Shown here piece after piece: positions 1 through 64,000 of a stretch of DNA of 64,000 nt. A model generated the notes under the pieces. That model was not told the DNA's origin and searched no databases. It saw nothing but the letters and a program-made list of their open reading frames with translations. The position numbers were made by a program, and so were the translations under genes. Within the stretch, counting starts at the first letter, position 1, and each line of letters starts with the position of its first letter. Source of the DNA: Escherichia phage W143; the sequence record MZ189262.1. One strand, given 5' to 3'.

Positions 1-10
1 TCATCAAAAG

Positions 11-1030
11 TCATTGTGTTGCCTCTACATATAACTGATTTGCATATTGAATAAGTGCTTCACGGTCAGAATCAGTGATGTCTGGAATTGCATTAATGTA
101 TTCTTCCATCAATGTCTGAAGAGATTGAACTTCAACTTCTTCACTATCATCTGACTCGACAGAGTTATCAATCTTTGACACAACTCGCAATGAATGCACA
201 ACTTTTTCTAGTTCAGATTCGAACTTCGTCAGATTTTTATCTACCTCAGTTACTATAACACGTACTGATAGATTTGTAAAATCTTTATAGTCAATTTTTC
301 CCTTAAATGGGTATTGAATTCGACGATGCCAGGTAGTGTTGTTTGGAATAAATTCCATTCGTTCTGTTTCTGTATCAAACACCCAGAACCCACGAGGGTC
401 ATTCTCGTCACCTGCAGTTAGTGTCCATGGTGTCCCAATATATTTGACGTTAGCAGCCTCAGAGATAGTATGGAAGTGACCAGACCACACTTCTTTATAA
501 GTCTTAAGGAAATCAGGTTCAAGACCGTGAGATTTCATTCCTTTATAAAAATAAAATCCATTCAGTTCCCAGTGACCAACACAAAAAGAAGCAGATGAAG
601 TTTTGATGTGTTCAAGAATTTCACCAGTATTTTCTTCACACATCCAAGGAATTAAATCAATTAAGCACCCGTCAAAATCTACTGTAGTAGGCTTATCATA
701 TACTTTAACATTAGGGTATTTAGCCAAAAGCTCAGTAGAAGCATTTGGATGCATTACATTTTTATAGTGGAGATCGTGATTTCCTACAATAGTATGTAAT
801 GTGATTCCAGCGTCATCAAGCATTTGAACTATTTCACGGGCGAACTCCATAGTTTTATGTGTGATTGCTTTTCGTACATCAAAAATATCACCGTATTGAA
901 TCCATGTAGTAATTCCGTTTTTCTTAGAATATTCTATCGCTTGCTTAATTCCGTCAAGTTGAATACCGCGAATCCATTCATCGTCAGCTTTAACGCCTAA
1001 ATGCCAATCACCTAAATTTAAAATTTTCAT
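11..1030 (-). CDS. 47: Recombination endonuclease subunit gp47 (Mre11/SbcD-like metallophosphoesterase)
   Basis: 339-aa ORF; phosphoesterase motifs GDWHLG, GDIFD, GNHD; adjacent to a-gt as in T4. Confidence 0.9.
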   Translation of the reverse strand: MKILNLGDWHLGVKADDEWIRGIQLDGIKQAIEYSKKNGITTWIQYGDIFDVRKAITHKTMEFAREIVQMLDDAGITLHTIVGNHDLHYKNVMHPNASTELLAKYPNVKVYDKPTTVDFDGCLIDLIPWMCEENTGEILEHIKTSSASFCVGHWELNGFYFYKGMKSHGLEPDFLKTYKEVWSGHFHTISEAANVKYIGTPWTLTAGDENDPRGFWVFDTETERMEFIPNNTTWHRRIQYPFKGKIDYKDFTNLSVRVIVTEVDKNLTKFESELEKVVHSLRVVSKIDNSVESDDSEEVEVQSLQTLMEEYINAIPDITDSDREALIQYANQLYVEATQ

Positions 1031-1190
1031 ATATCAAGAACCGTCATTGAAATGCAAAATAAAATTATTGAAATAAATCCATCTGGAGTACTAAAGAACC
1101 CAATCCAACATGCTCTAGTGAATAGATAAAATGCAAGAAAAAGTATCACATATCCAAGAAATATCATTATATCAAACTCCGTATAAAGCT

Positions 1191-1208
1191 AAAGGGCCGA
1201 AGCCCTTT
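1191..1208 (-). terminator. Hairpin GGGC-UUCG-GCCC with U-rich 3' side overlapping the a-gt stop codon
   Basis: Inverted repeat aaagggc/gcccttt with cgaa loop read directly; the same GGGCCGAAGCCC hairpin recurs at 4833-4848. Confidence 0.45.
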
Positions 1209-2409
1209 ATTTTGTAATAATGTCAAACTGTTCTTTAAAGCAGAAGCTTGAATCTTGATGCTGATACAGAAATTCATAAGCTTTTTCACGTTCACGGTCA
1301 TAAAGAGCTCGATCAGATGACAGTTCTTTAATACGTTCAAATGTTGATTCCATGTCATTTTCATCAAACCAAACGATACCGCTATCGTGTGAAATTAATG
1401 GAGTATTATCAACACGGAATTTTAAATTTTCGCCAGTAGATTTCCAAAATACTGGAATTGTTCCACATGCACCAAGCTCGAGATGAGTGTATTCTAAAGA
1501 ACGCTGTAGATATTTTTTGTCCAACTTACTCAGCTGATAACCAAATCCGGATTTACTCATGCGTTCAAGCATTTCGCTATTTACATAACGGTCGAGAATT
1601 TGCGTTGGCAAATTAGGAGCAATTTTAATTTGGTCTACTTGATGAAGACGATAATACTCATATGGAATTCCTTTTTCTTTAATAGGAATGAATGCTGGAG
1701 AACGTTCCAGACCTTCCATAATAGTACTTAGTCCTGCAGGTTTAAGATGTTTTTCGTGAAAATCAAACATCTGGTAAAAACCTTTCCATGTAGTCGTACG
1801 ACCAATCCAACGGTTGATATTCATGTTAATTTCAGAAACATCTTTCCAGTAGGTTGATCGAACCTTCGCAATATCCATAGGAGGCTGAAAGTTGTATACG
1901 GTCGGCGCTTCTTCAATATCATCAAACAAAGAAACAGTTTCCGGATACCATTCTTTCATTAAAACTTTATTAAAATCACCATTATCAGAATGGCTAAAAA
2001 TAACATCAGCTCGACGAACAGTTTCTTCTAATCCCAAATTTCGGCGTAAAGAAAGAGAAGAATGGTCATGCTGATAAACTACAACACGAACCGAAGGTTT
2101 AATGTTATCAATAATTTTTTTATAGTTATTAATGGTGTCTTCTTCTACTGAAGTAGCAGGAACTGAATTGATAATTAGAATATCACAATCATTTACCAGC
2201 TTAAGTGTTTTATCGTATTCTTTTGCCAATAAAACTGGAATTGAAAATGATTTATAATCATGCGCGCAATTACGAGTAAATGATTTATCTTTAGCATAAA
2301 CCAAAGTTACTTCATGACCATTTTTAATAAACCAATCACGTTGCTCAAGAGAAAATTTAGTTACACCGCAACCTTCAAGACCTCGAGCCATAAAAATACA
2401 TACTTTCAT
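1207..2409 (-). CDS. a-gt: DNA alpha-glucosyltransferase
   Basis: 400-aa ORF matching my recollection of T4 alpha-GT along its length; implies glucosylated hydroxymethylcytosine DNA. Confidence 0.88.
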   Translation of the reverse strand: MKVCIFMARGLEGCGVTKFSLEQRDWFIKNGHEVTLVYAKDKSFTRNCAHDYKSFSIPVLLAKEYDKTLKLVNDCDILIINSVPATSVEEDTINNYKKIIDNIKPSVRVVVYQHDHSSLSLRRNLGLEETVRRADVIFSHSDNGDFNKVLMKEWYPETVSLFDDIEEAPTVYNFQPPMDIAKVRSTYWKDVSEINMNINRWIGRTTTWKGFYQMFDFHEKHLKPAGLSTIMEGLERSPAFIPIKEKGIPYEYYRLHQVDQIKIAPNLPTQILDRYVNSEMLERMSKSGFGYQLSKLDKKYLQRSLEYTHLELGACGTIPVFWKSTGENLKFRVDNTPLISHDSGIVWFDENDMESTFERIKELSSDRALYDREREKAYEFLYQHQDSSFCFKEQFDIITK

Positions 2410-2460
2410 TTAATATCCTCATTGTTTTGGTTTATTTTACCAAAAATTTATAAAGCAATA

Positions 2461-2478
2461 TAGGAGCCTCGGCTCCTA
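2461..2478 (-). other. GC-rich hairpin (AGGAGC-CUCG-GCUCCU) in the a-gt upstream region
   Basis: Perfect inverted repeat taggagcc/ggctccta read from sequence. Confidence 0.35.
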
Positions 2479-2652
2479 TCCACATAATACACCATACAGA
2501 GGCTCATTAGAGCTTCTAAATTTTATGCGCTTATACGTTATAGTTCCTTCTGCTTTAGCTTTATCGTGAGCCTCTTTAAAGCGTCTCATCATTTCTACTT
2601 TAGAGGAACGAATTTTATTATAATCTATTTCAGAAGTCTGGGTGTTCATCTT

Positions 2653-2859
2653 TCACAGTTGCCACCATTTTTTGACTTGATAGGAATCAACCCACACTTT
2701 CATATTAGGGTCTGCTCTTACAATAGGAGGATTAACTTCTTTAATTGAACTATCATGGTATTCTTTTTCAGAAATTTTCACACAAAGATGGCCGTTCAAA
2801 GATTCAGTAAATCCTGCATTAATTTTAAGACGCTTGAATTTTACGTGTGTAAGCATCAA
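2653..2859 (-). CDS. Hypothetical protein (68 aa)
   Basis: ORF in same orientation as neighbours; overlaps the upstream ORF by 35 nt so the start is uncertain. Confidence 0.35.
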   Translation of the reverse strand: MMLTHVKFKRLKINAGFTESLNGHLCVKISEKEYHDSSIKEVNPPIVRADPNMKVWVDSYQVKKWWQL

Positions 2860-3142
2860 TCATATCCTCAATCTGTGATCTAGTAGTCTTCCAAAGAATA
2901 CTAATGAGTTCATCGTTATATGGCTGTTTTAGAATATCCCGACTTTTCTTGATAGCATATTCGTATTGAGCAAAATTATTGTTTTCAGCTGCAATTTGAG
3001 CGTGTTTATAAAGACGGTTCAGTTCGCGTTTATTTTTAGACAATAACTTATTTGCTTTTCTTTCTGCTTCAAGACGGTTCTTTTCTTCAATAGAAGAAAT
3101 AAGCTTTTCCACTTCATCATTAATTTCGGGTTTATCAGTCAT
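2825..3142 (-). CDS. Hypothetical charged helical protein (105 aa)
   Basis: ORF fills the gap between a-gt and 55; lysine/glutamate-rich. Confidence 0.5.
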   Translation of the reverse strand: MTDKPEINDEVEKLISSIEEKNRLEAERKANKLLSKNKRELNRLYKHAQIAAENNNFAQYEYAIKKSRDILKQPYNDELISILWKTTRSQIEDMIDAYTRKIQAS

Positions 3143-3143
3143 A

Positions 3144-3362
3144 TTATTTCTCTAATATAAAATAAAAATCATCATCTGTTAAATGATACCGATAGTTTAA
3201 TTCTACACCATTAGATTTAAAAGCGGTATCATACGGATTTTCTGGATCAATATCAATGTCAAGAGCTAAAACTTCCCTGAGATACATTTTAAGTAAATAG
3301 GGAATAGCTTCAACTTCAGGTATTTCTTCCAAGAATCCGGAGAGGTTAATCGTTAGCCTCAT
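3144..3362 (-). CDS. Hypothetical protein (72 aa)
   Basis: Tightly packed ORF directly downstream of gene 55. Confidence 0.45.
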
Positions 3363-3903
3363 ATAAAAAATCCAAACTAGGAGAATCGTCTACAACACTT
3401 TTCTTTTCAGCCCCTGGTGTTCTATAGGTTGATTCTTCGTAATGCGTCATTTTATCGTAGATGTCTTGAATAAAAGTTTCATCTACTAACGCAACCATAT
3501 CGTCGTCACGACTGTCATAGACATTGTGAACGAAGTAACTATATTTCTTTGCAACTTCCTTACGTTCTTTTTTAATACGTTGGACGAATGCATTAAAACA
3601 AGCTTGAGTTATATATGCATGTGGGTTTTTATATTTCGTTTCATCAAAATTATGAAGCCCCTTAATAGAAGCTTCTATACCATCTGCAATCATTTCTTGT
3701 TTCCAGGATTGGGTGTATCCTGAAAAGTTGAAACGTTTAGATAAGCCTTCTGCAATAAGCATAATGGCTAATCCGATAGTATCATTCTGACGAACTACTT
3801 TATTTGGGTCTTTATTATTTGCTAATTCTGTTTTCCAATCAATAATAGCTTGTAAAAGCTCTTTATTGTTTACGTAATTATATTTAGGCTTAGTTTCTGA
3901 CAT
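3346..3903 (-). CDS. 55: Late-transcription sigma factor gp55
   Basis: Track ORF starts at GTG 3909; ATG at 3903 with SD AGAGGTGA gives 185 aa starting [10 protein letters not shown], the T4 gp55 length as I recall. Confidence 0.88.
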
Positions 3904-3932
3904 TTTCACCTCTTAGCTCAATTCATAGATCT

Positions 3933-3941
3933 ATTATATCA
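3933..3941 (-). promoter_or_regulatory. Extended -10 element TGATATAAT upstream of gene 55
   Basis: Reverse complement of attatatca; a TGCTT (MotA-box-like) motif lies upstream at 3964-3968 but the spacing is not canonical. Confidence 0.35.
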
Positions 3942-3983
3942 TAATATTTGAAGATCTATCTTAAAGCATAGAGGATAAATCAG

Positions 3984-4253
3984 CTATCTAAGTAAACAGT
4001 ATGCTTGGAATACTTTCTCCATCATCTTTTTAAATTCATGAATATCTATATAATGACTAGTTAAATCAGCATGATATAAAAAGTCTAAAAACTTTTCATG
4101 TGTGCTAACATATTCGCTTTCATTTAATTCAGAAACATGGCTTTCCCAATATCCAACACCAGTCTTATTTGGGAAAAATGAAATTTTCATATATTGGTCA
4201 ACATAGAAAATTCCATAATTTTCAATAGTAATAGAAATATTAATAAATTTCAT
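3984..4253 (-). CDS. Hypothetical protein (89 aa)
   Basis: ORF in the 55-nrdH interval, typical compact spacing. Confidence 0.45.
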   Translation of the reverse strand: MKFINISITIENYGIFYVDQYMKISFFPNKTGVGYWESHVSELNESEYVSTHEKFLDFLYHADLTSHYIDIHEFKKMMEKVFQAYCLLR

Positions 4254-4465
4254 GCATTCATCAACTTAGCCGCTTCAAGAGCTGCATCTAGTGAATCAAA
4301 TTGATCGGCATATTCAATCAATTCGCCGTAATTAGCATATAACCACCATTGGCTAAATTCATACTCAAGGATAAATCCATTTCCTTCAATTTGAGTTAAA
4401 CCAATGCCATTTGTATTTACTTCATATCCGGCAAGACGCAAATCATTGATAAGAGATTCATTCAT
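4250..4465 (-). CDS. Hypothetical protein (71 aa)
   Basis: 4-nt overlap with downstream ORF, consistent with translational coupling. Confidence 0.45.
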   Translation of the reverse strand: MNESLINDLRLAGYEVNTNGIGLTQIEGNGFILEYEFSQWWLYANYGELIEYADQFDSLDAALEAAKLMNA

Positions 4466-4467
4466 AA

Positions 4468-4794
4468 TTATACCTTAGTAATTTTCAGATCAGCAAATTT
4501 TTTCTTGCGTTGATTTTTCATACGACGAATAGTTTTATCAGAAATTTCATGCTTTTGATAAGCTTTAGATTCTACACCAAAAGCTTTAACATCAAATTCT
4601 GACAAGATATATTGAACCAACAATTCACGAATAGTATTTCGTCCAATTTTCTGATCATTCTGTTTCATCATCTGATGAAGCTCTTTTTCCCATTTATCCA
4701 AAATTTGAGGAGTTACAATATCGCCTTTTTCTAGCAGAGAAACTACTTTATCATATGCATAAGAATTGATGGCGTTTTTAATTTGAATAGTCAT
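4468..4794 (-). CDS. Hypothetical basic protein (108 aa)
   Basis: ORF with lysine/arginine-rich C-terminus. Confidence 0.5.
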   Translation of the reverse strand: MTIQIKNAINSYAYDKVVSLLEKGDIVTPQILDKWEKELHQMMKQNDQKIGRNTIRELLVQYILSEFDVKAFGVESKAYQKHEISDKTIRRMKNQRKKKFADLKITKV

Positions 4795-4832
4795 ACATTA
4801 TCCTCAATTGCGTTAAAATTTTATTATCCAAA

Positions 4833-4848
4833 AAGGGCCGAAGCCCTT
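4833..4848 (-). terminator. GGGC-UUCG-GCCC hairpin overlapping the stop codon of ORF 4847-5047
   Basis: Same hairpin sequence as at 1191-1208; followed by UUUGG on the minus-strand RNA. Confidence 0.45.
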
Positions 4849-5047
4849 AGCTAAACTGTTTGGCACCCTTCCAGCCTTCATACATCATTGCGGCTGATAT
4901 TAATATTGCCCCTGAACAGCTTGAATATTTGTGATTCCAAAACCAGTTCAGAAAAACTTCGTCATCAATACCTTGGGCTATCATATTTTCAAAGAACTGA
5001 CGACGAGCTTCGGCAATTCGTTGTGATAATTTAGATTCAGGATTCAT
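4847..5047 (-). CDS. Hypothetical protein (66 aa)
   Basis: ORF between hairpin and next gene. Confidence 0.4.
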   Translation of the reverse strand: MNPESKLSQRIAEARRQFFENMIAQGIDDEVFLNWFWNHKYSSCSGAILISAAMMYEGWKGAKQFS

Positions 5048-5179
5048 TTAAATTTTCCAATTGCCATTTTCATCAATGAATTTAATCCAGTCATTTACTG
5101 ACCACTTGGTCGTATCGCCTTTTGGAGCAACATTTAAAGTGTATAATCCTTGTTTAAAAAGCATACGTTTGATATTCAT
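5048..5179 (-). CDS. Hypothetical small protein (43 aa)
   Basis: Track start at 5263 overlaps upstream gene by 76 nt; ATG at 5179 preceded by GCTGAGGAAAATATG, with the upstream TGA stop embedded in the SD. Confidence 0.4.
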   Translation of the reverse strand: MNIKRMLFKQGLYTLNVAPKGDTTKWSVNDWIKFIDENGNWKI

Positions 5180-5186
5180 ATTTTCC

Positions 5187-5480
5187 TCAGCTGTAACGAT
5201 AGCACTCGTTTGATTTACGTTTAGCAACTCGTTGAGAAGTATTATAATCAAAATCGTCATCAATGTAAACTGATTTTTTCAACTTTCTTACTTCACTACG
5301 TAATTGACGATTTAGCTCATCTTTAACTTCTGAATCAATGCCTTTCATTCTACGCCATTTATCAGAGCGAAAAATGTTTTCAACCATATCTTTATGACTT
5401 ACACCATCAGGAGCTTTACGCTTTCCGAAATAGTCATAATCACGTACTTTTAAATCTTTACGACGATACGTTTTACCCAT
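5187..5480 (-). CDS. Hypothetical basic protein (97 aa)
   Basis: Track start is GTG 5525; in-frame ATG at 5480 (MGKTYRR) chosen. Confidence 0.45.
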   Translation of the reverse strand: MGKTYRRKDLKVRDYDYFGKRKAPDGVSHKDMVENIFRSDKWRRMKGIDSEVKDELNRQLRSEVRKLKKSVYIDDDFDYNTSQRVAKRKSNECYRYS

Positions 5481-5649
5481 GGAGTTTAATTTCCTTAGCA
5501 ACTGAACTAAATACAGCACGGTCACAAATCATGTGTTTGTTCCATTTAAGTACAGTATAATGAACATCTAGATCATCTACTGCTGTAACAATAACAATAT
5601 GTCCGTTAACACGATAATACTGATCCCTTTTAATCTCTTTATCAACCAT
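5473..5649 (-). CDS. Small ORF (58 aa), not in the ORF track
   Basis: ATG at 5649 with SD GAGGA 7 nt upstream; hand-translated with no internal stop; 8-nt overlap with downstream start. Confidence 0.35.
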   Translation of the reverse strand: MVDKEIKRDQYYRVNGHIVIVTAVDDLDVHYTVLKWNKHMICDRAVFSSVAKEIKLHG

Positions 5650-5790
5650 ATCAAATCCTCAAAGGCAATTCATATGTTAATAATACCACAGTTTGAACTT
5701 CTTGTAAACAACTTTGTGAAAATTATTTTAGGGAATGATAAGAAGGGAACGATAGCTTAGAATGGTAATATACAGAATGCGAGAAAGAAA

Positions 5791-5804
5791 GGCCCAGAGG
5801 GCCC
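5791..5804 (-). terminator. GGGCC/GGCCC hairpin followed by U-rich tract just past the stop of the nrdH-like gene
   Basis: Inverted repeat ggccc-aga-gggcc read from sequence; UUUCUUUCUC follows on the minus-strand RNA. Confidence 0.45.
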
Positions 5805-5807
5805 GTC

Positions 5808-6131
5808 TTAATCTTCTATGATATCTCTATCATATCCAAGTGAAATGAGAGTTTCTTTGAAGTGTTTAATGTTCTTTTGTCTAGAATCATTGATGAAAAT
5901 GACTGGATAACGAATGTTAAGAGATGTGAATCCAGCACGTTTAGCAAGAGATACAATCAGTGGGCGATCATACTCGATCTTACCATTATTTGTAAGAACT
6001 TTATAGAAAGTAAAAGGAGCATTGAGCTCCTTTAGAAGTTTTGTAACTGATTGACATCCAGGACAACGACCTACTTCATCTGGAATTCCATAGACTTCAA
6101 TCTTATTCTTTAAGTTCGAGTTTTGTTCCAC
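5808..6131 (-). CDS. nrdH: Thioredoxin-fold redoxin with CPGC active site (NrdH-like by position)
   Basis: CxxC motif GRCPGCQ and position next to nrdG; track start at 6260 overlaps upstream ORF by about 160 nt, so GTG 6131 (SD AAGGA) or ATG 6179 are alternatives. Confidence 0.5.
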   Translation of the reverse strand: MEQNSNLKNKIEVYGIPDEVGRCPGCQSVTKLLKELNAPFTFYKVLTNNGKIEYDRPLIVSLAKRAGFTSLNIRYPVIFINDSRQKNIKHFKETLISLGYDRDIIED

Positions 6132-6420
6132 GAGAAATAATTCCTTGATAAGCCCAGTATGGCGGGTTAACAGAATCATCGCCAGAATTTTCTTCAGGAA
6201 AATAAACCTGGATAACAAATCCAGATGCATCAAAGGTAAAATAAACCGTAGGTAATTCACCTAACAATTCAGCGCGGTTATTAATTTCTTCAAGTTCTCG
6301 TTCTCGTTCTCGTCCAGCCCAAAAACTAGGATTTAGACTACATTCATAGAAATAATAGTCATTACCGAACATATCAAAACCCTTCCAACTCTCTACCACA
6401 TACCGCTCAAAACTAATCAT
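6103..6420 (-). CDS. Hypothetical protein (105 aa)
   Basis: ORF; contains a (ttctcg)x3 microsatellite at 6295-6312 encoding RERERE. Confidence 0.45.
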   Translation of the reverse strand: MISFERYVVESWKGFDMFGNDYYFYECSLNPSFWAGRERERELEEINNRAELLGELPTVYFTFDASGFVIQVYFPEENSGDDSVNPPYWAYQGIISRGTKLELKE

Positions 6421-6422
6421 AA

Positions 6423-6662
6423 TTAAGCCTTTTTATCAAGAACAGCATTCAGTTTGTTAGTAATTTTATCCAGACGCTCATTGAACTCGCTAGAAGATAG
6501 TCCTTTTTCTGGAGAAATTAAGCTAATCACGAAAAATATAGCAATAAAAGGAATAAGAAAAATAGCACCAACTGCCATAAACAAAAAGAATGTTACAGTT
6601 GTAAGAAAATCAGCTAAACCTTTACGAAATTTATACATATTTACCCTTAATTGATTAACCAA
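6423..6662 (-). CDS. Hypothetical membrane protein (79 aa)
   Basis: One long hydrophobic segment FLTTVTFFLFMAVGAIFLIPFIAIFFVISLI. Confidence 0.5.
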   Translation of the reverse strand: MVNQLRVNMYKFRKGLADFLTTVTFFLFMAVGAIFLIPFIAIFFVISLISPEKGLSSSEFNERLDKITNKLNAVLDKKA

Positions 6663-6752
6663 GCATTGATAAGTACTAAACTATACTGCGAATAAAATTC
6701 TGGACCAAAATGAAAAATCATATCATTTATAGTATCAATAATATAATTCAGT

Positions 6753-7223
6753 TTAATCATGTTTCCACACCCCATCGGTATTTGACCAAAGTCGCTGATT
6801 ATCTGAACCTCGCCACAGCTTTTTGGTCGGAAGATTTTTCTCATACTTCCCATCAATAATAACATCAACATATTTAAGCATTTCTAGTTGTTTAATATCT
6901 TCAAACTTGTACCCTGTCCACAACCAAATGCTTTTATTCGGATAAAGATTTTTTACCGTTTGAACAATGCAATGAACAGCATCTCGGTTATCAGGATAAA
7001 GAGGGTCTCCTCCAGTTATAGTTAATCCTTCTATATAATCATTATTCAAACATTCAATTAATTGTTCTAGTGTTTCACCAGTGAATGGAACGCCATTTCT
7101 AGCATTCCATGTTGATTTATTATAACACCCTTCACATTTATGCAAACACCCCGTAACGAAAAGAACGACCCTGCATCCAGGGCCATTCACAAAATCGCAG
7201 GGATAAAATCTATCGTAATTCAT
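6753..7223 (-). CDS. nrdG: Anaerobic ribonucleotide reductase activating protein (radical SAM)
   Basis: 156 aa; cysteine cluster CLHKCEGC; 4-nt overlap with the nrdD stop. Confidence 0.85.
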   Translation of the reverse strand: MNYDRFYPCDFVNGPGCRVVLFVTGCLHKCEGCYNKSTWNARNGVPFTGETLEQLIECLNNDYIEGLTITGGDPLYPDNRDAVHCIVQTVKNLYPNKSIWLWTGYKFEDIKQLEMLKYVDVIIDGKYEKNLPTKKLWRGSDNQRLWSNTDGVWKHD

Positions 7224-9037
7224 TGGTGTTTAATCCTATGCATGATTTCTTTATTTTTGCCAAGATTAAATCCGCGCTCGTTCGGATTTCCCAAATAGCC
7301 ACATGTTCTTCTTATTGTGTTCATCTTTTTAGGATCAGTTTCTCCACAAATAGAACAAACAAATCCGTTTTCAGTAGGAGTCATTTCATGGGTACTTCCA
7401 CATGTAAAACATTTATCTACTGGCATATTAACACCAAAATAATCTAAATGTTGTGCAGCATAATCCCATACAGCCTCAAGACCTTTTAGGTTATTTTTCA
7501 TATCAGGAAGTTCAACATAAGAAATGTGACCACCTGTCGCAATGAAATGATACGGAGCTTCGCGAGAAATCTTTTCAAACGGAGTAATATTTTCTTCTAC
7601 TGAAACGTGGAAACTATTAGTGTACCATCCTTTATCAGTAACATCTTTTACACTTCCATATTTTTCTGTATCAAGTTTACAGAAGCGATAACAAAGGTTT
7701 TCAGCAGGAGTAGAATACAAGCTAAAAGCAAAACCGGTTCTTTCAGTCCACTGCTTAAGACGAGCATTCATTTTAGTCAAAATTTCCTGTCCAATATCAC
7801 GTCCGACAAGAATATTCAATTCGTGAATACCAATGTATCCTAAAGACACCGAACTTCTACCGTTTTTAAATAACTCAATTATATCATCATCAGGTTTAAG
7901 ACGAACCCCAAATGCACCTTCTTGGTAAAGAATAGGAGCAACAGTAGCTTTAACTCCTTTTAAGGAACTAATTCTACACATCAAAGCTTCAAAACACAAA
8001 TCCATTCGCTCATTGAATAATTCAGTAAATTTCTGTTCATTGAACTGTGTTCCAATATAAGAATCTAGCGCAATACGAGGAAGATTCAGTGTTACAACGC
8101 CAAGATTATTACGTCCATCAAGAATTTCATTACCAGTCGAATCTTTCCATACACTTAAGAAACTGCGGCAACCCATTGGAGAAACAGGAATAGATGAACC
8201 TGTGATAGCTTTATTATTCTTAACTGAAATAATATCAGGATACATTCTTTTACTTGCACACTCTAGGGCAAGTTGCTTAATATCATAGTTCGGATCGTCT
8301 TTATAAAGATTGACACCCTCTTCAACGAACATAACAAGTTTAGGGAAAATAGGAGTTATCCCGTCACGACCGAGACCTTTAATGCGATTTTTCAGAATTG
8401 CTTTCTGAATCATTCGTTCAGTCCAGTCAGTTCCCGTACCAAATGTAATTGTTACAAAAGGCGTTTGTCCGTTTGAGCTAAAGAGAGTATTTACTTCGTA
8501 TTCATAAGCTTGGAATGCATCGTATACGTCTTTTTCTGTTTTAGATTGGGCATAATTCAATGCATCAGCGATTTGCCATTTTTCTGCGTCCTCAATATGT
8601 TTTGCGTAGGTGCGTTTAACATAAGGAGAAAGGACTTTATCTACATTCGCAAAAGTCGTTCCGCCATATTGATGGGAAGCAACCTGCGCAGTAATTTGTG
8701 CCATAATTGCAGTAGCAACGCCGATTGATTTAGGAGTTTCAATCTGCGCATTACCGAGCTTAAATCCGTTCTCAAGCATTCCTTTTAAATCTACTAAACA
8801 GCAATTAGTAAATGGAAGAGCGGGGGAATAATCAATATCATGGAAATGGATAATTCCGCTTTCATGCGCTTTCATAATAAAAGACGGGACCATATTTTTG
8901 GCAATGTGTTTAGACACAATACCAGCCATAAGGTCCCGTTGAGTTGGAAAAACACGAGAATCTTTATTAGCATTCTCGTTTAAAAGGTCTTTATTAGTTT
9001 TATGAATCAATCCTTCAATTTCTTTTTCAATTGTCAT
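7220..9037 (-). CDS. nrdD: Anaerobic ribonucleoside-triphosphate reductase, uninterrupted
   Basis: 605-aa continuous ORF; C-terminal zinc ribbon CFTCGSTHE...CSICG and glycyl-radical motif RRTCGYLG. Confidence 0.92.
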   Translation of the reverse strand: MTIEKEIEGLIHKTNKDLLNENANKDSRVFPTQRDLMAGIVSKHIAKNMVPSFIMKAHESGIIHFHDIDYSPALPFTNCCLVDLKGMLENGFKLGNAQIETPKSIGVATAIMAQITAQVASHQYGGTTFANVDKVLSPYVKRTYAKHIEDAEKWQIADALNYAQSKTEKDVYDAFQAYEYEVNTLFSSNGQTPFVTITFGTGTDWTERMIQKAILKNRIKGLGRDGITPIFPKLVMFVEEGVNLYKDDPNYDIKQLALECASKRMYPDIISVKNNKAITGSSIPVSPMGCRSFLSVWKDSTGNEILDGRNNLGVVTLNLPRIALDSYIGTQFNEQKFTELFNERMDLCFEALMCRISSLKGVKATVAPILYQEGAFGVRLKPDDDIIELFKNGRSSVSLGYIGIHELNILVGRDIGQEILTKMNARLKQWTERTGFAFSLYSTPAENLCYRFCKLDTEKYGSVKDVTDKGWYTNSFHVSVEENITPFEKISREAPYHFIATGGHISYVELPDMKNNLKGLEAVWDYAAQHLDYFGVNMPVDKCFTCGSTHEMTPTENGFVCSICGETDPKKMNTIRRTCGYLGNPNERGFNLGKNKEIMHRIKHQ

Positions 9038-9507
9038 TTTAAACTCTTTCTAAGCTGCTTCTTAAATGAAGCTATTAATTGTGTTTTAGTGTCAGATTCA
9101 TTATATTCAAATCCTCTTTGAAGCATCTCAGCCATCATTTCCTCTTTTCCTAAACGAGAAAATTCCTTTGATTTATCTCCAACGAAGTTAGGGTGAATAT
9201 TATTTTGGGTGTAATCGGATTTTAAATAAGTAAGTAAATTTTCTAACCATTCAAGATAATCAACACCTTGTCCCTTTAAGCCAGAACGATTAAATTTATG
9301 CTTCATTTGACCTTCCGCAGCATTGCAAAGATTACAGAGCAATCCACGCACCTTTCCAGCTTTCGGTCCATTTAATTCATGGTCATGGTCAAGGTGATTA
9401 GCTTGAACATCAGGATTTAGTTCTCGTTGGCAAATTAAGCATTTACCGTTTTGTGCATCATAAAATTTTTGTTTTTCTTCTTTGTACAATTTGCCAGTCA
9501 ATAACAT
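9034..9507 (-). CDS. 49: Endonuclease VII (Holliday-junction resolvase)
   Basis: 157 aa, matches my recollection of T4 gp49 including the zinc-binding cysteines. Confidence 0.88.
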   Translation of the reverse strand: MLLTGKLYKEEKQKFYDAQNGKCLICQRELNPDVQANHLDHDHELNGPKAGKVRGLLCNLCNAAEGQMKHKFNRSGLKGQGVDYLEWLENLLTYLKSDYTQNNIHPNFVGDKSKEFSRLGKEEMMAEMLQRGFEYNESDTKTQLIASFKKQLRKSLK

Positions 9508-9556
9508 AATAAAACCCTTACCTTGAATAGATAAGGGTATTTATTATTTTCAAGTA

Positions 9557-10003
9557 TTAAAACGCTCGGTCAGAAAAAGAAATTTGAGTTTCAAGCCATT
9601 CAATATATTCTGCCGCAGCTTGCATCAAATTTCCTTCATAACCATCGTTATTTTCTTGTGCAGCTAATTTAGCTAATGCATATGAAATACGTTCACCTTG
9701 AAAAGCGGCTTTAGGTTTATGAATAGCTTGATCAACTCGTTCTACGATTTCTTCAATTTCGCCATTTTCTACTGATTCAGTATTCCACAAGCACCAATAC
9801 GTAATTGGCTTATCGTAAATGTTAATAACCTTTCCGCCAGAAAGTTCAATTTCAATAATTCCAGTATCAGGTTCTATATCATCTTCACGTTCTTTTGCAA
9901 GTTCACGAACTTTAAAGACAGTACCTGCACTAAGTTCCGGCCAGTAATTACACAGCCCTTTATCAGCACGATTAATTCTAAACCACTTATCTACTGTAAT
10001 CAT
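9557..10003 (-). CDS. Hypothetical protein (148 aa), in the position of T4 pin
   Basis: Track start is TTG 10021; ATG 10003 with GGAG 8 nt upstream; identity as pin is by synteny only. Confidence 0.45.
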   Translation of the reverse strand: MITVDKWFRINRADKGLCNYWPELSAGTVFKVRELAKEREDDIEPDTGIIEIELSGGKVINIYDKPITYWCLWNTESVENGEIEEIVERVDQAIHKPKAAFQGERISYALAKLAAQENNDGYEGNLMQAAAEYIEWLETQISFSDRAF

Positions 10004-10043
10004 GTCCCATCTCCATATCAATTAAGTCATTTATTGTTGGTTC

Positions 10044-10073
10044 ATTATATACTGTTTCTTCATCAGTGTAAAC
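10044..10073 (-). promoter_or_regulatory. Early sigma70-type promoter GTTTAC-N18-TATAAT
   Basis: -35 gtaaac at 10068-10073 and -10 attata at 10044-10049 on the plus strand. Confidence 0.55.
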
Positions 10074-10126
10074 CGGTTCTTCCGGCTCTGGCTCTACAGT
10101 TTCCCATCTAGCCGCTCACCAAGGTT

Positions 10127-10435
10127 TTATAGCGTAATCCATTCTCGTATTGTCTGAGTTACTACACGTTCACGAGGTTCGACTAATTCAACAGTCGGAA
10201 CTGCATAATACCAATCAGAATGGTAAGAACCTGAGCGAGATTCATTTACGGAAACATGCACATTATGTTTTGGACTAAAATAAACACACTGACGATATTG
10301 GCATTTGCCGTCTTGCACCCAGTCTTCTATTTCGGCAGGTTTAAGATAATCCGAAAAATCGAAATCATAGTTTTCTGAAAATGCATCATGGTCTTCGATG
10401 ATTTCACTCAGAACTGCATCAACATCGTAAATCAT
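10127..10435 (-). CDS. Hypothetical acidic protein (102 aa)
   Basis: ATG 10435 chosen because it abuts the upstream stop. Confidence 0.45.
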   Translation of the reverse strand: MIYDVDAVLSEIIEDHDAFSENYDFDFSDYLKPAEIEDWVQDGKCQYRQCVYFSPKHNVHVSVNESRSGSYHSDWYYAVPTVELVEPRERVVTQTIREWITL

Positions 10436-10437
10436 AT

Positions 10438-10653
10438 TTACCCCAATTTGACCATACAATCGCCGTATTTCCATTTAGAAATAGACTTTTCACCATTAGA
10501 ATAATAAACTTCGAGTTTAGCGCGGCCATTTTTAATTTGAATAACCTTTGCTGTCATCAAAGTTCCATACCCATAATAAACTGCAACCTCATCACCCACA
10601 TATACCGCGCTTCCGCGGTAGTCATGGATATAATCAGTTCCTTCGAGCATCAT
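10438..10653 (-). CDS. Hypothetical protein (71 aa)
   Basis: ORF overlapping the nrdC stop by 4 nt. Confidence 0.45.
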   Translation of the reverse strand: MMLEGTDYIHDYRGSAVYVGDEVAVYYGYGTLMTAKVIQIKNGRAKLEVYYSNGEKSISKWKYGDCMVKLG

Positions 10654-10913
10654 TTAAAGTATTCCCGCAATTGGTCAAATCCACCAATATGACTTCCATC
10701 AGGAGCAAATACTTGTGGCATCGTCAGTCCAATTTGAGTATCACGACCTAGTTTCGTCAGAAGCTCAGCGATTTTCTCATCATCAAAAACACCTTTTTCC
10801 GGCATAATGTTGATAAATTCAAACGGCTGTTTCTTAACAGTCAGCAATCGTTTCACATTATCGCAATACACGCATTTATGGATGTTGCTATCATAACCAT
10901 ATACTTTAAACAT
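10650..10913 (-). CDS. nrdC: Thioredoxin/glutaredoxin NrdC
   Basis: 87 aa with active site CVYC, matching my recollection of T4 NrdC. Confidence 0.88.
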   Translation of the reverse strand: MFKVYGYDSNIHKCVYCDNVKRLLTVKKQPFEFINIMPEKGVFDDEKIAELLTKLGRDTQIGLTMPQVFAPDGSHIGGFDQLREYFK

Positions 10914-10914
10914 A

Positions 10915-11157
10915 TTATTCCTTAATTCCTAGTACTTGTTTAAAAGTCTCGTCATAATCAAGACTTTGGCCCGTTTGTTCTTTATGTTTGTATATAATAT
11001 CACTTACTTCTGATAGCATATTTTTATATGAACGTGTTAAAGCAGATTTAAGCACGCTGTATCTATCAGGAAATTTACCATGTTCATTATAATACGCTAT
11101 TGCTAATTCACGGACTGCTTTTTCAGCAATCTCCATATATTCTTTACGCTTGGGCAT
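10915..11157 (-). CDS. Hypothetical protein (80 aa)
   Basis: ORF immediately upstream of nrdC. Confidence 0.45.
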
Positions 11158-11461
11158 TTTCTTCTCGGTTAAATCTGTGTTTGCAATGACGGCATTTATA
11201 ACGAAGAATATTAGTCTGCCAATGAACTAATTGCACCTGTTCAGTACCACACTTTGGGCAGTTTGGAACATTCTTAGAAGCCCTTTCGCGACGTTCAACC
11301 ATAACCATAATGGCATCCCAGGCTGGAGGTTTAAAGTCTAAATCATCGCAACCATGAATCTTTCCACGCATTTCTAAATCGTCTTCTTCACCAGCCATAA
11401 TAATTTTAATTAGACTGGAATTACTTGAAGCTGCAATATCTTCTAATAGACGCTTTTTCAT
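11144..11461 (-). CDS. Hypothetical zinc-ribbon protein (105 aa)
   Basis: C-terminal CPKCG...CRHCKH four-cysteine motif. Confidence 0.5.
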
Positions 11462-12387
11462 TTCAGTACCTCAATAGCATTACGTAAACCATTTGCTTTT
11501 GCATTAAGAGCTTTTAACAATTTGGTGTGTTCAGCAATCTGGGCTTCAACTTCAACTAGTCGAGATTTGAGATATTCACGTTCTTCGCTCAGGTTATCAA
11601 CCTTTTCTACTTTAGGTTCTTTTACATTTGGCTTATATGTATTAGGGTTCTTCAGTTTAATTAGAATGCGTGAACTGCATAACATTGAACCATTATCTTC
11701 GGTTTCGTCATACATTTCCACTACGTCCATAATTTTTAACATCATGCGGAGTTTATAAGACAACGAACGAATAGTTTTGTTGTGCTTATTAATTTCTTTA
11801 GCTGTCATGGTGCCGAGATTACGTGAGTAATAATAAGGAACCTGGATATTAATTAATACTGATGAACCACCTGGCTTGTGTGTTACTTCATCAGCAATAA
11901 CCCAGTCCTTAACATGAACTGTATTTGTACGGTCATCACCCGCGGTAAATAGTTTACGAGCATGCTTAAAAAGCATATTCACTTGGTCATTGAATTGACA
12001 AGCAAATTTATCAGCAAATTTAGTTTCAGGAATGGTAGATAACCAATCAGCCAAATGGGTCTTTTTAACATCGTTAACAATAGTAAATTCAACCAAATCA
12101 GTTATAGATGTCTCAGATTTAATAAAGCTCGGCTTCATAAAGTTTTTAATGTTATCGCGAGCTACAGTAGAAGATAACATACGAGAACGTTTAAACCATT
12201 GAAGCAAATTGCCCAACGAATGAGAATAAGCGTTCTGTGTATCTTTACAGATATGATTTTCCTGGCCAACATATTGAAGGAAATCACGAAGAATATTATT
12301 GATTACTGCTCTGTGTCCGATCTGATAATTACGGTGTTTAGTAATAAGACTATCAAAATAATCAATATAATGTTTACGAGTTTTCAT
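11458..12387 (-). CDS. Hypothetical protein with C-terminal coiled coil (309 aa), family member A
   Basis: About 250-aa N-domain then heptad-rich tail [39 protein letters not shown]; N-terminus MKTRK. Confidence 0.55.
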   Translation of the reverse strand: MKTRKHYIDYFDSLITKHRNYQIGHRAVINNILRDFLQYVGQENHICKDTQNAYSHSLGNLLQWFKRSRMLSSTVARDNIKNFMKPSFIKSETSITDLVEFTIVNDVKKTHLADWLSTIPETKFADKFACQFNDQVNMLFKHARKLFTAGDDRTNTVHVKDWVIADEVTHKPGGSSVLINIQVPYYYSRNLGTMTAKEINKHNKTIRSLSYKLRMMLKIMDVVEMYDETEDNGSMLCSSRILIKLKNPNTYKPNVKEPKVEKVDNLSEEREYLKSRLVEVEAQIAEHTKLLKALNAKANGLRNAIEVLK

Positions 12388-12420
12388 GTTCTTCTCACTT
12401 GATTAATGATTTATACTCCG

Positions 12421-12434
12421 AGCCATCCTTGGCT
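12421..12434 (-). other. Short hairpin with TCCT/AGGA loop
   Basis: agcca-tcct-tggct; same loop with different stems at 13476-13489 and 15860-15879. Confidence 0.35.
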
Positions 12435-12439
12435 TTAAA

Positions 12440-13441
12440 TTACTTAATTAACTGTAAAGCTTGTTCCAGACGATCAAGACGATTAACAGATTCTTCCCAA
12501 ATCCTTTTAGCCTGCTCATATTCTTTCTGCGCTTTATTAGAAATTTCTAGAGCTTCTTTATAAGCTTTTTCTAATGCAATAACTTCTGGACGAATTTCGA
12601 CAGGTTTAGGCGAATCATCAAGATTATCCATTAGTTCCTCAAGTGTAGTTTCTTCTTTAGGAGTATTCACAATTTCATCACATTTTTGTTGGTAAATTTC
12701 TTTATCAGTCGGTGAATAAGCACATTTCACTTCACGAAGACTAACTACAATTTTATATCCTTCCCAACCGCATATATTCTTAAAAGGATAAGTATGAATA
12801 TTTTCTACCGTTTCCATACAAAGTAATGCGGTTTCTAATTGACGAGTTATAGTGCTAGCAATTGAGAAAAATTTATTAATATTCTTTTGGTTAGTTTCTG
12901 GTGTAAAAAATCCATAATTCACAAAAATAGCTACTTTATTTTTATCAAGCTCATATTCTTTTACGATAATCATATCAGAAGCCAAAGGATGAATTTGACG
13001 ATAATCGCCATAACATAATTTAGAAGCTGATTTTAGAATCTGTCCTTTGAAAAGTCTGAAATTACTAATCCAACGACGAGTAAAAATATTCTCAGGGTCT
13101 TCTTTATTATTAAGATGATAAGAATTAACATCACCGAACCAATTATATCCTACTACATCTTTGGTTCGTTTAATTTCTTTCCCAAAATTACCAAGAATAT
13201 CCCGATTAACCAAATATGAAAGAAGACGAGACTCTTTAAAGGTTTTCTTGATAACATCTTTATCTACACGACTAGAAATTTTACGAATTTCATGAATAAA
13301 TTTAGTAGAAGAAACAATACTCGCGTCAACGCTATTGAGCCATTGATTGATAATAGAAATAACGCTATTTTGGCCAAACACCGGTATAGCTTTATCATCA
13401 ATAACACTATTGAATGATTTGATATATTCGTTACGAGTCAT
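12440..13441 (-). CDS. Hypothetical protein with C-terminal coiled coil (333 aa), family member B
   Basis: Track start at 13492 lies inside the promoter; ATG 13441 (MTRNEY) has SD GAGGAG; coiled-coil tail. Confidence 0.55.
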   Translation of the reverse strand: MTRNEYIKSFNSVIDDKAIPVFGQNSVISIINQWLNSVDASIVSSTKFIHEIRKISSRVDKDVIKKTFKESRLLSYLVNRDILGNFGKEIKRTKDVVGYNWFGDVNSYHLNNKEDPENIFTRRWISNFRLFKGQILKSASKLCYGDYRQIHPLASDMIIVKEYELDKNKVAIFVNYGFFTPETNQKNINKFFSIASTITRQLETALLCMETVENIHTYPFKNICGWEGYKIVVSLREVKCAYSPTDKEIYQQKCDEIVNTPKEETTLEELMDNLDDSPKPVEIRPEVIALEKAYKEALEISNKAQKEYEQAKRIWEESVNRLDRLEQALQLIK

Positions 13442-13469
13442 ATTAATCTCCTCAGTAGAAAGTAAGAAC

Positions 13470-13499
13470 ATTATACCACATCCTTGTGGCAAAGTAAAC
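13470..13499 (-). promoter_or_regulatory. Early promoter GTTTAC-N18-TATAAT with hairpin in the spacer
   Basis: -35 at 13494-13499 overlaps the stop of the upstream gene; -10 at 13470-13475. Confidence 0.55.
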
Positions 13500-14515
13500 T
13501 AGTTCAGTGCATTTAGTGCATTGTTCAGTTTAGAACGTTGCTTCGTGAGATTTTTGACTTTTTCTTGAGCTTTTTCTAGCATCTTTTCAGCTTCTAGCAC
13601 TTCATTGGTCGCTTTAACGAGTTCATCATCTACTGCCTTAAGAGACTTCTCAATCGCGTCAGCGTGCCATTTTTCTACAGGTTTAAAATTTGAATTTTCA
13701 GTAGGAAGAAAACTCACTTTATTAAGTTTACATGCATCTATATTGCTTGAGCTATACATCCAAAATTTAGGATTGTTTGATAAGTAATTGGATAAATTTA
13801 AATTTAAGTTATCTTGCACTTCCTGCTTTTTCTCTTGCGTGACTTCGTCCTTTCTCAAAAAATCGTATTTAAATGAAACGATCATATCAAGTTCATATAT
13901 TGTTGTGTCTAATAAACGAGGTAAAATCTTAGACTGAACAGCGGCAACAACATCCATATACTTAAATGCTTCTGTCAACTGTGATTTAAGGCATTCGCAA
14001 ATTGAAAGAGAATTTTTTGTATTAGGTTTAAAGCTAATTCGTGCAGTTCTGTTATTTTCTTTTAATGGTCTTACTTCCATCTGAAGAGTATAACCATCAA
14101 ATTTCAGATTCTTTAAGTTAATATCAGAACCTTTTAATCGACTCGCAGTTGATAAAATTTGCTTTAATTGTCTACGGAACAGAGCAATAAATCTCCATTC
14201 AATACGATAATGATTTGGATTGAAAAATCCAGATGATAAATCGACCTTACTTTGACCAACGCCTTGAACAAATAAAGGATTTTTATAATCAATAGTTTTA
14301 CAGAAATCGGTGAGCTGCTCACGAGCCGTCATTTGTGTAATATATCCCGCTTTACTAAAATTACGCACCCATTCACTGCTATTCGTATACTTAAAGTGAT
14401 GAATAACACGATTAACTTTATCAGGGTCTAAATTATTTTCACACAAAAATGTCATAACATCACGAGTATAACTGGCATTACGAACCATATCTTCAATTTG
14501 AGAACGAGTTTTCAT
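13499..14515 (-). CDS. Hypothetical protein with C-terminal coiled coil (338 aa), family member C
   Basis: N-terminus MKTRS like member A; tail ELVKATNEVLEAEKMLEKAQEKVKNLTKQRSKLNNALNALN. Confidence 0.55.
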   Translation of the reverse strand: MKTRSQIEDMVRNASYTRDVMTFLCENNLDPDKVNRVIHHFKYTNSSEWVRNFSKAGYITQMTAREQLTDFCKTIDYKNPLFVQGVGQSKVDLSSGFFNPNHYRIEWRFIALFRRQLKQILSTASRLKGSDINLKNLKFDGYTLQMEVRPLKENNRTARISFKPNTKNSLSICECLKSQLTEAFKYMDVVAAVQSKILPRLLDTTIYELDMIVSFKYDFLRKDEVTQEKKQEVQDNLNLNLSNYLSNNPKFWMYSSSNIDACKLNKVSFLPTENSNFKPVEKWHADAIEKSLKAVDDELVKATNEVLEAEKMLEKAQEKVKNLTKQRSKLNNALNALN

Positions 14516-14523
14516 GGTATTCC

Positions 14524-15414
14524 TTAAGATTTAAGTAAATCAACAATTTTAATTAACTTTTCACGCTCAGATTTAGCTTTACTACTCAATCCAGATAGTC
14601 TGAAAATTTCATCGTCATATTGTTGAATAGAAATATTCAGCTCTTCAATCTGCTTATTAAAATAATCAATTTGTTCAGAATGTTTTTCATTACTACGAAC
14701 TGGTACAGGTTTTGCAGGCAATGTAGTTGAACTGGATTCATCCGGGCGATAAATTAAAATACAACTTGAACCAATAGGGCATTTTGCACCAGATGAATAT
14801 TCTAATGTTCCAGCTTCTTTTAAAACTTCAAAAGCTAAACAGAGATGATGTCCCATATTAACATAATCTGTAGAGCGAGCTCTGATGTAATAATCATCTC
14901 CGCGAATACTAAATTTAAAGCATTTAAGGTCTTCTGTATTATTGGTCTTAAAAATCATTTGTTTATCTAGACCTTTAGCTAATCGAGCGCCTAATGCTAA
15001 TAATCGTCGTTGATTTTCCCACAAATCCGCAATCATTTGGTCAAATGATAATTTCGGCATTAGTCGACCATAAAGGTCATATCCTTTATTATAATTACGA
15101 AGGATTTCACTCGCATTAATACGAGACAACGCTCCAATTTTATTAAGGGCTTTCATAATGCGATTAGATAAACTCATTCCAGACCCGTTTGTTCGCTGTA
15201 GATGTTTTTCTAATCCAAATCCAATATCAACTTTAAACTTATCTAAAATTTCGGCATGAACATCTCTGTCAATAACATTCAAATCCAAAGTTGGGTTAAA
15301 TCTATGAAAAAATTTATCTGGCTCTCCACGACGAAATACAGTCCATTCATTCATCATTTTTTTATTAACTAAAGATTTAATTACTGCATTGACATTATTA
15401 ATTACTACTGACAT
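14524..15414 (-). CDS. Hypothetical protein with C-terminal coiled coil (296 aa), family member D
   Basis: ATG 15414 preceded by TGAGGAAAATATG, upstream stop embedded in the SD. Confidence 0.5.
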   Translation of the reverse strand: MSVVINNVNAVIKSLVNKKMMNEWTVFRRGEPDKFFHRFNPTLDLNVIDRDVHAEILDKFKVDIGFGLEKHLQRTNGSGMSLSNRIMKALNKIGALSRINASEILRNYNKGYDLYGRLMPKLSFDQMIADLWENQRRLLALGARLAKGLDKQMIFKTNNTEDLKCFKFSIRGDDYYIRARSTDYVNMGHHLCLAFEVLKEAGTLEYSSGAKCPIGSSCILIYRPDESSSTTLPAKPVPVRSNEKHSEQIDYFNKQIEELNISIQQYDDEIFRLSGLSSKAKSEREKLIKIVDLLKS

Positions 15415-15421
15415 ATTTTCC

Positions 15422-15829
15422 TCACTCAATTTCAATTTTACTAAATACACAGAATATGATTGAACAGACTACATAAGCGCCACACACGGATTGAACTAAT
15501 ACCATCCCAAAGAACCAAACAATATTATCAAACAGTGTCTGTTTTACGTCGAAAGGACGTAAACTTACAGTAATATTATCACCTTTTTCTATTGAAGAAT
15601 ACATCTCTGGTGAAATATATTCACTAAATCTATAACCGTCTTTAAGTTCATATACGGCAATAAACGATAAACTAGACCCTTTTCCTTGTGTTCCTGTAAT
15701 GGTATTAACTACAGTAACATCATAATCTTTATAATGCATATAATCATTAATTGCGTAATAACCGTATGCAACTACTACACATAAACAACATATCAATAAA
15801 TTCAATCTTTTAATTATCAACTGTTTCAT
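15422..15829 (-). CDS. Hypothetical membrane protein (135 aa)
   Basis: Hydrophobic helices near both termini. Confidence 0.5.
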   Translation of the reverse strand: MKQLIIKRLNLLICCLCVVVAYGYYAINDYMHYKDYDVTVVNTITGTQGKGSSLSFIAVYELKDGYRFSEYISPEMYSSIEKGDNITVSLRPFDVKQTLFDNIVWFFGMVLVQSVCGAYVVCSIIFCVFSKIEIE

Positions 15830-15858
15830 AATAATCTCAATTAAAAGGGCTTAGAACC

Positions 15859-15879
15859 ATTATACCATCCTTGGTATAA
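15859..15879 (-). promoter_or_regulatory. Extended -10 (TGGTATAAT) embedded in an 8-bp perfect palindrome TTATACCA-AGGA-TGGTATAA
   Basis: Read from sequence; dyad symmetry suggests a protein-binding site or RNA hairpin overlapping the promoter. Confidence 0.35.
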
Positions 15880-15884
15880 AGCGG

Positions 15885-16412
15885 TTATGCGAGTACCGTC
15901 TTTAACCGTTCTTCAAACTTCCGAAGAGTATTTTGGCGTTCAGCTCTTTGCTTTTTGTAAGTTTCAATACGCTCTGAAATGAGAGAGTATCGTTCATTTA
16001 CTGATTCTTTCATAAAATCAGGAATTTCACGAGAAGCTTTAATCTCATCAAATTTATCAATAACAGCTTGTTCTTCAGCAATTAAGTTATCATACATTAA
16101 AATATCTTTCTTGATAAACTCAATATCTTCTTGAGTTACACGAGATAATTTAGATGCTTTATCCTTTTTGTACTGTTCGTTAGTATCACGAGACCAGTGT
16201 AATGTACGATTTTTATTCGTATTCTTGTAAATTTCTACAATACCAATCTCATCGATAATAACGATCCAATTCCAACGGGATTTGTAAATTTGTCCTCCAT
16301 CAACAGTGATTTCACCTCCGATTGAGATGTCGTTAAAGAACTTACTTTGTGCTTCAGATTTAAATTTACCATCGTTGTAATTTACCAGGTTGAAAATATC
16401 TTTAGCGTTCAT
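15885..16412 (-). CDS. Hypothetical protein with C-terminal coiled coil (175 aa), family member E
   Basis: ATG 16412 with SD GGAGGAA; C-terminal 70 aa heptad-rich. Confidence 0.5.
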   Translation of the reverse strand: MNAKDIFNLVNYNDGKFKSEAQSKFFNDISIGGEITVDGGQIYKSRWNWIVIIDEIGIVEIYKNTNKNRTLHWSRDTNEQYKKDKASKLSRVTQEDIEFIKKDILMYDNLIAEEQAVIDKFDEIKASREIPDFMKESVNERYSLISERIETYKKQRAERQNTLRKFEERLKTVLA

Positions 16413-16440
16413 TTTGTGTTCCTCCGTAGTTGATAGTTGT

Positions 16441-16470
16441 ATAGTACCACAGAGGAGCAGTCTTGTAAAC
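16441..16470 (-). promoter_or_regulatory. Early promoter GTTTACA-N17-TACTAT plus conserved leader ACAACTATCAACTAC
   Basis: About 45 nt nearly identical to 18556-18609 and 35866-35916. Confidence 0.55.
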
Positions 16471-16472
16471 CA

Positions 16473-16787
16473 CTAAAAGAAACTTCTTTCACAATTTTTT
16501 CCACTGAACCATGCGCTCACTGCTTTCTTAGTCTCAGGAGCAGTGTTATCCATAAACCATTCAAAGGCAGCCTTTTTATGATTCTGGAGGGCTTCTCGGG
16601 CTTTAATCTGCTCACGGTCTATTAACACTAACATATGAGCCTTTCTTGTCACCATGGGCTTCTTATGATTTTTTGAATACTCCCAGTCATTTGTCCATCG
16701 CATTGTTGTTGCGAACTGAAATACTGCTTCTTTAATCTTAGTTTCGTAAATTTCACGAGCCTTTGAGTATAACATCATTACCTCCAT
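16473..16787 (-). CDS. Hypothetical protein (104 aa)
   Basis: ORF between promoter cassettes. Confidence 0.45.
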   Translation of the reverse strand: MEVMMLYSKAREIYETKIKEAVFQFATTMRWTNDWEYSKNHKKPMVTRKAHMLVLIDREQIKAREALQNHKKAAFEWFMDNTAPETKKAVSAWFSGKNCERSFF

Positions 16788-16857
16788 TTACCAGTTTAAT
16801 TCTAGTCATCTTTTTGATGGCAGTCCATATAATCTATTTCTGAACTGCCTTTTTGTC

Positions 16858-17577
16858 TTAGGATTCTTTTAAATGTCTTTTCTGAAAAGTTGATACCATA
16901 CTACGATACGGTTCATTTGGATACCCGTGTTTTATAGCTTCCTTTGTAAATTTTCTCCATCCATATTTAGTTTCTTTCCAAAGCTCGAATAATTCATCTT
17001 CATACTGCCATATAGTTAAATGAGAACGCTTTGCAGCTTTAATTCCATTAATATGCTTTTCTTTTACTACAGGATTGCTTAGTTTCTTTTTAATAATATT
17101 ACTAACTTTTCTAACAAAAACTGGGTCCTTATATCGTTGCGAAGTTTTTATTGAAGTGTTTAATTTAGCTTCCGGTGTAGATGTGACCTCTTTCATCTTT
17201 TTCTTCATATGCTGTATATGATTAGGATTTTTCCATAAATTTATAGAATGCTTTTTGCATTTTATCCTAGTTTCATCTGCAACCTTTCCTCCTTCACCTC
17301 CGTATGACAGGTTAACACAGTTTTTTCCATATTTCAATTTACCTGCCATGATATATAATATTTCAGCTTGTACCATTTTATCATAATTATCAAAAACTTC
17401 TAAAACCGTTTTTGATAATATGTGGTCATTTGACACTTTTACACGTTCTATATAATTTCCACTACCAACATACGAATCATTGATGTTATTAGTTATATGT
17501 CGACCATAATAGTATTTCTTAATACCTGTCTTTAAATTTAATATTTCAGTTTTATAGATAGTAAAATATTTTTTCAT
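16858..17577 (-). CDS. GIY-YIG homing endonuclease, seg-like (239 aa)
   Basis: N-terminal TIYKTEILN...KKYYYGRH, NDSYVGSG and GGEGG motifs shared with the segB-like ORF at 36463-37128; ATGA overlap with the upstream ATPase stop. Confidence 0.65.
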   Translation of the reverse strand: MKKYFTIYKTEILNLKTGIKKYYYGRHITNNINDSYVGSGNYIERVKVSNDHILSKTVLEVFDNYDKMVQAEILYIMAGKLKYGKNCVNLSYGGEGGKVADETRIKCKKHSINLWKNPNHIQHMKKKMKEVTSTPEAKLNTSIKTSQRYKDPVFVRKVSNIIKKKLSNPVVKEKHINGIKAAKRSHLTIWQYEDELFELWKETKYGWRKFTKEAIKHGYPNEPYRSMVSTFQKRHLKES

Positions 17578-18542
17578 TTTAATAATACCGTTTCAGCGAT
17601 TTCTTCCCAATGATTTTTGTCGGTCATAATAAAGTCAGCAAGATAAAGAGCAGTACGCAGTGAAACATTGCGTAAACGATTAACATTAACTTTCATCCAT
17701 GATAATGCTTTATAAGTTTCTTCATCAGAAAGACCGCGCTTTTGCATCATGTCAGTTGAAAGAATAACATCTTCAACCCTGACCATAATTTCTTCATTAG
17801 TGTGAACACCCAAATCTAAATAAACTGAGCGGGACACTAATGCTTGTAAATGTGGAGCAAGTTTAGTACCACGGTCTAATTCGCGGTCAATGTCAACGTT
17901 TGTGATAAAAACAATCGTTCCTTTAAATTCAAACTCACGGTCAATGCCTTTTTCTTCTAAGTAAGAAGATGCAGTGCTCCAGCAGACTTTACGGGTCTCT
18001 CCAGTGTCCAGAGCAGCTTTTAGAAGATTAAGAATGTCCATATCAGAGAAAACATCCACATCATCAATCAAAAGGACAGAATTCTCTTCACGATTATTCC
18101 AAAGCTGTTCATAAAGACCAATACCAGAGATTTTACCATTAATGCTTTTATATTCAATGTATCCATTATCATTTGCTTTATTTAAAGCTTTATCTAAAGA
18201 ATACGTTTTACCAATACCTGCTGCGCCAGAGATAATTAATGAACGAATATTTCCGTTAATAATACCATTCGTCATCATTCCCATAACATTAAATCTTTTA
18301 TTAATGCGGGTTTTCATATCTTCATATGATTCTTTAACTTCTTCAACTTTTACACCATCATATGAAATATCTGATTTGTAAACCCAAACACCGCGACGTT
18401 TACCGTCAATTTCAACAAAAACTTTACCATCTCCTTGTGCATCTACCGGAGCATTATCAGGGAACCACTCACCTAAGAGCTCAAAAGTTCCAGAGATTTC
18501 TTTACCGAAGTAGATACCCTTATTGATAGTTACAGTTTTCAT
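17574..18542 (-). CDS. AAA+ family ATPase (322 aa)
   Basis: Walker A SGAAGIGKT and Walker B VLLIDDVD; track start is TTG 18554, ATG 18542 follows GGAGAATAAA. Confidence 0.65.
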   Translation of the reverse strand: MKTVTINKGIYFGKEISGTFELLGEWFPDNAPVDAQGDGKVFVEIDGKRRGVWVYKSDISYDGVKVEEVKESYEDMKTRINKRFNVMGMMTNGIINGNIRSLIISGAAGIGKTYSLDKALNKANDNGYIEYKSINGKISGIGLYEQLWNNREENSVLLIDDVDVFSDMDILNLLKAALDTGETRKVCWSTASSYLEEKGIDREFEFKGTIVFITNVDIDRELDRGTKLAPHLQALVSRSVYLDLGVHTNEEIMVRVEDVILSTDMMQKRGLSDEETYKALSWMKVNVNRLRNVSLRTALYLADFIMTDKNHWEEIAETVLLK

Positions 18543-18579
18543 TTTATTCTCCAAATCTGTATCAGTAGTTGATAGTTGT

Positions 18580-18609
18580 ATAGTACCATAAAGCTTTATG
18601 CTTGTAAAC
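18580..18609 (-). promoter_or_regulatory. Early promoter GTTTACA-N17-TACTAT plus conserved leader
   Basis: -35 at 18604-18609, -10 at 18580-18585. Confidence 0.55.
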
Positions 18610-18633
18610 CGTTTTGTGAAAAAATTTTTGAAA

Positions 18634-18663
18634 TAAAAAAGGGGGACCTCTAGGGCCCCCTTT
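18634..18663 (-). terminator. Rho-independent terminator (GGGGG.CC-UCUA-GG.CCCCC, U-run)
   Basis: Strong GC hairpin flanked by A-run and T-run, so potentially bidirectional. Confidence 0.65.
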
Positions 18664-18671
18664 GTGTTGAT

Positions 18672-19157
18672 TTATTCCATTTCTACTATATGCATGTTCT
18701 TTTTGCTATCAAAATATATGTTTTTAACTATTAACTCAGAATTAATTGGCAGTAAAAACTCTCTTTCATAATCTACCATACAAAGATTATCATAAAGCTT
18801 GTTAAGCTTATCATCGTCAGTTTGGCCAGATTCTTCAATTGCGATTAAATTTTCTAAAATGTCAATCATAGCAGTCGAATAGTCGAAAACGTTTGCATTT
18901 TTTAACACTACTAAAACATTAGTCATATAGCGTTCTGCCGCAAACGTTTCAGCTATATGAGACTCACTGCTAAAGGAAGTTATTCTTTTAAATTTGATTC
19001 TCCTATTAACTTCAAACTTATAAGATAACACTTCCTCTATTGTAAGTCCTCTAAAAAGTGTGTCTTTAATCTCAAGTTTGTCTTTAATGTAATCATTAAC
19101 ACGCTTATGATTAAAATCATTAATTTTGTTGCCAAGGCATTGCATTAAAATATGCAT
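18672..19157 (-). CDS. Hypothetical protein (161 aa)
   Basis: ATG with SD GAGGAG; bounded by promoter and terminator. Confidence 0.5.
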   Translation of the reverse strand: MHILMQCLGNKINDFNHKRVNDYIKDKLEIKDTLFRGLTIEEVLSYKFEVNRRIKFKRITSFSSESHIAETFAAERYMTNVLVVLKNANVFDYSTAMIDILENLIAIEESGQTDDDKLNKLYDNLCMVDYEREFLLPINSELIVKNIYFDSKKNMHIVEME

Positions 19158-19203
19158 TGTATTCTCCTCAATTTTTAAAGAGCAATTAATTAACTACACA
19201 TAT

Positions 19204-19233
19204 ATTATAATATGCTTTGCGATAGAAGTAAAC
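19204..19233 (-). promoter_or_regulatory. Early promoter GTTTAC-N18-TATAAT
   Basis: -35 at 19228-19233, -10 at 19204-19209. Confidence 0.6.
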
Positions 19234-19256
19234 AACTTTGTGACGTCATTTTAAAC

Positions 19257-19279
19257 AAAAAAAGGAGCCCGAAGGCTCC
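19257..19279 (-). terminator. Rho-independent terminator (GGAGCC-UUCG-GGCUCC, U7)
   Basis: 6-bp GC stem, UUCG loop, seven U on the minus-strand RNA, just past the stop at 19283. Confidence 0.65.
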
Positions 19280-19282
19280 CTA

Positions 19283-20296
19283 TCATTTATAATAACTTCG
19301 GTGGTTTTCAAGATAAACCCTCTCAAGGAAGTCATCCCAGAAACCCATGTCTACTTTTTGCTGCATACCGTTCTTAGAAGCTTCAATGGATGCTGCTTCT
19401 ACTTGATCGACCACATCTTCCAAAAACTCTTGAACAGTTTTAAATGGATGCTTACCCAACTTCACGTCGAGAATAAATGGAGCATCTTGGAGTGGATAAA
19501 CCAAGTCACCAGTTTTGTAAATTTCCAATAGTTGGAGTCCACCACGACAAGCATGACTCAGAGCTTTCCAGTCAATACCCTCATTAGCTTCAGCCTTACG
19601 AGCGCGTTCACCGTATTCGGCATCAAGTTTATTCAAAGACTGCTTAAGCTCAATAAGAGAAAGCGTTGTCTGATATTTACGACCCAACACAGTATAGAAC
19701 GTTTGCGGGCCTGTTTTCTCATGATTATGGAATACCCATTCACAGAACTCGTTTTCTGGAAGACGATGCTTAATATCTTCAACTTTAGTTCGACGCTGCT
19801 TAATGGAACCGTCTTCTTGGTAATCAACCCATTGCTCAGGGATTTGATTAACTACTTTCAATACATCACGTAATGCGGCCAAACGAGAACCCTTAACACC
19901 ATATTTAGAAGCTTGCTTGCGAACATATCCTAAATAGGATTTCATGTTAGTCGTATAAAAACGAGAACGATTGTCTTGGATAAATTTCCATACATCAGGC
20001 AAATCTGATTTAACCACTAGCTCAGGTGGAGTGTGAAGCATATCCAATGCTACAGTTTCACCATCTGCTGCTAATTTAAAGAAATACTTAAGACTGTATA
20101 GTTCATGGTCAATATCATCTTTAGTGTTTTTAGATGATGTGTTGTTAGTGTTTTTACTCATATGCTCTTTAACATTTCCGATAAGAATATCACGAGCAGG
20201 AGGAACAAAGATTTCTTTAAAATCTACATCAGATTCTGGAGTAGAAGTTCCATAAAGATGACTACCAAAATAGCTTTTCATTACTGTTTTCATCAT
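19283..20296 (-). CDS. Nucleotidyltransferase-fold protein (337 aa)
   Basis: N-terminal YFGSHLYGTSTPESDVDF fits the polymerase-beta-type G[GS]-x9-13-DxD signature. Confidence 0.5.
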   Translation of the reverse strand: MMKTVMKSYFGSHLYGTSTPESDVDFKEIFVPPARDILIGNVKEHMSKNTNNTSSKNTKDDIDHELYSLKYFFKLAADGETVALDMLHTPPELVVKSDLPDVWKFIQDNRSRFYTTNMKSYLGYVRKQASKYGVKGSRLAALRDVLKVVNQIPEQWVDYQEDGSIKQRRTKVEDIKHRLPENEFCEWVFHNHEKTGPQTFYTVLGRKYQTTLSLIELKQSLNKLDAEYGERARKAEANEGIDWKALSHACRGGLQLLEIYKTGDLVYPLQDAPFILDVKLGKHPFKTVQEFLEDVVDQVEAASIEASKNGMQQKVDMGFWDDFLERVYLENHRSYYK

Positions 20297-20754
20297 TCAG
20301 CCTTATATTCAATAACAGGACATACTTTAGCTTTACGGGCTTTTAAAAATTCGACGATAATAGATTTCTTGGGTTGAATAGGAGGTAAACCTTTATACGC
20401 CCTATCAATATTTTCTACATGTAAAGCATAATCCTTTTTCCATTTATAATCTTTATATTTTTCATGCAGTTGTGCAGGAATAACAAATGAACCGATAATA
20501 AGTAAAACAAGCAAAATGGCAAGTATAAATGCTGATGGAATAAGAGTCCATAAACTACCAAAAATAAGCCATTTCTGTATGATTTCTGCGCAGATAATAG
20601 TTAGACCTGCGAGTATAGTACATCCGAAAAAAGAAACGAAAAATGTAGGGATAACAATAGACCAAAAGTATGCACACAGTGTCTTAGGTCGTTTCCATTC
20701 ATCATTAAACATTTTGAATAATTTATAGTGCCAAGAGCTTTCATTAATAATCAT
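20293..20754 (-). CDS. Hypothetical polytopic membrane protein (153 aa)
   Basis: Several hydrophobic segments; 4-nt overlap with downstream gene. Confidence 0.5.
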   Translation of the reverse strand: MIINESSWHYKLFKMFNDEWKRPKTLCAYFWSIVIPTFFVSFFGCTILAGLTIICAEIIQKWLIFGSLWTLIPSAFILAILLVLLIIGSFVIPAQLHEKYKDYKWKKDYALHVENIDRAYKGLPPIQPKKSIIVEFLKARKAKVCPVIEYKAE

Positions 20755-20756
20755 AA

Positions 20757-21278
20757 TTATCCTTTCATTGAAGGTGTAACAGTTGTTAAATACTTAATCA
20801 TAGCTTCAGCTTCTGATTTTGATAATGAAATTTCTCCATTGTTTTGACGAATAGAAATAAAATCCGGATGACGGTCACCACCAGCTTTTAAAACACACAT
20901 ATAAGTATCAGTTTCATCTTCAATATTTGAAATGATTGAAGCAGTTCCACATGAATGCGGTTTTTGATAAATTAATACAGCTTTTCTTCCACCGTTTGAC
21001 TGTTCATAAACTTTTAACACATCAAACAAATCACTTCTTTTATCAATAGCTAAGATGTTGTTTTCATCTTCAATGTTAAATCCTTCGGATACTTCATAAA
21101 GTGTCACCCATAAATCACCTATATCGATAGTAGCATTTACTTTTCCACGGATTTCAAGAGCATGACAAATTTTCTTGATTTCGTCATAACTCATTTTAAT
21201 AATATCATCTCCTTGAATAAGGAAGATGTCATTTTTAAATTCAACACGAATTAAACCGCTTTCACTTGAAATAAACAT
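20757..21278 (-). CDS. Hypothetical protein (173 aa), paralogue of 21285-21851
   Basis: C-terminus ISIRQ...SEAEAMIKYLTTVTPSM aligns with LTIRQ...DEAIALKTYLDSVIPTM in the neighbour. Confidence 0.5.
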   Translation of the reverse strand: MFISSESGLIRVEFKNDIFLIQGDDIIKMSYDEIKKICHALEIRGKVNATIDIGDLWVTLYEVSEGFNIEDENNILAIDKRSDLFDVLKVYEQSNGGRKAVLIYQKPHSCGTASIISNIEDETDTYMCVLKAGGDRHPDFISIRQNNGEISLSKSEAEAMIKYLTTVTPSMKG

Positions 21279-21284
21279 ATTTCC

Positions 21285-21851
21285 TCACTTTGAAATCATA
21301 GTTGGAATGACAGAATCAAGATAAGTCTTTAGCGCAATAGCTTCGTCTTTGGTAAATGTGACAATATGTGATCGAAAATCATCAATTTGACGAATAGTTA
21401 AGACATCTCCCTCTTCATAACATTTTGATACATTTAAAAGAGTTTCATCATTCTGATCGCACTGATCACAAGCGTTAGTAATAATAGCATTGCAATTTTT
21501 AAGCCATTTTAAACTATGTTTTCTTTCATTAGAATAATAAAAATATTTAACGTAAGTTATAAAATTATCCCAATTATTAATTGATAAGCATATTGACTCG
21601 CTTTCAATATTAAATCCTGGGCATAAAGAATAAAAATGAATTTTATGCTCATCATTAATGCTTACAATTTTATCAGTGTAAGGATTTTCAATTTGGGTTA
21701 AATGAATGATTTCACTGGGCGTAAAATACAGCATATCGTCTTCTTGCGTCAAACGATACATATTATTTACTTTTTCTATAGCCAATTCACCAAAAAGTGA
21801 ACTAACTTCTAGTACTAATCGTTTCATATTGATTCTCTTCGACTCACTCAC
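21285..21851 (-). CDS. Hypothetical protein (188 aa), paralogue of 20757-21278
   Basis: Shared C-terminal motif; GTG start with AGGAG 9 nt upstream. Confidence 0.5.
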   Translation of the reverse strand: MSESKRINMKRLVLEVSSLFGELAIEKVNNMYRLTQEDDMLYFTPSEIIHLTQIENPYTDKIVSINDEHKIHFYSLCPGFNIESESICLSINNWDNFITYVKYFYYSNERKHSLKWLKNCNAIITNACDQCDQNDETLLNVSKCYEEGDVLTIRQIDDFRSHIVTFTKDEAIALKTYLDSVIPTMISK

Positions 21852-21853
21852 AA

Positions 21854-21958
21854 TTACATACTCCTTTGAATAATATCAATAATGTTGTTCACAAGATTAT
21901 AAGTAAACATTGGGTAATTATATTGAATCATCACATACACAACAAACAAAACTTTCAT
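21854..21958 (-). CDS. Small hydrophobic ORF (34 aa), not in the ORF track
   Basis: ATG 21958 with SD AAGGAG, about 25 nt downstream of the promoter at 21987-22016. Confidence 0.25.
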   Translation of the reverse strand: MKVLFVVYVMIQYNYPMFTYNLVNNIIDIIQRSM

Positions 21959-21986
21959 TCTCTTCTCCTTGGCAGTTGACAAGATT

Positions 21987-22016
21987 ACTATACCATAACC
22001 TTGCCAACTTGTAAAC
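21987..22016 (-). promoter_or_regulatory. Early promoter GTTTACA-N17-TATAGT
   Basis: -35 at 22011-22016, -10 at 21987-21992. Confidence 0.5.
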
Positions 22017-22018
22017 TG

Positions 22019-22192
22019 TTAAATGACGTTTTCAATAAAATTCTGGAGTTTTGTGTGAGCATCAACCATGATTTTCATTTCTTCCTTTGCGAAAGCTGTA
22101 CCTCTTTCCCGAGAAGAACACTCATAGTCAGAAACTGCATTAGCATATTCTTCAATTAGCTTCATTAAAAACATCTGCTTTTCAGTTTTCAT
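22019..22192 (-). CDS. Small ORF (57 aa), not in the ORF track
   Basis: ATG 22192 with SD AGGTGG; hand-translated with no internal stop. Confidence 0.35.
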   Translation of the reverse strand: MKTEKQMFLMKLIEEYANAVSDYECSSRERGTAFAKEEMKIMVDAHTKLQNFIENVI

Positions 22193-22376
22193 TATTCCAC
22201 CTAATCATTTCAAGATATTGAACTAACTTAGCTTTGGATTTATCCAAATCCTTTTTAGCTGCTGCTATACCTTCGTATGAATATCCTTCACAGTGCTCAA
22301 CTGCTAATTGATATGAATCTATTTCAACATCACGTGCTAATTTAATGATTTTTTCAAACTGTTCGTGTGTCAGCAT
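22182..22376 (-). CDS. Hypothetical protein (64 aa)
   Basis: ORF, compact arrangement. Confidence 0.4.
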   Translation of the reverse strand: MLTHEQFEKIIKLARDVEIDSYQLAVEHCEGYSYEGIAAAKKDLDKSKAKLVQYLEMIRWNNEN

Positions 22377-22378
22377 AC

Positions 22379-22618
22379 TTAAACTCTCGTATTGTGATCG
22401 ATAATTTCATCAAGAAACATATCTAAAGCTTCTACAGCATTATCAACTTTAGCTTCAAATTCTTCAATACCTTTATTTGCAATGCCTGACGAAAACCAAG
22501 CAAAGTCACTAAGTTCCTCATCTGCTTTGCGAATTAAAGCTACCAATTCTTTAATTTTATCTGCTTGTTCGATACTAATCATTATTCCACCACATATGAA
22601 AGAGAGAATATTGCACAC
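22379..22618 (-). CDS. Hypothetical acidic protein (79 aa)
   Basis: ORF. Confidence 0.45.
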
Positions 22619-22770
22619 GCCATATGAGTTGCAGCTTCATCACACATATCATAACGTTTCTTAAGAAGTTCTACAAGTTCTTCACTAGTAACTTCATCCA
22701 TGTCGACGAAAAAATCACCATTAATGATGACGTAGATATTTCCTTCTTGATTAAGTGCTTCAATTTTCAT
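22582..22770 (-). CDS. Hypothetical protein (62 aa)
   Basis: Track start at 22815 lies in the promoter; ATG 22770 follows GAGGAGAACATC. Confidence 0.45.
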
Positions 22771-22798
22771 GATGTTCTCCTCTTTATCCGATGGTTGT

Positions 22799-22828
22799 AT
22801 AGTATCACAGCTCAAATGGAAAGTAAAC
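22799..22828 (-). promoter_or_regulatory. Early promoter GTTTAC-N18-TACTAT
   Basis: -35 at 22823-22828, -10 at 22799-22804. Confidence 0.55.
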
Positions 22829-22838
22829 CGGTAAAATG

Positions 22839-22860
22839 AAAAAAGTCTCCCGAAGGAGAC
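22839..22860 (-). terminator. Rho-independent terminator (GUCUCC-UUCG-GGAGAC, U6)
   Basis: Just past the stop of the 128-aa gene at 22866. Confidence 0.65.
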
Positions 22861-22865
22861 TAATG

Positions 22866-23252
22866 TTATTCGAGGGAAAGAAGATACTTACTCTGGTAAA
22901 ACATTCCAGTAATATCATCTATCGTGCTTTGAATGGCTGGAGGCATTTCTTTGTAAATGCTGTTAGATTGGTCTAGTATACGATCAATCATTTTAATTGT
23001 GTCGGTAGGAAGTTTACTAGCATCTGGAATTGAAGGTGTGTATTTTCTACCAGAATACCCCAAATACTGCTCACCAAATTTATCAATCAAATCTGGCAAC
23101 TCAGAGAAAATAAAATCGTATGCTTTGTGTCTAGCATAACTTTTAGTTTCAAAATGCGCAGAATGAAAATAAGCTTGCGCAGCCATTAATAAACCTAAGT
23201 ATTCATCTGCCTTTGAAGGTTTTCCACTTTGTGAAAAGTCGCTGAATTTCAT
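22866..23252 (-). CDS. Hypothetical protein (128 aa), position of T4 rI.-1
   Basis: ORF with 4-nt overlap with the rI stop. Confidence 0.5.
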
Positions 23253-23542
23253 TCAGTCTCCAATTTAATGTTCATAATTCTAGCGTATGATTGTGCCATC
23301 TCCGCGCCTCGTTCTATACATTCAAAATCGGAAGAGCACGGGTCATTTTTATAGGTTGTTCGCATGAAACTATAGAACTGTTCAGATGATTCTACGCTTT
23401 TATTTTCAAAAAGCATATAAACATGTCTAATACCAGATTCCATAAATTTATCAAAATGAGGATCGACATTCGCTTCAATCGGCGGAGATAAAACAAACGC
23501 TAATCCTAGCATGGCGAATAATGCCGCTGCTTTTAAGGCCAT
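23249..23542 (-). CDS. rI: Lysis-inhibition regulator rI
   Basis: 97 aa; N-terminal signal-anchor MALKAAALFAMLGLAFVL; matches my recollection of T4 RI. Confidence 0.85.
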   Translation of the reverse strand: MALKAAALFAMLGLAFVLSPPIEANVDPHFDKFMESGIRHVYMLFENKSVESSEQFYSFMRTTYKNDPCSSDFECIERGAEMAQSYARIMNIKLETE

Positions 23543-23554
23543 AAAGGCCTCCTA

Positions 23555-23767
23555 TCATTTTTGTCCTGTATTTACTTTATGCCGATGCACGGCCTTAACT
23601 TTATCAAGGTATTTTTCAAAATTTCGCAATCTAGTATAGTCTGCCGGAGATTGGTTGAGTGATACTTCTCGACGCAAAGCTGAAATGATATTTCCAACTT
23701 CCCTACGAATTTCATCTAATTGAAGAACAGTAAGATTGCGAAGTTGCTTTTCAGTTAATTGTAGCAT
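23555..23767 (-). CDS. Hypothetical protein (70 aa)
   Basis: ORF between tk and rI. Confidence 0.45.
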
Positions 23768-23809
23768 ATATACCCCTTTAGTTAGATAAACCTATTTATA
23801 ACTTTTGCA

Positions 23810-24391
23810 CTAACCGAGCTTTTTAGTTAATTCATTCCAATGTTTTCTACACAAAGAAACATAAATTTCATCACCAATACAAATTTGATTACCTTCTTTA
23901 ACTGGTGTTCCATCTTCCATTAATCGAGCTGTCATAATCGCTTTTTTACCACAATGACAAACTGCCTTCAGTTCAATAAGTTTATCTGCAATCGCCAAAA
24001 GTTCTTTAGAACCTTCAAATAATTTTCCAGCGAAATCAGTCCTTAGTCCATAAGCCATAACAGGAACATTATATGTATCGACAATTCGGCTTAATTGATG
24101 TACCTGTTCAGTTTTTAAAAACTGAGCTTCATCTACAAATACACAATGAATATCTTTTTGCGCTTCAGCCCATTTATAGAACTCAAAAATATCCATATCA
24201 TCCGTAATAATATTCGCTTCCTGTTTAATTCCAATGCGAGAAACGACTTCGCAGACAGAATCGCGAGTATCAATAGCAGGCTTAAGAACTAATACACTCA
24301 TTCCACGTTCTTTATAATTATGTGCAGCAGTCAAAAGAGAAGCAGATTTTCCAGCATTCATTGCTGCATAAGTAAAAATTAAACTCGCCAT
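23810..24391 (-). CDS. tk: Thymidine kinase
   Basis: 193 aa; P-loop AAMNAGKS; C-terminal cysteine cluster CHCGKK...CRKH. Confidence 0.9.
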   Translation of the reverse strand: MASLIFTYAAMNAGKSASLLTAAHNYKERGMSVLVLKPAIDTRDSVCEVVSRIGIKQEANIITDDMDIFEFYKWAEAQKDIHCVFVDEAQFLKTEQVHQLSRIVDTYNVPVMAYGLRTDFAGKLFEGSKELLAIADKLIELKAVCHCGKKAIMTARLMEDGTPVKEGNQICIGDEIYVSLCRKHWNELTKKLG

Positions 24392-24392
24392 C

Positions 24393-24581
24393 TTAGTCCT
24401 TAGTTAAATTTTCTAAATATGTTTCTAAATCATTTTCAGCTTTATCGATAGATTTTACTAATTCGTAATATGTTTCGGCATCTCCATATTCAGAAGATAT
24501 TTCAAAAGACAAATCCTTTTCTAAACTAACAATTTCACTAACTAAAAATAATATTTCGTTCTTTTGTTCGCGAGTAATCAT
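24393..24581 (-). CDS. Hypothetical acidic protein (62 aa)
   Basis: Resembles the adjacent 61-aa ORF (paralogous pair). Confidence 0.45.
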   Translation of the reverse strand: MITREQKNEILFLVSEIVSLEKDLSFEISSEYGDAETYYELVKSIDKAENDLETYLENLTKD

Positions 24582-24763
24582 AATGAATTTATATAATCAA
24601 TGAGTTCTTGTTCTTTATTATCGAATTCTTTAGAAAGTTCTTCGTACTCGTTTGCACTAAAAGGACCGCATTCATTACAAACTTTTTCCAATTCGCTATT
24701 TTTATCCATAACTTCGTGGATAAGAGAAAAGAGTTTGTCTTTTTGTTCTTTACTCAGACTCAT
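24578..24763 (-). CDS. Hypothetical acidic protein (61 aa)
   Basis: Paralogue of 24393-24581. Confidence 0.45.
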   Translation of the reverse strand: MSLSKEQKDKLFSLIHEVMDKNSELEKVCNECGPFSANEYEELSKEFDNKEQELIDYINSL

Positions 24764-24933
24764 ATATTAAATCCCAGAAGTTTTAAGATAATTCGCTTTT
24801 GCTTAAATATTTCCATCGTTAAATGATCAATATCTTTTTGACCAATTCCAATAGCAAAACCCTTATTTACGGCAAGTTCAATTAAATTATCAATATTGCG
24901 TAAAACTTCATAACGTAACTCAAAATTATTCAT
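24760..24933 (-). CDS. Small ORF (57 aa), not in the ORF track
   Basis: ATG 24933 with SD AAGGTGA; ATGA-type overlaps at both ends; hand-translated. Confidence 0.4.
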   Translation of the reverse strand: MNNFELRYEVLRNIDNLIELAVNKGFAIGIGQKDIDHLTMEIFKQKRIILKLLGFNI

Positions 24934-25157
24934 TTTGGTTCACCTTCTTTAACGAAATCCGGATAAGGATTAAATCCAGAATAAAATCCTTCACCTTTAT
25001 GATTGCTACAACCCTTGTTCGAGCAATAGCACCAATAATCAAAATCACAAGCCATTTCGTCATTGCATAAAGCAAAAACTACAGGCCATTCGCATTTTTC
25101 ACATTTAGCGCCTAGAAGAATTTTTGTTTGACTCATAACCACGTTACCTGCATACAA
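24930..25157 (-). CDS. Hypothetical cysteine-rich protein (75 aa)
   Basis: CEKCEW...C..C..C.C...C pattern suggests zinc binding. Confidence 0.5.
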   Translation of the reverse strand: MYAGNVVMSQTKILLGAKCEKCEWPVVFALCNDEMACDFDYWCYCSNKGCSNHKGEGFYSGFNPYPDFVKEGEPK

Positions 25158-25360
25158 TATTCTTCAACATGCTTTTTACGACCTTTCTTATCGATAAAGG
25201 TGTATTCCATAAAGCGACCAAGATATCGTCTTTCAACGTTATGAGGAGTATTAATAGGACACTTAGTCTGGCGAATTTCTTCCCATTCACGAATAATGAC
25301 TGCTTTATTCTTTGGGTCATACGGATGTGGATAATGTATATTCATAATAACGGTTCCCAA
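25133..25360 (-). CDS. Hypothetical protein (75 aa)
   Basis: ORF. Confidence 0.45.
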   Translation of the reverse strand: MGTVIMNIHYPHPYDPKNKAVIIREWEEIRQTKCPINTPHNVERRYLGRFMEYTFIDKKGRKKHVEEYCMQVTWL

Positions 25361-25809
25361 TTAACAATCACAATTTCTAATTTAGAGGAATATGTATCTA
25401 AAATCCCCTCAATAATATCCCAGTTCCCTTTACCTATGCCTGCACCAATCCTAGGCATATAGATTGTAGGTTTAATCAGTTTATTTTCACCAAACTCATT
25501 TAATTCTAACATACAATTCATTAAAGCGGAATACTCAAAATTTGGCCCTGGTTGAAATTGAGTATAAAGATTGAAGCAGTAAGCTTTATGAGTCCTAAAG
25601 TATTTTTCATAGACTGAGTAAAAACCGAGTTTAGTTACATCGCCCCATTCTGTCTGTAATTTATCAGCTTCCAAAATTTTAGGGAAAGCTTTGGTTAATT
25701 GACCCGCTACGCCTGAACCCATAGTATGAAAACAATTGCATCCATGCGCAATATTTTTACCTTCAGCGAAAAGGGCGACAATATCGCCCTTGATATATTT
25801 TACAATCAT
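25342..25809 (-). CDS. Macro-domain-like protein (ADP-ribose binding/processing), 155 aa
   Basis: GDIV..AHGCNC..MGSGVAGQ and PRIGAGIGKG resemble the two glycine-rich macro-domain loops. Confidence 0.55.
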   Translation of the reverse strand: MIVKYIKGDIVALFAEGKNIAHGCNCFHTMGSGVAGQLTKAFPKILEADKLQTEWGDVTKLGFYSVYEKYFRTHKAYCFNLYTQFQPGPNFEYSALMNCMLELNEFGENKLIKPTIYMPRIGAGIGKGNWDIIEGILDTYSSKLEIVIVNWEPLL

Positions 25810-26147
25810 CTAGTACTCAATCCTCGATTATAAGAATCTACCAAACGGTCAACCATTGAATGACAAGCGGCTTTATCTTTCTCCTCCGCAACTGAACATT
25901 CTAAGGTATTCCACTTTTTAGCATATCGTTTTAACAATGTATCATTTTTATATCTGCTTGATTTATCTCTTTCTCCGTCTTTATATGCATATATTAATTT
26001 CTGCGCAAATTCAGCTTGGCATGCTTTATTTTTCCCGCAATAATCCGCGGCAGTACGGTTTACATACTCTCTAATTTCAGTATATGATGTATTTGCTAAC
26101 GCAGAAAATGAAATTAATCCTACACATAAAACCAAAATTTTAGTCAT
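25806..26147 (-). CDS. Secreted cysteine-containing protein (113 aa)
   Basis: N-terminal signal peptide MTKILVLCVGLISFSALA, four cysteines. Confidence 0.5.
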   Translation of the reverse strand: MTKILVLCVGLISFSALANTSYTEIREYVNRTAADYCGKNKACQAEFAQKLIYAYKDGERDKSSRYKNDTLLKRYAKKWNTLECSVAEEKDKAACHSMVDRLVDSYNRGLSTR

Positions 26148-26685
26148 TTACTATTTCCAACAGTTTATTATTTTTAAGGTAGTTAGCCTTTTCTAGGACT
26201 TCAGAAGCATATTTAGAACCTGCTTTAACATTCCATCCCGAATTATAAGAGGATATTGCCTTTCTTATATCGCCCTTATGTATATTTAACCAATAAGAAA
26301 GTTCAATGTACGCCCAGGAAGCTGAATTGGACCGTTTATTCAACATTCTTTTTATTTCGGCATCGGTCATATTATAACCAAGTTCCTTAACTCTTGCTCG
26401 CATTGTCGGCAAATAATTTTGGAACATTCCATAGGCATGATGCTTTGGTTTAGATTTTAAATTAACTCCGGCAGAGCTTTCTTGCCATAAAATAGCAGCC
26501 ATTATATGACCTAATCCGCTCTTGTGGATATTTTTGTGTGTTTTATATTTTCCATCCTTAGAAAATTGTTCCCCGAATTGATACGCGTAACGCATGTTAT
26601 CGAGTTGGACATTACTGAAAGTATGCTCGGAGCTATGTGCCATCATAGAAATGGCCAATAGACCAGCGAGTAGTGCTTTTCTCAT
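26140..26685 (-). CDS. Secreted lytic transglycosylase-like protein (181 aa)
   Basis: Signal peptide MRKALLAGLLAISMMAHS; motifs WQESS, AYGMFQ, YNSG. Confidence 0.6.
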   Translation of the reverse strand: MRKALLAGLLAISMMAHSSEHTFSNVQLDNMRYAYQFGEQFSKDGKYKTHKNIHKSGLGHIMAAILWQESSAGVNLKSKPKHHAYGMFQNYLPTMRARVKELGYNMTDAEIKRMLNKRSNSASWAYIELSYWLNIHKGDIRKAISSYNSGWNVKAGSKYASEVLEKANYLKNNKLLEIVND

Positions 26686-26692
26686 GCTTACC

Positions 26693-27154
26693 TCATTGAG
26701 TTTTAATTACTGCTTTAGAAGCCTTTCCTGGTAAACGACGACTGTTGATAATTGCCATCCTGCACTGAAGTGACGGGTCTTTGAACTTCGCATTAGGTTT
26801 ACAAACTGTAAATCCAAGCCAAAGATTTCCATCTGTGATTTCTAAACGTCCAGGACGATATTCAACCCCATCAATAAAATCCTCATCAATGTCAGGACGT
26901 GGAGGCATACTCAGGAATTCATTAACTTCTAAAACGTGGTCTTTTATTTTATGGAATAATTCAAAAACATATGTCTCATCAATCTCCCGTTGAATTGCAC
27001 GATCAAGAAGATGCTGAGAATATTTTAGATGAAACGATGAGACCCCTGCTGCTTTTGATGCCTCACGAATCTCATTGTTAATTTGGCGAAACTCCGACTC
27101 AAAGTGACGACGGAGCTTATTTCGACGGATAAAAACTTCTGTGTTGATAGTCAT
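26693..27154 (-). CDS. regB: Endoribonuclease RegB
   Basis: 153 aa starting MTINTEVFIRRNKLRRHFESEF, matches my recollection of T4 RegB. Confidence 0.85.
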   Translation of the reverse strand: MTINTEVFIRRNKLRRHFESEFRQINNEIREASKAAGVSSFHLKYSQHLLDRAIQREIDETYVFELFHKIKDHVLEVNEFLSMPPRPDIDEDFIDGVEYRPGRLEITDGNLWLGFTVCKPNAKFKDPSLQCRMAIINSRRLPGKASKAVIKTQ

Positions 27155-27181
27155 GTTATTCTCCTCTTAACTGATAGAAAA

Positions 27182-27211
27182 ATTATACCATAGTCAAGAG
27201 GAAAAGTAAAC
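27182..27211 (-). promoter_or_regulatory. Early promoter GTTTAC-N18-TATAAT upstream of regB
   Basis: -35 at 27206-27211, -10 at 27182-27187. Confidence 0.6.
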
Positions 27212-27213
27212 AG

Positions 27214-27492
27214 TTATTCTTTAAATCTAATCAATTTATTCATAGACTTTGTAACTTCTGCACGAACCTCATGTAGGTTTTTGAGCTGTTCAAGACGCTG
27301 CTCATAGTAAGCAATTTCATCTTCTTCGAGACAGTCCTGTGAATCTTCTTTAAGATAACGTGCGTAGTCCTGGAAAGCTTTACGGACTACTTCTTGGAAG
27401 TCATCAAGGCTTTGAATTTTCTTAGGAGCGACAGATACACGACGAGGGGCAGTATAATACTCATAACCAAACCCTGCGCTTAATTGGGCCAT
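27214..27492 (-). CDS. Hypothetical protein (92 aa)
   Basis: Track start is GTG 27534; ATG 27492 with SD GAGGAA and TAATG overlap with upstream stop. Confidence 0.45.
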
Positions 27493-27758
27493 TAATATTT
27501 TTCCTCTGGTTGGAACACAGCACGACAAGCCCACATACTGGCTTCTTTGAGTTTCGTTTTAGCAATAGTTAACTGATCAAGACTTTCAGCATAATTCTTC
27601 GCGAATTCACAGTCTTCACAATTATCTAGTGCTTCCCAGAATTCATCATATAAAGCATCAAAGATAAGTCCTAAACGAACTTCAGCATCTTTGATAGCAT
27701 TCACTTTACCGATTTTCTCTTCAGTATGTGGCTTATAACCCTTAATATCTTCAATCAT
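27492..27758 (-). CDS. Hypothetical acidic protein (88 aa)
   Basis: ORF. Confidence 0.45.
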
Positions 27759-27972
27759 ATTTTACTTCCTCACCAGTACCTAAATCATATTCAACTAAAC
27801 GAATAGGTTCATGAATGCCATATCCCTGAACAGAAATTTCTGTCGTAGGATAAATTCCATCAATATCACCCATATTCCATGCTTCATTAAATTGCTGTTC
27901 GCCTGAATTACTAAACCATTCGGCGAAAGCATTTAGCACATCTTCAGAACCTTCAATAATTATCTTTGCCAT
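27751..27972 (-). CDS. Hypothetical protein (73 aa)
   Basis: ORF. Confidence 0.45.
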   Translation of the reverse strand: MAKIIIEGSEDVLNAFAEWFSNSGEQQFNEAWNMGDIDGIYPTTEISVQGYGIHEPIRLVEYDLGTGEEVKYD

Positions 27973-28346
27973 TACAGACTCTCGGTAAAGGTACGAGCGA
28001 TAACGTCGCGCTGCTGTTCCGGAGTCAGAGAGTTAAAGCGAACTGCATAACCGGATACACGGATGGTCAGCTGCGGATATTTTTCCGGATGCTTAACTGC
28101 ATCTTCCAGAGTTTCACGACGCAGAACGTTTACGTTCAGGTGTTGACCACCTTCAATTTTAACTGTAGGTTGTGTTTCAATTTCAATTTCACGGGCATGT
28201 AAACCGTAGAAAATTTCTGGGTCTACAAAAGAGTCCTCTTTAAAGGTTTTAGAGACAATAATTCGTGCTTGAATACCGTCTTCAAAATAAATAGTACCTT
28301 TATGTGTGCCTTCAAGAATTTGATATGCTTTCATATAACCTCTCAA
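27972..28346 (-). CDS. Autonomous glycyl-radical cofactor, GrcA/YfiD-like (T4 Y06I-like)
   Basis: C-terminal glycyl-radical motif [25 protein letters not shown]; coding DNA for the C-terminal half is visibly GC-rich relative to its surroundings. Confidence 0.85.
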
Positions 28347-28672
28347 TTAGAAAATAAATTTATCCAAGATTGCTCTTTAATTAAAAATGGCTCAGAATCA
28401 TATGCCATTAAACTTTGGGTAATTAGTCCTTTAAAAGGCCCATCAATAAATTCCATGGTAAAATATGGAATTTTATTCATTAATCTTGCATTAGGAGCAG
28501 TGCACAAAACTCTGCATCCTTTGAATACGCCTTTTTGTAATTTGTATTGCTTAGGATAAAATTCGCTCAAGACGTTGTTATTTGCCAAAATTTCAAAATG
28601 ATTCACCAATTTATTTTTAATAGTTTTTGGCGAAAAATAAAGATATTCGAAAAGTTGCGTGTCTGTCATCAT
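28343..28672 (-). CDS. Hypothetical protein (109 aa)
   Basis: ATG 28672 forms an ATGA overlap with the upstream stop. Confidence 0.45.
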
Positions 28673-29208
28673 TGCATTCCGATTACGAAAAACTGCGGAC
28701 GAGTAATACCACCAATGCAACAATTACTATTGCAGCAGTGTTGTACAGTGTCAATATGGACGCTATAAATCTTATCCATATCAGGAGATTTAACAGGCTC
28801 ATCGATTATATACAAAATCCGCGAAAGCGATAAACCTCTGAACTTGCTTCCTTTATTACCGATAAAACTACGGACAGAATCGGTAAATAAACGAAAACGT
28901 ATATCATCATTAGAATAACGCGAAAATTCCTTTTTAATGTTATTTGCAGAAATTTTAGCGTAAGCTGAAGTATTAGAAAGAACAATAACTGTTCCACCGT
29001 CATACAACCAATTAGCGGCAAAATTAGTTACTGCAGTTGATTTACCGGATTGACGTCCACCATCTAGTCGAAGTGTGCAATACTGCTTAAGTAAGTCTTC
29101 AAATGGCGGGATATATTCGTTTTTACAAATTTCTTCTACTCTAGCATCAGAATGGTGTGTAAAAGCATTCATCAGGGATAGATAAGGACCAGTTAAAAAT
29201 GTTCTCAT
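28669..29208 (-). CDS. Small P-loop NTPase-like protein (179 aa)
   Basis: Walker A GGRQSGKST and Walker B-like ILYIIDE; ATG 29208 follows GAGAGAATAAA. Confidence 0.5.
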   Translation of the reverse strand: MRTFLTGPYLSLMNAFTHHSDARVEEICKNEYIPPFEDLLKQYCTLRLDGGRQSGKSTAVTNFAANWLYDGGTVIVLSNTSAYAKISANNIKKEFSRYSNDDIRFRLFTDSVRSFIGNKGSKFRGLSLSRILYIIDEPVKSPDMDKIYSVHIDTVQHCCNSNCCIGGITRPQFFVIGMQ

Positions 29209-29223
29209 TTTATTCTCTCTAAA

Positions 29224-29300
29224 TTTGGGCCATTCCATGGCGCATGAATTGTCCATTTCTGTATTTACCCATTACCGCACTTGGGCTCGACCTTATTACA
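29224..29300 (-). repeat. Intergenic repeat copy 1 (homologous to 29821-29895)
   Basis: 40-nt core about 90 percent identical between copies by hand alignment. Confidence 0.55.
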
Positions 29301-29411
29301 GGTTGGCGGGAATCCCTCACAGAATCATGAGGTCCAGCTTGTTCCCATGTTATTTGAATGTAAATATTTTTGCCTTAATACTTATACCAGTGTGGCTTCA
29401 TTAAAATTTTT

Positions 29412-29478
29412 TCATCGAGTCATTTTACCTCTCCAAGTAATTATGAATATACTATCACAATTTTAGGAGAAAGTAAAC
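29412..29478 (-). other. denV-like promoter-leader-start remnant followed by a 3-codon ORF
   Basis: GTTTAC-N18-TAGTAT (29449-29478) then leader and ATGACTCG aligning with the denV promoter/leader/start at 31558-31615; reading frame stops after three codons. Confidence 0.5.
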
Positions 29479-29480
29479 TA

Positions 29481-29783
29481 TTATTTACCTTTAATTACTT
29501 TAGCTGCTTCGATAGCCGCTTGCTGAAGGTCATCCATAGACATACCGAATTTAGAAGCAAAGTTATCAATTTTCTTTTCGACAGCATTCAAAGGCTTGGC
29601 CTGTTTACCTTCATTAGCGCCAGGAAGAGCGAGAATACGTTCTTTGTCAATATAAAGGCTTACAAGTTTCTTACGGTCTTTATCGGACAAATCATGAAAT
29701 GAATGGGCCTTTTTATTTATAGCGGCTTCTAATTTACCTGCACTCACTCGCGCTTCAGTAATAAATTCTTGATATGTTTTCAT
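29481..29783 (-). CDS. ipII: Internal protein II
   Basis: 100 aa; capsid-targeting leader MKTYQEFITE|A; SD AAGGAA. Confidence 0.8.
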   Translation of the reverse strand: MKTYQEFITEARVSAGKLEAAINKKAHSFHDLSDKDRKKLVSLYIDKERILALPGANEGKQAKPLNAVEKKIDNFASKFGMSMDDLQQAAIEAAKVIKGK

Positions 29784-29820
29784 ATGTTTCCTTTAAATGT
29801 AAATAGTTTTATTCTTTAAG

Positions 29821-29895
29821 TTTGGGACAATTCGCACGCATGAATTGTCCGTTTCTATATTTATCTATTACCGGGTTCGAACTCGGCTTTATTAA
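29821..29895 (-). repeat. Intergenic repeat copy 2 with 9-bp hairpin GGACAATTC/GAATTGTCC
   Basis: Hairpin at 29824-29849; lies between the ipIII stop and ipII start. Confidence 0.55.
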
Positions 29896-30473
29896 GAATT
29901 ACCACGGGCTGCATTAGCAACGGCGTAAGCGTACTGAACATTAGCGTCTTTAAACGTACCTTTAGAGGTATCTAGTTCTGCCTTAAAGCCGCCTTTAGCC
30001 ATAACATCGGCAAATTCTTTACGGAAAGCCATTGCATCAAGACCTTTCCATGATGATTTGTGCTTAGCGAATTCAAGACCAGCGTAGTTGACAGCTTTAG
30101 CCAATTTATTATCAATGACCCATTTACCGGCTTTAGGCACAAACTTCGGGCCTTTTTGTTTAGAGAACAGTTTTAAATTCCAGCGACGAAGATCACTGTC
30201 GGCTTTAACAAAAGCTGCGTCTAAGTTACTAGCAACAACATCTTCAATATGAGCAAATTTAAGTCCGTCAACTTCAATATTTAAATCGGTACGCCAGCGA
30301 AGTCCTTCCCAAGCGAAAGCTTTAAAATCGGAAGCTTTTGTAGCTAAGTATCGTTCAATAGGGGCTGTTTTAGGGTCAAAGCCGTTTCCACCACGATAGT
30401 TCCACTCGTCCTTATTAATGCCTTTGGCCTTTACTACAGAAGCTTCAGCAATAAATTCTTGATACGTTTTCAT
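29892..30473 (-). CDS. ipIII: Internal protein III
   Basis: 193 aa; leader MKTYQEFIAE|A. Confidence 0.8.
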   Translation of the reverse strand: MKTYQEFIAEASVVKAKGINKDEWNYRGGNGFDPKTAPIERYLATKASDFKAFAWEGLRWRTDLNIEVDGLKFAHIEDVVASNLDAAFVKADSDLRRWNLKLFSKQKGPKFVPKAGKWVIDNKLAKAVNYAGLEFAKHKSSWKGLDAMAFRKEFADVMAKGGFKAELDTSKGTFKDANVQYAYAVANAARGNS

Positions 30474-30499
30474 TTTTGTTCCTATTGTTTTAATTCATG

Positions 30500-30814
30500 T
30501 TATTCTTTAGGGAAGTTTTTAGAGTATGCGTCATAAAGTTTATTACCGATGCGTCGGAAAACTCTAGCTGCAAAACGGTTTTCAGGGTTTTTAATCATGA
30601 TTTGCATCATGTAAGTTCCTGCATCCGAAAGAGCTTCTTCATAGTACCCATTAATTTCTTTAAGAGTCCTACGTTTACCACCAGGACCATCAACAGTAAT
30701 TTTCCATTTACCTGTAGAAGTGCGGCTCGGTGGCTCAACTTGTTCAATCCAAATATAACCACCTTCAACGCGTTGGTTGGCGGATTCTGCAATAAATTCT
30801 TTATACGTTTTCAT
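30500..30814 (-). CDS. Internal-protein-like capsid-targeted protein (104 aa)
   Basis: Leader MKTYKEFIAE|S; body not recognisable to me as IPI, IPII or IPIII. Confidence 0.65.
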   Translation of the reverse strand: MKTYKEFIAESANQRVEGGYIWIEQVEPPSRTSTGKWKITVDGPGGKRRTLKEINGYYEEALSDAGTYMMQIMIKNPENRFAARVFRRIGNKLYDAYSKNFPKE

Positions 30815-30844
30815 TTTTGTTTCCTTGTTTGTTTTGATAGAGTA

Positions 30845-30874
30845 ATTATACCATATTAATACTTAAGCGTAAAC
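30845..30874 (-). promoter_or_regulatory. Early promoter GTTTAC-N18-TATAAT upstream of the ip-like gene
   Basis: -35 at 30869-30874, -10 at 30845-30850. Confidence 0.55.
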
Positions 30875-30877
30875 CGT

Positions 30878-31138
30878 TTAAGCTTCACCGCCAGAAATAA
30901 TTCCGAAGTTGTTAAAATCGTATCCAATATCGTCAACATCTACTTTAGGACTTGCAGCAACATAAGCAATTTCACTACGTTTTGCATAGGTGTTGATTTC
31001 TTTACCATCACCACCTAAGAAAAAATACCCATTACGTTTTAATGAGCCAAAGTCTTCCGCATCACCAATGAAAGCTTTAACTTTAAATTTAGGACCTTTG
31101 GCATCTGCTTCAGCGATAAATTCTTGATACATTTTCAT
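30878..31138 (-). CDS. Internal-protein-like capsid-targeted protein (86 aa)
   Basis: Leader MKMYQEFIAE|A; divergent body. Confidence 0.65.
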   Translation of the reverse strand: MKMYQEFIAEADAKGPKFKVKAFIGDAEDFGSLKRNGYFFLGGDGKEINTYAKRSEIAYVAASPKVDVDDIGYDFNNFGIISGGEA

Positions 31139-31144
31139 TTTTCC

Positions 31145-31558
31145 TTAGTAAATTGATTTACCATAGTATTTGTACCAAGTAGGGCGTTGAGCAATTTTTT
31201 CATCTAAGCGAGCTTGACTTATCGCAATGGACGCTTCGGACGGGACATAATTATTACGAAATTCGACAGGGATGTCGGAAATATCCTGGACAGTCGTGTC
31301 CTTGATTTTGAAACCACGTTTCAAGCATTCAGCGATTAGCTCGATTTGACGTAAACGTAAAAATTCTAGTTTGTCGTAAAAGAATGTTACGTGACCTGTG
31401 CCTAAGATAAATGTTGGAGAGATTTTAAAATCCTTTACACGTTTACCGTTTTGAACATGTTTACGGACTGCACCAAATACGCGTGGTAATTCACGATACT
31501 CAGCCATAAGATGTTGGTCGGTCAGTTCAGAAACAAGTGTTAAATTGATACGAGTCAT
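31145..31558 (-). CDS. denV: Endonuclease V (pyrimidine-dimer DNA glycosylase)
   Basis: Track start is TTG 31570; ATG 31558 gives 137 aa starting [12 protein letters not shown], matching my recollection of T4 endonuclease V. Confidence 0.9.
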
Positions 31559-31585
31559 AATTTCCTCCAAGTAGTCGATGAATGT

Positions 31586-31615
31586 ATAGTATCAAAACCC
31601 TTGGAGGAAGTAAAC
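31586..31615 (-). promoter_or_regulatory. Early promoter GTTTAC-N18-TACTAT for denV
   Basis: -35 at 31610-31615, -10 at 31586-31591. Confidence 0.55.
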
Positions 31616-31617
31616 AA

Positions 31618-32420
<803 letters not shown>

Positions 32421-32876
32421 TTAAAAGAGGCTGTTCATTATTCGGTAAAGTGAAGGACCCATCACATATTGCCACTGGGTACGAGGAATAAGAGCAAAAG
32501 CGTCCATCTCTGGAATCATAACGCCATCTTTATTTTCAAAATAAGACTCGCAATGGCAATTTCTAAACATCTCATGCTCTACTGGAATCGTATAATAAAA
32601 TAACTGTAAGTCTTTATTACTAGAATATTTAAATACACCTAGGTCTTCTAGAAGGTCTGGATTATAATTGCTAAAACCAGTCTCTTCTAAACATTCTCTT
32701 CGTGCTGCATCTAATGCGCTTAAATCAGAATTTTCTACACGGCCCTTTGGAATATCCCAGCGATGTGCCATCATTCCAGGCTTACGAGAACCAGTAACCC
32801 GACCCATAAATAAATCTTTATCTTCTGTCATAAAGATAATACCAGCTGATAATGTTTTCATTTTAATTTCCTGCAT
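32421..32876 (-). CDS. nudE: Nudix hydrolase NudE
   Basis: 151 aa; Nudix box GRVENSDLSALDAARRECLEETGF. Confidence 0.8.
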   Translation of the reverse strand: MQEIKMKTLSAGIIFMTEDKDLFMGRVTGSRKPGMMAHRWDIPKGRVENSDLSALDAARRECLEETGFSNYNPDLLEDLGVFKYSSNKDLQLFYYTIPVEHEMFRNCHCESYFENKDGVMIPEMDAFALIPRTQWQYVMGPSLYRIMNSLF

Positions 32877-33346
32877 TCAGTGATAAAGTTATTTAAATTT
32901 TGAGTATATTTCTTTTCATCAAAAATCTTTTGTTGTCTGCGTAGCCGCCATGGCATTTCAATGAACGTGTACCATATCCCAGATAATATTGCTGCTGTAA
33001 AAATATTAACAAGTATGGTTAAAAGAATCCAATCTCCTATTCTGTCCATTGGATTTTTTATAAAAAAGTAAAATACGAATGATGTCACAGGAAGACTAAT
33101 AATATACCACAAAATCATAATTTTATCTGTGAACCAATCAGCGTTCGTTAATTTAGCGCGACCATTATGAATACACACGAATTTATCATCTGTTGCGGTA
33201 GATGGCTTAACTGGTTGATATCCCATTCTAAACTCCCTAATCAGCAAATTTTTCATATCTTCGGAACAGCCATTCCAGTCAACTCTATCAACTGGAATGC
33301 CATCATCCCCATCATCTAAATCATACCAGCGAGTTTTTAAAATCAT
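32858..33346 (-). CDS. Membrane protein with conserved C-terminal FxxECRK motif (162 aa)
   Basis: Two hydrophobic helices; C-terminus NNFITECRKLK. Confidence 0.5.
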   Translation of the reverse strand: MILKTRWYDLDDGDDGIPVDRVDWNGCSEDMKNLLIREFRMGYQPVKPSTATDDKFVCIHNGRAKLTNADWFTDKIMILWYIISLPVTSFVFYFFIKNPMDRIGDWILLTILVNIFTAAILSGIWYTFIEMPWRLRRQQKIFDEKKYTQNLNNFITECRKLK

Positions 33347-33705
33347 CTGATTTTCCTACAATCACTCACAAACTCTTTCATTGATTCATTTTCAATATAA
33401 GACATGTAGCTATTATATTCTTTTAATTGTATTTTGTAATCCTTTTTTCTTTGCCAATTTATTTTAAAATTATCATAATGAAAATATAGAATGATACAAA
33501 AGAATGAAAATAATGAAATAATTTTAGTATAGCGAAGTTCACTCCAAACTTCTATTATATTTACTGTGCCATCGATGTTTAAAATAAGACAGTCAATTAA
33601 CAATCCAAAAAGACTACCCGCAAGAGCTGCAGCCAACGCCACAGCAAAAATTAAAAATGACTCAGGAAGCGAATATTTGACTTTATTTAGTTTTGGCTTT
33701 TGCAT
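33343..33705 (-). CDS. Membrane protein with conserved C-terminal motif (120 aa)
   Basis: Two hydrophobic helices; C-terminus KEFVSDCRKIR. Confidence 0.5.
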   Translation of the reverse strand: MQKPKLNKVKYSLPESFLIFAVALAAALAGSLFGLLIDCLILNIDGTVNIIEVWSELRYTKIISLFSFFCIILYFHYDNFKINWQRKKDYKIQLKEYNSYMSYIENESMKEFVSDCRKIR

Positions 33706-34100
33706 CGTGATTCCTTAACAAATTTCATAATTTCATCAAATTCATACGCAGCAAGTTTAAGCTGATATTCCTTTTTAATCTTTTTACACTGTGCTTTCCA
33801 ATCACGTACGCGTTTACGATAATGCCTTCCTTGATACCAGTATCCTACCCAATTTACAGGTACTAATAAAAATGGAACTATTAATGGAAGAATTAGCATT
33901 AATACAAGTATTTCGCCAGAATCAATATCAGTCATAACATCTAAAACACCTCCAATAATCAATAGAATTACAAATGATATGAGTATAACAGGACCTATTA
34001 ATACATCAGTAGAAATTAGCTGGCGCTTTAATTCATACTTCAAAGGTTTACTTGGAAGGTATAGTGATGGCTTTGACATATTCTCTACATTCCTTAACAA
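33687..34100 (-). CDS. Membrane protein with conserved C-terminal motif (137 aa)
   Basis: Two hydrophobic helices; C-terminus MKFVKESRCKS; start may be the internal ATG at 34079. Confidence 0.5.
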   Translation of the reverse strand: MLRNVENMSKPSLYLPSKPLKYELKRQLISTDVLIGPVILISFVILLIIGGVLDVMTDIDSGEILVLMLILPLIVPFLLVPVNWVGYWYQGRHYRKRVRDWKAQCKKIKKEYQLKLAAYEFDEIMKFVKESRCKSQN

Positions 34101-34656
34101 ATTTTTCTAGTAATAAATCGCTTTCAAAATTAGGATTTTTCACGAATTTATCAAAAAGATCATCAATAATAGTCAAGATATTCTTTTTACTAAGAATACG
34201 CTTATTTTCATATTTTGTTTCAGAGTCAACTATAAGAGTAAAGAAATATTTCTTTCCCTGAAATTTTACCGTAGTATCAATATAAAATAAATTTGACTTT
34301 TGTAAATTACGCTTAAACCATGCGTCACTTAAACTATAAACGCCAAGATAATCATAATCGTCGTTTAAATAACAAACTGTCCATTCAGGAGAAATGAAAT
34401 CAGTAAATTCAACATCAAAATCACATGTCAATGAATGAATTGATTCAATACTTTTAATGAGTATTCCAGGGCGTATTAAAGACTTTTTACCTCTATAAAG
34501 TCTTCCAGAAAGACTTTCATCAGTTTCATACGAAGAGCCCCAATAGTAATTACGTCCTTCTGCCATACGTTTAAGAGCATTTAGTAATTGGTCTGGAACA
34601 TCAACTTGTCTTTGGAACTCTTCAAACATTGAATTGAAATCATTTTGCATTCTCAT
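34048..34656 (-). CDS. Hypothetical protein (202 aa) carrying the same C-terminal motif
   Basis: C-terminus EKFVKECREYV; no hydrophobic helices. Confidence 0.5.
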   Translation of the reverse strand: MRMQNDFNSMFEEFQRQVDVPDQLLNALKRMAEGRNYYWGSSYETDESLSGRLYRGKKSLIRPGILIKSIESIHSLTCDFDVEFTDFISPEWTVCYLNDDYDYLGVYSLSDAWFKRNLQKSNLFYIDTTVKFQGKKYFFTLIVDSETKYENKRILSKKNILTIIDDLFDKFVKNPNFESDLLLEKFVKECREYVKAITIPSK

Positions 34657-34677
34657 TCCTATTTACTCCAAGTAATA

Positions 34678-34691
34678 GGGGCCGAAGCCCC
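34678..34691 (-). other. GGGGC-UUCG-GCCCC hairpin just past the stop of the 197-aa gene
   Basis: Inverted repeat read from sequence; no U-run, so probably a stability element rather than a terminator. Confidence 0.35.
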
Positions 34692-34697
34692 TTATCA

Positions 34698-35291
34698 TTA
34701 TTTCAAAGAATTAATATATTCCTGGACATCGGCAGAGGTAGTTTCAACCCCAGAAATATTGCCATTAAAGGTTTCAACTCGAGCAAGAGTATCTTCAATA
34801 TCAACCTTAGTCAGTGCTGCAATTTCAACTACATCATCGGCAGTACTAATTCCAAGAGCATTTGCCGCACGAGTTTCACGGATATATTCCAATTTAACTG
34901 CAAGTTCTTGGCGAGCATCATCTAACTCAACTACTTTCTTGGCGATTTCAATTCGCATTTCAGCATAACCATCAGCTTTAGTAGTCAACTGCTCAGCTGT
35001 TCGACGATATAGTAAACCGAGTTTAGCGTGCATTGTTACATCTTGACCTTCGGAAAGAAGTTTACGAATTTCACGCTCTTTTGATTCGGCTTGTCGATTC
35101 TTTTCGATAACAAGTTCACGAATACGTTTTTCTTCATTAATAGATTTAACAGAAGCAGTTTTTAGGTCTTTAATTTTATCAAGCAGTTTTGCTGCTGCAG
35201 CAGTATACTGTTCTTCAACAGATAGATTTTTAGCCATAGCAGAACCAAGTTTAGTGCGAATAAACTCAACAATTTTCTTCAGTGTGTTCAT
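34698..35291 (-). CDS. Hypothetical coiled-coil protein (197 aa)
   Basis: Predominantly helical, heptad-rich; weak resemblance to PspA/IM30 architecture, not established. Confidence 0.5.
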
Positions 35292-35334
35292 AGTATTTCC
35301 TTAGGTTGATTAAGATTTAAAATCCGTGGGAGTA

Positions 35335-35511
35335 TTATACTCCAAAGAGTTTATAAACTATTTTAACATCTCCTTTTGCTGCTTTATAGCCTTCAGCCCA
35401 AGATACAACCGAGTTTTTATCTGAAGATTCAAAATCAGGCATTGGACTTTCATCAATGTTCACACAGTATGTTTCTTCATTTTCGTCAAACCAAATAGTT
35501 AAAATAGTCAT
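35335..35511 (-). CDS. Small ORF (58 aa), not in the ORF track
   Basis: ATG 35511 with SD GGAGAAATAA; hand-translated with no internal stop. Confidence 0.35.
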   Translation of the reverse strand: MTILTIWFDENEETYCVNIDESPMPDFESSDKNSVVSWAEGYKAAKGDVKIVYKLFGV

Positions 35512-35547
35512 TTATTTCTCCGCTTCTGTGATTGTTTTGATAAATCT

Positions 35548-35577
35548 ATAATAACACCGTCCTTGGCGTTTGTACAC
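35548..35577 (-). promoter_or_regulatory. Early-type promoter GTGTAC-N18-TATTAT
   Basis: Same architecture as the GTTTAC family, placed directly after the upstream stop. Confidence 0.4.
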
Positions 35578-35579
35578 AT

Positions 35580-35843
35580 TTATTTCATATTATTGAAATA
35601 TTCTTCTGCAATTTCATCATTATCATGGTAAACTTTAGAAGACAGTTTAACATAACCTTCTGCTGTGAACATGTTAATCACAACTTTTACAGTATACCAC
35701 TGACCGTCTTCATTACCCATTACTGCGTAAGTTTCAAACATCGGATGGTCAGGACCGATGACTTTAATATCATTCACTGTACGACCGAAATCTTCTGAAA
35801 CGCATTTCATAAAGAAGTTGAACAGTTCGCCGTAATTATCCAT
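35580..35843 (-). CDS. Hypothetical acidic protein (87 aa)
   Basis: Track start is TTG 35855; ATG 35843 follows GGAGAATGAA. Confidence 0.5.
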   Translation of the reverse strand: MDNYGELFNFFMKCVSEDFGRTVNDIKVIGPDHPMFETYAVMGNEDGQWYTVKVVINMFTAEGYVKLSSKVYHDNDEIAEEYFNNMK

Positions 35844-35886
35844 TTCATTCTCCAAGTTGTTTTCTGTATCAGTAGTTGATAGTTGT

Positions 35887-35916
35887 ATAGTACCATGGAA
35901 GAACAGGGATGTAAAC
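35887..35916 (-). promoter_or_regulatory. Early promoter GTTTACA-N17-TACTAT plus conserved leader
   Basis: -35 at 35911-35916, -10 at 35887-35892; nearly identical to the copies at 16441-16470 and 18580-18609. Confidence 0.55.
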
Positions 35917-36045
35917 AGTTTTGTGAAAAAATTTTTAAAAAGTTTTAGGGAATTCTAGGGCAGGGAGGGGCAATTAAAATGTAGGATAATATATTATAAA
36001 GGGTAGAAACTAAATGATGCCTAGAGAGGTCTTGAAAGGCCTAGA

Positions 36046-36077
36046 TACCAAAAAGCCCCAACCTTTTGGTCGGGGCT
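36046..36077 (-). terminator. Rho-independent terminator at the end of the tRNA/stable-RNA cluster
   Basis: 10-bp stem AGCCCCGACC/GGUUGGGGCU with AAAA loop and U5 on the minus-strand RNA; the single imperfect position is a G-U pair only on the minus strand. Confidence 0.55.
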
Positions 36078-36117
36078 AAGCCTTGTCGGGGTTCCACCTG
36101 CTAAGGCAAGTGTTTGT

Positions 36118-36209
36118 ACGAAACGCCGGGATTCGAACCCGGTTATTAAGCAGTTGACGCTACTTAATATTTTTAAAAGGCCATATCTCGACCATATCCG
36201 AACGTTCCG
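36118..36209 (-). ncRNA. tRNA-like stable RNA (candidate T4 species-RNA-type element)
   Basis: Canonical T-arm CCGGG-TTCGAAT-CCCGG and 7-bp acceptor-like pairing, but no canonical anticodon arm. Confidence 0.35.
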
Positions 36210-36382
36210 TCAAAAACGCTACTCGGCTTACGGCAAAGATATTTCCTCGAATCGATAATTCGGTGCGCCGTTTCTGCTGTGATGTAAGAGGGCATCAACA
36301 AATCATAAAGATTTATTAACGCAATTCCTTACCCAGGGAACATCAGTCCGACGACTTACCGGTAGCGACCCGGTTTCTTGTT

Positions 36383-36459
36383 TGGTCGAGGCAGAAGGAT
36401 TCTAACCTTCAACCAACGGATTAGAAATCCGTTGCTCTATACAATTGAGCTATGCCCCG
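36383..36459 (-). tRNA. tRNA-Arg (anticodon UCU)
   Basis: Hand-folded cloverleaf; anticodon loop TTTCTAA; CCA encoded; unusual T-loop TTAGAAT. Confidence 0.7.
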
Positions 36460-36462
36460 TAA

Positions 36463-37128
36463 TTAAAATTTCATTTTTCGACCTTTAAACCATCCTTCTG
36501 GAATTGGGTCAGTTTTCTTAATACGTTTAGAAACTTTTTCATCTAATGAATGAATCCACATCATACCGAATTGGGAATTCTTTTCACCTTGTTGGTGTTT
36601 ATTTCTGGCGTGAGATTCTTTCATTTTATTAATAGTTTCAGGAGTATGATGCTTATTTAAAAATCTGCTATTATTTAAAAATTTTTCCCTGTATTCAGGA
36701 GTTGACCACAAGCGTTTAAATATATTTGAACCATGTTTACGATATTTTTCTTGAAGTAAAATATCATTTTTAAAACGTGACTTAAACGATTTAGCTCCTT
36801 TTAAACTAGCGTCTTTCTTCTGATTTAGCATCTCAGGAATATTTAAATGGTCCCATCCACCTTCACCGCCAAGTTTTAAATTATACACATCTGGTCTATT
36901 TAAAAACTCTTCTGTGACAATATTTTTCTCGGCTTCAAGCATAGATTCTTTATCATCAAAATACTCTAATATTTCTTTAGAGAAATTTTCTATACCATAC
37001 TTGTCTTGGGCTCTTTTTAATAATTTACCAGAACCCATATATCCATCATCTAAATTTTCGGTAGAATGAGCGCCTATGTAGATTTTATTATTAATTTTAT
37101 TTGTTATTTTATAAATGTAATGGAACAT
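36463..37128 (-). CDS. segB: GIY-YIG homing endonuclease SegB-like, embedded in the tRNA cluster
   Basis: 221 aa; motifs YIYKITN...KIYIGAHS, DDGYMGSG, GGEGG; lies between tRNA-Ile and tRNA-Arg. Confidence 0.8.
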   Translation of the reverse strand: MFHYIYKITNKINNKIYIGAHSTENLDDGYMGSGKLLKRAQDKYGIENFSKEILEYFDDKESMLEAEKNIVTEEFLNRPDVYNLKLGGEGGWDHLNIPEMLNQKKDASLKGAKSFKSRFKNDILLQEKYRKHGSNIFKRLWSTPEYREKFLNNSRFLNKHHTPETINKMKESHARNKHQQGEKNSQFGMMWIHSLDEKVSKRIKKTDPIPEGWFKGRKMKF

Positions 37129-37169
37129 AAATATCTCCTATTTCTAAGAGTATTTATGTTCTCAAAATA

Positions 37170-37241
37170 TGGCCCTGGGTGGAATTGAACCACCATCTGG
37201 CGATTATGAGTCGCTTGCTTGAACCTTCCAGCTACAGGGCC
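37170..37241 (-). tRNA. tRNA-Ile (anticodon CAU, T4-type) or tRNA-Met
   Basis: Perfect acceptor stem GGCCCTG/CAGGGCC; anticodon loop CTCATAA; T-arm GGTGG-TTCAATT-CCACC. Confidence 0.75.
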
Positions 37242-37242
37242 T

Positions 37243-37318
37243 TGGTGCTGATTGACGGAATCGAACCGCCGACGTCCTCATTACAAGTGAGGTGCTCTAC
37301 CTACTGAGCTAAATCAGC
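37243..37318 (-). tRNA. tRNA-Thr (anticodon UGU)
   Basis: Anticodon loop CTTGTAA; CCA encoded. Confidence 0.8.
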
Positions 37319-37325
37319 GAAATTA

Positions 37326-37412
37326 CGGAGGCGATAGGATTTGAACCTATGAGTCGCCGGAGCGACTGCCGGTTTTCAAGACCGGTGCATTAAACCACTC
37401 TGCCACGCCTCC
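37326..37412 (-). tRNA. tRNA-Ser (anticodon UGA), long variable arm
   Basis: Anticodon loop CTTGAAA; 87 nt; 2-nt spacer to tRNA-Pro. Confidence 0.8.
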
Positions 37413-37414
37413 AG

Positions 37415-37488
37415 TCTCCGCGGCAGGATTTGAACCTGCGACATTCTGCTCCCAAAGCAGACGCTCTACCAAACTGAGCTACACGGAG
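37415..37488 (-). tRNA. tRNA-Pro (anticodon UGG)
   Basis: Anticodon loop TTTGGGA; T-arm GCAGG-TTCAAAT-CCTGC. Confidence 0.8.
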
Positions 37489-37498
37489 TAAATTAAAT

Positions 37499-37572
<74 letters not shown>

Positions 37573-37577
37573 AAATT

Positions 37578-37664
37578 TGGTGCGAGAAGTGGGACTCGAA
37601 CCCACAAGGAAATCATTCCGCAGCATTTTAAGTGCTGTGCCTTTACCAATTTGACCATTCTCGC
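37578..37664 (-). tRNA. tRNA-Leu (anticodon UAA), long variable arm
   Basis: Anticodon loop CTTAAAA; CCA encoded. Confidence 0.8.
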
Positions 37665-37665
37665 G

Positions 37666-37738
37666 CTGGGAATAAAGGACTCGAACCTTTGCATCTAGCA
37701 GTCAAAGTGCTATGCCTTACCAACTTGGCTAATTCCCA
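37666..37738 (-). tRNA. tRNA-Gln (anticodon UUG)
   Basis: Anticodon loop CTTTGAC; 1-nt spacer to tRNA-Leu. Confidence 0.8.
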
Positions 37739-37835
37739 ATTATTAACAAAGGCTCTCAAACAAGAACCCTTGATGATAGAGGGTATTAATCAGTGCGATA
37801 TGAGTTAATAATAACAAATAATTCTTAAAGCATAT

Positions 37836-38123
37836 TTACCATTTATGATGATACATATTTACGATGCATTCAAGACCCAAAGGATTCTTGAAAATATCAT
37901 ATTCAAGAGGACCTTTTTCTGTTTCAATAAAGAAATCAAAGTTAACTGTGTTAAATTTACGGTCTTCCTTCACTAATTTAACTTGAGAAGATGAACGGTC
38001 AATGTAAACCTTTTCAACTTCAAAACACGTTAAAATGCCATAATCATCAATCAAGGCTTTAGTTGCTTCTTGATCATATTTATATCCATTTTCAATGGAT
38101 GATACTTTAGCATAAAGAATCAT
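37836..38123 (-). CDS. Hypothetical protein (95 aa)
   Basis: ORF upstream of the tRNA cluster. Confidence 0.5.
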   Translation of the reverse strand: MILYAKVSSIENGYKYDQEATKALIDDYGILTCFEVEKVYIDRSSSQVKLVKEDRKFNTVNFDFFIETEKGPLEYDIFKNPLGLECIVNMYHHKW

Positions 38124-38125
38124 TA

Positions 38126-38308
38126 TTAACCTTTAGAAATTTTATCCATAACGATAGCAATTAAACCAATTAAAAATGCTACTACAAGTGAAAACACATT
38201 TTCTGCTGTAGTTAATAATCCGCATATAAATCCAACAAACATTGAAAAACTAAAAGCGGAAGCAGAAATTGCAATAGCAACATTTCGAATTAATTCACAA
38301 CGTTTCAT
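38126..38308 (-). CDS. Small membrane protein (60 aa)
   Basis: Two hydrophobic segments; ATG with SD GAGGAG. Confidence 0.45.
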   Translation of the reverse strand: MKRCELIRNVAIAISASAFSFSMFVGFICGLLTTAENVFSLVVAFLIGLIAIVMDKISKG

Positions 38309-38336
38309 TTTATTCTCCTCAGTAGTTGATAGGGTA

Positions 38337-38366
38337 ATAATATCACTACCCCATCTAAAAGTAAAC
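38337..38366 (-). promoter_or_regulatory. Early promoter GTTTAC-N18-TATTAT
   Basis: -35 at 38361-38366, -10 at 38337-38342. Confidence 0.5.
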
Positions 38367-38376
38367 GGTTTATAAA

Positions 38377-38685
38377 CTATTTTATTCCGCGTGATGCAAT
38401 TGTATTCTGTCGTTTAGCACCAGTTTGTTTAAAGTCATGATTGTCGATTTGATCGGTACGAGCAACTCCGAATGATGATTTAATCTTAGCTTTAGATCCT
38501 TTAGTTATAGAAATAAACATCTCGGAAGCCCCTTTCTTAAAGTCCAAAGCAATTACTTCAACACCGTTCTTAGCAAGTGACTTCAGAATTGCCTCCGCGT
38601 ATTCATCATCAAGACTCGCCTGAGTATTAATAACGAATGTCTTTGGTGCAGCCGCTTCATTGATAAATTCTTTAAATGTTTTCAT
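38377..38685 (-). CDS. Internal-protein-like capsid-targeted protein (102 aa)
   Basis: Leader MKTFKEFINE|A; SD AGGA. Confidence 0.65.
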   Translation of the reverse strand: MKTFKEFINEAAAPKTFVINTQASLDDEYAEAILKSLAKNGVEVIALDFKKGASEMFISITKGSKAKIKSSFGVARTDQIDNHDFKQTGAKRQNTIASRGIK

Positions 38686-38745
38686 TTTATTTTCCTAATT
38701 AATTTTGATGAGATAATAGTACCACAACCCTATTTAAAAGTAAAC

Positions 38746-39018
38746 TCATTTTAAATAAATTGCATATTTTTTATAACCCGCTGACTCATGACGAAGACCC
38801 TTATCATTAGCAAAACGCTCAATGTTGTTAATTTGATTCTGGTCAAGTTCAGAGATGTCAAACACGAAAAAGTTACGTTTGTTACCAACTGTTACATAGT
38901 CAGTTAAATCAATATCATATAGGTAATTGATGTCAGCAATCAAAGTCTTGACAGCTTTGCTAATTTTTACTTTTTCGTTAAAAGCAGCTTCATTGATAAA
39001 TTCTTTAAATGTTTTCAT
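38746..39018 (-). CDS. Internal-protein-like capsid-targeted protein (90 aa) at the ipI locus
   Basis: Track start is TTG 39030; ATG 39018 follows GGAGAATAAA; leader MKTFKEFINE|A. Confidence 0.65.
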   Translation of the reverse strand: MKTFKEFINEAAFNEKVKISKAVKTLIADINYLYDIDLTDYVTVGNKRNFFVFDISELDQNQINNIERFANDKGLRHESAGYKKYAIYLK

Positions 39019-39054
39019 TTTATTCTCCAATCACTCATTTGTTTTGATAGGGTA

Positions 39055-39083
39055 ATAGTATCACAACTAAAACCCCGTGTAAA
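39055..39083 (-). promoter_or_regulatory. Early promoter TTTACA-N17-TACTAT
   Basis: -35 at 39078-39083, -10 at 39055-39060. Confidence 0.5.
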
Positions 39084-39096
39084 TAACTTTGTGAAA

Positions 39097-39793
<697 letters not shown>

Positions 39794-39794
<1 letters not shown>

Positions 39795-40507
39795 TATAGT
39801 ACCTTTAGTGTATTTTTAATTTTAGAAAAAAGTTCTTCAAGAGAACCATCGTTTGTAATTACTAAATCGCCATCACGAATTGGCAATCCAGCTTCTGTAA
39901 TATGAGTATCATTGGATTTTTGACCAGGACGAACTACATGAATTACTGTAGCACCCATCGCCCTAGCCGCATCCATTTCATGATCTTGACGAGTATCAGG
40001 AACGATATAATAATCATAACCTGAGTTAAATTTATCAAGATAATCTAAAGCAAATAATTTTACCCAATACATGCGGTCGAAGTTATTAACAATCAAATCC
40101 GTACCTAGGGCTTGCATCAGACGACGGACTGACCATTGATCTTCAATATTATTTATAACGTCAGCAATCTTGTTAAATGCTACGAAATTAACTGCGTCAT
40201 CAAAAACAAACACGCCTTTAATTGGGCTTTTACTATTAAGATAGCAAAATGCTTGTTCCATAATCGTAATTACTTCTAATTTAGTCAGATTTAAATTAGT
40301 CTCGCGATCATAGTCAATTCCTTCAAACTCTTTACGAGTTAAACAAGGATAGTCAGTGTTTGCTGCAAATACGCCCCATGCATAAGCCAATGCATCTTTA
40401 ATAGGACCAGCAAGTTGATATTTAACTGCAGAATAATTATTCATAATAAAATCTGCAGTAGTATCTTTTCCACTACGCTTTACACCACTTAAAAAGATTA
40501 GTTTCAT
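39794..40507 (-). CDS. 1: Deoxynucleoside monophosphate kinase gp1
   Basis: 237 aa; P-loop LSGVKRSGKDT. Confidence 0.9.
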
Positions 40508-40556
40508 ATGTTTCTCCTCAAATTTAGTTAAGATTATAACACATGAAACTGAAGCA

Positions 40557-41087
40557 TTAAACTTCTGCTATAATTTTACCATCTTTTTCTACTTGAAAAT
40601 ACGTATAAGGAATCGTTGCTGTACATACTAAAGCTGGGTCTGAATCTTCCGTGTAGCTAAATTCTACTTCAGACAGGTCAGAAACCCAAGGCTTATAAAA
40701 ATTTATTGACATCACGATTTCAGTTTTACTGTTATCTAAAATGTAAAGCGTAATGTATTCAGGACCTGTTTTTTGAGCAGTATTTTCGCCTGTAAGATAG
40801 TTACTAGTTCCTAACATCCATTCATACATTCCTATCCACGACTTAAGTTCTTCATCAACTATAAATCTCACGATGAGTGGGTCGTACTCAAATGTAACAC
40901 CTGGACGTTGTGCTCGGCCTAGTCCAAACGGCCCAGTCACGGTATCAGTAACAGGTATCCTAATTCCTGGAATAGGAACTGACTGAGCATTTAAAGTAAA
41001 AGCAGATGTAGTATTACTATGCGGTATTGATACTACAAAGTTAGTTGTATTTGCTTGGTTAAAAATTTGTTGCAGAGCTTGTGACAT
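40557..41087 (-). CDS. 3: Tail completion / sheath stabiliser gp3
   Basis: ATG 41087 with SD GAGGAA gives 176 aa, the T4 gp3 length as I recall; the track start at 41168 is probably over-extended. Confidence 0.8.
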   Translation of the reverse strand: MSQALQQIFNQANTTNFVVSIPHSNTTSAFTLNAQSVPIPGIRIPVTDTVTGPFGLGRAQRPGVTFEYDPLIVRFIVDEELKSWIGMYEWMLGTSNYLTGENTAQKTGPEYITLYILDNSKTEIVMSINFYKPWVSDLSEVEFSYTEDSDPALVCTATIPYTYFQVEKDGKIIAEV

Positions 41088-41193
41088 ATATTCCTCATAA
41101 TGCTTTATAAATGTTGGTGGTATAATGGGTCTAAGTCCCTTCCATTCAATTCCAATTAGAACAAACAATAGAAAAGAATGGAAGATAATAGAA

Positions 41194-42018
41194 TTAAATA
41201 TTTGACCAGACTTTGTTTGCAGAGAAACGTTTTCCTTTTGAAACGAACTGCTGAAGTGGCATCAACACAACGTTCGCCCAGTCTTTCGGGGCGATTTCAA
41301 CAAGGCTACCCATAATATTACCAGGTATATATGCCTTAATCATTTGGTCTGCACCCCTAAATCCTTTCACTTGACTCCAATCAATTTTTAATTTCGTTTT
41401 ATTAGTAATAGTAGGTGTATTTGAATATTGCTTTAAAAGCTCTTCTAGAAATTGCTGACGAGCTTTAGGTGGAATATAGTGCAAGTTCAATCCGTACATT
41501 AAATTATGTTTACCTAAACCGAGGTAAATTATCAAAGGAAATTTATCCCAGTAAGGAAGAGTTTCTTTGTGTTTAGCATCGTAAGCAAAAGCATATATTC
41601 GTCCCGGCTGCGGGCGAACAACTTTATGTCCTTTTACTTGCTTAATAGTTTCAGCAAACCACTTTCTGGTTTTATTATTAATTGCTGCACCTTCATTACG
41701 AATTTTATCACGCAATGTTTGCCTGAATGAATTTATCATAAGCAGTTGTCTTTCTTGCTTATTGAGTTTATTCATTGGTTTTGATTCAAGCTTTTGAATC
41801 TTTTCAGCTGTTTTAATTCCTGAAGCATATTTTGACATTGCCGAAGTAAACGTAGAATATTTAATTCCTCTTTCTTCAGCAAATTGCTTTCCTGTCATTC
41901 CTTTTGCTTTGGCCTTTTTGTATTCAAGACCTATCTGAATCCATTTCTTTTCGTTTAATGATTGCTTAACCTTTGGAACTTGGGGAGTGCTTTCATTAAT
42001 TATTTGAAAAATAGCCAT
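41194..42018 (-). CDS. 2: DNA end-protector protein gp2
   Basis: 274 aa; gene order 3-2-4 as in T4. Confidence 0.85.
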
Positions 42019-42470
42019 TATGCCCCCTTAAAGCCAAGAGCTCGTAATCCATCTTCTGTTAGAATTCTAAATTTTATTCCACGCTTTTCAGCTAACGATT
42101 GCGCTGCTTTCCATTTATCAGTGTTAACAGAATATGTATAAATTTCATTCATAAATCTTTTCTTCGCTGCGGTTGTTAGATGTGCTGGTTTAACTGGTGG
42201 TTGTGTTTCTTTTTTAGGCTTTATTTCAATAAAAAATTCTTGTCCAGAAGAATCTTTCATCCAAATATCCATGAAGTATCTACGTTTTTTCCCTTCTGCA
42301 TTACAAAAATAAGGAATTACTGCTGTTTCACTACCCCATGCAATAATTTCTGGATTTTTATCTAACCATTCAAAAAAGAATTTTTCCCAATTTGATCTAT
42401 ACGTAATTTTTTTAGGGTCACCTCTATATTTTGATATATTTTTAGGAACCCATTTTCCAGAATATGCCAT
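42018..42470 (-). CDS. 4: Head completion protein gp4
   Basis: 150 aa; divergent from gene 53. Confidence 0.85.
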
Positions 42471-42481
42471 TGGATTCTCCT

Positions 42482-42489
42482 TATAAATA
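42482..42489 (+). promoter_or_regulatory. Late promoter TATAAATA for gene 53
   Basis: Exact match about 30 nt upstream of the gp53 ATG. Confidence 0.65.
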
Positions 42490-42496
42490 GATAATA

Positions 42497-42504
42497 TATT
42501 TATA
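42497..42504 (-). promoter_or_regulatory. Late promoter TATAAATA for gene 4
   Basis: Exact reverse-complement match in the divergent 4/53 intergenic region. Confidence 0.6.
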
Positions 42505-42517
42505 AACAGGAGGGCCC

Positions 42518-43108
42518 ATGCTCTTTACATTTTTTGATCCGATTGAATATGCGGCCAAAACGGTGAATAAAAACGCGCCGACTATTCCTATGACAGATAT
42601 TTTTAGAAACTATAAAGACTATTTCAAACGTGCTCTTGCGGGATACCGCTTACGTACTTATTATATTAAAGGTTCACCACGCCCGGAAGAATTAGCAAAT
42701 GCTATATATGGAAATCCGCAGTTGTATTGGGTTTTATTGATGTGTAATGATAATTATGATCCGTATTATGGATGGATTACTTCGCAAGAAGCTGCTTATC
42801 AAGCATCTATACAAAAATACAAAAACGTAGGTGGAGACCAAATAGTATATCATGTGAATGAAAACGGTGAAAAATTTTATAATTTAGTATCATATGATGA
42901 TAATCCATATGTTTGGTATGACAAAGGCGATAAAGCTAGAAAATATCCTCAATATGAAGGAGCACTTGCTGCGGTCGATACGTATGAAGCTGCTGTTCTT
43001 GAAAATGAAAAACTTCGTCAAATAAAAATAATAGCAAAATCAGACATCAATTCATTTATGAACGACCTTATACGTATAATGGAGAAATCTTATGGAAATG
43101 ATAAGTAA
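42518..43108 (+). CDS. 53: Baseplate wedge protein gp53
   Basis: 196 aa; gene order and size as in T4. Confidence 0.9.
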   Translation: MLFTFFDPIEYAAKTVNKNAPTIPMTDIFRNYKDYFKRALAGYRLRTYYIKGSPRPEELANAIYGNPQLYWVLLMCNDNYDPYYGWITSQEAAYQASIQKYKNVGGDQIVYHVNENGEKFYNLVSYDDNPYVWYDKGDKARKYPQYEGALAAVDTYEAAVLENEKLRQIKIIAKSDINSFMNDLIRIMEKSYGNDK

Positions 43109-44819
43109 TAACCTTAATTGGTTTGTTGGTGTTGTTGAAGATAGAATGGACCCATTAAAATTAGGTCGTGTTCGTGTTCGTGTAGTTGGTCTGCATCCAC
43201 CTCAAAGAGCCCAAGGCGATGTAATGGGTATTCCAACTGATAAATTACCATGGATGTCAGTTATTCAACCTATAACTTCTGCAGCAATGTCTGGAATTGG
43301 AGGCTCCGTTACTGGTCCGGTAGAAGGAACTAGAGTTTATGGTCATTTTTTAGACAAATGGAAAACTAACGGAATTGTCCTTGGTACGTATGGCGGAATA
43401 GTTCGCGAAAAACCTAATAGACTTGAAGGATTTTCTGACCCGACTGGACAGTATCCTAGACGTCTAGGAAATGATACTAACGTATTAAACCAAGGCGGAG
43501 AAGTAGGATATGATTCGTCTTCTAATATTATCCAAGATAGTAATTTAGACACTGCAATAAATCCAGATGATAGACCGCTATCAGAGATTCCAACTGATGA
43601 TAATCCAAATATGTCAATGGCTGAAATGCTTCGCCGTGATGAAGGATTAAGACTAAAAGTTTATTGGGACACAGAAGGATATCCGACAATTGGTATTGGT
43701 CATCTTATCATGAAGCAGCCAGTTCGTGATATGACCCAAATTAATAAAGTTTTATCAAAACAAGTTGGTCGTGAAATTACCGGAAATCCAGGTTCTATTA
43801 CAATGGAAGAAGCGGTAACTTTATTTGAACGCGATTTGGCTGATATGCAACGTGACATTAAATCACATTCTAAAGTTGGCCCAGTTTGGCAAGCAGTTAA
43901 TCGTTCTCGTCAAATGGCGTTAGAAAATATGGCATTCCAAATGGGCGTTGGTGGCGTAGCTAAATTTAACACAATGTTAACTGCTATGTTAGCCGGAGAT
44001 TGGGAAAAAGCATACAAAGCCGGTCGTGATTCATTATGGTATCAACAAACAAAAGGCCGTGCATCCCGTGTTACCATGATTATTCTTACAGGTAATTTGG
44101 AATCATACGGTATTGAAGTTAAAACACCGGCTAGGTCTTTGTCAGCAATGGCTGCTGCTGTAGCAAAGTCTTCTGATCCAGCTGACCCTCCTATTCCGAA
44201 TGATTCGAGAATTTTATTCAAAGAACCTGTTTCTTCATATAAAGGTGAATATCCGTATGTTCATACAATGGAAACTGAAAGCGGTCATATTCAGGAATTT
44301 GACGATACCCCGGGACAAGAACGATACAGATTAGTTCATCCGACTGGAACATATGAGGAAGTATCACCGTCAGGAAGAAGAACAAGAAAAACTGTTGATA
44401 ATTTGTATGATATAACAAATGCTGATGGTAATTTTTTGGTAGCTGGCGATAAAAAGACTAACGTCGGTGGATCAGAAATTTATTACAACATGGATAATCG
44501 TCTCCATCAAATAGATGGAAGCAATACAATATTTGTACGTGGCGATGAAACTAAGACAGTTGAAGGTAATGGAACTATCCTAGTAAAAGGTAATGTTACT
44601 ATTGTAGTTGAAGGTAATGCTGACATTACAGTTAAAGGGGATGCTACTACTTTAGTTGAAGGAAATCAAACTAATACAGTAAATGGAAATCTTTCTTGGA
44701 AAGTTGCTGGGACAGTTGATTGGGACGTTGGTGGTGATTGGACAGAAAAAATGGCATCTATGAGTTCTATTTCATCTGGTCAATACACAATTGATGGATC
44801 GAGGATTGACATTGGCTAA
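43092..44819 (+). CDS. 5: Baseplate hub / cell-puncturing device gp5 (OB fold, lysozyme domain, beta-helix)
   Basis: 575 aa; lysozyme-like EGLRLKVYWDTEGYPTIGIGH; C-terminal VxGxxxxx beta-helix repeats. Confidence 0.95.
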   Translation: MEMISNNLNWFVGVVEDRMDPLKLGRVRVRVVGLHPPQRAQGDVMGIPTDKLPWMSVIQPITSAAMSGIGGSVTGPVEGTRVYGHFLDKWKTNGIVLGTYGGIVREKPNRLEGFSDPTGQYPRRLGNDTNVLNQGGEVGYDSSSNIIQDSNLDTAINPDDRPLSEIPTDDNPNMSMAEMLRRDEGLRLKVYWDTEGYPTIGIGHLIMKQPVRDMTQINKVLSKQVGREITGNPGSITMEEAVTLFERDLADMQRDIKSHSKVGPVWQAVNRSRQMALENMAFQMGVGGVAKFNTMLTAMLAGDWEKAYKAGRDSLWYQQTKGRASRVTMIILTGNLESYGIEVKTPARSLSAMAAAVAKSSDPADPPIPNDSRILFKEPVSSYKGEYPYVHTMETESGHIQEFDDTPGQERYRLVHPTGTYEEVSPSGRRTRKTVDNLYDITNADGNFLVAGDKKTNVGGSEIYYNMDNRLHQIDGSNTIFVRGDETKTVEGNGTILVKGNVTIVVEGNADITVKGDATTLVEGNQTNTVNGNLSWKVAGTVDWDVGGDWTEKMASMSSISSGQYTIDGSRIDIG

Positions 44820-44853
44820 TATACTTCCAATGAGCGCTGATTTAGGAGAATCC

Positions 44854-45348
44854 ATGGAAGGTTCTTCTATCGACGTCACCTTTACCGCTCAATTAGAAAC
44901 GGGTGAAACGTTAGTATCTATAAATATAACTAGTTACGAAGAAACTCCTGGGGTTTTAGTAGAAGAAAATCATTTATATGGAACGTATGAATCTGTGTTT
45001 GGATTTGGAAATGACGCATTGAAATATCGTTTAGATGATGAATTTAAAACTGCTGCTTCATGGGAAGACCTTCCAACTGATTCTAATACTCAGTTATATC
45101 TATGGAAAGCTCCTCAAAACCTCCAGAAGACATTCACTTACGAAGTAACATTAATATATGACTACCAAGAACAAAGTGAATCTGGAGGTTCTGGTAGTAA
45201 TTCTAGGTCATCTTCTGATACTACTGAACCAACGGATCCTCCTGCTCCAATAAGAAAAACTCTTGTTAAAAATTACACAAAAACTATAGTTGGAAATTGG
45301 AGTCGTTGGGCTAATAAATTGAGAAGCTACGTATATGAGAGGCAATAA
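44854..45348 (+). CDS. 5.1: gp5.1-like hypothetical protein
   Basis: Track start is TTG 44791 inside gp5; ATG 44854 with SD AGGAG chosen (164 aa). Confidence 0.5.
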
Positions 45349-45641
45349 TGTCAGGATTAAGTTATGATAAGTGTGTTACTGCTGGCCATGAAGCGTGGCC
45401 TCCAACAGTTGTGAATGCTACACAAAGTAAAGTATTCACTGGAGGAATTGCTGTTCTCGTAGCAGGTGATCCAATTACAGAACATACAGAAATTAAAAAG
45501 CCATATGAAACACATGGCGGAGTGACACAACCTAGAACTTCTAAGGTATATGTCACTGGAAAGAAAGCTGTTCAAATGGCTGATCCAATATCATGTGGTG
45601 ATACTGTGGCTCAGGCATCATCTAAAGTATTCATTAAATAG
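45348..45641 (+). CDS. 5.4: PAAR-repeat spike-tip protein gp5.4
   Basis: 97 aa; small protein following gp5; same size as T4 gp5.4. Confidence 0.8.
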
Positions 45642-45649
45642 GATTTAAA

Positions 45650-47632
45650 ATGGCAAATACCCCTGTAAATTATCAATTAACAAGAACAGCAAATGCTATT
45701 CCCGAGATATTCGTCGGGGGTACATTTGCTGAAATAAAACAAAACCTCATTGAATGGCTTAATGGCCAAAATGAATTTTTGGATTATGATTTTGAAGGCT
45801 CAAGATTAAACGTTCTGTGTGACCTTTTAGCTTATAATACATTATACATTCAGCAGTTTGGTAATGCTGCCGTATATGAAAGCTTTATGCGTACTGCTAA
45901 CTTACGTAGTTCAGTAGTTCAAGCGGCACAAGATAATGGATATTTACCTACTTCAAAATCAGCTGCTCAAACTGAAATTATGTTAACTTGCACAGACGCA
46001 TTGAATAGAAATTACATTACTATTCCTCGTGGTACTCGCTTTTTAGCATATGCAAAAGATACTTCCGTTAATCCTTACAACTTTGTATCTACCGAAGATG
46101 TTATTGCTATTCGCGATAAAAATAACCAGTATTTTCCACGTTTAAAATTAGCCCAAGGGCGTATAGTAAGAACTGAAATCATTTATGATAAATTAACACC
46201 TATTATCATTTATGACAAAAATATAGATAGAAACCAAGTTAAACTGTACGTTGATGGAGCAGAATGGATTAACTGGACAAGAAAGTCAATGGTTCATGCT
46301 GGTTCTACATCAACAATTTACTACATGCGTGAAACTATTGATGGAAATACTGAATTTTATTTTGGTGAAGGTGAGATTTCTGTTAACGCGGCAGAAGGAG
46401 CATTGACTGCTAATTATATTGGGGGTCTTAAACCTACCCAGAACTCTACGATTGTTATTGAGTACATCAGTACTAACGGCGCAGATGCGAATGGCGCAGT
46501 CGGATTTTCATATGCAGATACATTAACAAATATAACTGTCATCAACATTAATGAAAATCCAAATGATGACCCAGATTTTGTTGGGGCAGATGGCGGCGGC
46601 GATCCAGAAGATATTGAGCGTATTCGCGAATTGGGTACTATTAAACGCGAAACCCAGCAACGCTGCGTAACTGCGACTGACTATGATACATTCGTTTCAG
46701 AGAGATTCGGTTCTATTATTCAAGCGGTTCAGACTTTCACTGATTCTACTAAACCTGGTTATGCATTTATTGCTGCTAAACCTAAATCAGGACTATATTT
46801 AACTACTGTACAACGCGAAGATATTAAAAATTATCTCAAAGATTATAATTTAGCTCCTATTACACCATCAATTATTTCTCCTAATTATCTTTTTGTTAAG
46901 ACTAATTTAAAAGTCACATATGCTTTAAATAAGCTGCAAGAATCAGAACAGTGGCTAGAAGGTCAAATAATTGATAAAATTGATCGTTATTATACCGAAG
47001 ATGTAGAAATTTTTAACTCATCTTTCGCTAAATCTAAGATGTTGACATATGTAGATGATGCAGATCATTCTATTATTGGCTCATCAGCGACAATTCAGAT
47101 GGTACGTGAAGTACAAAACTTCTATAAAACGCCTGAAGCGGGTATTAAATACAATAATCAAATAAAAGATCGTTCTATGGAATCTAATACGTTTTCATTT
47201 AATTCCGGACGAAAGGTTGTAAATCCTGATACTGGCTTAGAAGAAGATGTATTATATGACGTTCGTATAGTATCAACAGACCGAGATTCTAAAGGAATTG
47301 GTAAAGTTATTATTGGTCCATTTGCTTCGGGTGATGTTACAGAAAATGAAAACATTCAGCCATATACAGGCAATGATTTTAATAAATTAGCAAGTTCCGA
47401 TGGACGCGACAAATACTACGTTATCGGTGAAATAAATTATCCAGCTGACATGATTTATTGGAATATCGCTAAAATTAATTTAACATCCGATAAATTTGAG
47501 GTTCAGACTATTGAGCTATATTCTGATCCAATAGACGATGTTATTTTCACACGCGATGGTTCACTGATTGTATTTGAAAATGATTTACGTCCACAATACT
47601 TAACTATCGATTTGGAGCCTATATCACAATGA
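45650..47632 (+). CDS. 6: Baseplate wedge protein gp6
   Basis: 660 aa; T4 order and size. Confidence 0.9.
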   Translation: MANTPVNYQLTRTANAIPEIFVGGTFAEIKQNLIEWLNGQNEFLDYDFEGSRLNVLCDLLAYNTLYIQQFGNAAVYESFMRTANLRSSVVQAAQDNGYLPTSKSAAQTEIMLTCTDALNRNYITIPRGTRFLAYAKDTSVNPYNFVSTEDVIAIRDKNNQYFPRLKLAQGRIVRTEIIYDKLTPIIIYDKNIDRNQVKLYVDGAEWINWTRKSMVHAGSTSTIYYMRETIDGNTEFYFGEGEISVNAAEGALTANYIGGLKPTQNSTIVIEYISTNGADANGAVGFSYADTLTNITVININENPNDDPDFVGADGGGDPEDIERIRELGTIKRETQQRCVTATDYDTFVSERFGSIIQAVQTFTDSTKPGYAFIAAKPKSGLYLTTVQREDIKNYLKDYNLAPITPSIISPNYLFVKTNLKVTYALNKLQESEQWLEGQIIDKIDRYYTEDVEIFNSSFAKSKMLTYVDDADHSIIGSSATIQMVREVQNFYKTPEAGIKYNNQIKDRSMESNTFSFNSGRKVVNPDTGLEEDVLYDVRIVSTDRDSKGIGKVIIGPFASGDVTENENIQPYTGNDFNKLASSDGRDKYYVIGEINYPADMIYWNIAKINLTSDKFEVQTIELYSDPIDDVIFTRDGSLIVFENDLRPQYLTIDLEPISQ

Positions 47633-50600
47633 CAGTAAAAGCACCTTCAGTCACTAGTCTCAGAATTTCCAAGTTATCCGCAAATCAGGTGCAAGTACGC
47701 TGGGATGACGTTGGTGCTAATTTCTACTATTTTGTAGAAATCGCTGAGACAAAAACAAACTCGGGGGAAAATCTCCCGAGTAATCAATACAGATGGATTA
47801 ACTTAGGATATACTGCAAATAACAGCTTCTTTTTTGATAACGCTAATCCATTGACATCGTACATTATTAGAGTAGCTACAGCTGCGCAGGATTTTGAGCA
47901 GTCTGATTGGATTTATACTGAAGAGTTTGAAACTTTTGCTACAAACGCTTATACATTTCAAAACATGATTGAAATGCAATTAGCTAATAAATTCATTCAG
48001 GAAAAATTTACTCTTAATAATTCTGACTATGTCAATTTTAACAATGACACTATAATGGCTGCATTGATGAATGAATCGTTTCAATTCAGCCCATCATATG
48101 TTGATGTTTCATCAATAAGTAATTTTATTATTGGTGAAAATGAGTATCATGAAATACAAGGTTCTATTCAACAAGTATGTAAGGATATTAACCGAGTTTA
48201 TTTGATGGAATCAGAAGGGATTCTATATCTTTTTGAGCGTTATCAACCTGTAGTTAAAGTATCTAATGATAAAGGACAAACCTGGAAAGCTGTAAAGCTC
48301 TTCAATGACCGCGTAGGATATCCTTTATCTAAGACTGTATATTACCAATCTGCGAGCACAACATACGTTCTAGGATACGACAAGATTTTCTATGGCCGCA
48401 AATCTACTGATGTTAGATGGTCAGCTGATGATGTCAGATTTAGTTCGCAGGATATAACATTCGCTAAACTTGGTGATCAACTTCATTTGGGATTTGATGT
48501 TGAAATCTTTGGTACTTATGCTACATTACCTGCAAATGTGTATCGCATTGCAGAAGCTATTACTTGCACCGATGATTACATTTACGTTGTCGCCAGAGAC
48601 AAAGTTAGATACATAAAAACGAGTAATGCACCTATAGATTCTGATCCATTATCTCCAACATATTCGGAAAGACTTTTTGAACCTGATACAATGACTATAA
48701 CCGGAAATCCTAAAGCAGTATGCTATAAAATGGATTCTATCGGTGATAAAGTTTTTGCTCTTATTATTGGTGAAGTTGAAACATTAAATGCTAATCCTAG
48801 AACATCAAAAATAATTGACTCTGCTGATAAAGGAATATATATTTTAAATCATGACACGAAAACATGGAAAAGAGTTTTTGGCAACACTGAAGAAGAAAGA
48901 AGACGTATTCAACCTGGATATGCGAATATGTCAACTGACGGTAAATTAGTTTCTCTATCTTCGAGTAATTTTAAATTTTTAAGTGATAACATTGTTAATG
49001 ACCCTGAAACTGCAGCGAAATATCAGTTAATCGGTGCTGTTAAATATGAATTTCCTCGTGAATGGCTAGCTGATAAGCATTATCATATGATGGCATTTAT
49101 AGCAGATGAAAAATCTGATTGGGAAACTTTTACGCCTCAGCCGATGAAATACTATGCAGAACCATTCTTTAACTGGTCTAAAAAATCTAACACACGTTGT
49201 TGGATAAACAACTCTGACAGAGCTGTAGTAGTTTATGCTGATTTAAAATACACCAAAGTTATAGAAAATATTCCGGAAACATCACCAGATAGATTAGTTC
49301 ATGAATACTGGGATGATGGTGATTGTACGATAGTAATGCCAAATGTTAAATTCACGGGATTTAAAAAATATGCGTCTGGGATGCTTTTTTATAAATCTTC
49401 TGGTGAAATAATTTCTTACTATGATTTTAACTATCGAGTGAGAGACACGGTTGAAATAATTTGGAAGCCAACTGAAATATTTTTAAAAGCATTTTTACAA
49501 AACCAAGAGCGTGAAACTCCTTGGTCCCCGGAAGAAGAGCATGGATTGGCTGATCCTGATTTAAGACCATTGATTGGCACAATGATGCCTGATTCTTATT
49601 TGCTACAGGATTCTAATTTTGAGGCATTCTGCGAGGCATATATTCAGTATCTTTCCGATGGATATGGAACTCAGTATAATAATTTACGAAATTTAATTCG
49701 TAACCAATATCCGCGAGAAGAGCACGCGTGGGAATATTTGTGGTCAGAGATATATAAAAGAAACATTTATTTAAATGCTGATAAACGTGATGCTGTTGCA
49801 AGATTTTTTGAATCACGTAGCTATGATTTTTATTCTACTAAAGGAATTGAAGCATCATACAAATTTCTTTTTAAAGTTCTTTATAATGAAGAAGTTGAAA
49901 TTGAAATTGAATCTGGGGCTGGTACTGAATATGATATAATCGTTCAATCTGATTCTTTGACTGAAGATTTAGTAGGACAAACGATTTATACAGCTACAGG
50001 AAGATGTAATGTTACTTATATAGAAAGAAGCTATTCCAATGGCAAATTGCAATGGACCGTAACTATTCATAATCTTTTGGGAAGATTAATTGCCGGTCAA
50101 GAAGTTAAAGCAGAAAGACTCCCTAGTTTCGAAGGCGAAATTATTCGCGGGGTTAAAGGAAAGGATTTGCTTCAAAATAATATAGACTATATTAATAGAA
50201 GTAGATCATATTATGTAATGAAAATTAAATCCAATTTACCTTCTTCCCGCTGGAAATCTGACGTTATTCGTTTTGTTCATCCAGTAGGATTTGGATTTAT
50301 AGCAATTACCCTTTTAACAATGTTTATTAATGTTGGTTTAACTCTTAAACATACAGAGACTATAATTAATAAATACAAAAACTATAAATGGGATTCTGGA
50401 TTGCCTACTGAATACGCTGATAGAGTAGCTAAATTGACTCCAACCGGTGAAATTGAGCATGATTCGGTAACAGGCGAAGCAATTTATGAACCTGGCCCAA
50501 TGGCTGGTGTAGAATATCCTCTTCCTGATGACTATAATGCTGAAAATAATAATTCAATATTTCAAGGTCAATTGCCGTCTGAACGACGTAAATTAATGAG

Positions 50601-50727
50601 TCCTCTATTTGATGCATCTGGAACAACATTTGCACAATTTAGGGATTTAGTTAATAAACGTCTAAAAGATAATATAGGAAATCCAAGAGACCCTGAAAAT
50701 CCAACACAGGTTAAAATAGATGAATGA
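47629..50727 (+). CDS. 7: Baseplate wedge protein gp7
   Basis: 1032 aa; T4 order and size. Confidence 0.9.
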   Translation: MTVKAPSVTSLRISKLSANQVQVRWDDVGANFYYFVEIAETKTNSGENLPSNQYRWINLGYTANNSFFFDNANPLTSYIIRVATAAQDFEQSDWIYTEEFETFATNAYTFQNMIEMQLANKFIQEKFTLNNSDYVNFNNDTIMAALMNESFQFSPSYVDVSSISNFIIGENEYHEIQGSIQQVCKDINRVYLMESEGILYLFERYQPVVKVSNDKGQTWKAVKLFNDRVGYPLSKTVYYQSASTTYVLGYDKIFYGRKSTDVRWSADDVRFSSQDITFAKLGDQLHLGFDVEIFGTYATLPANVYRIAEAITCTDDYIYVVARDKVRYIKTSNAPIDSDPLSPTYSERLFEPDTMTITGNPKAVCYKMDSIGDKVFALIIGEVETLNANPRTSKIIDSADKGIYILNHDTKTWKRVFGNTEEERRRIQPGYANMSTDGKLVSLSSSNFKFLSDNIVNDPETAAKYQLIGAVKYEFPREWLADKHYHMMAFIADEKSDWETFTPQPMKYYAEPFFNWSKKSNTRCWINNSDRAVVVYADLKYTKVIENIPETSPDRLVHEYWDDGDCTIVMPNVKFTGFKKYASGMLFYKSSGEIISYYDFNYRVRDTVEIIWKPTEIFLKAFLQNQERETPWSPEEEHGLADPDLRPLIGTMMPDSYLLQDSNFEAFCEAYIQYLSDGYGTQYNNLRNLIRNQYPREEHAWEYLWSEIYKRNIYLNADKRDAVARFFESRSYDFYSTKGIEASYKFLFKVLYNEEVEIEIESGAGTEYDIIVQSDSLTEDLVGQTIYTATGRCNVTYIERSYSNGKLQWTVTIHNLLGRLIAGQEVKAERLPSFEGEIIRGVKGKDLLQNNIDYINRSRSYYVMKIKSNLPSSRWKSDVIRFVHPVGFGFIAITLLTMFINVGLTLKHTETIINKYKNYKWDSGLPTEYADRVAKLTPTGEIEHDSVTGEAIYEPGPMAGVEYPLPDDYNAENNNSIFQGQLPSERRKLMSPLFDASGTTFAQFRDLVNKRLKDNIGNPRDPENPTQVKIDE

Positions 50728-51724
50728 TTCAAGTGTTATCTATCGTGCGATAGTTACTTCAAAATTTAGAACAGAAAAAATGTTGAATTTTTATAATTCA
50801 ATTGGAAGTGGTCCGGATAAAAACACTATCTTTATTACATTTGGAAGATCAGAACCGTGGTCATCAAACGAAAATGAGGTGGGATTTGCCCCACCTTATC
50901 CCACCGATTCTGTGTTAGGTGTAACTGACATGTGGACTCATATGATGGGAACCGTGAAGGTTCTTCCATCTATGCTTGATGCAGTTATTCCTCGTCGAGA
51001 TTGGGGAGATACTAGATATCCGGATCCATACACATTTAGAATTAACGATATTGTAGTGTGTAACTCAGCTCCTTACAACGCTACCGAATCAGGCGCAGGC
51101 TGGTTAGTATATCGTTGTTTAGATGTTCCTGATACTGGAATGTGCTCAATTGAGTCTTTAACTAATAAGGATGAATGCCTTAAGCTAGGTGGAAAATGGA
51201 CTCCTTCTGTTAGGTCAATGACTCCTCCTGAAGGTCGAGGAGACGCGGAAGGAACAATCGAACCTGGAGACGGGTATGTATGGGAATATCTTTTTGAGAT
51301 TCCGCCTGATGTATCTATAAACAGATGCACGAATGAATATATCGTGGTTCCTTGGCCTGAGGAATTAAAAGAAGATCCGACTAGATGGGGGTATGAAGAT
51401 AACCTCACTTGGCAGCAAGATGATTTTGGATTAATTTACCGTGTTAAGGCAAATACTATTCGTTTTAAAGCATACTTAGATTCAGTTTATTTTCCTGAAG
51501 CTGCATTGCCAGGAAATAAAGGATTTAGACAAATATCGATAATCACGAATCCTCTTGAAGCTAAAGTTCATCCAAATGACCCAAACGTTAAAGCTGAAAA
51601 GGATTACTATGATCCGGAAGATTTAATGAGGCATTCGGGCGAAATGATTTATATGGAAAATAGGCCACCTATTATTATGGCAATGGATCAAACAGAAGAA
51701 ATCAATATTCTGTTTACATTTTAA
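50720..51724 (+). CDS. 8: Baseplate wedge protein gp8
   Basis: 334 aa; T4 order and size. Confidence 0.9.
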   Translation: MNDSSVIYRAIVTSKFRTEKMLNFYNSIGSGPDKNTIFITFGRSEPWSSNENEVGFAPPYPTDSVLGVTDMWTHMMGTVKVLPSMLDAVIPRRDWGDTRYPDPYTFRINDIVVCNSAPYNATESGAGWLVYRCLDVPDTGMCSIESLTNKDECLKLGGKWTPSVRSMTPPEGRGDAEGTIEPGDGYVWEYLFEIPPDVSINRCTNEYIVVPWPEELKEDPTRWGYEDNLTWQQDDFGLIYRVKANTIRFKAYLDSVYFPEAALPGNKGFRQISIITNPLEAKVHPNDPNVKAEKDYYDPEDLMRHSGEMIYMENRPPIIMAMDQTEEINILFTF

Positions 51725-51729
51725 ATTAA

Positions 51730-51752
51730 GGGAGCCCATGGGCTCCCTTTTT
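51730..51752 (+). terminator. Rho-independent terminator after gene 8
   Basis: GGGAGCC-CAUG-GGCUCCC hairpin followed by U5. Confidence 0.65.
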
Positions 51753-51755
51753 CTT

Positions 51756-51763
51756 TATAAATA
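51756..51763 (+). promoter_or_regulatory. Late promoter TATAAATA for gene 9
   Basis: Exact match 25 nt upstream of the gp9 ATG. Confidence 0.65.
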
Positions 51764-51787
51764 CTATAAACTCATAAGGAAACCGCT

Positions 51788-52654
51788 ATGTTCATTCAAG
51801 AACCAAAGAAATTGATTGATACCGGCGAAATTGGTAACGCTTCTACTGGTGATATCTTATTCGACGGTGGTAATAAAATTAATAGTGATTTTAATGCAAT
51901 TTATAACGCGTTTGGCGATCAGCGTAAAATGGCAGTAGCAAATGGTACTGGTGCTGACGGCCAAATTATCCATGCTACTGGATATTATCAAAAGCATTCT
52001 ATCACAGAGTACGCAACTCCAGTAAAAGTTGGCACTAGACATGATATTGATACCTCTGCTGTTGGTGTTAAAGTTATCATTGAAAGAGGAGAACTCGGCG
52101 ACTGTGTTGAATTCATTAATTCTAATGGATCGATATCAGTTACTAATCCTTTAACAATTCAAGCCATTGATTCAATTAAAGGTGTTTCGGGTAATTTGGT
52201 AGTAACTAGCCCATATAGTAAAGTAACTTTGCGCTGTATTTCATCTGATAATTCTACGTCAGTTTGGAATTATTCTATTGAAAGTATGTTTGGCCAAAAG
52301 GAATCACCTGCCGAAGGTACATGGAATATTTCTACATCTGGATCAGTTGACATTCCATTATTTCATCGTACTGAATACAATATGGCTAAATTGCTAGTTA
52401 CTTGTCAATCGGTAGATGGAAGAAAAATTAAAACGGCAGAAATAAATATTCTTGTAGATACTGTTAATTCAACGGTCATTTCTTCTGAATATGCTGTCAT
52501 GCGGGTTGGGAATGAAACCGAAGAAGACGAAATCGCTAATATTGCATTTAGTATTAAAGAAAATTATGTAACGGCGACTATAAGTTCTTCAACTGTCGGT
52601 ATGAGAGCAGCAGTTAAAGTTATCGCTACGCAGAAAATCGGGGTGGCTCAATAA
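51788..52654 (+). CDS. 9: Baseplate protein gp9 (long tail fibre attachment)
   Basis: 288 aa; T4 order and size. Confidence 0.9.
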   Translation: MFIQEPKKLIDTGEIGNASTGDILFDGGNKINSDFNAIYNAFGDQRKMAVANGTGADGQIIHATGYYQKHSITEYATPVKVGTRHDIDTSAVGVKVIIERGELGDCVEFINSNGSISVTNPLTIQAIDSIKGVSGNLVVTSPYSKVTLRCISSDNSTSVWNYSIESMFGQKESPAEGTWNISTSGSVDIPLFHRTEYNMAKLLVTCQSVDGRKIKTAEINILVDTVNSTVISSEYAVMRVGNETEEDEIANIAFSIKENYVTATISSSTVGMRAAVKVIATQKIGVAQ

Positions 52655-54459
52655 TGAAACAAAATATTAATATCGGTAATGTTGTTGATGATGGTACCGG
52701 TGACTACCTGCGTAAAGGTGGTATAAAAATAAATGAAAACTTTGATGAACTTTATTATGAACTTGGTGATGGAGATGTTCCATATTCAGCCGGTGCCTGG
52801 AAAACTTATGATGCTTCATCTGGACAAACACTAACGGCAGAATGGGGAAAATCATATGCCATTAATACTTCGTCTGGAAGAGTAACTCTACAACTTCCTA
52901 AAGGAACTGTTAATGATTACAACAAGGTAATTAGAGCTAGAGACGTATTCGCTACATGGAACATCAATCCAGTTACTTTAGTAGCTGCTTCCGGAGATAC
53001 AATTAAAGGGTCGTCATCGTCAGTTGAAATTAATATTCAATTTAGCGATTTAGAGCTCGTTTATTGCGCTCCAGGACGTTGGGAATATGTCAAAAATAAA
53101 CAAATTGACAAAATTATTAGTTCAGATATTAGTAATGTAGCTCGCAAAGAATTTTTAGTCGAAGTTCAAGGGCAAACAGACTTTTTAGATGTTTTCAATG
53201 GAACTAGTTATAATGTCAATAACATCAGAGTAAAACATCGTGGTAACGAATTGTATTACGGTGATGTATTTAGCGAAAATAGTGACTTTGGCTCTCCGGG
53301 CGAAAATGAAGGCGAATTAGTTCCTCTCGATGGATTTAATATTAGGCTAAGACAGCCATGTAATATTGGTGACACCGTTCAAATTGAAACATTTATGGAT
53401 GGTGTATCACAATGGAGAAGTTCATATACTAGACGCCAAATAAAAGTACTAGATTCAAAACTAACATCAAAGACTTCTTTAGAAGGAAGCATTTATGTTA
53501 CTGATTTATCGGCGATGAAATCAATTCCATTTTCTGCATTTGGATTAATTCCTGGTGAACCCATTAATCCTAACTCTCTTGAGGTTCGTTTTAATGGAAT
53601 TTTACAGCAGCAGGCTGGAACAGCTGGATATCCTCTGTTTTTGTGTGAAGGCGCTAATTCAGATACGCAAGAAGGATGTATATCTCTTGGTGGCGAATGG
53701 AAAGAATCAAACACCGATTATTCTATAGAATATGAAGACGGAAAACCTATCAGTCTTTTATTTGATAGAAAATTTGAATCCGGCGACATTATCGTTATAA
53801 CATGGTTCAATAATGATTTAGGAACTCTTTTAGAAAAAGATGACATTATTGAATTAACGGATGACCGTTATGTTAGCAAAGGATCATCTACCGAAGTTAC
53901 TGGTGATGTAGCCTTAACCGATTTTGATAAAATCGGTTGGCCAAATGTTGAAAAAGTTGATTCTTATACTAGAACGTATAATTCAATATCATCTATTTTC
54001 GATAGCATTTATCCTGTTGGTTCAATTTATGAAAATGCTATAAATCCAAATAATCCGGTGACTTATATGGGATTTGGTTCATGGAAATTATTTGGTAAAG
54101 GACAAGTTTTAGTAGGATGGAATGATGATGTTACGGATCCAAACTTTGCTTTAAACAATAATGATTTAGATTCTAGCGGAAATCCTTCACATACTGCCGG
54201 TGGAACAGTTGGAACAACAACGGTGACACTTGAAAACGCAAATCTTCCTGCAACTAAAACCGACGAAAGAGTTTTAATTGAAGACGAAAACGGATCAGTT
54301 ATTATTGGAGGTTGCCAATATGACCCAGATGAAACTGGTCCTATATATACAAAATATCGTGAAGACTACGCAACAACAAACTCTTCACATACTCCTCCTG
54401 CTAATATTAGTAATATTCAACCGTCTATTACTGTATACCGTTGGATAAGGATTGCATAA
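52654..54459 (+). CDS. 10: Baseplate wedge protein gp10
   Basis: 601 aa; T4 order and size. Confidence 0.9.
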
Positions 54460-55118
54460 TGAGTTTACTTAATAATAAAGCGGGAGTTATTTCCCGCTTA
54501 GCAGATTTTCTTGGTTTTAGAACTAAGAAAAATGATATTTCGGTTATGAATAATCAGCCAGTAGGCGCTGTAACAATTTCACAAATAGCAAAAGGTTTTT
54601 ATGACCCAAATGTAGAATCTGCTATCAATGATGTTAGAAATATGGCAGAGCAACAAGTTGGAGCTGTATTAGTTAATATAAGCGGCGTATCTCCTACTGG
54701 CGTGCAGCAAACAGACTATTGGTCATTTGAAGGAACTGTTACTGATACTTCAGCCAAACCGGGTGACCCAGTTATTGTTAACATGTTTGGCATTCCTGTT
54801 AAAGCTACTAACGGAATGACTTCAATCGAATTTACCAGTGCCGTTAGAACAGCTCTGCAGGAAATGGTTGCAAAATTTATTGCAATTGATTCATTTGAAG
54901 ACCATCCTACCATAGGAAATAAAATACAAGTTAAGTATTTAGATAACCAAGAACATATCTTAGAACAATACTCTGATAAAGGAATTACTTTCAAACAAGA
55001 AATAATTTCTCCTTCTAAACCTGGATACGGAACTTGGCAATTATTAGGTGCGCAAACTGTTACGCTAGATAGTCACACACAACCTACAGTATTTTATTAT
55101 TTTGAGAGAATAGCATGA
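54459..55118 (+). CDS. 11: Baseplate protein gp11 (short tail fibre connector)
   Basis: Track start is TTG 54441; ATG 54459 with SD AAGGA and TAATG overlap gives 219 aa, the T4 length. Confidence 0.88.
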
Positions 55119-56671
55119 GTAACAATACATATCAGCACGTATCAAATGAATCAAAATATGTTAAATTCGATCCAGTAGGATCGAATTTTCCTGACACTGT
55201 CACGACAGTGCAGTCTGCATTATCAAAAATAAGTAATATCGGTGTAAATGGTATTCCTGATGCAACTATGGAAGTTAAAGGAATAGCAATGATTGCGTCA
55301 GAGCAAGAGGTTTTAGATGGAACTAATAATTCTAAAATCGTTACACCAGCTACATTAGCAACAAGATTATTGTATCCAAACGCTACTGAAACTAAGTATG
55401 GTTTAACGCGCTATTCAACAAATGAAGAAACATTAGAAGGCTCAGATAATAATTCATCAATAACGCCGCAAAAACTGAAATACCATACTGACGATGTGTT
55501 CCAAAATAGATATTCGTCTGAGTCATCAAACGGGGTTATTAAAATATCATCAACACCTGCAGCTTTAGCTGGAGTTGATGATACTACGGCAATGACTCCA
55601 TTAAAAACGCAAAAACTTGCAATAAAATTAATTTCACAAATAGCTCCTTCCGAAGATACTGCATCAGAATCTGTGAGAGGTGTAGTTCAATTATCTACTG
55701 TTGCGCAAACTCGTCAAGGAACTCTCCGCGAAGGATATGCAATTTCTCCGTATACCTTTATGAATTCTATTGCAACACAAGAATATAAGGGTGTTATACG
55801 TTTAGGAACGCAATCGGAAATTAACAGTAATTTAGGAGATGTTGCAGTAACAGGTGAAACACTAAATGGTCGAGGAGCTACTGGTTCTATGCGTGGGGTG
55901 GTAAAATTAACGACGCAAGCCGGTATTGCCCCAGAGGGTGATAGCTCTGGAGCATTAGCATGGAACGCAGATGTAATTAATACTCGTGGTGGACAAACTA
56001 TTAATGGTTCTTTAAATTTAGACCATCTTACAGCAAACGGAATTTGGTCACGCGGCGGTATGTGGAAAAATGGCGATCAACCTGTTGCCACTGAAAGATA
56101 TGCGTCCGAAAGAGTTCCAGTTGGAACTATTATGATGTTTGCGGGTGATTCAGCACCTCCGGGTTGGATTATGTGCCACGGCGGAACCGTGTCAGGAGAT
56201 CAATATCCTGATTATAGAAACACAGTTGGAACAAGATTTGGTGGTGATTGGAATAACCCTGGCATTCCTGATATGCGAGGTCTTTTCGTCAGAGGAGCTG
56301 GCACGGGCGGTCATATTTTAAATCAACGAGGACAAGATGGCTATGGGAAGGATAGACTTGGTGTAGGATGCGACGGAATGCATGTTGGCGGTGTTCAGGC
56401 ACAACAAATGTCATACCATAAACACGCTGGTGCCTGGGGGGAAAATGGAAATAACAGAGGTTATGCACCGTTTGGCGCATCTAACCGCAGTGGATATTTA
56501 GGCAATGGTAAAAGCGCCGACTGGGACAACCATTTGTTCTTTACTAACGACGGATTTGAAATGGGTGGTGCTCGTGACTCGTTTGGCACGTTAAACCGTG
56601 AAGGATTAATTGGTTATGAAACTAGACCATGGAATATATCATTAAACTATATTATTAAAGTTCATTACTAA
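55115..56671 (+). CDS. 12: Short tail fibre protein gp12
   Basis: 518 aa starting [13 protein letters not shown]; conserved C-terminal HKHAG region. Confidence 0.9.
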
Positions 56672-56680
56672 GGATTACAA

Positions 56681-58138
56681 ATGATTGAATTAAAAGAGTT
56701 ACCTTTTGTTGATAGCGTTCCTGGCGAAGGCCAGGAACGTATTTCATGGATTAAAAATGGTGAAGAAATATTAGGAGCTAGTACTAAGTATGGAAATGAT
56801 GGATCAATGAATAGACCTACAGTTTCTGTACTAAGAAATGTTGAAGTTCTTGATAAAAACATTGGAATACTCAAAACATCTTTAGAATCCGCGAATAGTG
56901 ATATTAAAACAATTCAGGGCATCTTAGATGTATCTGGTGATATTGAAGCTTTGGCCCAAATAAGTATTAATAAAAAGGATATTTCTGACCTCAAAACGCT
57001 AACCAGTGAACATACAGAAATATTAAATGGAACTAATAGTACAGTTGACAGCATTCTTGCTGATATTGGTCCATTTAACTCCGAGGCCAACTCTGTATAC
57101 AGAACGATCAGAAATGATTTACTATGGATAAAGCGTGAACTTGGACAATACACGGGTCAAGATATTAATGGTCTTCCTGTTGTAGGAAATCCTAGCACAG
57201 GAATGAAGCATCGCATTATTAATAATACTGATGTCATTACTTCACAGGGAATACGTTTAAGCGAATTAGAAACAAAATTTATTGAATCTGACGTAGGTTC
57301 TTTGACTATTGAAGTTGGTAATCTTCGCGAAGAACTTGGACCTAAACCACCATCATTTTCACAAACCGTTTACAGTCGCTTAAATGAAATTGACACTAAA
57401 CAGACAACAGTTGAGTCTGACATTAGTGCTATTAAGACCTCAATAGGATATCCAGGAAATACTTCGATTATCGCGAATGTTAATACAAACACTGATAATA
57501 TTGCATCTATTAATTTAGAGCTAAATCAAAGTGGAGGTATTAAACAGCGTTTAACCGTTATTGAAACTTCCATTGGTTCAGATGATATTCCTTCGAGTAT
57601 TAAAGGCCAAATCAAAGATAACACAACTTCAATCGAAGCTCTAAATGGAATCGTCGGTGAAAACACTTCATCCGGTTTAAGAGCGAATGTTTCGTGGTTA
57701 AACCAAATTGTTGGAACTGATTCTAGCGGTGGACAACCTTCTCCTCCTGGGTCTCTTTTAAACCGAGTTTCTATAATTGAAACTTCTGTTTCAAGCTTGA
57801 ACAACGATGTTCAGAACCTACAAGTAGAGATTGGTAATAACAGCACAGGAATTAAAGGGCAAGTTGTAGCGTTAAATACTTTAGTAAATGGAACTAATCC
57901 AAACGGTTCAACTGTCGAAGAACGTGGATTAACCAATTCAATAAAAGCTAACGAAACCAACATTGCATCAGTTACACAAGAAGTGAATACAGCCAAAGGT
58001 AGTATATCTTCTCTGCAAGGTGATGTTCAAGCTCTACAAGAAGCAGGTTATATTCCTGAAGCTCCAAAAGATGGACAAGCTTACGTTCGTAAAGACGGCG
58101 AATGGGTACTACTTTCTACCTTTTTATCACCAGCATAA
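56681..58138 (+). CDS. wac: Fibritin (whisker antigen control)
   Basis: 485 aa coiled coil; C-terminal foldon [27 protein letters not shown]. Confidence 0.92.
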
Positions 58139-58142
58139 CATG

Positions 58143-58158
58143 GGGCCGCAAGGCCCCA
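58143..58158 (+). other. GC hairpin GGGGCC-GCAA-GGCCCC after wac
   Basis: Inverted repeat read from sequence; weak T-tract, so terminator function uncertain. Confidence 0.4.
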
Positions 58159-58170
58159 AAGGATTTTTAA

Positions 58171-59872
<1,702 letters not shown>

Positions 59873-59913
59873 TAAATATTATAAACTAATTAAAGCCCAG
59901 ATTAGGAGAAATC

Positions 59914-63054
<3,141 letters not shown>

Positions 63055-63082
63055 TATTAAAGCATATTAAAGAGGATTAAAA

Positions 63083-64000
63083 ATGACTTTATTATCTCCG
63101 GGCATTGAGCTCAAAGAAACTACGGTTCAAAGCACCGTGGTTAATAACTCTACTGGTACAGCAGCTTTGGCCGGTAAATTCCAGTGGGGTCCTGCTTTTC
63201 AGATCAAACAGGTTACAAATGAAGTAGATTTAGTTAATACTTTCGGTCAACCTACAGCTGAAACTGCTGACTATTTTATGTCTGCAATGAATTTCTTACA
63301 ATATGGAAATGATTTGCGAGTTGTGCGTGCTGTCGATAGAGATACCGCTAAAAACTCATCTCCGATTGCTGGTAATATTGAATACACTATTTCTACCCCA
63401 GGTAGTAACTACGCGGTTGGAGATAAAATCACAGTTAAGTATGTTTCAGAAGACATTGAAACGGAAGGTAAAATTACCGAAGTAGATGCTGATGGAAAAA
63501 TTAAGAAAATTAATATTCCTACTGCAAAAATTATCGCTAAAGCGAAAGAAGTCGGTGAATATCCAGCATTAGGTTCTAACTGGACCGCGGAAATTTCTTC
63601 GTCTTCATCTGGTTTAGCTGCAGTAATAACTCTTGGAAAAATTATTACTGATTCTGGTATTTTATTAGCTGAAATTGAAAATGCCGAAGCTGCTATGACA
63701 GCGGTTGAATTTCAAACAAATCTCGAAAAATATGGAATTCCAGGAGTAGTAGCTCTTTATCCAGGCGAGTTGGGCGATAAAATCGAAATCGAAATCGTAT
63801 CTAAAGCTGACTACGCAAAAGGAGCTTCTGCATTACTCCCAATTTATCCAGGTGGCGGAACACGCGCATCTACTGCTAAGGCAGTGTTTGGATATGGACC
63901 ACAAACTGATTCACAATATGCTATTATAGTTCGCCGTAATGATGCTATTGTTCAAAGTATTGTTCTTTCAACAAAGCGTGGTGAAAAAGACATTTATGAC
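63083..64000 (+). CDS. 18: Tail sheath protein gp18 (5' partial, runs off the window)
   Basis: ATG 63083 with SD AGAGGA; begins MTLLSPGIELKETTVQSTVVNNSTGTAALAGKFQWGPAF, matching recollected T4 gp18. Confidence 0.95.
   Translation, partial: MTLLSPGIELKETTVQSTVVNNSTGTAALAGKFQWGPAFQIKQVTNEVDLVNTFGQPTAETADYFMSAMNFLQYGNDLRVVRAVDRDTAKNSSPIAGNIEYTISTPGSNYAVGDKITVKYVSEDIETEGKITEVDADGKIKKINIPTAKIIAKAKEVGEYPALGSNWTAEISSSSSGLAAVITLGKIITDSGILLAEIENAEAAMTAVEFQTNLEKYGIPGVVALYPGELGDKIEIEIVSKADYAKGASALLPIYPGGGTRASTAKAVFGYGPQTDSQYAIIVRRNDAIVQSIVLSTKRGEKDIYD

Follow-up and report, generated by a model that had tools for sequence, protein, structure and literature searches.

Which of the tandem genes in the nrdC.x block of T4-like phages are copies of one protein, and what might such an array do for the phage? 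The question arises from Escherichia phage W143 (sequence record MZ189262.1), of which a stretch of 64,000 nucleotides, the window, was analyzed. A preliminary description of the window had proposed that five genes form a diversified family, each consisting of a divergent N-terminal domain and a heptad-rich C-terminal tail.

Gene content and expression of the nrdC.3–nrdC.8 region

The window comes from a Tequatrovirus (T4-like phage): the DNA of the region is 95–97% identical to Tequatrovirus genomes, and synteny is kept with T4 and RB3. The five ORFs, whose proposed coordinates and start codons match the gene calls in the window, all lie on the minus strand behind good Shine-Dalgarno sequences and are orthologs of T4 nrdC.3, nrdC.4, nrdC.5, nrdC.6 and nrdC.8. 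This answers for all five the question, left by the preliminary description, of whether T4 has orthologs in its nrdC.x block. It had also considered that all five might be conserved T4 genes of known function; they are conserved in T4, but a function is known for nrdC.5 only.

The nrdC.3 ortholog (11458–12387, 309 aa), which sits in T4/RB3 synteny, and the nrdC.4 ortholog (12440–13441, 333 aa) both match phrog_1435, with E = 3.6e-116 and 1.2e-168, respectively; homologs of the latter carry PF26897. The nrdC.5 ortholog (13499–14515, 338 aa) matches Pfam DUF7235 over its full length (E = 5.4e-116), occupies the same position as T4 nrdC.5 and is 92% identical to it at the protein level. These three proteins begin with MKTRKH, MTRNEY and MKTRSQ, respectively, as described. 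They are followed by the orthologs of nrdC.6 (14524–15414, 296 aa; phrog_2257), nrdC.7 (15422–15829, minus strand, 135 aa; phrog_2547) and nrdC.8 (15885–16412, 175 aa). NrdC.7 is a predicted membrane protein within the array and not a member of the family: its translation has hydrophobic segments at the N- and C-terminus, it is annotated as a membrane protein in T4 and RB3, and the arrays of JS10, VR25 and other genera lack it. In the databases, each window protein belongs to a model that it matches over its full length (PF26897/phrog_1435 for NrdC.3 and NrdC.4, phrog_2257 for NrdC.6, PF26901/phrog_2274 for NrdC.8). The databases keep NrdC.3/4, NrdC.5 and NrdC.6 apart, in three families with no function assigned; here, we join these as one superfamily, with NrdC.8 outside.

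Several of the genes had been credited with early promoters of their own. Sites matching the T4 early pattern, by consensus only, are found on the minus strand upstream of nrdC.4, in the 56-base gap that separates it from nrdC.5 (13470–13498; TTTACT and TATAAT spaced by 17 bases, with TG before the -10), and upstream of nrdC.8 (16441–16469; TTTACA and TACTAT, again with a spacing of 17 and TG). There is no room for a promoter at nrdC.5 and nrdC.6, because only 8 and 7 bases, respectively, separate them from the gene upstream, and promoter-like sites in the region as a whole were not above the level in shuffled sequence (45 vs. 38.5 ± 7.1). Upstream of nrdC.7, a minus-strand site read by eye (15859–15882; MotA-box-like GCTTTA, 12 bases, TATAAT) is one that we take to resemble the T4 middle-promoter consensus. 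In T4, the RNA of all five genes is early; the proteins of nrdC.3, nrdC.4, nrdC.6 and nrdC.8 are early and that of nrdC.5 is middle (PMC9697503 supplement).

Homology and domain plan

The nrdC.3, nrdC.4, nrdC.5 and nrdC.6 genes are tandem paralogs, diverged copies of one protein design. The link among them was seen by profile–profile alignment, by iterative profile search and by fold search, and the homology runs over the full length, including the tail (hhalign probability 91–97%, E = 1e-6 to 3e-10). NrdC.3 and NrdC.4, which share a PHROG, are detectably related even by BLASTP (26% identity over 231 aa). NrdC.5 aligns to NrdC.3/4 over 252 columns up to the last residue (probability 94.5%, E = 7.7e-8). 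NrdC.6, the most distant of the four, was recruited by iterative search at E = 5.8e-4 in a set of 216 ORFs and gave hhalign probabilities of 91–97% (E = 1e-6 to 3.4e-10); few sequences, closely related to one another, went into the NrdC.5 and NrdC.6 profiles, and the E-values behind the links were computed on small custom sets. In addition, the NrdC.4 model matched the JS10 "nrdC.6" protein in Foldseek at E = 1.4e-5.

All four members have in common a helical sub-domain at the N-terminus, in which the motif S-R-x-L-S...A-x-x-x-L-x-x-F is conserved, an α/β domain, a disordered linker of about 40 residues that carries a K-P-V motif 49–59 residues before the C-terminus, and a conserved, amphipathic terminal helix of 45–55 residues, with 6–8 unbroken heptads and the end motif L-x-x-A-L-x-x-L-K. 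In the AlphaFold2 model of NrdC.4 (pLDDT 83.8), these parts correspond to helices at residues 3–84, an α/β domain at 88–235, a disordered segment at 261–282 and a single terminal helix of 48 residues at 285–332.

The α/β domain resembles phage tail-terminator and tail-completion proteins in fold, and the weak Foldseek matches include one tail-completion protein. The family might belong to the virion or to its assembly machinery as relatives of tail terminators, with the coiled coil as a structural stalk, which we consider extremely improbable. The known proteins of this type (λ gpU, T5 p142, SPP1 gp17-like, DUF3168) lack sequence similarity to the NrdC proteins, which differ from them as well in being expressed early rather than late, in being dispensable, and in having a helical domain, a linker and a coiled coil in addition.

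The heptad-rich tails noted in all five genes were borne out statistically. When the last 49 residues were compared to 20,000 shuffles of themselves, heptad periodicity was significant for NrdC.3 (p = 2e-4), NrdC.4 (0.015), NrdC.5 (3e-4), NrdC.6 (1.4e-3) and NrdC.8 (6.7e-3); by the same test it was not significant for the neighbors NrdC.1, NrdC.2, NrdC.7 and NrdC.9. With a crude C-terminal heptad score, NrdC.5, NrdC.8, NrdC.3 and NrdC.4 ranked first to fourth among 101 non-overlapping ORFs of the window, and NrdC.6 ranked eighth. The heptad registers of the four paralogs are unbroken. The NrdC.3 helix (residues ≈261–309; 11461–11607, minus strand) has 14 consecutive a/d positions, nearly all of them L, I or V. 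That of NrdC.5 (≈281–338; 13502–13675, minus) follows the KPV at residue 278 and aligns to the NrdC.4 tail through the last residue, and in that of NrdC.6 (≈243–296; 14527–14688, minus), which follows the KPV at residue 235, many positions are invariant among distant orthologs. The NrdC.4 helix (285–333; 12443–12589, minus) is modeled with a pLDDT of 82–88.

We infer that the tails probably mediate oligomerization of the family. The tails of NrdC.3, NrdC.5 and NrdC.6, with their 7–8 nearly perfect hydrophobic heptads, are as expected for self-association. The isolated long helix in the monomer model could equally dock a partner, and the a/d positions of NrdC.4 are rich in alanine and less hydrophobic than those of a classic homo-oligomeric coiled coil. 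The conserved helix might then deliver the variable bodies to one common partner, either a host hub or a phage protein, possibly the NrdC.8 hairpin, in which case helix and hairpin would pack as a three-helix bundle. No part of the proteins is as well conserved as the tail, whether genera or paralogs are compared, and its end motif extends to Acinetobacter phages; such conservation suits a common partner as well as self-association. A short targeting sequence common to variable anti-defense bodies has a precedent in the T4 internal proteins (IPIII in PMC9391042). NrdC.8 is not a general partner, because it is missing in many phages that have the family. Overall, we regard the docking role as unlikely.

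The fifth gene, nrdC.8, stands apart from the family and is better conserved, and its long helices are a coincidence. That all five genes form one family with a homologous C-terminal coiled-coil module, as first proposed, is very improbable: the proposal holds for NrdC.3–NrdC.6, which have a variable center, a conserved tail and homology that includes the tail, and fails for NrdC.8, for which no fold or sequence relationship to them was detected. The heptad periodicity of NrdC.8 is significant also over its last 42 residues (p = 5.5e-4), its score is the second highest of the window, and the gene directly adjoins nrdC.6 in JS10 and related genera. Self-matches aside, its top HMM matches are tails of NrdC.3, and the nrdC.6 profile matches NrdC.8 proteins best, but in both cases E is only 0.07–0.7. 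Against every family profile, hhalign gave E values of 0.08–0.6 over 10–27 columns only, and four rounds of iterative search did not recruit nrdC.8. The AlphaFold2 model (pLDDT 70) shows a 35-residue β-meander (strands at residues 41–74) and a hairpin of two helices (94–127 and 132–174), as opposed to the three-part body and single helix of the family, and in Foldseek it found its own ortholog only. NrdC.8 has no KPV motif and evolves two to three times slower than the family; among phages that have family members, those of Klebsiella, Yersinia, Cronobacter and Acinetobacter lack it.

Variability of the family

Distant Straboviridae also carry the family as a tandem array, and in the same place, the nrdC–nrdC.10 locus. 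An Acinetobacter phage has two genes, Acj61p120 and p121, between nrdC and nrdC.10, with the same L-x-K-A-L tail, and members are also present in Klebsiella, Cronobacter and Yersinia phages. No genes of the block evolve faster than the four members, whose identities between genera are 23–52%, compared to 66–88% for nrdC, nrdC.8, nrdC.10 and gene 49. The variation is concentrated in a hypervariable central domain between conserved ends. NrdC.3 of the window is 60% identical to that of T4, with the divergence restricted to residues 91–270; between the window and T4 alleles, the tail is 73–100% identical and the center 40–57%. Similarly, the tail helix of NrdC.4 orthologs is 59–76% identical between genera, compared to 22–49% for the α/β domain.

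Presence is patchy as well, with 529 phage records for nrdC.5, 553 for nrdC.4 and 653 for nrdC.3, and 741 each for nrdC.6 and nrdC.8. Deletions and fusions of family members are frequent among natural isolates, with an in-frame NrdC.6::NrdC.4 fusion as one example, and these phages are viable. We count the variability, patchy presence, deletions and fusion as an arms-race signature of the family. NrdC.6, which none of the 741 related genomes lacks and which is 95–99% conserved within the genus, looks less arms-race-like than NrdC.3 or NrdC.5.

The universality and good conservation of nrdC.6 in the genus would also suit a general role of the family in host takeover or housekeeping, such as binding to nucleic acids or the nucleoid, as would early expression alongside takeover functions and weak matches of NrdC.3 residues 30–86 to the SAM-like DNA-binding domain found at the N-terminus of tyrosine recombinases (Pfam E = 0.07, NCBIfam E = 0.0013). 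The action of NrdC.5 on the Dsr1 defense, described below, would then be a side effect. We hold such a general role to be quite doubtful.

Possible function and comparison with known counter-defense systems

T4 NrdC.5 is the published factor that overcomes the Dsr1 sirtuin defense (Srikant, Guegler and Laub 2022; PMC9391042): when supplied on a plasmid, nrdC.5 restores plating of the deletion mutant on MG1655 with dsr1. That study treats nrdC.5 as a single uncharacterized gene, and neither there nor in the other papers found are the paralogy of nrdC.3, nrdC.4, nrdC.5 and nrdC.6, their domain plan or the coiled-coil tail described. A literature search on nrdC.3, nrdC.4 and nrdC.6 returned catalog entries only. 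Since NrdC.5 disarms a bacterial anti-phage system, the other three members are good candidates for a similar job, and a counter-defense role can be inferred for them.

The best reading, to which we assign a probability of about 0.5, is an array of oligomeric counter-defense proteins with a different target for each paralog. The four tandem paralogs stem from one ancient Straboviridae gene; their products appear early in infection, and the phage can grow without them on laboratory hosts. The terminal helix would assemble them into coiled-coil oligomers, and the variable body would directly bind and neutralize a host defense protein, a different one for each paralog. For NrdC.5, this target would be Dsr1, a SIR2-type NADase, the sensor of which is reported to recognize the major capsid protein (preprint PMC12803255); NrdC.5 would most likely occupy or lock Dsr1 before its trigger, the late capsid protein, is present, although it may also act by an indirect route.

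A working model for this mode of action is offered by DSAD1, with which phage SPbeta inhibits the sirtuin defense DSR2. DSAD1 is described as binding and disarming a SIR2 NADase, the sensor of which detects a late structural protein. The analogy would be one of mechanism only: DSAD1 targets DSR2, not Dsr1, and comes from another phage lineage.

The T4 internal proteins have a capsid-targeting sequence at the N-terminus as their common module and are packaged within the phage head. IPI, IPII and IPIII may be likened to the nrdC family in combining a conserved short module with fast-evolving bodies, in their plastic accessory locus and in their host-range roles; IPIII counters a defense of ECOR17 that is itself not identified (PMC9391042). 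Unlike them, the nrdC family has a C-terminal heptad helix as its module and consists of early cytoplasmic products; the likeness drawn here is one of logic.

Gene content, heptad tails and promoter-like sites

Window bases 11000–17000 are 95–97% identical in DNA sequence to many Tequatrovirus genomes, and the gene order is that of T4 and RB3. The five genes that the preliminary description had grouped as a tandem family are, all on the minus strand, the orthologues of nrdC.3 (11458–12387), nrdC.4 (12440–13441), nrdC.5 (13499–14515), nrdC.6 (14524–15414) and nrdC.8 (15885–16412), with nrdC.7, a membrane-protein gene, between the last two (15422–15829). Whether T4 has orthologues had been left open; gene order and synteny showed that all five are present in T4. 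NrdC.5 matched DUF7235, its Pfam family, over the whole protein (E 5.4e-116), is 92% identical to T4 NrdC.5 and is encoded in the same place, between nrdC.6 and nrdC.4. The N-termini agreed with the earlier description, and its start codons were correct; all of them have a GAGG-type ribosome-binding site in front, and the alternative upstream starts lie 5′ of the promoter-like −10 element that precedes nrdC.4.

Many GenBank records label these proteins as thioredoxin or ribonucleotide reductase, an identity that was rejected, as none of the five contains a thioredoxin-fold or ribonucleotide reductase domain. In many deposited genomes the name "thioredoxin" extends from nrdC.3 to nrdC.10 (11458–18542); one BFVD entry names an NrdC.8 orthologue "ribonucleotide reductase alpha subunit", with no such domain present, and a 2026 paper treats nrdC.8 as a nucleotide reductase (PMC13275509), a domain that was not found here. 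These labels are name propagation from the locus name "nrdC.x".

Two neighbouring loci are recorded for completeness. Between pin/49.x and nrdC (10127–10653) there is a 115-aa ORF and a 71-aa DUF7205 ORF, likewise in RB3; T4 has gene 49.3 there, which makes this locus one more minor point of mosaic difference between the window and T4. Between nrdC.9 and nrdC.10 lies a 239-aa ORF (16858–17577, minus strand) that shares 4 bases with the end of nrdC.10 and starts with a GIY-YIG-like "YYYGRH...YVGSG". It is annotated as a homing or intron-like endonuclease in related genomes, had no Pfam match at E ≤ 1e-3, and takes a place where T4 has no gene.

Heptad patterns were scored in the window's full set of 101 non-overlapping ORFs. 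NrdC.5, NrdC.8, NrdC.3 and NrdC.4 took ranks 1–4 for the C-terminal heptad score, and NrdC.6 took rank 8. Compared with 20,000 shuffles per tail, the periodicity was significant in all five proteins (p = 2e-4 to 0.015), while the neighbours NrdC.1, NrdC.2, NrdC.7 and NrdC.9 gave no significant periodicity in the same test. The a/d positions of NrdC.3, NrdC.5 and NrdC.6 form 7–8 unbroken heptads, occupied nearly throughout by L, I, V or A, and AlphaFold2 predicted tail helices for NrdC.4 and NrdC.8, the two proteins modelled. The ranking and the shuffle test thus bear out the heptad-rich C-terminal tails claimed for the five proteins, with a periodicity beyond that due to composition and, in the two modelled proteins, a predicted helix that contains neither Pro nor Gly.

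The suggestion that several of the genes have their own early promoter fared less well. T4-early-like sites do occur 5′ of nrdC.4 and nrdC.8, and a MotA-box-like site upstream of nrdC.7, but promoter-like matches over the whole region were no more numerous than in shuffled sequence; this part of the observation is therefore weak, and the promoters count as consensus matches only. nrdC.5 and nrdC.6 begin only 8 and 7 bases after the preceding gene. A CAAGGATG(G) core (minus strand; GCCAAGGATGGCTC, CACAAGGATGTGG and ACCAAGGATGGTA) was seen between −35-like and −10-like elements in the three intergenic regions upstream of nrdC.3 (12388–12439), nrdC.4 (13442–13498) and nrdC.7 (15830–15884). Two of the three form short inverted repeats. 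All three may be copies of a regulatory or terminator-like element.

Relationships and predicted fold

Profile comparisons and iterative searches upheld the proposed family for nrdC.3, nrdC.4, nrdC.5 and nrdC.6, but nrdC.8 failed every test. nrdC.3 and nrdC.4 both belong to phrog_1435 and are 26% identical over 231 residues by BLASTP. In a first hhalign round with shallow alignments, nrdC.5 reached only 55% probability and nrdC.6 gave nothing; the comparison was weak for NrdC.5 because its homologues were close ones only (at least 76% identity). The relationships became clear only once divergent orthologues of other genera were included. The related-locus search had returned just 5 and 14 close loci, and diversity was gained by using nrdC.10 as a conserved anchor. 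This gene (17574–18542), which served here only as a synteny anchor, encodes a P-loop protein with weak matches to AAA and novel-STAND NTPases, all below cut-offs, and is far commoner than the adjoining array (1311 phage records, with Vibrio, Aeromonas and jumbo phages among them). After enrichment of the NrdC.5 profile with 23–28% identical proteins encoded at the nrdC.5 position in other genera (loci L013–L021), hhalign gave 94.5% probability (E 7.7e-8, 252 columns), in an alignment that starts at the conserved S-R-L-L-S motif and extends through the final residue.

Three independent routes linked nrdC.6 to the family. The AlphaFold2 model of NrdC.4 matched the "nrdC.6" of JS10 in BFVD (Foldseek E 1.4e-5). 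An iterative profile search of a 216-ORF set, seeded with NrdC.3, NrdC.4 and NrdC.5, recruited a Klebsiella phage protein (E 3.5e-10), then Gaprivervirus NrdC.6 (E 5.8e-4), and afterwards all NrdC.6 proteins together with members from Cronobacter, Yersinia and Acinetobacter phages. Comparison of an NrdC.6-free profile with the NrdC.6 profile by hhalign gave 91.2% probability (E 1e-6), and the reciprocal enriched comparison gave 96.7% (E 3.4e-10). A 137-aa protein that matched the NrdC.6 tail (P0133) looked low-quality and G/E-rich and was ignored. Profile similarity is colinear over the full length of all four proteins, C-terminal helix included, and we consider this evolutionary and architectural part of the account very probable.

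NrdC.8 was ruled out as a member by hhalign, iterative search, its AlphaFold2 model and Foldseek. Against the family profiles it gave E > 0.07 over only 10–27 coiled-coil columns, and it was never recruited by the iterative search. Its model has a poorly defined N-terminus, a four-strand meander (residues 41–74) and two long helices (94–127 and 132–174), a predicted fold that differs from that of NrdC.4, and Foldseek found only its own orthologue. nrdC.8 also evolves more slowly (67–69% identity between genera) and is missing in phages that carry family members. A five-member family is therefore poorly supported and very improbable, the heptad tail of NrdC.8 notwithstanding.

NrdC.4, the one family member in the window for which a structure was modelled, gave a mean pLDDT of 83.8. 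Helices (residues 3–84) are followed by an alpha/beta domain (88–235) made up of three strands, a long helix, a hairpin, a second long helix and a second hairpin, then by two short helices (246–272), a low-confidence stretch (261–282) and one long helix (285–332). Sequence searches of the PDB gave only spurious matches (designed helical repeats, RSV F coiled coils and ribosomal proteins), with neither a solved relative nor a Dsr1 complex. Weak Pfam and NCBIfam matches (PHL domain, DUF3905, FapA, CENP-F, PgrA, prefoldin and the XerD SAM-like domain), all far below curated cut-offs, were treated as noise or coiled-coil bias. Residues 30–86 of NrdC.3 weakly resemble the SAM-like N-terminal domain of tyrosine recombinases (E 0.07 in Pfam; E 0.0013 and 18 bits against a cut-off of 279 in NCBIfam); the resemblance is probably due to chance, and nothing else hinted at a nucleic-acid-binding module.

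The family alignment conserves an S-R/G-x-L-S...A-x-x-x-L-x-x-F motif, an R-L-x-x-G-D-D-R turn that is lost in NrdC.5, an L-x-x-A-L-x-x-M-D...V segment and a terminal K-L-x-x-A-L-x-x-L-K. A K-P-V motif lies 49–59 residues from the C-terminus in nrdC.4, nrdC.5 and nrdC.6, and appears as P-K-V in nrdC.3; it is absent from nrdC.8. In all four members, and not in nrdC.8, unbroken heptads follow this motif and finish in L-x-x-A/I-L/I/V-x-x-L-K, an end that recurs in Acj61 p120 and p121 and throughout the alignment. Such a helix may mediate self-association of the family proteins. Alternatively, it could dock the proteins onto a common partner, a use with which the shared terminal motif is compatible; we consider this possible, but doubtful. 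NrdC.8 as the universal partner of the tails is a weakened candidate, since it does not occur in all phages that carry the family.

Distribution, variable centres and rearrangements

Foldseek matches to the NrdC.4 model included JS10 NrdC.6, a 308-aa Yersinia phage protein and many uncharacterised Straboviridae proteins of 300–370 residues, from phages of Acinetobacter, Pectobacterium, Klebsiella, Erwinia, Serratia and Aeromonas. The two matches in Acinetobacter phage Acj61 were the adjacent p120 and p121, located between nrdC and nrdC.10 as at the T4 locus, and both end in an L-x-K-A-L tail. JS10 has three family members and lacks nrdC.3 and nrdC.7. Among 50,697 phage records searched with tblastn, matches were found in 741 for nrdC.6 and likewise for nrdC.8, 653 for nrdC.3, 553 for nrdC.4 and 529 for nrdC.5.

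Between genera, divergence within the block is greatest in the four paralogues, at 39–51% identity for nrdC.4, 23–27% or undetectable for nrdC.5 and 48–52% for nrdC.6, compared to 66–88% for nrdC, nrdC.8, nrdC.10 and gene 49. The NrdC.3 of the window is only 60% identical to that of T4 (L001 6934–7860), while neighbouring genes are 87–100% identical. The divergence is limited to residues 91–270 (40–57% identity); residues 1–60 are 87–90% and the tail 73–100% identical. NrdC.4 orthologues follow the same pattern (tail 59–76%, alpha/beta domain 22–49%). The identity of phage records to the nrdC.3 allele of the window falls in separate bands (95–99%, 90–95%, 60–80% and below 60%). This banding suggests that there are several types of allele, swapped by recombination via the conserved ends.

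Natural isolates have lost or fused members of the array. Salmonella phage Manna carries an in-frame fusion of NrdC.6 (residues 1 to about 270) with NrdC.4 (251–333) (Manna_094; L024 4215–5252), joined at a DDEI/CDEI micro-homology. This fusion and a second, independent one (P0123) share the same break, "IQQYDD(EI)", in the NrdC.6 tail. ACG-C40 retains only a frameshifted remnant leading from nrdC.5 into the nrdC.3 tail (L023 4805–5216), and Pinarejo only the last 47 codons of nrdC.6 (L025 5001–5141). A metagenomic contig encodes an NrdC.5::NrdC.3 chimera (P0057), which we rejected as a case of module swapping: it is a deletion chimera of NrdC.5 (146–270) and NrdC.3 (126–309) with a non-equivalent junction. 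For phage therapy, such losses and fusions may alter which strains a T4-like phage can infect.

Timing and proposed counter-defence role

The genes are long-known T4 ORFs, and the function of NrdC.5 is published. A T4 clone lacking nrdC.5 was unable to infect ECOR17, and deletion of dsr1, which encodes a SIR2-type sirtuin NADase defence, restored infection; in MG1655, dsr1 by itself gave protection from the nrdC.5-deletion clone, a protection that plasmid-borne nrdC.5 reversed (PMC9391042). Restored infection of dsr1-carrying cells was shown for the T4 NrdC.5 protein only (PMC9391042). According to a 2026 preprint, major capsid proteins of phages are what the TPR sensor of Dsr1 recognises (PMC12803255); the accession given there for EcDsr1 is WP_029488749.1. 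In T4 time-course omics, nrdC.3, nrdC.4, nrdC.6 and nrdC.8 have early RNA and early protein, and nrdC.5 has early RNA and middle protein (PMC9697503 supplement). A literature search on nrdC.3, nrdC.4, nrdC.6 and nrdC.8 returned catalogue mentions only.

We propose, as the reading with the best support, that the array supplies early, dispensable and fast-evolving proteins directed against host defences; each would hold a variable body on a conserved coiled-coil scaffold, and NrdC.5 would block Dsr1 ahead of the late capsid trigger. We put the probability of this whole account at about one half. A counter-defence role for NrdC.3, NrdC.4 and NrdC.6, oligomerisation and direct binding are what we infer. 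The hypervariable alpha/beta domain probably recognises the target, with the coiled-coil tail as a constant scaffold. Early expression would also suit a general role in host takeover, in which case the action on Dsr1 would be a by-product; we think this unlikely. Paralogy to NrdC.5, the one gene of the block with a known counter-defence role, makes nrdC.3, nrdC.4 and nrdC.6, and likewise their relatives in Klebsiella, Acinetobacter, Yersinia and Cronobacter phages, testable host-range or anti-defence candidates. This matters in T4, the best-studied phage, about half of whose early genes still lack a known role. The domain map provides a basis for truncations, chimeras and pull-downs, and for working out how Dsr1 is inhibited.

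In the papers searched, we did not find the union of NrdC.3/4, NrdC.5 and NrdC.6 in one superfamily, the domain map, the pattern of conserved ends and variable centre, a possible tail-terminator-like fold or the exclusion of NrdC.8. In Pfam and PHROGs, NrdC.3/4, NrdC.5 and NrdC.6 are three separate families of unknown function, which are joined here. Tail-terminator and tail-completion proteins are late virion components, whereas the T4 counterparts of these genes are of the early class, and the NrdC proteins matched no tail family in Pfam, PHROG or NCBIfam. A virion role for the proteins is poorly supported and scarcely credible. We give little credence to a more elaborate scheme, in which the variable body would be an exapted tail-terminator or tail-completion fold, early oligomeric look-alikes of virion parts would occupy in advance the sensors by which defences detect late structural proteins, every paralogue would be matched to a different sensor, and recombination between the conserved ends would reshuffle the array. 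In kind, the family proteins would class with phage counter-defence accessory proteins. DSAD1, the SPbeta-phage inhibitor of the sirtuin defence DSR2, is described as blocking DSR2 and, by analogy, may serve as a model for the way in which NrdC.5 would block Dsr1.

Follow-up and report, generated by a model that had tools for sequence, protein, structure and literature searches.

Repeated early promoter cassettes of a T4-like phage and a possible role of their spacers in read-through RNA

The near-identical repeats on the minus strand of the window, the whole 64,000-nucleotide stretch of Escherichia phage W143 DNA analysed here (MZ189262.1), are very probably sigma-70-dependent early promoters (Pe) of a T4-like phage, kept alike by selection together with ectopic recombination or gene conversion, with a spacer that would not be neutral. 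The repeats are real but not new: they are strong early promoters already annotated in T4 and already proposed as PeSL cassettes, the PeSL gene-shuffling proposal having been published by Arbiol 2010 and Comeau 2014. As far as we are aware, a gating role of the spacer as a general property of early promoters is apparently undescribed in the literature, and in the PeSL papers the stems are regarded as terminators.

The window is a segment of a Tequatrovirus (T4-like) genome that is collinear with T4 and 98.5% identical to phage N2. The three flagged copies, all on the minus strand, correspond as orthologues to the nrdC.8, nrdC.10, and e.8 promoters of T4, with the same position and orientation, and their T4 counterparts lie at 53,913, 55,354, and 70,666. 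Each is orthologous to a recognised T4 promoter; GenBank U76612 annotates -35/-10 signals and a terminator at the T4 nrdC.8/nrdC.10 sites and names the nrdC.10 site "early promoter 54.4". Promoter activity in W143 is expected from this orthology and from the consensus. The three cassettes are arranged as follows.

16410..16470, minus strand: nrdC.8 early promoter cassette, T4 orthologue with the -35/-10 annotation in U76612; -35 GTTTAC 16465-16470, spacer 16447-16464, -10 TACTAT 16441-16446, discriminator ACAACT 16435-16440, putative +1 16434, SD GGAGG 16421-16425, ATG 16410-16412
18540..18609, minus strand: nrdC.10 early promoter cassette, T4 orthologue "early promoter 54.4"; -35 18604-18609, palindromic spacer ATAAAGCTTTAT, -10 18580-18585, putative +1 18573, SD/RegB-type site GGAGAATAAAA 18542-18552, ATG 18540-18542
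35841..35916, minus strand: e.8 early promoter cassette, downstream of the tRNA/rnaC-rnaD region; -35 35911-35916, -10 35887-35892, putative +1 35880, ATG 35841-35843

All three copies contain GTTTACA, the extended -10 TGG, and TACTAT, match a T4 profile built from 36 promoters, and end in the Shine-Dalgarno (SD) and start codon of the downstream gene. A UP element, AAAAATTTTTTCACAAAAC, precedes the nrdC.10 and e.8 promoters; the nrdC.8 counterpart is a weaker A-rich stretch inside the 3' end of nrdC.9. The 21-mer TACTATACAACTATCAACTAC occurs exactly three times, at the flagged places, against 0 expected. An earlier note had called the copies almost identical over about 45 nt, which is overstated: GTTTAC and a 24-nt block, TGG-TACTAT-ACAACTATCAACTAC, are identical, but overall the copies agree at 35-38 of 45 positions (78-84%) and their 18-nt spacers at 8-11 positions only. 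Rfam at the gathering threshold returned 8 tRNAs only and no match in the leaders, and Pfam gave DUF7203 (nrdC.9), weak P-loop matches (nrdC.10), and RlaP (nrdC.11) among the flanking genes.

The generic cassette begins with an A/T-rich UP element, overlapping the end of the upstream gene or following a terminator, and continues with GTTTAC(A/T) at -36 to -31, an 18-nt spacer (~17 nt counted from TTTACN) ending in the extended -10 TGG, and TAYTAT. Then come the conserved discriminator and start, ACAACT followed by ATCAACTAC, a short G-free unstructured leader, and a GGAG-type Shine-Dalgarno. In T4, the mapped starts (Pe26.4 27,044; Pe40.4 41,225; Pe148.6 150,727; Pe35.3 35,662; PMC6024815), set against the -10 coordinates computed here, fall on the 7th nt after the -10 hexamer, and ACAACT would therefore be an untranscribed discriminator. 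The W143 starts were placed by analogy with these four other T4 promoters, including Pe26.4, which has a sequence-identical core. About 20 transcribed nucleotides (ACAACTATCAACTAC) had been claimed for the conserved leader; this is wrong in detail, as 6 of its 15 bases (ACAACT) belong to the discriminator. The transcribed part common to the three copies would be AUCAACUAC (9 nt), and two copies would share 18 nt (AUCAACUACUGAUACAGA).

Among 36 aligned T4 promoters, information resides in the UP element and at -36 to -30, -17 to -7, and -3 to +7, and an A occupies -40 in 94% of the family. For the classical consensus, this analysis relies on Hinton 2010 and Nolan 2006, and beyond these on the profile recomputed here. 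The suggestion that conservation into the leader exceeds what a promoter needs is doubtful, both because -3 to +7 is conserved family-wide in T4 and because of the untranscribed share of the "leader". In nine nrdC.8 orthologues, CTATCAACTAC is invariant down to 68-70% protein identity, and the spacer and SD flank vary. Strong selection would hold every position that contacts RNA polymerase, the start region included, and the near-invariant AUCAACUAC at +1 to +9 in diverged orthologues suggests that the initial transcribed sequence is a selected part of very strong promoters. In a quite different reading, a specific factor would recognise the start region as an operator or RNA signal; it might be a repressor that shuts off early promoters by binding TATCA-N5-TGATA (-1 to +14). 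The window has four such palindromes where 0.26 would be expected, two of which belong to the nrdC.10 and e.8 cassettes, and five T4 subfamily promoters carry one as well; AUCAACUAC is invariant in diverged orthologues, and reviews state that the mechanism by which early promoters are shut off is not understood. However, the nrdC.8 copy and most family members carry the first half-site only, the five palindromic copies have the whole leader in common, so that the second half-site is explained by common descent, and no candidate binding protein is known or was identified here. We regard an operator as very improbable and attribute the start region to selection on the promoter.

The exact pattern GTTTAC-N17/18-TAYTAT is found at 8 sites in the window, whereas 0.09 would be expected, and every one of them is on the minus strand. 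With a relaxed motif (-10 TAnnnT, at most two mismatches overall, then SD and ATG), approximately 16 intergenic copies are found; the earlier figure of at least 12 copies is accordingly right for the relaxed motif but too high for the exact one. Many copies do start just after the upstream stop codon, as had been noticed, at a distance of 0-3 nt (16470, 13499, 35577, 31615, 29478, 27211). Further early promoters and promoter-like cores in the window are listed below.

5680..5709, minus strand: core GTTTAC...TATTAT, orthologue of the T4 site at about 41,676
13441..13499, minus strand: nrdC.4 early promoter, with a CCACA-AGGA-TGTGG hairpin (13476-13489) in the spacer
21987..22016, minus strand: core GTTTAC...TATAGT, with an inverted repeat around the -10 hexamer (duplex -16.9 kcal/mol, rank 1 of 17)
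22799..22828, minus strand: core upstream of a mobD.5-like gene, preceded by a terminator-like hairpin
27149..27211, minus strand: regB early promoter, spacer pairing with its own SD (-20.5 kcal/mol, z -5.0)
29449..29478, minus strand: core at the internal-protein locus
30845..30874, minus strand: core at the internal-protein locus
31553..31615, minus strand: early promoter of the denV homologue, spacer CCTCCAAG pairing with CTTGGAGG at the SD (-19.5 kcal/mol, z -4.6)
35548..35577, minus strand: core after e.8 (GTGTAC...TATTAT); homology to T4 stops precisely with the last base of the -10 hexamer, with a 58-aa ORF in place of T4 e.7
38337..38366, minus strand: core in the internal-protein/trna.4 region, with a T4 homology breakpoint in the spacer (38346)
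38716..38745, minus strand: core upstream of an internal-protein gene
39055..39084, minus strand: promoter-like core ATTTAC...TACTAT upstream of an internal-protein gene

Of the T4 early promoters, about 40%, that of nrdC.8 among them, have a spacer complementary to the promoter's own leader or Shine-Dalgarno. The nrdC.8 spacer-SD hairpin (-16.5 kcal/mol, z -3.7) spans the -10 hexamer; the nrdC.10 and e.8 cassettes have no significant RNA structure of their own (z about 0 for e.8). T4 spacers pair with their own downstream sequence at -11.5 kcal/mol versus -7.2 kcal/mol with that of another promoter (0 of 20,000 permutations), and own-downstream pairing is also better than that with other promoters in RB69 (0 of 20,000) and in the window (12 of 20,000). 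Predicted folding is stronger for the sense strand than for the antisense strand, and the orthologues of nrdC.8 show differing spacer/leader pairings. In T4, the SD is predicted to be paired in 16 of 38 read-through RNAs versus 2 of 38 primary transcripts. A structured leader in the primary transcript was considered and rejected, the primary leaders folding at 0 to -0.6 kcal/mol.

These folding predictions tentatively suggest that the "variable" spacer of T4-type early promoters might be a functional RNA element that pairs with its own leader or SD in read-through RNA, although we give this somewhat less than an even chance. The spacer would be the only part of the cassette free to vary, yet not neutral. 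RNA reading through from upstream would fold the ribosome-binding site into a hairpin, and the promoter's own transcript would stay open; where the transcript originated, or whether the upstream gene is translated, would then govern both ribosome access and RegB cleavage at GGAG. The stop codon of the upstream gene lies only a few bases before the 5' arm of the hairpin. If true, such an arrangement could account for a published finding, that early RNAs are inactivated by RegB whereas middle-mode RNAs with the same GGAG sites are not. The significant complementarity of spacer and own ribosome-binding site suggests a simple means by which the phage could handle a gene's promoter-proximal copies differently from its read-through ones.

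RegB sites had also been suspected in the leader itself. The strong RegB/S1 site is GG*AGRAYARAA (Durand 2006, cited in PMC3014915). The nrdC.10 SD, GGAGAATAAAA at 18542-18552, matches GGAGRAYARAA exactly and would lie in an unstructured primary leader; exact matches are also present at the SDs of two further early genes of the window, whereas the e.8 SD has one mismatch and the nrdC.8 SD does not match. The suspicion thus holds for nrdC.10 and not for nrdC.8, and the motif sits at and after the SD, outside the conserved AUCAACUAC.

Hairpins with an AGGA loop had been said to accompany several early promoters. One of them (13476-13489) does lie inside an early-promoter spacer, that of nrdC.4, but the other two (12421-12434 and 15862-15877) do not.

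12421..12434, minus strand: small GCCA-AGGA-TGGC hairpin between nrdC.4 and nrdC.3, with no adjoining early promoter (z -1.3)
15859..15882, minus strand: MotA-dependent middle promoter PnrdC.7, MotA box GCTTTA 15877-15882, 12-nt spacer, TATAAT 15859-15864

The hairpin at 15862-15877 falls within PnrdC.7, which is not an early promoter and agrees with the MotA middle-promoter pattern, (a/t)(a/t)(a/t)TGCTTtA and TAnnnT separated by 11-13 nt. In T4, PnrdC.7 has been mapped experimentally with its start at 53,325 (Hinton 2010 Table 1, PMC2988021), 23 nt before the ATG. Two AGGA hairpins folded individually gave z -1.3 and -1.45, which is not significant, and the word CAAGGAYG, found 4 times where 2.3 are expected, shows no enrichment. 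With neither word enrichment nor significant folds of these two, and with mixed promoter contexts, we rejected the AGGA-loop hairpins as a distinct motif.

The flagged copies belong to a mosaic subfamily with at least eight near-consensus copies per T4 genome. Segments are shared between distant promoters: in T4, frd.3 and nrdC.10 share 18/18 spacer positions, frd.3 and motA 30/30 of the UP element, imm.1 and ndd.6 30/30 of the leader and following bases, and imm.1 and ndd.4 17/18 of the spacer; in one IMG/VR phage, the cassette at ndd.4 equals that of nrdC.8. Repeated ectopic recombination or gene conversion between copies, as in the published PeSL model, would produce such a pattern, and the same exchange would occasionally insert, delete, or swap promoter-ORF-terminator modules. 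Convergence on the consensus could mimic part of the cassette similarity. Pure convergence, with each copy independently at the optimum for host RNA polymerase and no part in recombination or shuffling, agrees with the coincidence of the conserved positions with the family-wide consensus, with the orthologous stability of the promoters in hundreds of genomes, and with the absence of any deletion between the two flagged copies in 674 phage records. Nevertheless, identity reaches positions without family-wide information, in incongruent combinations such as the 18-nt spacers, shared whole by frd.3/nrdC.10 and at 17 of 18 positions by imm.1/ndd.4. Moreover, the nrdC.10 leader of the window differs from that of T4 by two changes, both of which match the e.8/motA version, and repeated cassette sequence lies at the borders of a module indel. 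We consider pure convergence unlikely, and selection combined with exchange between copies is preferred. The features around this indel, together with a gene between the two flagged nrdC cassettes, are as follows.

16858..17577, minus strand: seg-like homing endonuclease gene between nrdC.10 and nrdC.9, absent in T4 and present in RB32
18632..18660, minus strand: intrinsic-terminator-like hairpin GGGGGCCCTAGAGGTCCCC with a T-run at the end of the Mod-like ORF module, directly beside the nrdC.10 UP element
18672..19233, minus strand: inserted module absent from T4, with its own early promoter (-35 19228-19233, -10 19204-19209)
18672-19157, minus strand: 161-aa ModA-like ADP-ribosyltransferase paralogue in the inserted module
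19262..19281, minus strand: terminator-like hairpin after nrdC.11, also present in T4, at the upstream edge of the variable junction

The nrdC.11-nrdC.10 junction holds a module of promoter, Mod-like ORF, and putative terminator in the window and in T2 that is missing in T4, bounded by a repeated T-run/UP/-35 sequence, TTTTATTTCAAAAATTTTTTCACAAA..GTTTAC; EH2 and Moon have other modules at this junction. This is one further clean case of a module indel bounded by cassette repeats. EH2 was also considered as a lead for a recombined nrdC.8 promoter and rejected, its nrdC.8 promoter being ordinary. The idea that the cassettes flank shuffled genes therefore stands for the module at the junction but not for nrdC.9 and nrdC.10, which are conserved and never deleted in the 674 records. 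A chimeric query joining the nrdC.11 end, the nrdC.10 promoter, and nrdC.8, the product expected of recombination between the two flagged copies in a T4-type genome, was covered in one piece by none of these records. Between the two flagged cassettes, the seg-like homing endonuclease gene alone is variable, and it has a mobility mechanism of its own. A scan of IMG/VR with the 24-mer gave 12 loci, all orthologues of known T4 positions, with no new gene partners. Six of the 32 homology breakpoints with T4 fall in cassettes covering 4.2% of the early region (naive binomial P = 0.002), an enrichment confounded by the fact that whole-gene indels must break intergenically and most early intergenic DNA here is promoter.

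Compared with the T4 early promoters, whose common architecture is a UP element, GTTTAC, a TGn-extended -10, and an A start, and which carry "additional regions of consensus" outside the sigma-70 elements (Hinton 2010, PMC2988021), the W143 cassettes show no essential difference; in detail, the W143 nrdC.10 leader is the e.8/motA-type variant ACTACTGATACAGA and that of T4 is ACTGATACGGA. The PeSL idea was indeed published for exactly the phage group of W143, the concept by Arbiol 2010 and the PST/T4 consensus, TTTACW-N17-TAYWAT, which the W143 cassettes fit, by Comeau 2014. In both the PeSLs and W143, an early promoter is combined with an AT-rich upstream region, a stem-loop, and an SD with start codon, the stem-loop lying upstream of, within, or across the promoter, and the cassettes are sited in hyperplastic regions beside indels. 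A stem-loop accompanies nrdC.10 (the terminator-like hairpin 18642-18660 and the palindromic spacer) and nrdC.8, and is weak in e.8; association with indels or replacements among close relatives is likewise found, except for the interval between the two flagged copies. In the original PeSLs, those of RB49/phi1, the TTGACA/TATAAT boxes are near-perfect, and the stems are G/C-rich and have been shown to terminate transcription. In W143, by contrast, many stems lack a U-run and join the spacer to the SD, an arrangement that resembles translational or RNase gating more than termination. The hairpins at 18642-18660 and 19262-19281 have T-runs, whereas those crossing the -10 hexamer have none, and termination is therefore unlikely for the latter. 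The closest parallel to the proposed gating is found in T4 e, soc, 49, and I-TevI (PMC3014915), where the ribosome-binding site is sequestered in read-through RNA and open in transcripts from a hairpin-embedded promoter. In these genes and in the early cassettes alike, the promoter lies within the 5' arm or loop region, and only transcripts started upstream form, or are predicted to form, the inhibitory helix. The difference is that e, soc, 49, and I-TevI use late promoters and delayed expression (PMC3014915), whereas here the promoters are early and the arrangement is predicted to be widespread, in 16 of 38 in T4.

The three flagged cassettes (early promoter, leader, and SD) lie on the minus strand before nrdC.8, nrdC.10, and e.8. 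A megablast search with 15800-19200 matched 761 phage records, nearly all Tequatrovirus, with phage N2 as the best match (98.5% identity), and the gene names in the window were transferred from the annotations of N2, RB32, and T4:

15885-16412, minus strand: nrdC.8 (annotation transfer)
16473-16787, minus strand: nrdC.9 (annotation transfer)
16858-17577, minus strand: seg-like homing endonuclease, an insertion separating nrdC.10 from nrdC.9 that RB32 has and T4 lacks
17574-18542, minus strand: nrdC.10 (annotation transfer)
18672-19157, minus strand: extra 161-aa ORF
19283-20296, minus strand: nrdC.11 (annotation transfer)
35866-35916, minus strand: third flagged copy, upstream of e.8 and directly after the tRNA/rnaC/rnaD cluster

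The start of the seg-like gene overlaps the nrdC.10 stop codon. nrdC.11 matches Pfam RlaP (RNA-repair-pathway nucleotidyltransferase family, E = 3e-11), and the P-loop/STAND-NTPase matches of nrdC.10 are weak, under the curated cut-offs. Eight tRNA genes (Rfam) cluster at 36386-37738 (minus strand) around a segB-like ORF (36463-37128), as in T4. Compared with T4, the internal-protein locus is rearranged: the denV homologue (31145-31570) lies beyond the internal-protein genes. Seven copies of a ~40-nt repeat at 29748-31910 and 38650-39029 (coding on the minus strand) take in the SD, the start codon ATG, and the opening codons (MKTYQEFI...), resembling the common N-terminal capsid-targeting sequence of internal-protein genes.

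The flagged elements are already known. Their T4 counterparts, with the same sequences, are located at 53,913 (nrdC.8), 55,354 (nrdC.10), and 70,666 (e.8), and GenBank U76612 (T4) annotates a terminator, -35, and -10 before nrdC.10, labeled "early promoter 54.4", as well as -35/-10 signals before nrdC.8. PeSLs (promoter-early stem-loops) were defined in RB49/phi1 by Arbiol et al. 2010, for whom the T-even analogues are T4 early promoters with weaker AT-rich stems (on the internal-protein loci they cite Repoila 1994). The concept was extended to the PST/T4 pair by Comeau et al. 2014, with the consensus TTTACW-N17-TAYWAT. The earlier note was thus right in calling early promoters of the PeSL kind, which are real and far above chance: exact GTTTAC-N17/18-TAYTAT occurs eight times in the window (0.09 expected), always on the minus strand. 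Its figure of at least 12 copies is reached only with a relaxed motif (a -10 of any TAnnnT form, followed by an SD and ATG), which gives ~16 intergenic copies. Many copies do start 0-3 nt after the upstream stop codon, as it had stated.

The 21-mer TACTATACAACTATCAACTAC occurs exactly three times in the window, all at the flagged places. The near-identity claimed over ~45 nt holds for the -35, TGG-TACTAT, and the next 15 nt, which are identical, but the 45 nt from GTTTAC to CTAC are 78-84% identical overall and the 18-nt spacers between -35 and -10 agree at 8-11 positions only. The nrdC.10 and e.8 copies have 28 of 40 upstream bases and nine further leader bases in common. The T4 start sites quoted by Patterson-West et al. 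(PMC6024815), 27,044, 41,225, 150,727, and 35,662, all lie exactly 6 nt past the first base after the -10 hexamer; therefore, the predicted +1 is the A of ATCA, and ACAACT would be an untranscribed discriminator. Among the four, Pe26.4 (imm.1) matches the flagged copies in -10, discriminator, and leader. Of the ~20 nt reported as transcribed, the part common to the three copies would accordingly reduce to AUCAACUAC.

We assembled the T4 genome and aligned 36 early promoters. Information is found in the UP region (A at -40 in 94%), GTTTAC, tGTGG (-17 to -13), and the -10, and also at -3 to +7 (aCT/ATCAACT), with 0.3-0.6 bit per position; the Hinton review of these "uber" promoters already remarked on "additional regions of consensus". 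In essence, then, the flagged leader follows the family consensus, and it is doubtful that its conservation exceeds what a promoter needs. Purifying selection also acts on it among orthologues: nine nrdC.8 orthologues, with protein identity down to 68-70%, all keep CTATCAACTAC (-2 to +9) unchanged, whereas their spacers and SD flanks vary. In RB69, from another genus, most candidates have T at -1 and A at +1, and imm.1 is preceded by ATCAACTAC. A palindrome, TATCA-N5-TGATA, spans -1 to +14 in the nrdC.10 (18560-18574) and e.8 (35867-35881) promoters; it occurs four times in the window (0.26 expected) and in five T4 subfamily promoters. Its position is operator-like, but common ancestry could account for the palindrome.

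In T4, the near-identical form precedes imm.1, nrdC.8, nrdC.10, e.8, frd.3, motA, and ndd.6, and cassette segments are common to copies in incongruent combinations. frd.3 and nrdC.10 agree at 18/18 spacer positions and diverge from +4; frd.3 and motA share 30/30 UP positions but just 9/18 in the spacer; imm.1 and ndd.6 share 30/30 in the leader and following bases but just 7/18 in the spacer, whereas imm.1 and ndd.4 share 17/18 there. In one IMG/VR phage, the ndd.4 cassette equals the nrdC.8 cassette through the SD, which is not so in T4. The nrdC.10 leader of the window has two changes relative to T4, RB32, and T2, both restoring the e.8/motA version. This mosaic pattern, as read from the sequences, indicates exchange among copies rather than convergence alone. 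A diverged subfamily copy lies at ~6.6 kb in T4 (sequence L004), upstream of cef, with ATATAC at -35; the spacer of this ~6,600 copy, AGTAGTTGAT, is perfectly complementary to the conserved leader, ATCAACTACT.

Evidence of gene shuffling comes from the nrdC.11/nrdC.10 junction. The nrdC.10 promoter of T4 comes immediately after the nrdC.11 terminator, whereas T2 and the window have an early promoter, the 161-aa ORF, and a terminator inserted between these two elements. TTTTATTTCAAAAATTTTT(T)CACAAA..GTTTAC stands at either edge of the T2 module, which makes T4 look like a single-copy recombinant. This ORF, found in 52 records (T2 among them and T4 not), is distantly paralogous to ModA (28% identity, E = 3e-10; PHROG 832, "RNA polymerase ADP-ribosylase") and would make a third Mod-like enzyme. 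Its early promoter and terminator are its own. Citrobacter phage Moon carries the module at 92% identity, from a few bases before the module's -35 (GTTTAC at window 19228-19233; the match stops at 19239) to the terminator T-run, and both flanks differ. EH2 has another 66-aa ORF and another nrdC.10 promoter at this junction (2246-2630 of the EH2 sequence L009); that promoter reads GTATAC...TATAGT, and its -10 hexamer is bracketed by an inverted repeat.

Homology breakpoints relative to T4 fall inside cassettes, which cover 4.2% of the early region, in 6 of 32 cases (naive binomial P 0.002). This enrichment is confounded, since a whole-gene indel can only have its breakpoints in intergenic DNA. 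A number of the other breakpoints reflect the presence or absence of homing endonucleases or introns (mobB, mobC, I-TevII, segC, and the seg-like gene). Compared with T4, the window lacks mobB, mobC, the nrdD I-TevII intron, and segC (2400-2425, 7203-7223, 8497-8502, and 45347-45348), all clean presence/absence of homing elements. The window has an unrelated 58-aa ORF (35335-35577, minus strand) in place of T4 e.7, and T4 homology ends there exactly at the end of the -10 hexamer (35548). Exchange between the two neighboring flagged copies was not borne out: a chimeric query found the nrdC.9-nrdC.10 deletion in none of 674 records, and the homing endonuclease is the sole variable gene between them. 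This pair does not itself flank exchangeable genes.

The three AGGA-loop hairpins said to accompany early promoters are heterogeneous, one fitting that description:

12421-12434: without an adjoining early promoter
13476-13489: inside the nrdC.4 early-promoter spacer
15862-15877: within GCTTTA-N12-TATAAT, the MotA-dependent middle promoter PnrdC.7, mapped in T4 at 53,325

The two that were folded singly were not significant (z -1.3 and -1.45), and the word CAAGGAYG was not enriched in the window.

In many copies, the spacer is complementary to the SD or to the sequence just after the -10 hexamer. Against a null of spacers matched to other promoters' downstream sequence, pairing with the own downstream sequence was stronger in T4 (-11.5 vs -7.2 kcal/mol; 0/20,000 permutations as good), the window (-9.6 vs -7.3; 12/20,000), and RB69 (-9.2 vs -6.6; 0/20,000). 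The sense strand folds better than the antisense, also against each strand's own shuffles (P = 2e-5), which points to RNA rather than DNA structure. In the predicted fold of the nrdC.8 read-through RNA, started upstream of the promoter (-16.5 kcal/mol, z -3.7), GGAGG is paired, while the primary transcript lacks structure; the same holds for the promoters of regB and the denV homologue (z -5.0 and -4.6). For T4, folding predicts a paired SD in 16 of 38 read-through RNAs, against 2 of 38 primary transcripts. The nrdC.8 orthologues reach pairing through different sequences: GTTCCTCTGTGG with CTACGGAGGAAC in Tequatrovirus, CTCCAGTAG with CTACTGGAG in divergent phages, and an inverted repeat flanking the -10 in a third type. 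The spacer is therefore probably not free to vary. Folding of the nrdC.10 and e.8 cassettes gave no significant structure of their own. Because the spacer stems lack a U-run, termination is an unlikely role for them.

The suggestion that the leader is a RegB site applies in part. The published strong-site consensus is GG*AGRAYARAA, and GGAGRAYARAA occurs at three early SDs in the window (0.42 expected), including that of nrdC.10; the nrdC.8 SD does not match, e.8 has one mismatch, and the motif lies at and after the SD, outside the conserved AUCAACUAC. Secondary structure inhibits RegB; therefore, spacer-SD hairpins could leave read-through RNA resistant.

The complementarity between spacer and RBS is the sole lead that might exceed published descriptions, and a limited literature search returned no description of RBS sequestration as a general trait of early promoters. 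Read-through RNA with a sequestered RBS has been documented in four T4 cases, e, soc, 49, and I-TevI (PMC3014915), but the promoters embedded there, unlike the early promoters analyzed here, are all late.

Follow-up and report, generated by a model that had tools for sequence, protein, structure and literature searches.

Tk.4 (AdfM) of Escherichia phage W143, a macro-domain protein of the ALC1/TARG1-like class with a probable role in removing DarT2-made ADP-ribose from phage DNA

Results

The tk.4 locus

The stretch of DNA that we analysed (the window) comprises 64,000 nucleotides of Escherichia phage W143 (MZ189262.1). The gene under study, the parts of its protein that matter below and its neighbours are as follows.

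25342..25809, minus strand: tk.4/adfM coding sequence, 155 aa, a single macro domain (ORF list, ATG start)
25732..25746, minus strand: codons H22-G23-C24-N25-C26 (80-sequence alignment and reference macro domains)
25699..25722, minus strand: first glycine-rich loop, M30-G-S-G-V-A-G-Q37 (alignments)
25558..25566, minus strand: codons Y82-T83-Q84 (plus strand ttgagtata, reverse complement TAT ACT CAA, Y-T-Q)
25420..25455, minus strand: second glycine-rich (diphosphate-binding) loop, P119-R-I-G-A-G-I-G-K-G-N-W130 (alignments)
25806..26147, minus strand: vs (valyl-tRNA synthetase modifier), upstream neighbour (PHROG 1256; 96% identical to T4 Vs)
25133..25345, minus strand: tk.3 homologue, downstream neighbour (PHROG 2008; 79% identical to T4 Tk.3 from the ATG at 25345)
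23810..24391, minus strand: tk

The W143 protein and T4 Tk.4 (NP_049723) are equal in length and identical at 153 of 155 residues (98.7%), and the two differences, F63 (Ser in T4) and N150 (Asp in T4), both fall outside the conserved motifs. The gene order regB-vs.1-vs-tk.4-...-tk, with tk.4 between vs and tk.3, is the same in the window and in T4. The open reading frame is the ortholog of phage T4 tk.4, lately renamed adfM (anti-DarT factor, macrodomain). The window as a whole belongs to a T4-like Tequatrovirus, with rI, rI.1, tk, tk.1, tk.2, vs, vs.1 and regB arranged as in T4. Since all these genes lie on the minus strand, tk.4 is transcribed before tk; the earlier note had put it downstream of tk, which is correct in plus-strand coordinates but not in the sense of transcription. 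In the ATGA at 25806-25809 the TGA stop of vs overlaps the ATG of tk.4, and in the ATGA at 25342-25345 the TGA stop of tk.4 overlaps the ATG of tk.3. The start and stop overlaps of T4 Tk.4 with vs and tk.3 are the same, and tk.4 is translationally coupled to both neighbours within the regB-vs-tk block.

The gene is already known. The T4 RefSeq label for tk.4 reads “phosphatase; Tk.4; contains A1pp phosphatase motif,” and annotation of the macro motif in T4 goes back a long time; “macro domain protein” is the name in many GenBank records of T4-like phages, and the anti-defence role was made public in 2025. The window itself adds no new biology on tk.4.

Some further features of the region were recorded. 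The window carries a cluster of eight tRNA genes at 36383..37738 on the minus strand (Arg, Met/Ile-CAT, Thr, Ser, Pro, Gly, Leu and Gln), which matches the T4 tRNA set and agrees with an origin from a Tequatrovirus. Between tk.2 and tk.3 lies a stretch of about 366 bp (24765..25130) that T4 does not have; two minus-strand open reading frames are found there, one of 57 aa (24760..24933, PHROG 3452) and one of 75 aa that is Cys-rich (24930..25157, PHROG 2306). A promoter scan around tk.4 gave 12 sites versus 15.1 expected from shuffled controls, that is, no excess. A terminator-like hairpin on the plus strand, and thus antisense, lies inside the 5' end of tk.4 (25771..25791; 8-bp stem with 5 G-C pairs, T-rich tail); it may be a chance match, with 4 such sites in the region versus 1.7 expected. 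Vs has 113 aa in the window versus 115 aa in T4, and in T4 vs was the most strongly depleted gene in minimal M9-glucose medium (HIDEN-SEQ preprint, 10.1101/2025.11.20.689424).

Tk.4 is a macro domain of the ALC1/TARG1-like class

The earlier note had read the protein as a macro domain from its glycine-rich loops, and this assignment holds. All of the motifs that it quoted are present: GDIV at residues 8-11, AHGCNC at 21-26, MGSGVAGQ at 30-37 and PRIGAGIGKG at 119-128. Pfam Macro (PF01661) matches at 26 bits against a gathering threshold of 22, with residues 22-132 aligned to profile positions 2-113 of 118, and PHROG 335 (“phosphatase”) matches at 9e-64. When a profile of 80 homologues of Tk.4 was compared with solved structures, it retrieved BT1257 (3e-20), TARG1 and SCO6735 (both about 1e-15), Poa1p (3e-14) and the Mtb DarG macrodomain (6e-14), scores that single out no one closest relative within the class.

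Structure prediction, which the earlier note had proposed as a check, gave the same answer. The AlphaFold2 model made with the 80-homologue alignment (pLDDT 95.5, pTM 0.91) has the three-layer α/β/α macro fold, and a Foldseek comparison of this model with the PDB returned TARG1, Poa1p, BT1257, DarG and SCO6735, all macro domains and all at probability 1.0. The nearest structures all belong to the ALC1/TARG1-like class, well apart from the MacroD-type and viral macro domains, and Tk.4 is a member of this class. Metagenomic homologues bear the JGI name “O-acetyl-ADP-ribose deacetylase (regulator of RNase III)”, a generic COG-style label that was not used as evidence.

The active site carries a glutamine

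Eleven positions are invariant among the 80 homologues: G23, N25, G33, A35, D49, Y82, T83, Q84, P119, I121 and G124. For comparison with characterised macro domains we used a MAFFT alignment, with TARG1 and BT1257 also placed by profile alignment. The numbering was checked against PDB-printed sequences for SCO6735 and BT1257 (PDB 5E3B and 2FG1) and for the Mtb and Taq DarG macrodomains (structures PDB 5M3E and 5M3I), and K80 of DarG was verified against 5M3I. In this alignment N25 corresponds to N22 of DarG and N27 of SCO6735, and H22 to H23 of Poa1p and H24 of SCO6735. Where DarG (K80) and TARG1 (K84) have their catalytic Lys, Tk.4 has Q84, the equivalent of the essential Gln85 of SCO6735. 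Tk.4 has S32 where SCO6735 (K34), BT1257 and both DarG macrodomains have Lys, and G126 where TARG1 has D125 and Poa1p has F152. Tk.4 thus has neither the Lys nor the Lys/Asp pair that DarG and TARG1 use.

The subclass of SCO6735 and BT1257 shares with Tk.4 the Gln and its supporting Asn (Q84/Q85, N25/N27). These proteins differ from Tk.4 in having K34 (SCO6735) instead of S32, a longer “mobile loop” after the catalytic Gln and a strongly basic character. By profile alignment, BT1257 has a 6-residue insertion in this loop relative to the Tk.4 family. The pI of Tk.4 is 6.3 and the median of the T-even clade is 5.5, against 8.6-9.7 for SCO6735, Taq DarG, BT1257 and TARG1. Beside the active-site loops the T-even clade has residues of its own: Y117, R120, P87, P89, C78 and L81.

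Yeast Poa1p has the H-x-C-N-C motif and the second glycine loop as in Tk.4, and presumably a Ser rather than Gln at the catalytic position aligned with Q84. Our Poa1p reference sequence agrees with the PDB print over residues 4-79 and 142-173 (chain 7-82 and 145-176) except for the F152A of the entry; the Ser lies just past the matched stretch.

Tk.4 differs from DarG and from PhiKZ AdfM

DarG proper, as in DarTG2, was considered and rejected as the identity of the protein. The NCBIfam equivalog NF048014 scores 28.9 bits against a cut-off of 250, Tk.4 has Q84 in place of K80, its 155 aa form one domain with no C-terminal DarT-binding domain, and no darT is adjacent, the neighbours being vs and tk.3. 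The PADLOC DarG model gives 35 bits, covering the macro part only.

Another stand-alone phage macro domain acting against DarTG2 is gp104 of PhiKZ, a DarG2-like macrodomain of chimalliviruses that is also called AdfM. The catalytic-site Asn is conserved in both proteins, whereas PhiKZ AdfM keeps the DarG-type Lys (K78) where Tk.4 has Gln84 (PMC13309987). A DarG query matched 265 phage records; 30 rows sampled across the ranking included chimalliviruses and phiEco32-like phages, and there was no T4-like phage among these 30. The DarG query and the Tk.4 family thus mark different sets of phages, and the AdfM proteins of T4 and PhiKZ are two independent recruitments of a macro domain against DarTG2 that share one name.

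A family shared with the NARP1-associated protein Adpp

T4 AdfM is a sibling of Adpp, not an “orphan DarG.” Of the phage NARP1 operons, 15% encode Adpp, a Poa1p-like macro protein described by Osterman and colleagues; it converts ADPR-1''-phosphate to ADPR, which lets NARP1 rebuild NAD+ (10.64898/2026.01.28.702374). Tk.4 is 34% identical (8e-23) to the macro protein of Vibrio phage Achelous, which in turn is 98.7% identical to the Adpp that was purified, Gary KNV71_gp137. Both Adpp and Tk.4 belong to PHROG 335 and have Gln at the catalytic position. The T-even and the NARP1-adjacent members have in common the core motifs H-G-C-N-C, M-G-x-G, Y-[TS]-Q and P-I-G-[AC]-G-[IL]-[AG]-G-G-x-W, and Adpp shares H-x-C-N-C, Y-[TGS]-Q and P-x-I-G-x-G with Tk.4. 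We found no core motif that separates the AdfM type (T-even) from the Adpp type (NARP1-adjacent); the only clade-specific differences are second-shell ones, at the T-even residues listed above.

The two proteins differ in their surroundings: Adpp is flanked by Adps and Namat and serves to restore NAD+, whereas tk.4 stands in the vs-tk block. A tblastn search with Adps and Namat found nothing in the 64-kb window. The Adps-macro-Namat operon is seen in the Thalassavirus Vibrio phages Achelous and Gary; arrangements of NARP1-AP type stand at L001:4132-7138, L083:1629-4659 and L002:1901-5474, Acinetobacter phage Liucustia included. In Liucustia, whose locus is of NARP1-AP type with a Tk.4 homologue, the order is Adps, a small ORF, Namat and the macro gene.

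Spread of the family and allele classes of tk.4

By tblastn, Tk.4 homologues occur in 2753 of 50,697 phage records (about 5%). A survey of 79 IMG/VR loci plus reference records showed three contexts: the T-even block regB-vs.1-vs-tk.4-...-tk, adjacency to Adps and/or Namat (NARP1), and others. In a neighbour-joining tree of these 79 loci plus reference macro domains, which carries no support values and serves as a rough guide only, the phage family has Poa1p as its nearest reference and is separate from DarG, TARG1 and SCO6735/BT1257, with the T-even clade monophyletic and the NARP1-adjacent members scattered.

By identity, the alleles of tk.4 form discrete classes, at 95-99% in 217 records, 80-90% in 159 and below 60% in the rest. 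In one metagenomic locus (L036:4656-7807, IMG/VR UViG_3300010279_000005) the products of regB, vs.1, vs and tk are 97-100% identical to those of window positions 23810..27154, and between these near-identical flanks the tk.4 allele is just 57% identical to that of the window. This looks like a cassette-like allele replacement.

Discussion

Based on these findings, we propose how Tk.4 acts in phage W143. The identity of the gene, its fold and its active-site residues come directly from our analysis, and the functional evidence has been obtained with T4. In a transposon-library screen of T4 on a DarTG2 host (HIDEN-SEQ), tk.4 was the single significant hit, and a clean knockout sensitised T4 to DarTG2, after which the gene was renamed adfM; the authors of this preprint proposed, from the similarity to DarG, that AdfM removes ADP-ribose from DNA (10.1101/2025.11.20.689424). 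The result fits the earlier observation that T4 lacking adfA and adfN is still resistant to DarTG2, which had predicted a further factor (PMC11825919). Among the three roles that the earlier note had offered, the reversal of host immunity based on ADP-ribosylation therefore has genetic support, through a T4 gene that is conditionally essential against DarTG2 (10.1101/2025.11.20.689424) and encodes the 98.7%-identical protein. The phenotype is known from T4 and from a preprint, and the competence of a Gln-type site is likewise taken from the literature. SCO6735 is an efficient hydrolase for the ADP-ribose that DarT attaches to thymidine, and the changes Q85A/E and N27S each inactivate the enzyme, N27S leaving almost no activity (PMC9411070). 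Because SCO6735 has the Gln/Asn arrangement of Tk.4 and cleaves dT-ADPr, a Gln-type site is competent for the proposed reaction. DarG, TARG1 and SCO6735, the ALC1-like-class hydrolases tested, all cleave dT-ADPr (PMC9411070). PhiKZ AdfM, an unrelated macro domain from a phage, can likewise strip DNA in vitro of the ADP-ribose added by DarT2 (PMC13309987).

We consider it likely that Tk.4 protects the phage from DarTG2 through hydrolysis of the thymine-ADP-ribose adduct on its single-stranded DNA, with an SCO6735-like Gln84/Asn25 site. On a DarTG2 host, DarT2 would ADP-ribosylate thymidines in single-stranded phage DNA and replication would be blocked. The two glycine-rich loops of Tk.4 would bind the ADP-ribose, and the bond between thymine N3 and ribose C1'' would then be hydrolysed, giving free ADP-ribose and restored DNA. 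As in SCO6735-type catalysis, Gln84, held by Asn25, would position the distal ribose, and no Lys nucleophile would take part. That Tk.4 itself removes ADP-ribose from DNA is inferred. Several findings speak against a DNA adduct as the substrate. Tk.4 is without the catalytic Lys of DarG, TARG1 and PhiKZ AdfM, and it has S32 in place of the DNA-contacting K34 of SCO6735, whose longer mobile loop it lacks as well; Tk.4 and the T-even clade are acidic and the DNA-acting relatives basic; and Adpp, the only biochemically characterised member of the same phage family, is an ADPR-1''-phosphate phosphatase with the same motifs.

On a different reading, the physiological substrate is a small molecule: Tk.4 would dephosphorylate ADP-ribose-1''-phosphate as Adpp and yeast Poa1p do, and protection from DarTG2 would be secondary. 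The defence aRES generates ADPR-1''-phosphate from NAD+ by RES-type phosphorolysis, and Adpp helps only as part of NARP1-AP (10.64898/2026.01.28.702374). The earlier note had suggested a role in degrading NAD-derived signalling molecules; the 34%-identical Adpp gives this idea a precedent (10.64898/2026.01.28.702374), yet the NARP1 partners that it needs are missing, with neither Adps nor Namat in the 64-kb window. The T-even clade is monophyletic and apart from the NARP1-adjacent members, with Y117, R120, P87 and P89 as its own residues near the active site, and the sole T4 phenotype on record is the one against DarTG2. We also know of no NARP1 described for T4, and overall we regard a small-molecule substrate as rather unlikely. 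The acidic surface of Tk.4, which suits protein binding more than DNA binding, would fit a protein that acts on DarT2 mainly as a stoichiometric inhibitor, bound to the toxin, instead of hydrolysing the adduct, and catalytically dead macro domains of SCO6735, DarG and TARG1 all inhibit DarT in vitro (PMC9411070). However, 80 diverse homologues keep N25, Q84 and both glycine loops without change, a sign of selection on catalysis, and Tk.4 with its 155 aa lacks the C-terminal DarT-binding domain of DarG (DarG model, 338 positions), so that we think toxin binding very unlikely to be the main mechanism.

Least probable in our judgement, and hardly to be expected, is that Tk.4 erases the marks that the ADP-ribosyltransferases of the phage itself (Alt, ModA and ModB) set on host proteins or RNA, tuning the takeover of the cell. 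The substrates of the T4 enzymes are mainly arginine-linked, and to our knowledge this linkage has not been reported as a target of the ALC1/TARG1-like macro class, which counts against such a role. T-even phages do encode several ADP-ribosyltransferases (PMC9503650), and ADP-ribose linked to proteins and to nucleic acids is among the substrates of TARG1-class macro domains (PMC9411070). On the other hand, T4 can do without tk.4 on E. coli K-12 that lacks DarTG2 (10.1101/2025.11.20.689424), and within the window tk.4 has no genomic linkage to alt or mod. The corresponding suggestion of the earlier note, a balance to the phage's own enzymes, thus found no support.

Returning to hydrolysis of the thymine-ADP-ribose adduct as the preferred explanation, we tentatively raise a wider idea, which is possible but for which we would give well under an even chance: the Tk.4/Adpp family (PHROG 335) might be one Gln-type “C1''-leaving-group” hydrolase, acting on DarT2-modified thymidines as well as on ADPR-1''-phosphate, and the allele classes of tk.4 might mark an arms race over substrates or DarT2 variants. 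If this were true, one small protein would help the phage against DarTG2 and, together with NARP1, against aRES, two defences with different mechanisms. For the T4-like phages, tk.4 explains resistance to DarTG2, which bears on the prediction of phage host range and on the choice of therapeutic phages.

Follow-up and report, generated by a model that had tools for sequence, protein, structure and literature searches.

The early gene pair vs.1 and vs of T4-like phages: a predicted exported murein-cleaving enzyme of the SLT type and a small cysteine-containing protein with a predicted signal peptide

The murein-cleaving enzymes of bacteriophage T4 are usually given as two, the endolysin e and the virion lysozyme gp5 (PMC7650644). 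That the product of T4 vs.1 (UniProt P13311, NP_049725; PHROG 600) resembles SLT-type enzymes is already known and is not a new finding here: Nolan et al. reported the similarity in 2006, citing earlier PSI-BLAST matches (PMC1524935), and several database records already name Vs.1 an SLT-domain transglycosylase. The adjoining T4 gene, vs (UniProt P13310, NP_049724; PHROG 1256; Pfam PF26829 as precomputed), is annotated as a valyl-tRNA synthetase (ValRS) modifier, or tau factor. Omics data for T4 assign both genes to the early RNA and middle protein classes, with both proteins detected (PMC9697503), and the literature we searched yielded no enzymatic, localisation or cleavage data for either of them. 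Transposon data for T4 indicate that vs and vs.1 are both dispensable, and that in liquid LB the reads per site for mutants in either gene lie about 10-fold below those of neighbouring genes, with a further drop in M9 glucose for vs mutants (log2FC -2.19, adjusted p about 0) and a smaller one for vs.1 mutants (log2FC -0.87, adjusted p 0.155); the low counts for vs.1 could in part reflect polarity on vs.

Outside T4, the closest described enzymes are the family-1 GH23 transglycosylases of Gram-negative bacteria (Slt70, MltC, MltD, MltE/EmtA and MltF), to which Vs.1 is 13-20% identical. Unlike these, Vs.1 is encoded by a phage and expressed early, and it is a stand-alone catalytic domain, free of superhelical, LysM or ABC-type additions and of any lipid anchor, whereas MltC, MltD and MltE are lipoproteins; the invariant residues N90, T94, E128 and W132 further set the Vs.1 subfamily apart within the family-1 enzymes. 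The "specialised" small secreted transglycosylases that serve transport machines, namely EtgA of the T3SS, VirB1, P19/Orf169 of F-like plasmids and IpgF/IagB, are each recruited to a specific envelope-spanning machine, whereas we know of no such machine or partner for Vs.1.

Our window, the whole 64,000-nucleotide stretch of Escherichia phage W143 (MZ189262.1) that was analysed, is Tequatrovirus genome sequence. The two minus-strand ORFs pointed out in the initial annotation, of 113 aa and 181 aa, lie exactly at the coordinates given there and are the vs and vs.1 genes of T4, within the early block regB-vs.1-vs-tk.4. The annotation's overall reading, that of two proteins with signal peptides, one of them an SLT-type enzyme, in an early unit, is supported, although the named T4 genes had gone unrecognised. 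The block is laid out as follows:

27182..27210, minus strand: early-promoter-like site upstream of regB (GTTTACT, 17 nt, TGgTATAAT), from a consensus scan
26693..27154, minus strand: regB, endoribonuclease, upstream neighbour (Pfam REGB_T4, E=1.4e-68; T4 annotation)
26140..26685, minus strand: vs.1, encoding a precursor of 181 aa, predicted to yield a periplasmic lytic transglycosylase of the GH23/SLT type
25806..26147, minus strand: vs, encoding a precursor of 113 aa for a small protein of four helices, annotated valyl-tRNA synthetase modifier
25342..25809, minus strand: tk.4 (macrodomain, AdfM), downstream neighbour (Pfam Macro, E=9.3e-6; T4 annotation)

The product of 26140..26685 is 99% identical to T4 Vs.1, the sole substitution being G72A, and, as in T4, regB lies upstream of its gene and vs downstream. 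The other product is 97% identical to T4 Vs, is encoded at a position equivalent to that of T4 vs and matches PHROG 1256 with E=7.5e-40; its differences from T4, a 2-aa deletion and three substitutions, are confined to the predicted signal peptide, and the mature region is identical. NCBIfam returned zero matches for either protein. The genes are tightly packed: the Shine-Dalgarno sequence of vs.1 (TGAGG) overlaps the regB stop codon, vs.1 and vs share 8 nt, and tk.4, whose product AdfM has a reported anti-DarTG2 function (bioRxiv 10.1101/2025.11.20.689424), is coupled with vs through an ATGA overlap. The promoter-like site matches the consensus at 10 of 12 positions and has an extended -10 TG, and the scan found no convincing minus-strand terminator between it and tk.4. 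A regB-vs.1-vs-tk.4 transcript thus likely starts at this predicted site, and the regB-upstream promoter would drive early transcription of vs.1 and vs, with their translation coupled. The earlier placement of the pair in an early region agrees both with this site and with the early RNA class of the two T4 genes.

In the second ORF the initial annotation had also recognised the ES, GMFQ and YNSG motifs of family-1 lytic transglycosylases, and all three are found at the places claimed:

26476..26481, minus strand: Vs.1 E69-S70, motif I (ES) with the predicted catalytic glutamate, from invariance and hhalign
26419..26430, minus strand: Vs.1 G86-M-F-Q89, motif II, equivalent of GLMQ, from invariance and alignment to Slt70/MltE
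26236..26247, minus strand: Vs.1 Y147-N-S-G150, motif III, equivalent of AYNxG, from invariance

E69 is invariant in 29 members of the Vs.1 family and in a set of 10 sequences drawn from Straboviridae, Ackermannviridae and Felixounavirus, as are G86, Q89, N90, S146, Y147, N148 and G150 in the same two sets, and the invariance of the catalytic residues reaches Ackermannviridae/Felixounavirus homologues at 31% identity. Vs.1 scores 23.4 bits on Pfam SLT (PF01464), for which the cut-off is 21.3 (E=4.8e-5), and 26 of the 29 homologues match it at E<=0.01 (best E=1.3e-7). Structures were predicted for Vs and Vs.1 as monomers, and that of Vs.1 has the lysozyme-like alpha-helical SLT fold, with E69 at the end of helix 59-70. 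Aligned by hhalign with single sequences, the Vs.1 profile places E69 on the glutamate of QES in Slt70 and of IES in MltE, and motif II on the GLMQ of both, with non-significant scores; the catalytic glutamate is thus present on alignment to Slt-family enzymes, with weak alignment statistics. Single-sequence searches of solved structures returned nothing meaningful for either Vs.1 or Vs. It is extremely unlikely, in our view, that Vs.1 is a catalytically dead murein-binding protein carrying these motifs as relics, as a Pfam score barely above threshold and the absence of activity reports might suggest, because the catalytic glutamate and every substrate-binding motif residue are invariant over about 70% divergence and three phage lineages, which argues that the active site has been maintained. 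With a Pfam match above the gathering score, invariant motifs and the glutamate in place, the call of a lytic-transglycosylase-like protein is upheld as one of a GH23/SLT-type enzyme of predicted activity, and we agree with the annotation that it is distinct from gp5 and e.

GH23 includes transglycosylases and hydrolases alike, and this leaves room for a muramidase that acts by hydrolysis, like goose-type lysozymes or EtgA, with the same fold and location as proposed for Vs.1, which would generate reducing MurNAc ends. Such a reading gains something from the search of PDB sequences with the 29-sequence Vs.1 profile, in which the only match was a goose-type lysozyme at a marginal E=0.33. Goose-type lysozymes and EtgA, however, have a second catalytic carboxylate after the catalytic helix, and in the Vs.1 family alignment no conserved Asp or Glu is present in the hairpin at residues 70-88, where that residue would be expected, which is suggestive at the level of sequence; the second catalytic Asp of EtgA, specifically, appears to be absent. 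Since the combination of ES, GxxQ and YNxG is, moreover, the family-1 transglycosylase set, we consider a muramidase unlikely and believe that Vs.1 is probably a transglycosylase and not a hydrolase.

Both proteins begin with a three-part signal-peptide pattern, which in Vs.1 reads MRK, ALLAGLLAISMMA and AHS followed by SE, and in Vs reads MTK, ILVLCVGLISFS and ALA followed by NT:

26632..26685, minus strand: Vs.1 signal peptide, residues 1-18 (MRKALLAGLLAISMMAHS), cleavage predicted between AHS and SE, from the heuristic and family-wide conservation of properties
26094..26147, minus strand: Vs signal peptide, residues 1-18 (MTKILVLCVGLISFSALA), cleavage predicted between ALA and NT, with a 2-aa deletion relative to T4, from the heuristic and orthologues

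To pass the in-house heuristic, a protein must have a positively charged N-terminal segment that contains no acidic residue, then 10 or more uncharged residues that include a hydrophobic core, and small residues at -3/-1. Of the 169 window ORFs of at least 60 aa, only 4 pass: vs, vs.1, one ORF resembling a membrane anchor, and the antiholin RI (23249-23542), a protein known to be exported. Residue-shuffled ORFs pass at a rate of 1.3%. Signal-peptide features are found in 29/29 Vs.1-family and 12/12 Vs-family sequences, while the N-terminal sequence itself drifts. The Sec signal peptides previously proposed for both ORFs are therefore predicted here as well, and family-wide. From these predictions we infer export and cleavage, which would leave a mature Vs.1 of about 163 aa (18.8 kDa, pI 9.65) starting with SEHTFSNVQLDNMR, and a mature Vs of 95 aa and 11.0 kDa from a 13.1-kDa precursor; for T4 Vs the predicted mature N-terminus is DTSYTEIR. 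Overall, we consider it very likely that Vs.1 is an exported GH23 murein glycosidase.

Other modes of export were considered and set aside. A lipobox, which would close the signal peptide with [LVI][ASTVI][GAS]C, is ruled out for Vs.1 because the protein has zero cysteines, and in Vs the candidate C8, in LVLC, comes too early, follows a residue disallowed at -1 and is not conserved among orthologues. Vs.1 has no twin arginine for Tat export, and its early gene and cleavable leader do not suit a virion enzyme. A further reading would have Vs.1 tethered to the membrane or latent, in the manner of a SAR endolysin or signal-anchored enzyme, and serving as a reserve or auxiliary lysis enzyme that becomes active only once the membrane is depolarised. 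SAR endolysins are common among phages of Gram-negative bacteria, and some Felixounavirus homologues of Vs.1 are annotated as putative lysins. Nolan et al. suggested "some role in cell lysis" (PMC1524935). The uncharged stretch of T4-type Vs.1, however, counts 13-14 residues, too short for a membrane span and unlike the uncleaved Gly/Ala-rich transmembrane segment of ~16-22 residues that defines a SAR endolysin, and a conserved small-x-small site for cleavage (AXS/AXG) comes after it. Given also that vs.1 is early and outside any lysis cassette, that T4 lysis needs e and t, and that vs.1 mutants are viable, we find this reading very unlikely.

Because the first ORF encodes the annotated ValRS modifier, its signal peptide is the more surprising half of the finding, and the sequence features of Vs are at odds with the cytoplasmic function in its name. 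Across 12 orthologues, down to 27% identity, the invariant residues of Vs are C37, C43, C84, C95, G58, G109 and L110, and the four cysteines flank the helix 1-2 and helix 3-4 loops, with helix boundaries taken from the predicted structure:

25863..26039, minus strand: span with the four invariant Vs cysteines, from the 12-orthologue alignment
26037-26039, minus strand: C37
26019-26021, minus strand: C43
25896-25898, minus strand: C84
25863-25865, minus strand: C95

As far as can be read from sequence, the signal peptide, the four invariant cysteines and the recurring gene order with vs.1 are what one would expect of a periplasmic protein and are hard to square with a role in the cytoplasm, even though the cysteines could alternatively make up a Zn(Cys)4 site if the protein were cytoplasmic. 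Full-length Vs with an N-terminal His tag was insoluble in E. coli (PMC8076793), which agrees with a blocked signal peptide. On this evidence, Vs is probably exported. If so, its signal peptide would question a textbook annotation copied into hundreds of genome records, and would offer a concrete handle on the long-unexplained modification of valyl-tRNA synthetase by T4.

It is nevertheless quite possible, though in our judgement somewhat less probable than not, that Vs is what its annotation in T4 and hundreds of relatives says, namely a cytoplasmic binder of host ValRS, whose N-terminus would be an inefficient export signal or whose pool would be partly exported, with the cysteines holding a structural zinc and the adjacency to vs.1 reflecting T4-like collinearity. 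In the classical literature Vs is a factor binding the valyl-tRNA synthetase of the cytoplasm, with in vivo phenotypes in hosts carrying valS(ts), and this would be incompatible with complete export. The vs locus and a factor of roughly 10 kDa were reportedly the subject of genetic and biochemical work by Mueller and Marchin (1975/1977). A defect of vs mutants specific to minimal medium would also suit a role in amino-acid metabolism or translation, vs adjoins the cytoplasmic macrodomain gene tk.4 as constantly as it adjoins vs.1, and Vs.1 homologues are present in the absence of Vs in Aeromonas phage AS-gz, in Felixounavirus and in Ackermannviridae. On the other hand, all 12 orthologues, in spite of drift down to 27% identity, retain a signal peptide of canonical three-part build that includes an AXA-type site, and the retention of a signal peptide while its sequence drifts points to selection for export. 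A leaderless, near-full-length isoform is unlikely as well, because the only in-frame ATG, GTG or TTG codons beyond codon 1 are TTG5, TTG71, ATG98, TTG102 and TTG110, none of them a suitable internal start. The mass reported for the classical factor, in turn, matches the 11.0-kDa predicted mature form and not the 13.1-kDa precursor, which would imply cleavage and hence export. Finally, evidence tying the genetic locus vs to this ORF was not found in the literature searched.

If Vs is exported, one could imagine that the vs ORF does not encode a cytoplasmic ValRS modifier, or not only that, and that its product is a disulfide-bonded periplasmic partner of Vs.1, for instance a regulator, inhibitor or targeting partner, a proposal that we offer with considerable doubt. 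Were it true, wall remodelling in the periplasm would be the task of a conserved pair of early proteins in T4-like phages, and the attribution of the ValRS-modifying factor to the vs ORF, now decades old, would have to be re-examined; the classical "modification" of ValRS might even arise partly after cell breakage. Vs, and not Vs.1, may be likened here to Ivy, MliC, PliG and the helical T4 protein Spackle (gp61.3), all of which are small periplasmic proteins with a signal peptide that act on a murein-cleaving enzyme. Spackle is phage-encoded and early (PMC7650644). No structural or sequence similarity between Vs and these known periplasmic lysozyme-inhibitor families (Ivy, MliC, PliG, Spackle) was detected.

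Taken together, we consider it likely that vs.1 and vs are early and coupled, that Vs.1 is an exported GH23 murein cutter, likely a lytic transglycosylase, and that Vs is an exported four-helix protein with disulfides. Under such a model, the Vs.1 precursor would lose its Sec signal peptide and be freed into the periplasm as a basic, soluble GH23 (SLT family-1-like) protein of ~19 kDa, which, using E69 as its single general acid, would cut the MurNAc-beta-1,4-GlcNAc bonds of murein, most likely by a lytic transglycosylase reaction producing 1,6-anhydroMurNAc ends. From such cleavage we infer that, once infection has reached its early or middle phase, Vs.1 would introduce nicks into the sacculus or remodel it, without depending on either gp5 or e. 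Vs is most simply pictured as an exported bundle of four helices, about 11 kDa in mass; in the periplasm its four invariant cysteines would pair into two disulfides. The roles in lysis inhibition and superinfection control raised in the initial annotation would be speculative additions to this model. Our best guess at a physiological role is a loosening of the wall by which the phage gains fitness in minimal medium and liquid culture, and Vs.1 activity could then explain the fitness loss of vs/vs.1 mutants under those conditions. Vs.1 would in that case be a third murein-cleaving enzyme of T4, exported early, and could bear on growth of the infected cell, resistance or preparation for lysis.

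Over 2,000 sequenced phages, from at least three lineages of large virulent myoviruses, have relatives of Vs.1. In six of the seven genera of Straboviridae that were sampled, vs comes directly after vs.1. When bacterial genomes were scanned for relatives of Vs.1 with a pattern-limited search, one locus came up, apparently on a T4-like phage contig. For Vs, an exhaustive profile search of 1.84 billion representatives gave 8 matches and a word-indexed search 6; these counts under-represent the family, as tblastn against phage genomes with two different Vs queries returned 795 and 367 records.

The two ORFs lie on the minus strand exactly where the initial annotation had placed them and are the known, named T4 genes vs and vs.1; the window itself is the genome of a Tequatrovirus. 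Of the 656 phage records matched by a 1.9-kb query taken around the pair, 493 were 95-99% identical. The features of the locus are:

25342-25809, minus strand: tk.4, a macrodomain gene downstream of vs, with a Pfam Macro match and an ATGA overlap with vs
25806..26147, minus strand: vs, a 113-aa ORF 97% identical to T4 vs
26140..26685, minus strand: vs.1, a 181-aa ORF 99% identical to T4 vs.1, with one substitution
27154-27210, minus strand: regB upstream region, with a strong early-promoter-like site before regB

The T4 orthologue of tk.4 has been named AdfM, an anti-DarTG2 factor (2025 preprint). All differences between the window and T4 in vs, a 2-aa deletion among them, fall within the N-terminal hydrophobic segment. 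On its upstream side vs.1 adjoins regB (Pfam REGB_T4, E=1.4e-68), whose stop codon is contained in the vs.1 Shine-Dalgarno sequence, and vs.1 in turn overlaps vs by 8 nt. The site directly upstream of regB resembles a T4 early promoter (GTTTACT, 17 nt, TGgTATAAT), and no convincing minus-strand terminator was found downstream of it. GGAG, the RegB cleavage motif, is present in the Shine-Dalgarno region of regB itself (AAGAGGAGAATAAC ATG), which fits the known autoregulation of RegB; further GGAG sites on the same strand start at 27095, 26987, 26469, 25976 and 25887. In time-resolved omics of T4, vs and vs.1 were both assigned to the early RNA and middle protein classes, and both proteins were detected (PMC9697503).

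Signal peptides had been proposed for both ORFs, and are indeed predicted: each N-terminus opens with a positively charged n-region, continues into a hydrophobic core free of charges and ends in a small-x-small site, with predicted cleavage at AHS|SE in Vs.1 and ALA|NT in Vs. These calls are predictions from a simple heuristic, which was passed by only 4 of the 169 window ORFs of at least 60 aa, vs and vs.1 included, and by 1.3% of shuffled ORFs, so that two adjacent passes are no chance event. The other two passes are the rI antiholin gene (23249-23542, minus strand; PHROG "lysis inhibition"), which serves as an internal positive control, RI being a known exported protein, and a 135-aa ORF of PHROG 2547, of unknown function (15422-15829, minus strand), whose N-terminus carries a long hydrophobic segment (MKQLIIKRLNLLICCLCVVVAYGYY...) more suggestive of a membrane anchor than of a signal peptide.

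The ES, GMFQ and YNSG motifs noted at the outset were recovered in the 181-aa protein at residues 69-70, 86-89 and 147-150. Although the Pfam SLT match of Vs.1 is barely over threshold (23.4 bits, cut-off 21.3), it recurs in 26 of 29 family members, with a best E of 1.3e-7. The family comprises 77 clusters at 40-99% identity, and tblastn found relatives in 2,084 phage records, ranging from Straboviridae of many hosts to Ackermannviridae (e.g. Salmonella phage heyday) and Felixounavirus (e.g. phage tootiki). Ten sequences spanning these three groups (31-100% identity) each start with a signal-peptide-like segment and share 21 invariant residues, among them E69, G86, Q89, N90, E128, W132, S146, Y147, N148 and G150. 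An AlphaFold2 model built from the family alignment was confident (pLDDT 87.6), and profile-sequence alignments, with weak scores, matched E69 to the catalytic glutamate of both Slt70 and MltE, and GMFQ to the GLMQ motif of these two enzymes. In GH23 enzymes, lack of a second conserved carboxylate favours a lytic transglycosylase over a goose-type hydrolase; because the family alignment shows no conserved acidic position in the hairpin that follows the catalytic helix of Vs.1, it favours, without proving, a single-carboxylate lytic transglycosylase.

With regard to export, Vs.1 has no cysteine, hence no lipobox, and no twin arginine, and we rejected a lipoprotein and the Tat route; a SAR anchor was also rejected because the hydrophobic stretch spans just 13-14 residues in the T4-type proteins. 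The simplest reading of the sequence would be a soluble periplasmic enzyme of ~18.8 kDa and pI 9.65. The best explanation for Vs.1 is that it is a stand-alone lytic transglycosylase of the GH23 type, made early and exported by Sec, which would nick the murein of the infected cell; lysis inhibition and superinfection control, the roles suggested at the outset, are candidates for its purpose. The transglycosylase call is sound but was published before, as Nolan et al. (2006) reported SLT similarity in six of six genomes (E 0.012-0.74) after earlier PSI-BLAST matches (PMC1524935), and some GenBank and UniRef records already carry an SLT-domain name; its novelty is therefore low. What raises interest somewhat is that an enzyme never assayed should be conserved so very widely: our literature search found no paper on Vs.1 activity or on localisation of either protein, nor any remark on a Vs signal peptide. 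Annotation has also drifted, with Vs.1 homologues in matched public records labelled "endoribonuclease", "RegB" or "putative lysin".

Vs, by its conserved sequence features, is a real oddity: its name, valyl-tRNA synthetase modifier, demands a cytoplasmic site of action, and those features predict export. This clash, so far unexamined, also adds some interest to the locus. The local Pfam library gave no match for Vs, and PHROG 1256, which did match, carries the name of the T4 annotation; matched public records often label the protein "valyl-tRNA synthetase", as though it were the enzyme. The family seemed tiny in protein databases, which under-represent it, and tblastn on phage genomes found far more: 795 records when the window protein was the query and 367 when the orthologue from Acinetobacter phage AC4 was used. 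A signal peptide, drifting in sequence and constant in character, is present in 12 of 12 orthologues (down to 27% identity), in which only C37, C43, C84, C95, G58, G109 and L110 are invariant, and the vs reading frame holds no in-frame start codon giving a leaderless protein. Vs was modelled as a four-helix bundle (pLDDT 75) with generic structural neighbours only, its cysteines flanking the helix 1-2 and helix 3-4 loops, both at one end. In the periplasm these cysteines could pair into two disulfides, and in the cytoplasm they could instead make up a Zn(Cys)4 site. Predicted masses are 11.0 kDa for the mature protein and 12.9 kDa for the precursor (13.1 kDa in T4); full-length Vs bearing an N-terminal His tag proved insoluble when produced in E. 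coli (PMC8076793). Export might be partial or suppressed in infected cells, or the genetic locus vs might have been assigned to the wrong ORF. A third possibility is that Vs works in the periplasm, perhaps together with Vs.1; the reading of Vs as a periplasmic partner of Vs.1 we consider rather unlikely.

Both genes are non-essential in T4 by HIDEN-SEQ transposon mapping. In liquid LB competition, however, vs and vs.1 carried ~23-27 reads per TA site, whereas regB, tk.4 and vs.3 carried 179-652, and reads per site were markedly below those of all neighbours, rich medium included (HIDEN-SEQ Data S3, S8). As counts are low in both genes already in rich medium, a shared, unreported fitness cost of their loss is suggested despite the "non-essential" call. 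In M9 glucose vs was the most depleted gene (log2FC -2.19), vs.1 less so (-0.87, adjusted p 0.155). It is possible that vs.1 insertions are polar on vs, though regB insertions lack the effect.

Gene order is a weak argument for a functional pair when taken alone, because collinearity is broad among T4-like genomes and vs keeps tk.4 as a neighbour just as constantly. Directly after vs.1, separated from it by -8 to +7 nt, vs is found in the window, in T4 and in five further phages: PhiKpNIH-6 (Klebsiella phage, Marfavirus), LHE83 (Dhakavirus), STP4-a (Salmonella phage, Gelderlandvirus), RB49 (Krischvirus) and AC4 (Lazarusvirus). In Tulanevirus (Aeromonas phage AS-gz), the seventh Straboviridae genus sampled, vs.1 is present with no adjoining vs, and the examples from Ackermannviridae and Felixounavirus likewise encode a Vs.1-like protein but not Vs. 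The sole "bacterial" Vs.1 match, from a pattern-limited scan, is a phage-genome-sized contig of 178,077 bp in a Flagellimonas marina assembly (NZ_JBHSCL010000010.1), which reads vs.1, one intervening ORF, vs (PHROG 1256, E=5.6e-23) and a tk.4-like macrodomain gene, carries a PhoH-like gene, and probably represents a T4-like phage, or an element resembling a prophage, within the assembly. STP4-a (locus L011:1800-2201) and AC4 (locus L008:2821-3246) encode a third signal-peptide protein between vs and tk.4, missing from T4 and the window (PHROG 4957; 133 and 141 aa, 30% mutually identical, E=3e-10), and the region downstream of vs.1 thus seems to collect exported proteins. AS-gz lacks vs at this position and instead encodes, between vs.1 and its tk.4 homologue, a 146-aa protein (locus L007:2917-3357) whose leader is lipoprotein-like (...LSVYGC).

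Follow-up and report, generated by a model that had tools for sequence, protein, structure and literature searches.

Does a phage gene whose 3′ half looks like bacterial DNA record a single capture from the host, or a continuing exchange with it? The question is raised by a small gene of Escherichia phage W143, read here from a stretch of 64,000 nucleotides of sequence record MZ189262.1 that was analysed as a whole and is called the window below. An open reading frame at the locus spans positions 27972-28346 on the minus strand. An initial annotation, made from the letters alone, had described its product as a spare part of the GrcA/YfiD type for glycyl-radical enzymes, had proposed that the 3′ half of the gene was a fragment recently captured from the host, and had pointed to the gene of the glycyl-radical enzyme NrdD in the same window.

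Comparison with T4 identified the gene as vs.6. The encoded protein was 98.3% identical in amino acid sequence to T4 Vs.6 (Y06I), which agrees with the initial statement that T4 carries the same gene, and 100% identical to many Tequatrovirus records. It matched phrog_1209 over its full length (residues 1-120, 5.4e-63). The gene occupies a conserved slot between vs.7, which matched phrog_2049, and vs.5, which matched phrog_1986; the order vs.8-vs.7-vs.6-vs.5-vs.4-vs.3-regB is that of T4, with all genes co-oriented and with stops and starts that overlap or abut. The surrounding 1.3 kb (27500-28800) was 99.2% identical to Escherichia phage Pu-Krd-SF4, which places the window in Tequatrovirus. The start codon is almost certainly the ATG at 28334. 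The TTG at 28346 was rejected as a start since it sits within the GAGG Shine-Dalgarno sequence and since the ATG is where the annotated T4 gene and the PHROG profile start. At the other end of the gene, the stop codon shares bases with the start codon of the next gene downstream, vs.5 (TAATG), whose open reading frame begins at 27972, and the GAGAG at the 3′ end of vs.6 is a putative ribosome-binding site for vs.5. A promoter and terminator scan at vs.6 gave no signal above chance. Coordinates of all features are collected in Table 1.

Table 1. Features of the vs.6 locus in the window
Feature	Position	Strand	Description	Basis
vs.6 (Y06I) CDS	27972..28334	-	120 aa + stop; phage autonomous glycyl-radical cofactor	ORF; T4, PHROG, Pfam and 6owr matches
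GAGG Shine-Dalgarno of vs.6	28339..28342	-	overlaps vs.7 stop codon	direct sequence reading
Phage-type 5′ half, codons 1-60	28155..28334	-	GC 0.33, GC3 0.18; weakly similar to GrcA N-terminus	
Host-identical tract, codons 61-116 + flanking bases	27985..28156	-	172 nt identical to E. coli grcA; encodes glycyl-radical module including RVSGYAVRF	
Phage-type 3′ end, C GAG AGT CTG TAA	27972..27984	-		codon table

Profile and structure matches upheld the description of the product as a spare part of the GrcA/YfiD type. Pfam Gly_radical (PF01228) matched residues 60-101 at 2.2e-18, above its cut-off, residues 22-120 aligned with residues 28-127 of GrcA in the solution structure 6owr (4.6e-42), and residues 58-120 were collinear with PflB 697-759 (4.8e-26). 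The protein contains the motif RVSGYAVRF, whose radical glycine, Gly95, is collinear with G734 of PflB. On TIGR04365 it scored 154.6 bits against an equivalog cut-off of 170 bits, compared with 233.9 bits for E. coli GrcA; it falls below the cut-off because its N-terminal half has diverged. Vs.6 is thus best classified, from these matches, as a homologue and functional analogue of GrcA/YfiD (TIGR04365, IPR011140) and, by the NCBIfam rule, not as a strict equivalog.

Alignment with E. coli grcA revealed that vs.6 is a mosaic, in which codons 61-116 are E. coli grcA DNA and old phage sequence makes up the first 60 codons and the last four. The longest substring common to both genes is 172 nt long (28156..27985 of the window, positions 601-772 of sequence L001, with an extant E. 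coli grcA allele). At the protein level, residues 61-120 are 100% identical to GrcA 68-127, so that the match of about 60 C-terminal residues put forward in the initial annotation holds for 60 of 60; the first 60 residues are weakly similar and most of their codons differ. Close to the stop codon, codons 117-119 hold a cluster of three synonymous differences from E. coli grcA. By blastn, the last 185 nt of vs.6 found a match of 98.4% identity in 5,426 of 5,426 complete E. coli genomes, and the first 99 nt of the tract are the exact haplotype (GTA-CGT) of 604 of them.

The composition of the gene changes along with its ancestry. The window averages 0.352 in GC content, and the tract reaches 0.494 (z = 3.1, within the top 0.5% of 172-nt windows); the remaining GC peaks of the window correspond to the tRNA cluster. 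GC3 rose from 0.183 in the 5′ half to 0.429 in the tract, close to the 0.433 of E. coli grcA and equal to the maximum of 1,213 in-frame 56-codon windows taken from the long open reading frames of the window. Codon preference shifted from ATT, TTA and CCA in the 5′ half to CTG, CCG, ATC and CGT in the tract. The AT-rich, phage-like character ascribed to the N-terminal half and the GC-rich, host-style codons ascribed to the 3′ half are therefore both confirmed. Either low nucleotide identity to grcA or a compositional shift that vanished on quantification had been named in advance as evidence against a host origin; identity proved high and the shift was measurable, and neither result speaks against it. 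E. coli grcA itself shows uniform codon usage throughout and lies in a conserved context next to ung. Because the tract has host composition, and grcA is compositionally uniform at the conserved ung-grcA locus, transfer from host to phage is strongly favoured by the sequence comparison. We found no other E. coli-like DNA within 15500-40499 by megablast against the 5,426 complete E. coli genomes: the search returned 10,840 match places, of which the tract alone accounted for 10,838. Two other genes, pflB and tdcE, were considered as donors of the tract and discarded, with only ~79% identity.

The gene that carries this DNA is older than the tract. Homologues of vs.6 were found in most T4-like genera sampled, with the same two-part build in Mosigvirus, Jiaodavirus, Slopekvirus, Pseudotevenvirus, Karamvirus, Krischvirus, Biquartavirus and Schizotequatrovirus, and this architecture recurs in T4-like phages of Aeromonas and Vibrio, in T5-like phages and in a jumbo Yersinia phage. 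A comparison published in 2006 had already recorded vs.6 as conserved in 6 of 6 T4-like genomes (PMC1524935), and about 750 Straboviridae records contain the gene. Most other phage lineages encode a C-terminal module with nearly the same amino acid sequence. The host-identical tract was sought in the homologues from T5-like, jumbo Yersinia, Aeromonas, Vibrio, Krischvirus and Karamvirus phages and was found in none, identities being 63-86% and exact runs at most 54 nt. Compared with 81 bacterial grcA genes, the module DNA of most other lineages reached only 63-88% identity to any one of them, and again no exact run exceeded 54 nt. DNA identity is thus low despite a protein that is nearly the same, and protein conservation does not explain the DNA identity of the tract in the window. 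As judged from these comparisons, vs.6 is an ancestral phage gene overlaid by the host-identical tract.

An overlay of this kind could stem from a single recent capture, by recombination with E. coli grcA, in the ancestor that Tequatrovirus and Mosigvirus share, or from one event that then spread from phage to phage, later variation being due to mutation. Two observations agree with such a history: all E. coli phages examined have one and the same 5′ junction (AAA ATT / GAA GGT), and many variants seen only in phages are changes to A or T, as the AT bias of the phages predicts. The junction, however, apparently marks no more than the point at which nucleotide homology with grcA begins, and read in this way it gives no evidence for a single event.

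Divergence between the two genera also argues against a single capture. Over the 5′ half of vs.6, Tequatrovirus and Mosigvirus differed at 17-24 of 180 nt, with a mean identity of 89.2%, whereas in the tract the closest pairs differed at 0-1 of 170 nt and mean identity over all pairs was 98.2%. Among codons for the same amino acid, 21.7% differed across genera in the 5′ half and 5.3% in the tract, the latter value being comparable to the 4.5-5.0% found for the tract within either genus; the adjoining 5′ half is 3-4 times more diverged than a tract whose divergence between genera is at the within-genus level. At the rate of the 5′ half, 56 codons would be free of synonymous differences with a probability of ~1e-6. 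Since divergence of the tract lies so far below that of the 5′ half, the tract has been homogenised after Tequatrovirus and Mosigvirus split. The 3′ ends of the tracts vary from phage to phage. The last codons before the stop read ACC GAG AGT CTG in the window, ACT GAA AGT TTG in T4, ACT GAG AGC TTG in L099, and ACT GAG AGT CTA in Mosigvirus, compared with ACT GAA AGC CTG in E. coli. GAG AGT CTA is common to Mosigvirus, Slopekvirus and Pseudotevenvirus and is therefore taken as the ancestral phage ending. This patchwork of host and phage states fits conversion tracts that would have ended at variable points just before the stop codon.

Phages also carry polymorphisms of the host population. 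On the host side we compared 11 Escherichia alleles: eight E. coli picked blind for spread, the top blastn match (used as reference), K-12 MG1655 and one Escherichia sp.; nine of the 11 were blind spread picks. The phage side comprised 18 tracts, those of the window, T4, three Mosigvirus, six IMG/VR contigs and seven metagenome contigs. Relative to the window allele, the Escherichia alleles contained six synonymous variants (CAG64, AAT67, GTT68, CGC73, TCA94 and TCT94 in phage numbering). All six recurred among the 19 synonymous variants of the phage tracts, out of 127 single-base synonymous changes possible (hypergeometric P about 5e-6, in a test that assumes equal mutability of sites); when transitions and transversions were stratified, P was 6e-5 for the first five shared variants. 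The variants were also shared in combination. The GTT+CGC haplotype of K-12, strain 203740 and others recurred in L096 and in O157 typing phage 6, GTT+TCA of strain XH987 recurred in L099 and L185, and AAT+GTT of strain N39 recurred in L182. The derived GTA allele of the window occurred in L186 as well.

Haplotype frequencies were then compared with queries of 99 nt covering codons 61-93, for which a band of '>=99%' identity admits exact matches only. E. coli genomes carried GTT-CGT in 2,967, GTT-CGC in 1,256 and GTA-CGT in 604 of 5,426 cases, and phage records carried them in 322, 49 and 27 of the ~640 with an E. coli-type tract, counts that are approximate in that alignments were end-trimmed and duplicated GenBank/RefSeq records can enter. 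These three haplotypes are the most frequent in E. coli and, among the haplotypes queried, also in phages, with the same rank order in both.

Phages of a second host genus showed a replacement of their own. In T4-like phages of Klebsiella, GC content of the tract was 0.54-0.57 compared with 0.35 upstream, and these phages carry the Klebsiella-type residues L77 and E81. The tract of Jiaodavirus KPV15 (L121) contained an exact run of 140 nt and was 97.6% identical to K. pneumoniae grcA, compared with 86% for E. coli. When the K. pneumoniae tract was searched against the phage collection, 106 phage records were 95-99% identical to it, nearly all of them Klebsiella phages among the matches listed, and ~526 records, mostly phages of E. 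coli, Shigella and Yersinia, were 80-90% identical; the E. coli tract gave the converse pattern. Some phages have not been converted recently, namely KP179 (~92% identical to K. pneumoniae grcA) and Slopekvirus (~83%). KP179 and KPV15 were 93% identical in the tract against about 96% in the flanks. Replacement by the grcA of the resident host has thus occurred independently in at least two host genera. Tract and isolation host do not always correspond: the tract of Yersinia phage PST is exactly that of an E. coli allele, and the one in Salmonella phage PSE-D1 is of the Klebsiella type. Such mismatches indicate that phages switch hosts in the laboratory faster than the tract is updated.

Taken together, the shared variants, the haplotype ranks, the homogenisation across genera and the Klebsiella-type tracts point to more than one exchange, and a single capture followed by mutation or by spread among phages is unlikely. 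Most likely, the gene in the window is the orthologue of T4 vs.6, encodes a spare part for pyruvate formate-lyase (PFL), and has had its C-terminal module re-synchronised by recurrent conversion from host to phage. Of the recent capture first proposed, a 3′ half that is host-derived and young (172/172 nt) therefore stands, and the single event does not; an old gene seems to have been overwritten repeatedly. The minimum number of independent host-to-phage events would be about 4-6. The exact number is uncertain, since several alleles are present in phages and recombination between phages can shuffle them. Transfer of single alleles from phage to host is possible.

Recurrent conversion could proceed by a route familiar from the laboratory. 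Marker rescue and plasmid-phage recombination in T4 use UvsX/UvsY and gp46/47, and the minimal homology is tens of base pairs. By the same machinery, fragments of host DNA present early in infection would recombine with replicating phage DNA. Because T4 degrades host DNA and contains hmC, a lower yield of such recombinants is to be expected. Exchange would be confined to the constrained C-terminal module, the sole region with nucleotide homology to grcA. A first, homeologous conversion (at about 80-85% identity, as in Slopekvirus) would be rare; a host-identical tract, once present, would offer perfect homology and make later conversions easy, and the module could in this way be re-synchronised repeatedly with the grcA allele, or the species, of the current host. 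Matching the host may be neutral, or it may be adaptive through compatibility with host PflA and PflB.

What the module would do in the infected cell can be proposed by analogy with T4. PMC8683613, which cites Wagner 2001, names two spare-part proteins that experiments have validated, Y06I of T4 and YfiD of E. coli; both take a glycyl radical from the PFL-activating enzyme and restore PFL that O2 has cleaved at G734, and host PFL is the only substrate experimentally shown for Y06I. Vs.6 of the window would accordingly be a 14-kDa spare part for oxygen-broken host PFL, with a biochemistry already known from T4 Y06I. The host activase PflA would install the radical on Gly95 of Vs.6, and the module would dock into host PFL that has lost its own C-terminal glycyl-radical peptide to cleavage by oxygen. 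Such a rescue would restore production of acetyl-CoA and ATP while the phage has host gene expression shut off. A copy of the gene on the phage genome would be useful since the T4 shut-off of host transcription blocks induction of grcA.

The NrdD gene in the same window (7220-9037) brings in a rival target, in that Vs.6 might serve the anaerobic ribonucleotide reductase of the phage rather than host PFL. NrdD is likewise a glycyl-radical enzyme that O2 cleaves at the radical glycine, and in jumbo phage fHe-Yen9-04 the vs.6 homologue lies two genes downstream of nrdD. The comparison of the two proteins of the window did not sustain the link. The best BLASTP alignment of Vs.6 with NrdD had E = 2.6, in contrast to the highly significant alignment with PflB 697-759, and the aligned region lay outside the radical loop; no T4 NrdD structure was present among the PDB matches of Vs.6. 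Moreover, the module consists of host grcA DNA, and the Y06I activity reported in PMC8683613 concerns PFL. We consider it very unlikely that NrdD, and not host PFL, is the target.

Two further explanations would do without any transfer from the host. Strong purifying selection, joined by selection for codon usage because the module is highly expressed, might have brought phage and host DNA to the same sequence, and the module of 60 amino acids is indeed almost invariant across very distant phages and bacteria. However, leB, Matisse and T5-like phages encode an identical or near-identical module with DNA only 72-85% identical to any grcA, many synonymous positions within the tract distinguish the grcA of E. 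coli from that of Salmonella, and identity over 172 of 172 nt together with shared SNPs is beyond the reach of convergence, the probability of which we regard as negligible. An artefact of host-read contamination or chimeric assembly, of which metagenome contig L181 (phage vs.6, then the tract, then E. coli-like eamB) looks like an instance, can practically be dismissed for the tract as such, which is present in the T4 reference and in ~640 independent phage records, always in frame between phage-specific flanks, and which has phage-only variants such as R73H of T4. A reading of contig L181 as a separate capture, with a 3′ junction unlike the others, was rejected: the contig is a probable assembly chimera and was left out of all counts.

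The gene and its biochemistry were already known; the novelty, within the literature that could be searched, lies in the evolutionary behaviour of the tract. A full-text literature search found no earlier report of the nucleotide-level mosaic of vs.6, which older key papers may mention. We lean, with less confidence than for recurrent conversion as such, towards a broader reading of these sequence patterns: a lytic phage that degrades host DNA would keep one module of a gene in concerted evolution with its host counterpart by continual conversion, and the tract would act as a recorder of the last host. For a phage that is strictly lytic and destroys the DNA of its host, recurrent re-copying from that host is unexpected. 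If this reading is true, the allele of the tract tells in which E. coli lineage or enterobacterial genus a phage recently replicated, and vs.6 offers a ready-made assay of host-to-phage gene flow in T4-like phages. The tract gives a clean and bounded natural case of gene conversion from host to phage in the best-studied phage system. There are practical sides as well. A qPCR assay for Straboviridae with grcA as its marker has been put forward (PMC12845203), although the conserved part of the gene does not differ from host DNA. In metagenome assemblies, the repeat shared by phage and host can give rise to chimeric contigs, as in L181, and host-prediction tools based on nucleotide matches will score the vs.6 tract strongly.

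Among known systems, T4 Vs.6 is an orthologue of the same length (120 aa), encoded in the same gene order from vs.8 to regB. It differs in having P54 and H73 where the window has T54 and R73, and its tract carries the GTT68 allele whereas that of the window carries the E. coli GTA68 allele. With E. coli GrcA (YfiD), Vs.6 has in common the C-terminal 60 residues, the 172 nt, the fold family and the radical glycine motif; unlike GrcA, it is seven residues shorter and is encoded in a phage operon instead of the ung-grcA-eamB locus. T4 marker rescue resembles the proposed exchange in that cytosine-containing intracellular DNA recombines over a short homology into replicating T4; in the laboratory the donor is a plasmid with cloned T4 DNA, whereas for vs.6 it would be the chromosome of a wild host. 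For the evolutionary process, the closest precedent is host-phage intragenic recombination in cyanophage psbA/psbD, reportedly described by Zeidner in 2005. In these genes, such recombination has been seen by patchy GC content and recombination tests (Sullivan 2006, PMC1484495). As with vs.6, the carrier of the host metabolic gene is a T4-like phage, GC content varies in patches along the gene and segments are exchanged between host and phage copies, and psbA clusters by host much as vs.6 tracts are of the E. coli or K. pneumoniae type in the corresponding phages. The phages that carry vs.6 differ from cyanophages in being enterobacterial, containing hmC and degrading host DNA. The genes differ as well: the remainder of vs.6 is without nucleotide homology to the host, and the exchanged segment, sharply bounded at ~170 nt, is 100% identical to living host alleles and shares the polymorphisms of the host population across the species boundary.

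Two phages carry a tract at odds with their isolation host. In Yersinia phage PST (H122), the tract is exactly the E. coli GTA allele, and in Salmonella phage PSE-D1 (H206) it is of the K. pneumoniae type (97.6%). These two mismatches suggest that the tract reflects the natural host of the phage lineage and not the laboratory host. In the Klebsiella phages, the vs.6 5′ half of KPV15 (L121) differs from that of KP179 by a 1-base deletion that shortens TTTTT to TTTT (locus about 1320-1325), which would be either a sequencing error in the homopolymer or a frameshift that makes the gene a pseudogene.

The phage-genome-sized metagenome contig OCHD01000040.1 (L181) displays, around 7742-8700, a Mosigvirus-like vs.6 5′ half followed by the tract and then by an E. 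coli-like grcA 3′ flank with eamB (94% identity over 786 nt). It probably arose as a chimera during assembly, with the repeat common to phage and host as its seed. Several 'viral' IMG/VR contigs retrieved with Vs.6 (among L165-L175) hold a full-length pflB-type C-terminus that reads …MNREMLLDAME.PEKY…TQSM, with a GC content of about 50%; they probably represent bacterial or prophage-flanking DNA and not phage spare-part genes.

The genes that follow vs.6 and the tRNA cluster of the window are listed in the table below. The ATG of the vs.5 orthologue overlaps the vs.6 stop codon (TAATG), and the phage-specific GAG AGT codons located just 5′ of vs.5 may serve as its ribosome-binding site. The vs.4 orthologue is named 'anti-CBASS protein 2' (Acb2) in the annotations of close relatives of the window phage. 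In Krischvirus JSE (L094), a homing endonuclease gene lies immediately 3′ of vs.6 (1056-1586); unlike JSE, the window has no homing endonuclease gene adjoining vs.6. The window's highest GC peak is due to the tRNA cluster, whose eight genes gave zero megablast matches to E. coli when positions 15500-40499 were compared with 5,426 complete genomes.

Genes downstream of vs.6 and tRNA cluster in the window
Feature	Position	Strand	Remarks
vs.5 orthologue	27751-27972	-	73 aa; 58 aa in the T4 annotation
vs.4 orthologue	27492-27758	-	two genes 3′ of vs.6
8 tRNA genes (Arg, Met, Thr, Ser, Pro, Gly, Leu, Gln)	36383-37738	-	

The identity between the conserved half of the phage gene and host grcA has a practical consequence. 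In a 2026 paper, grcA was chosen as the conserved qPCR marker gene for Straboviridae (PMC12845203). Given this identity, host DNA could cross-amplify unless primers are placed in the 5′ half.
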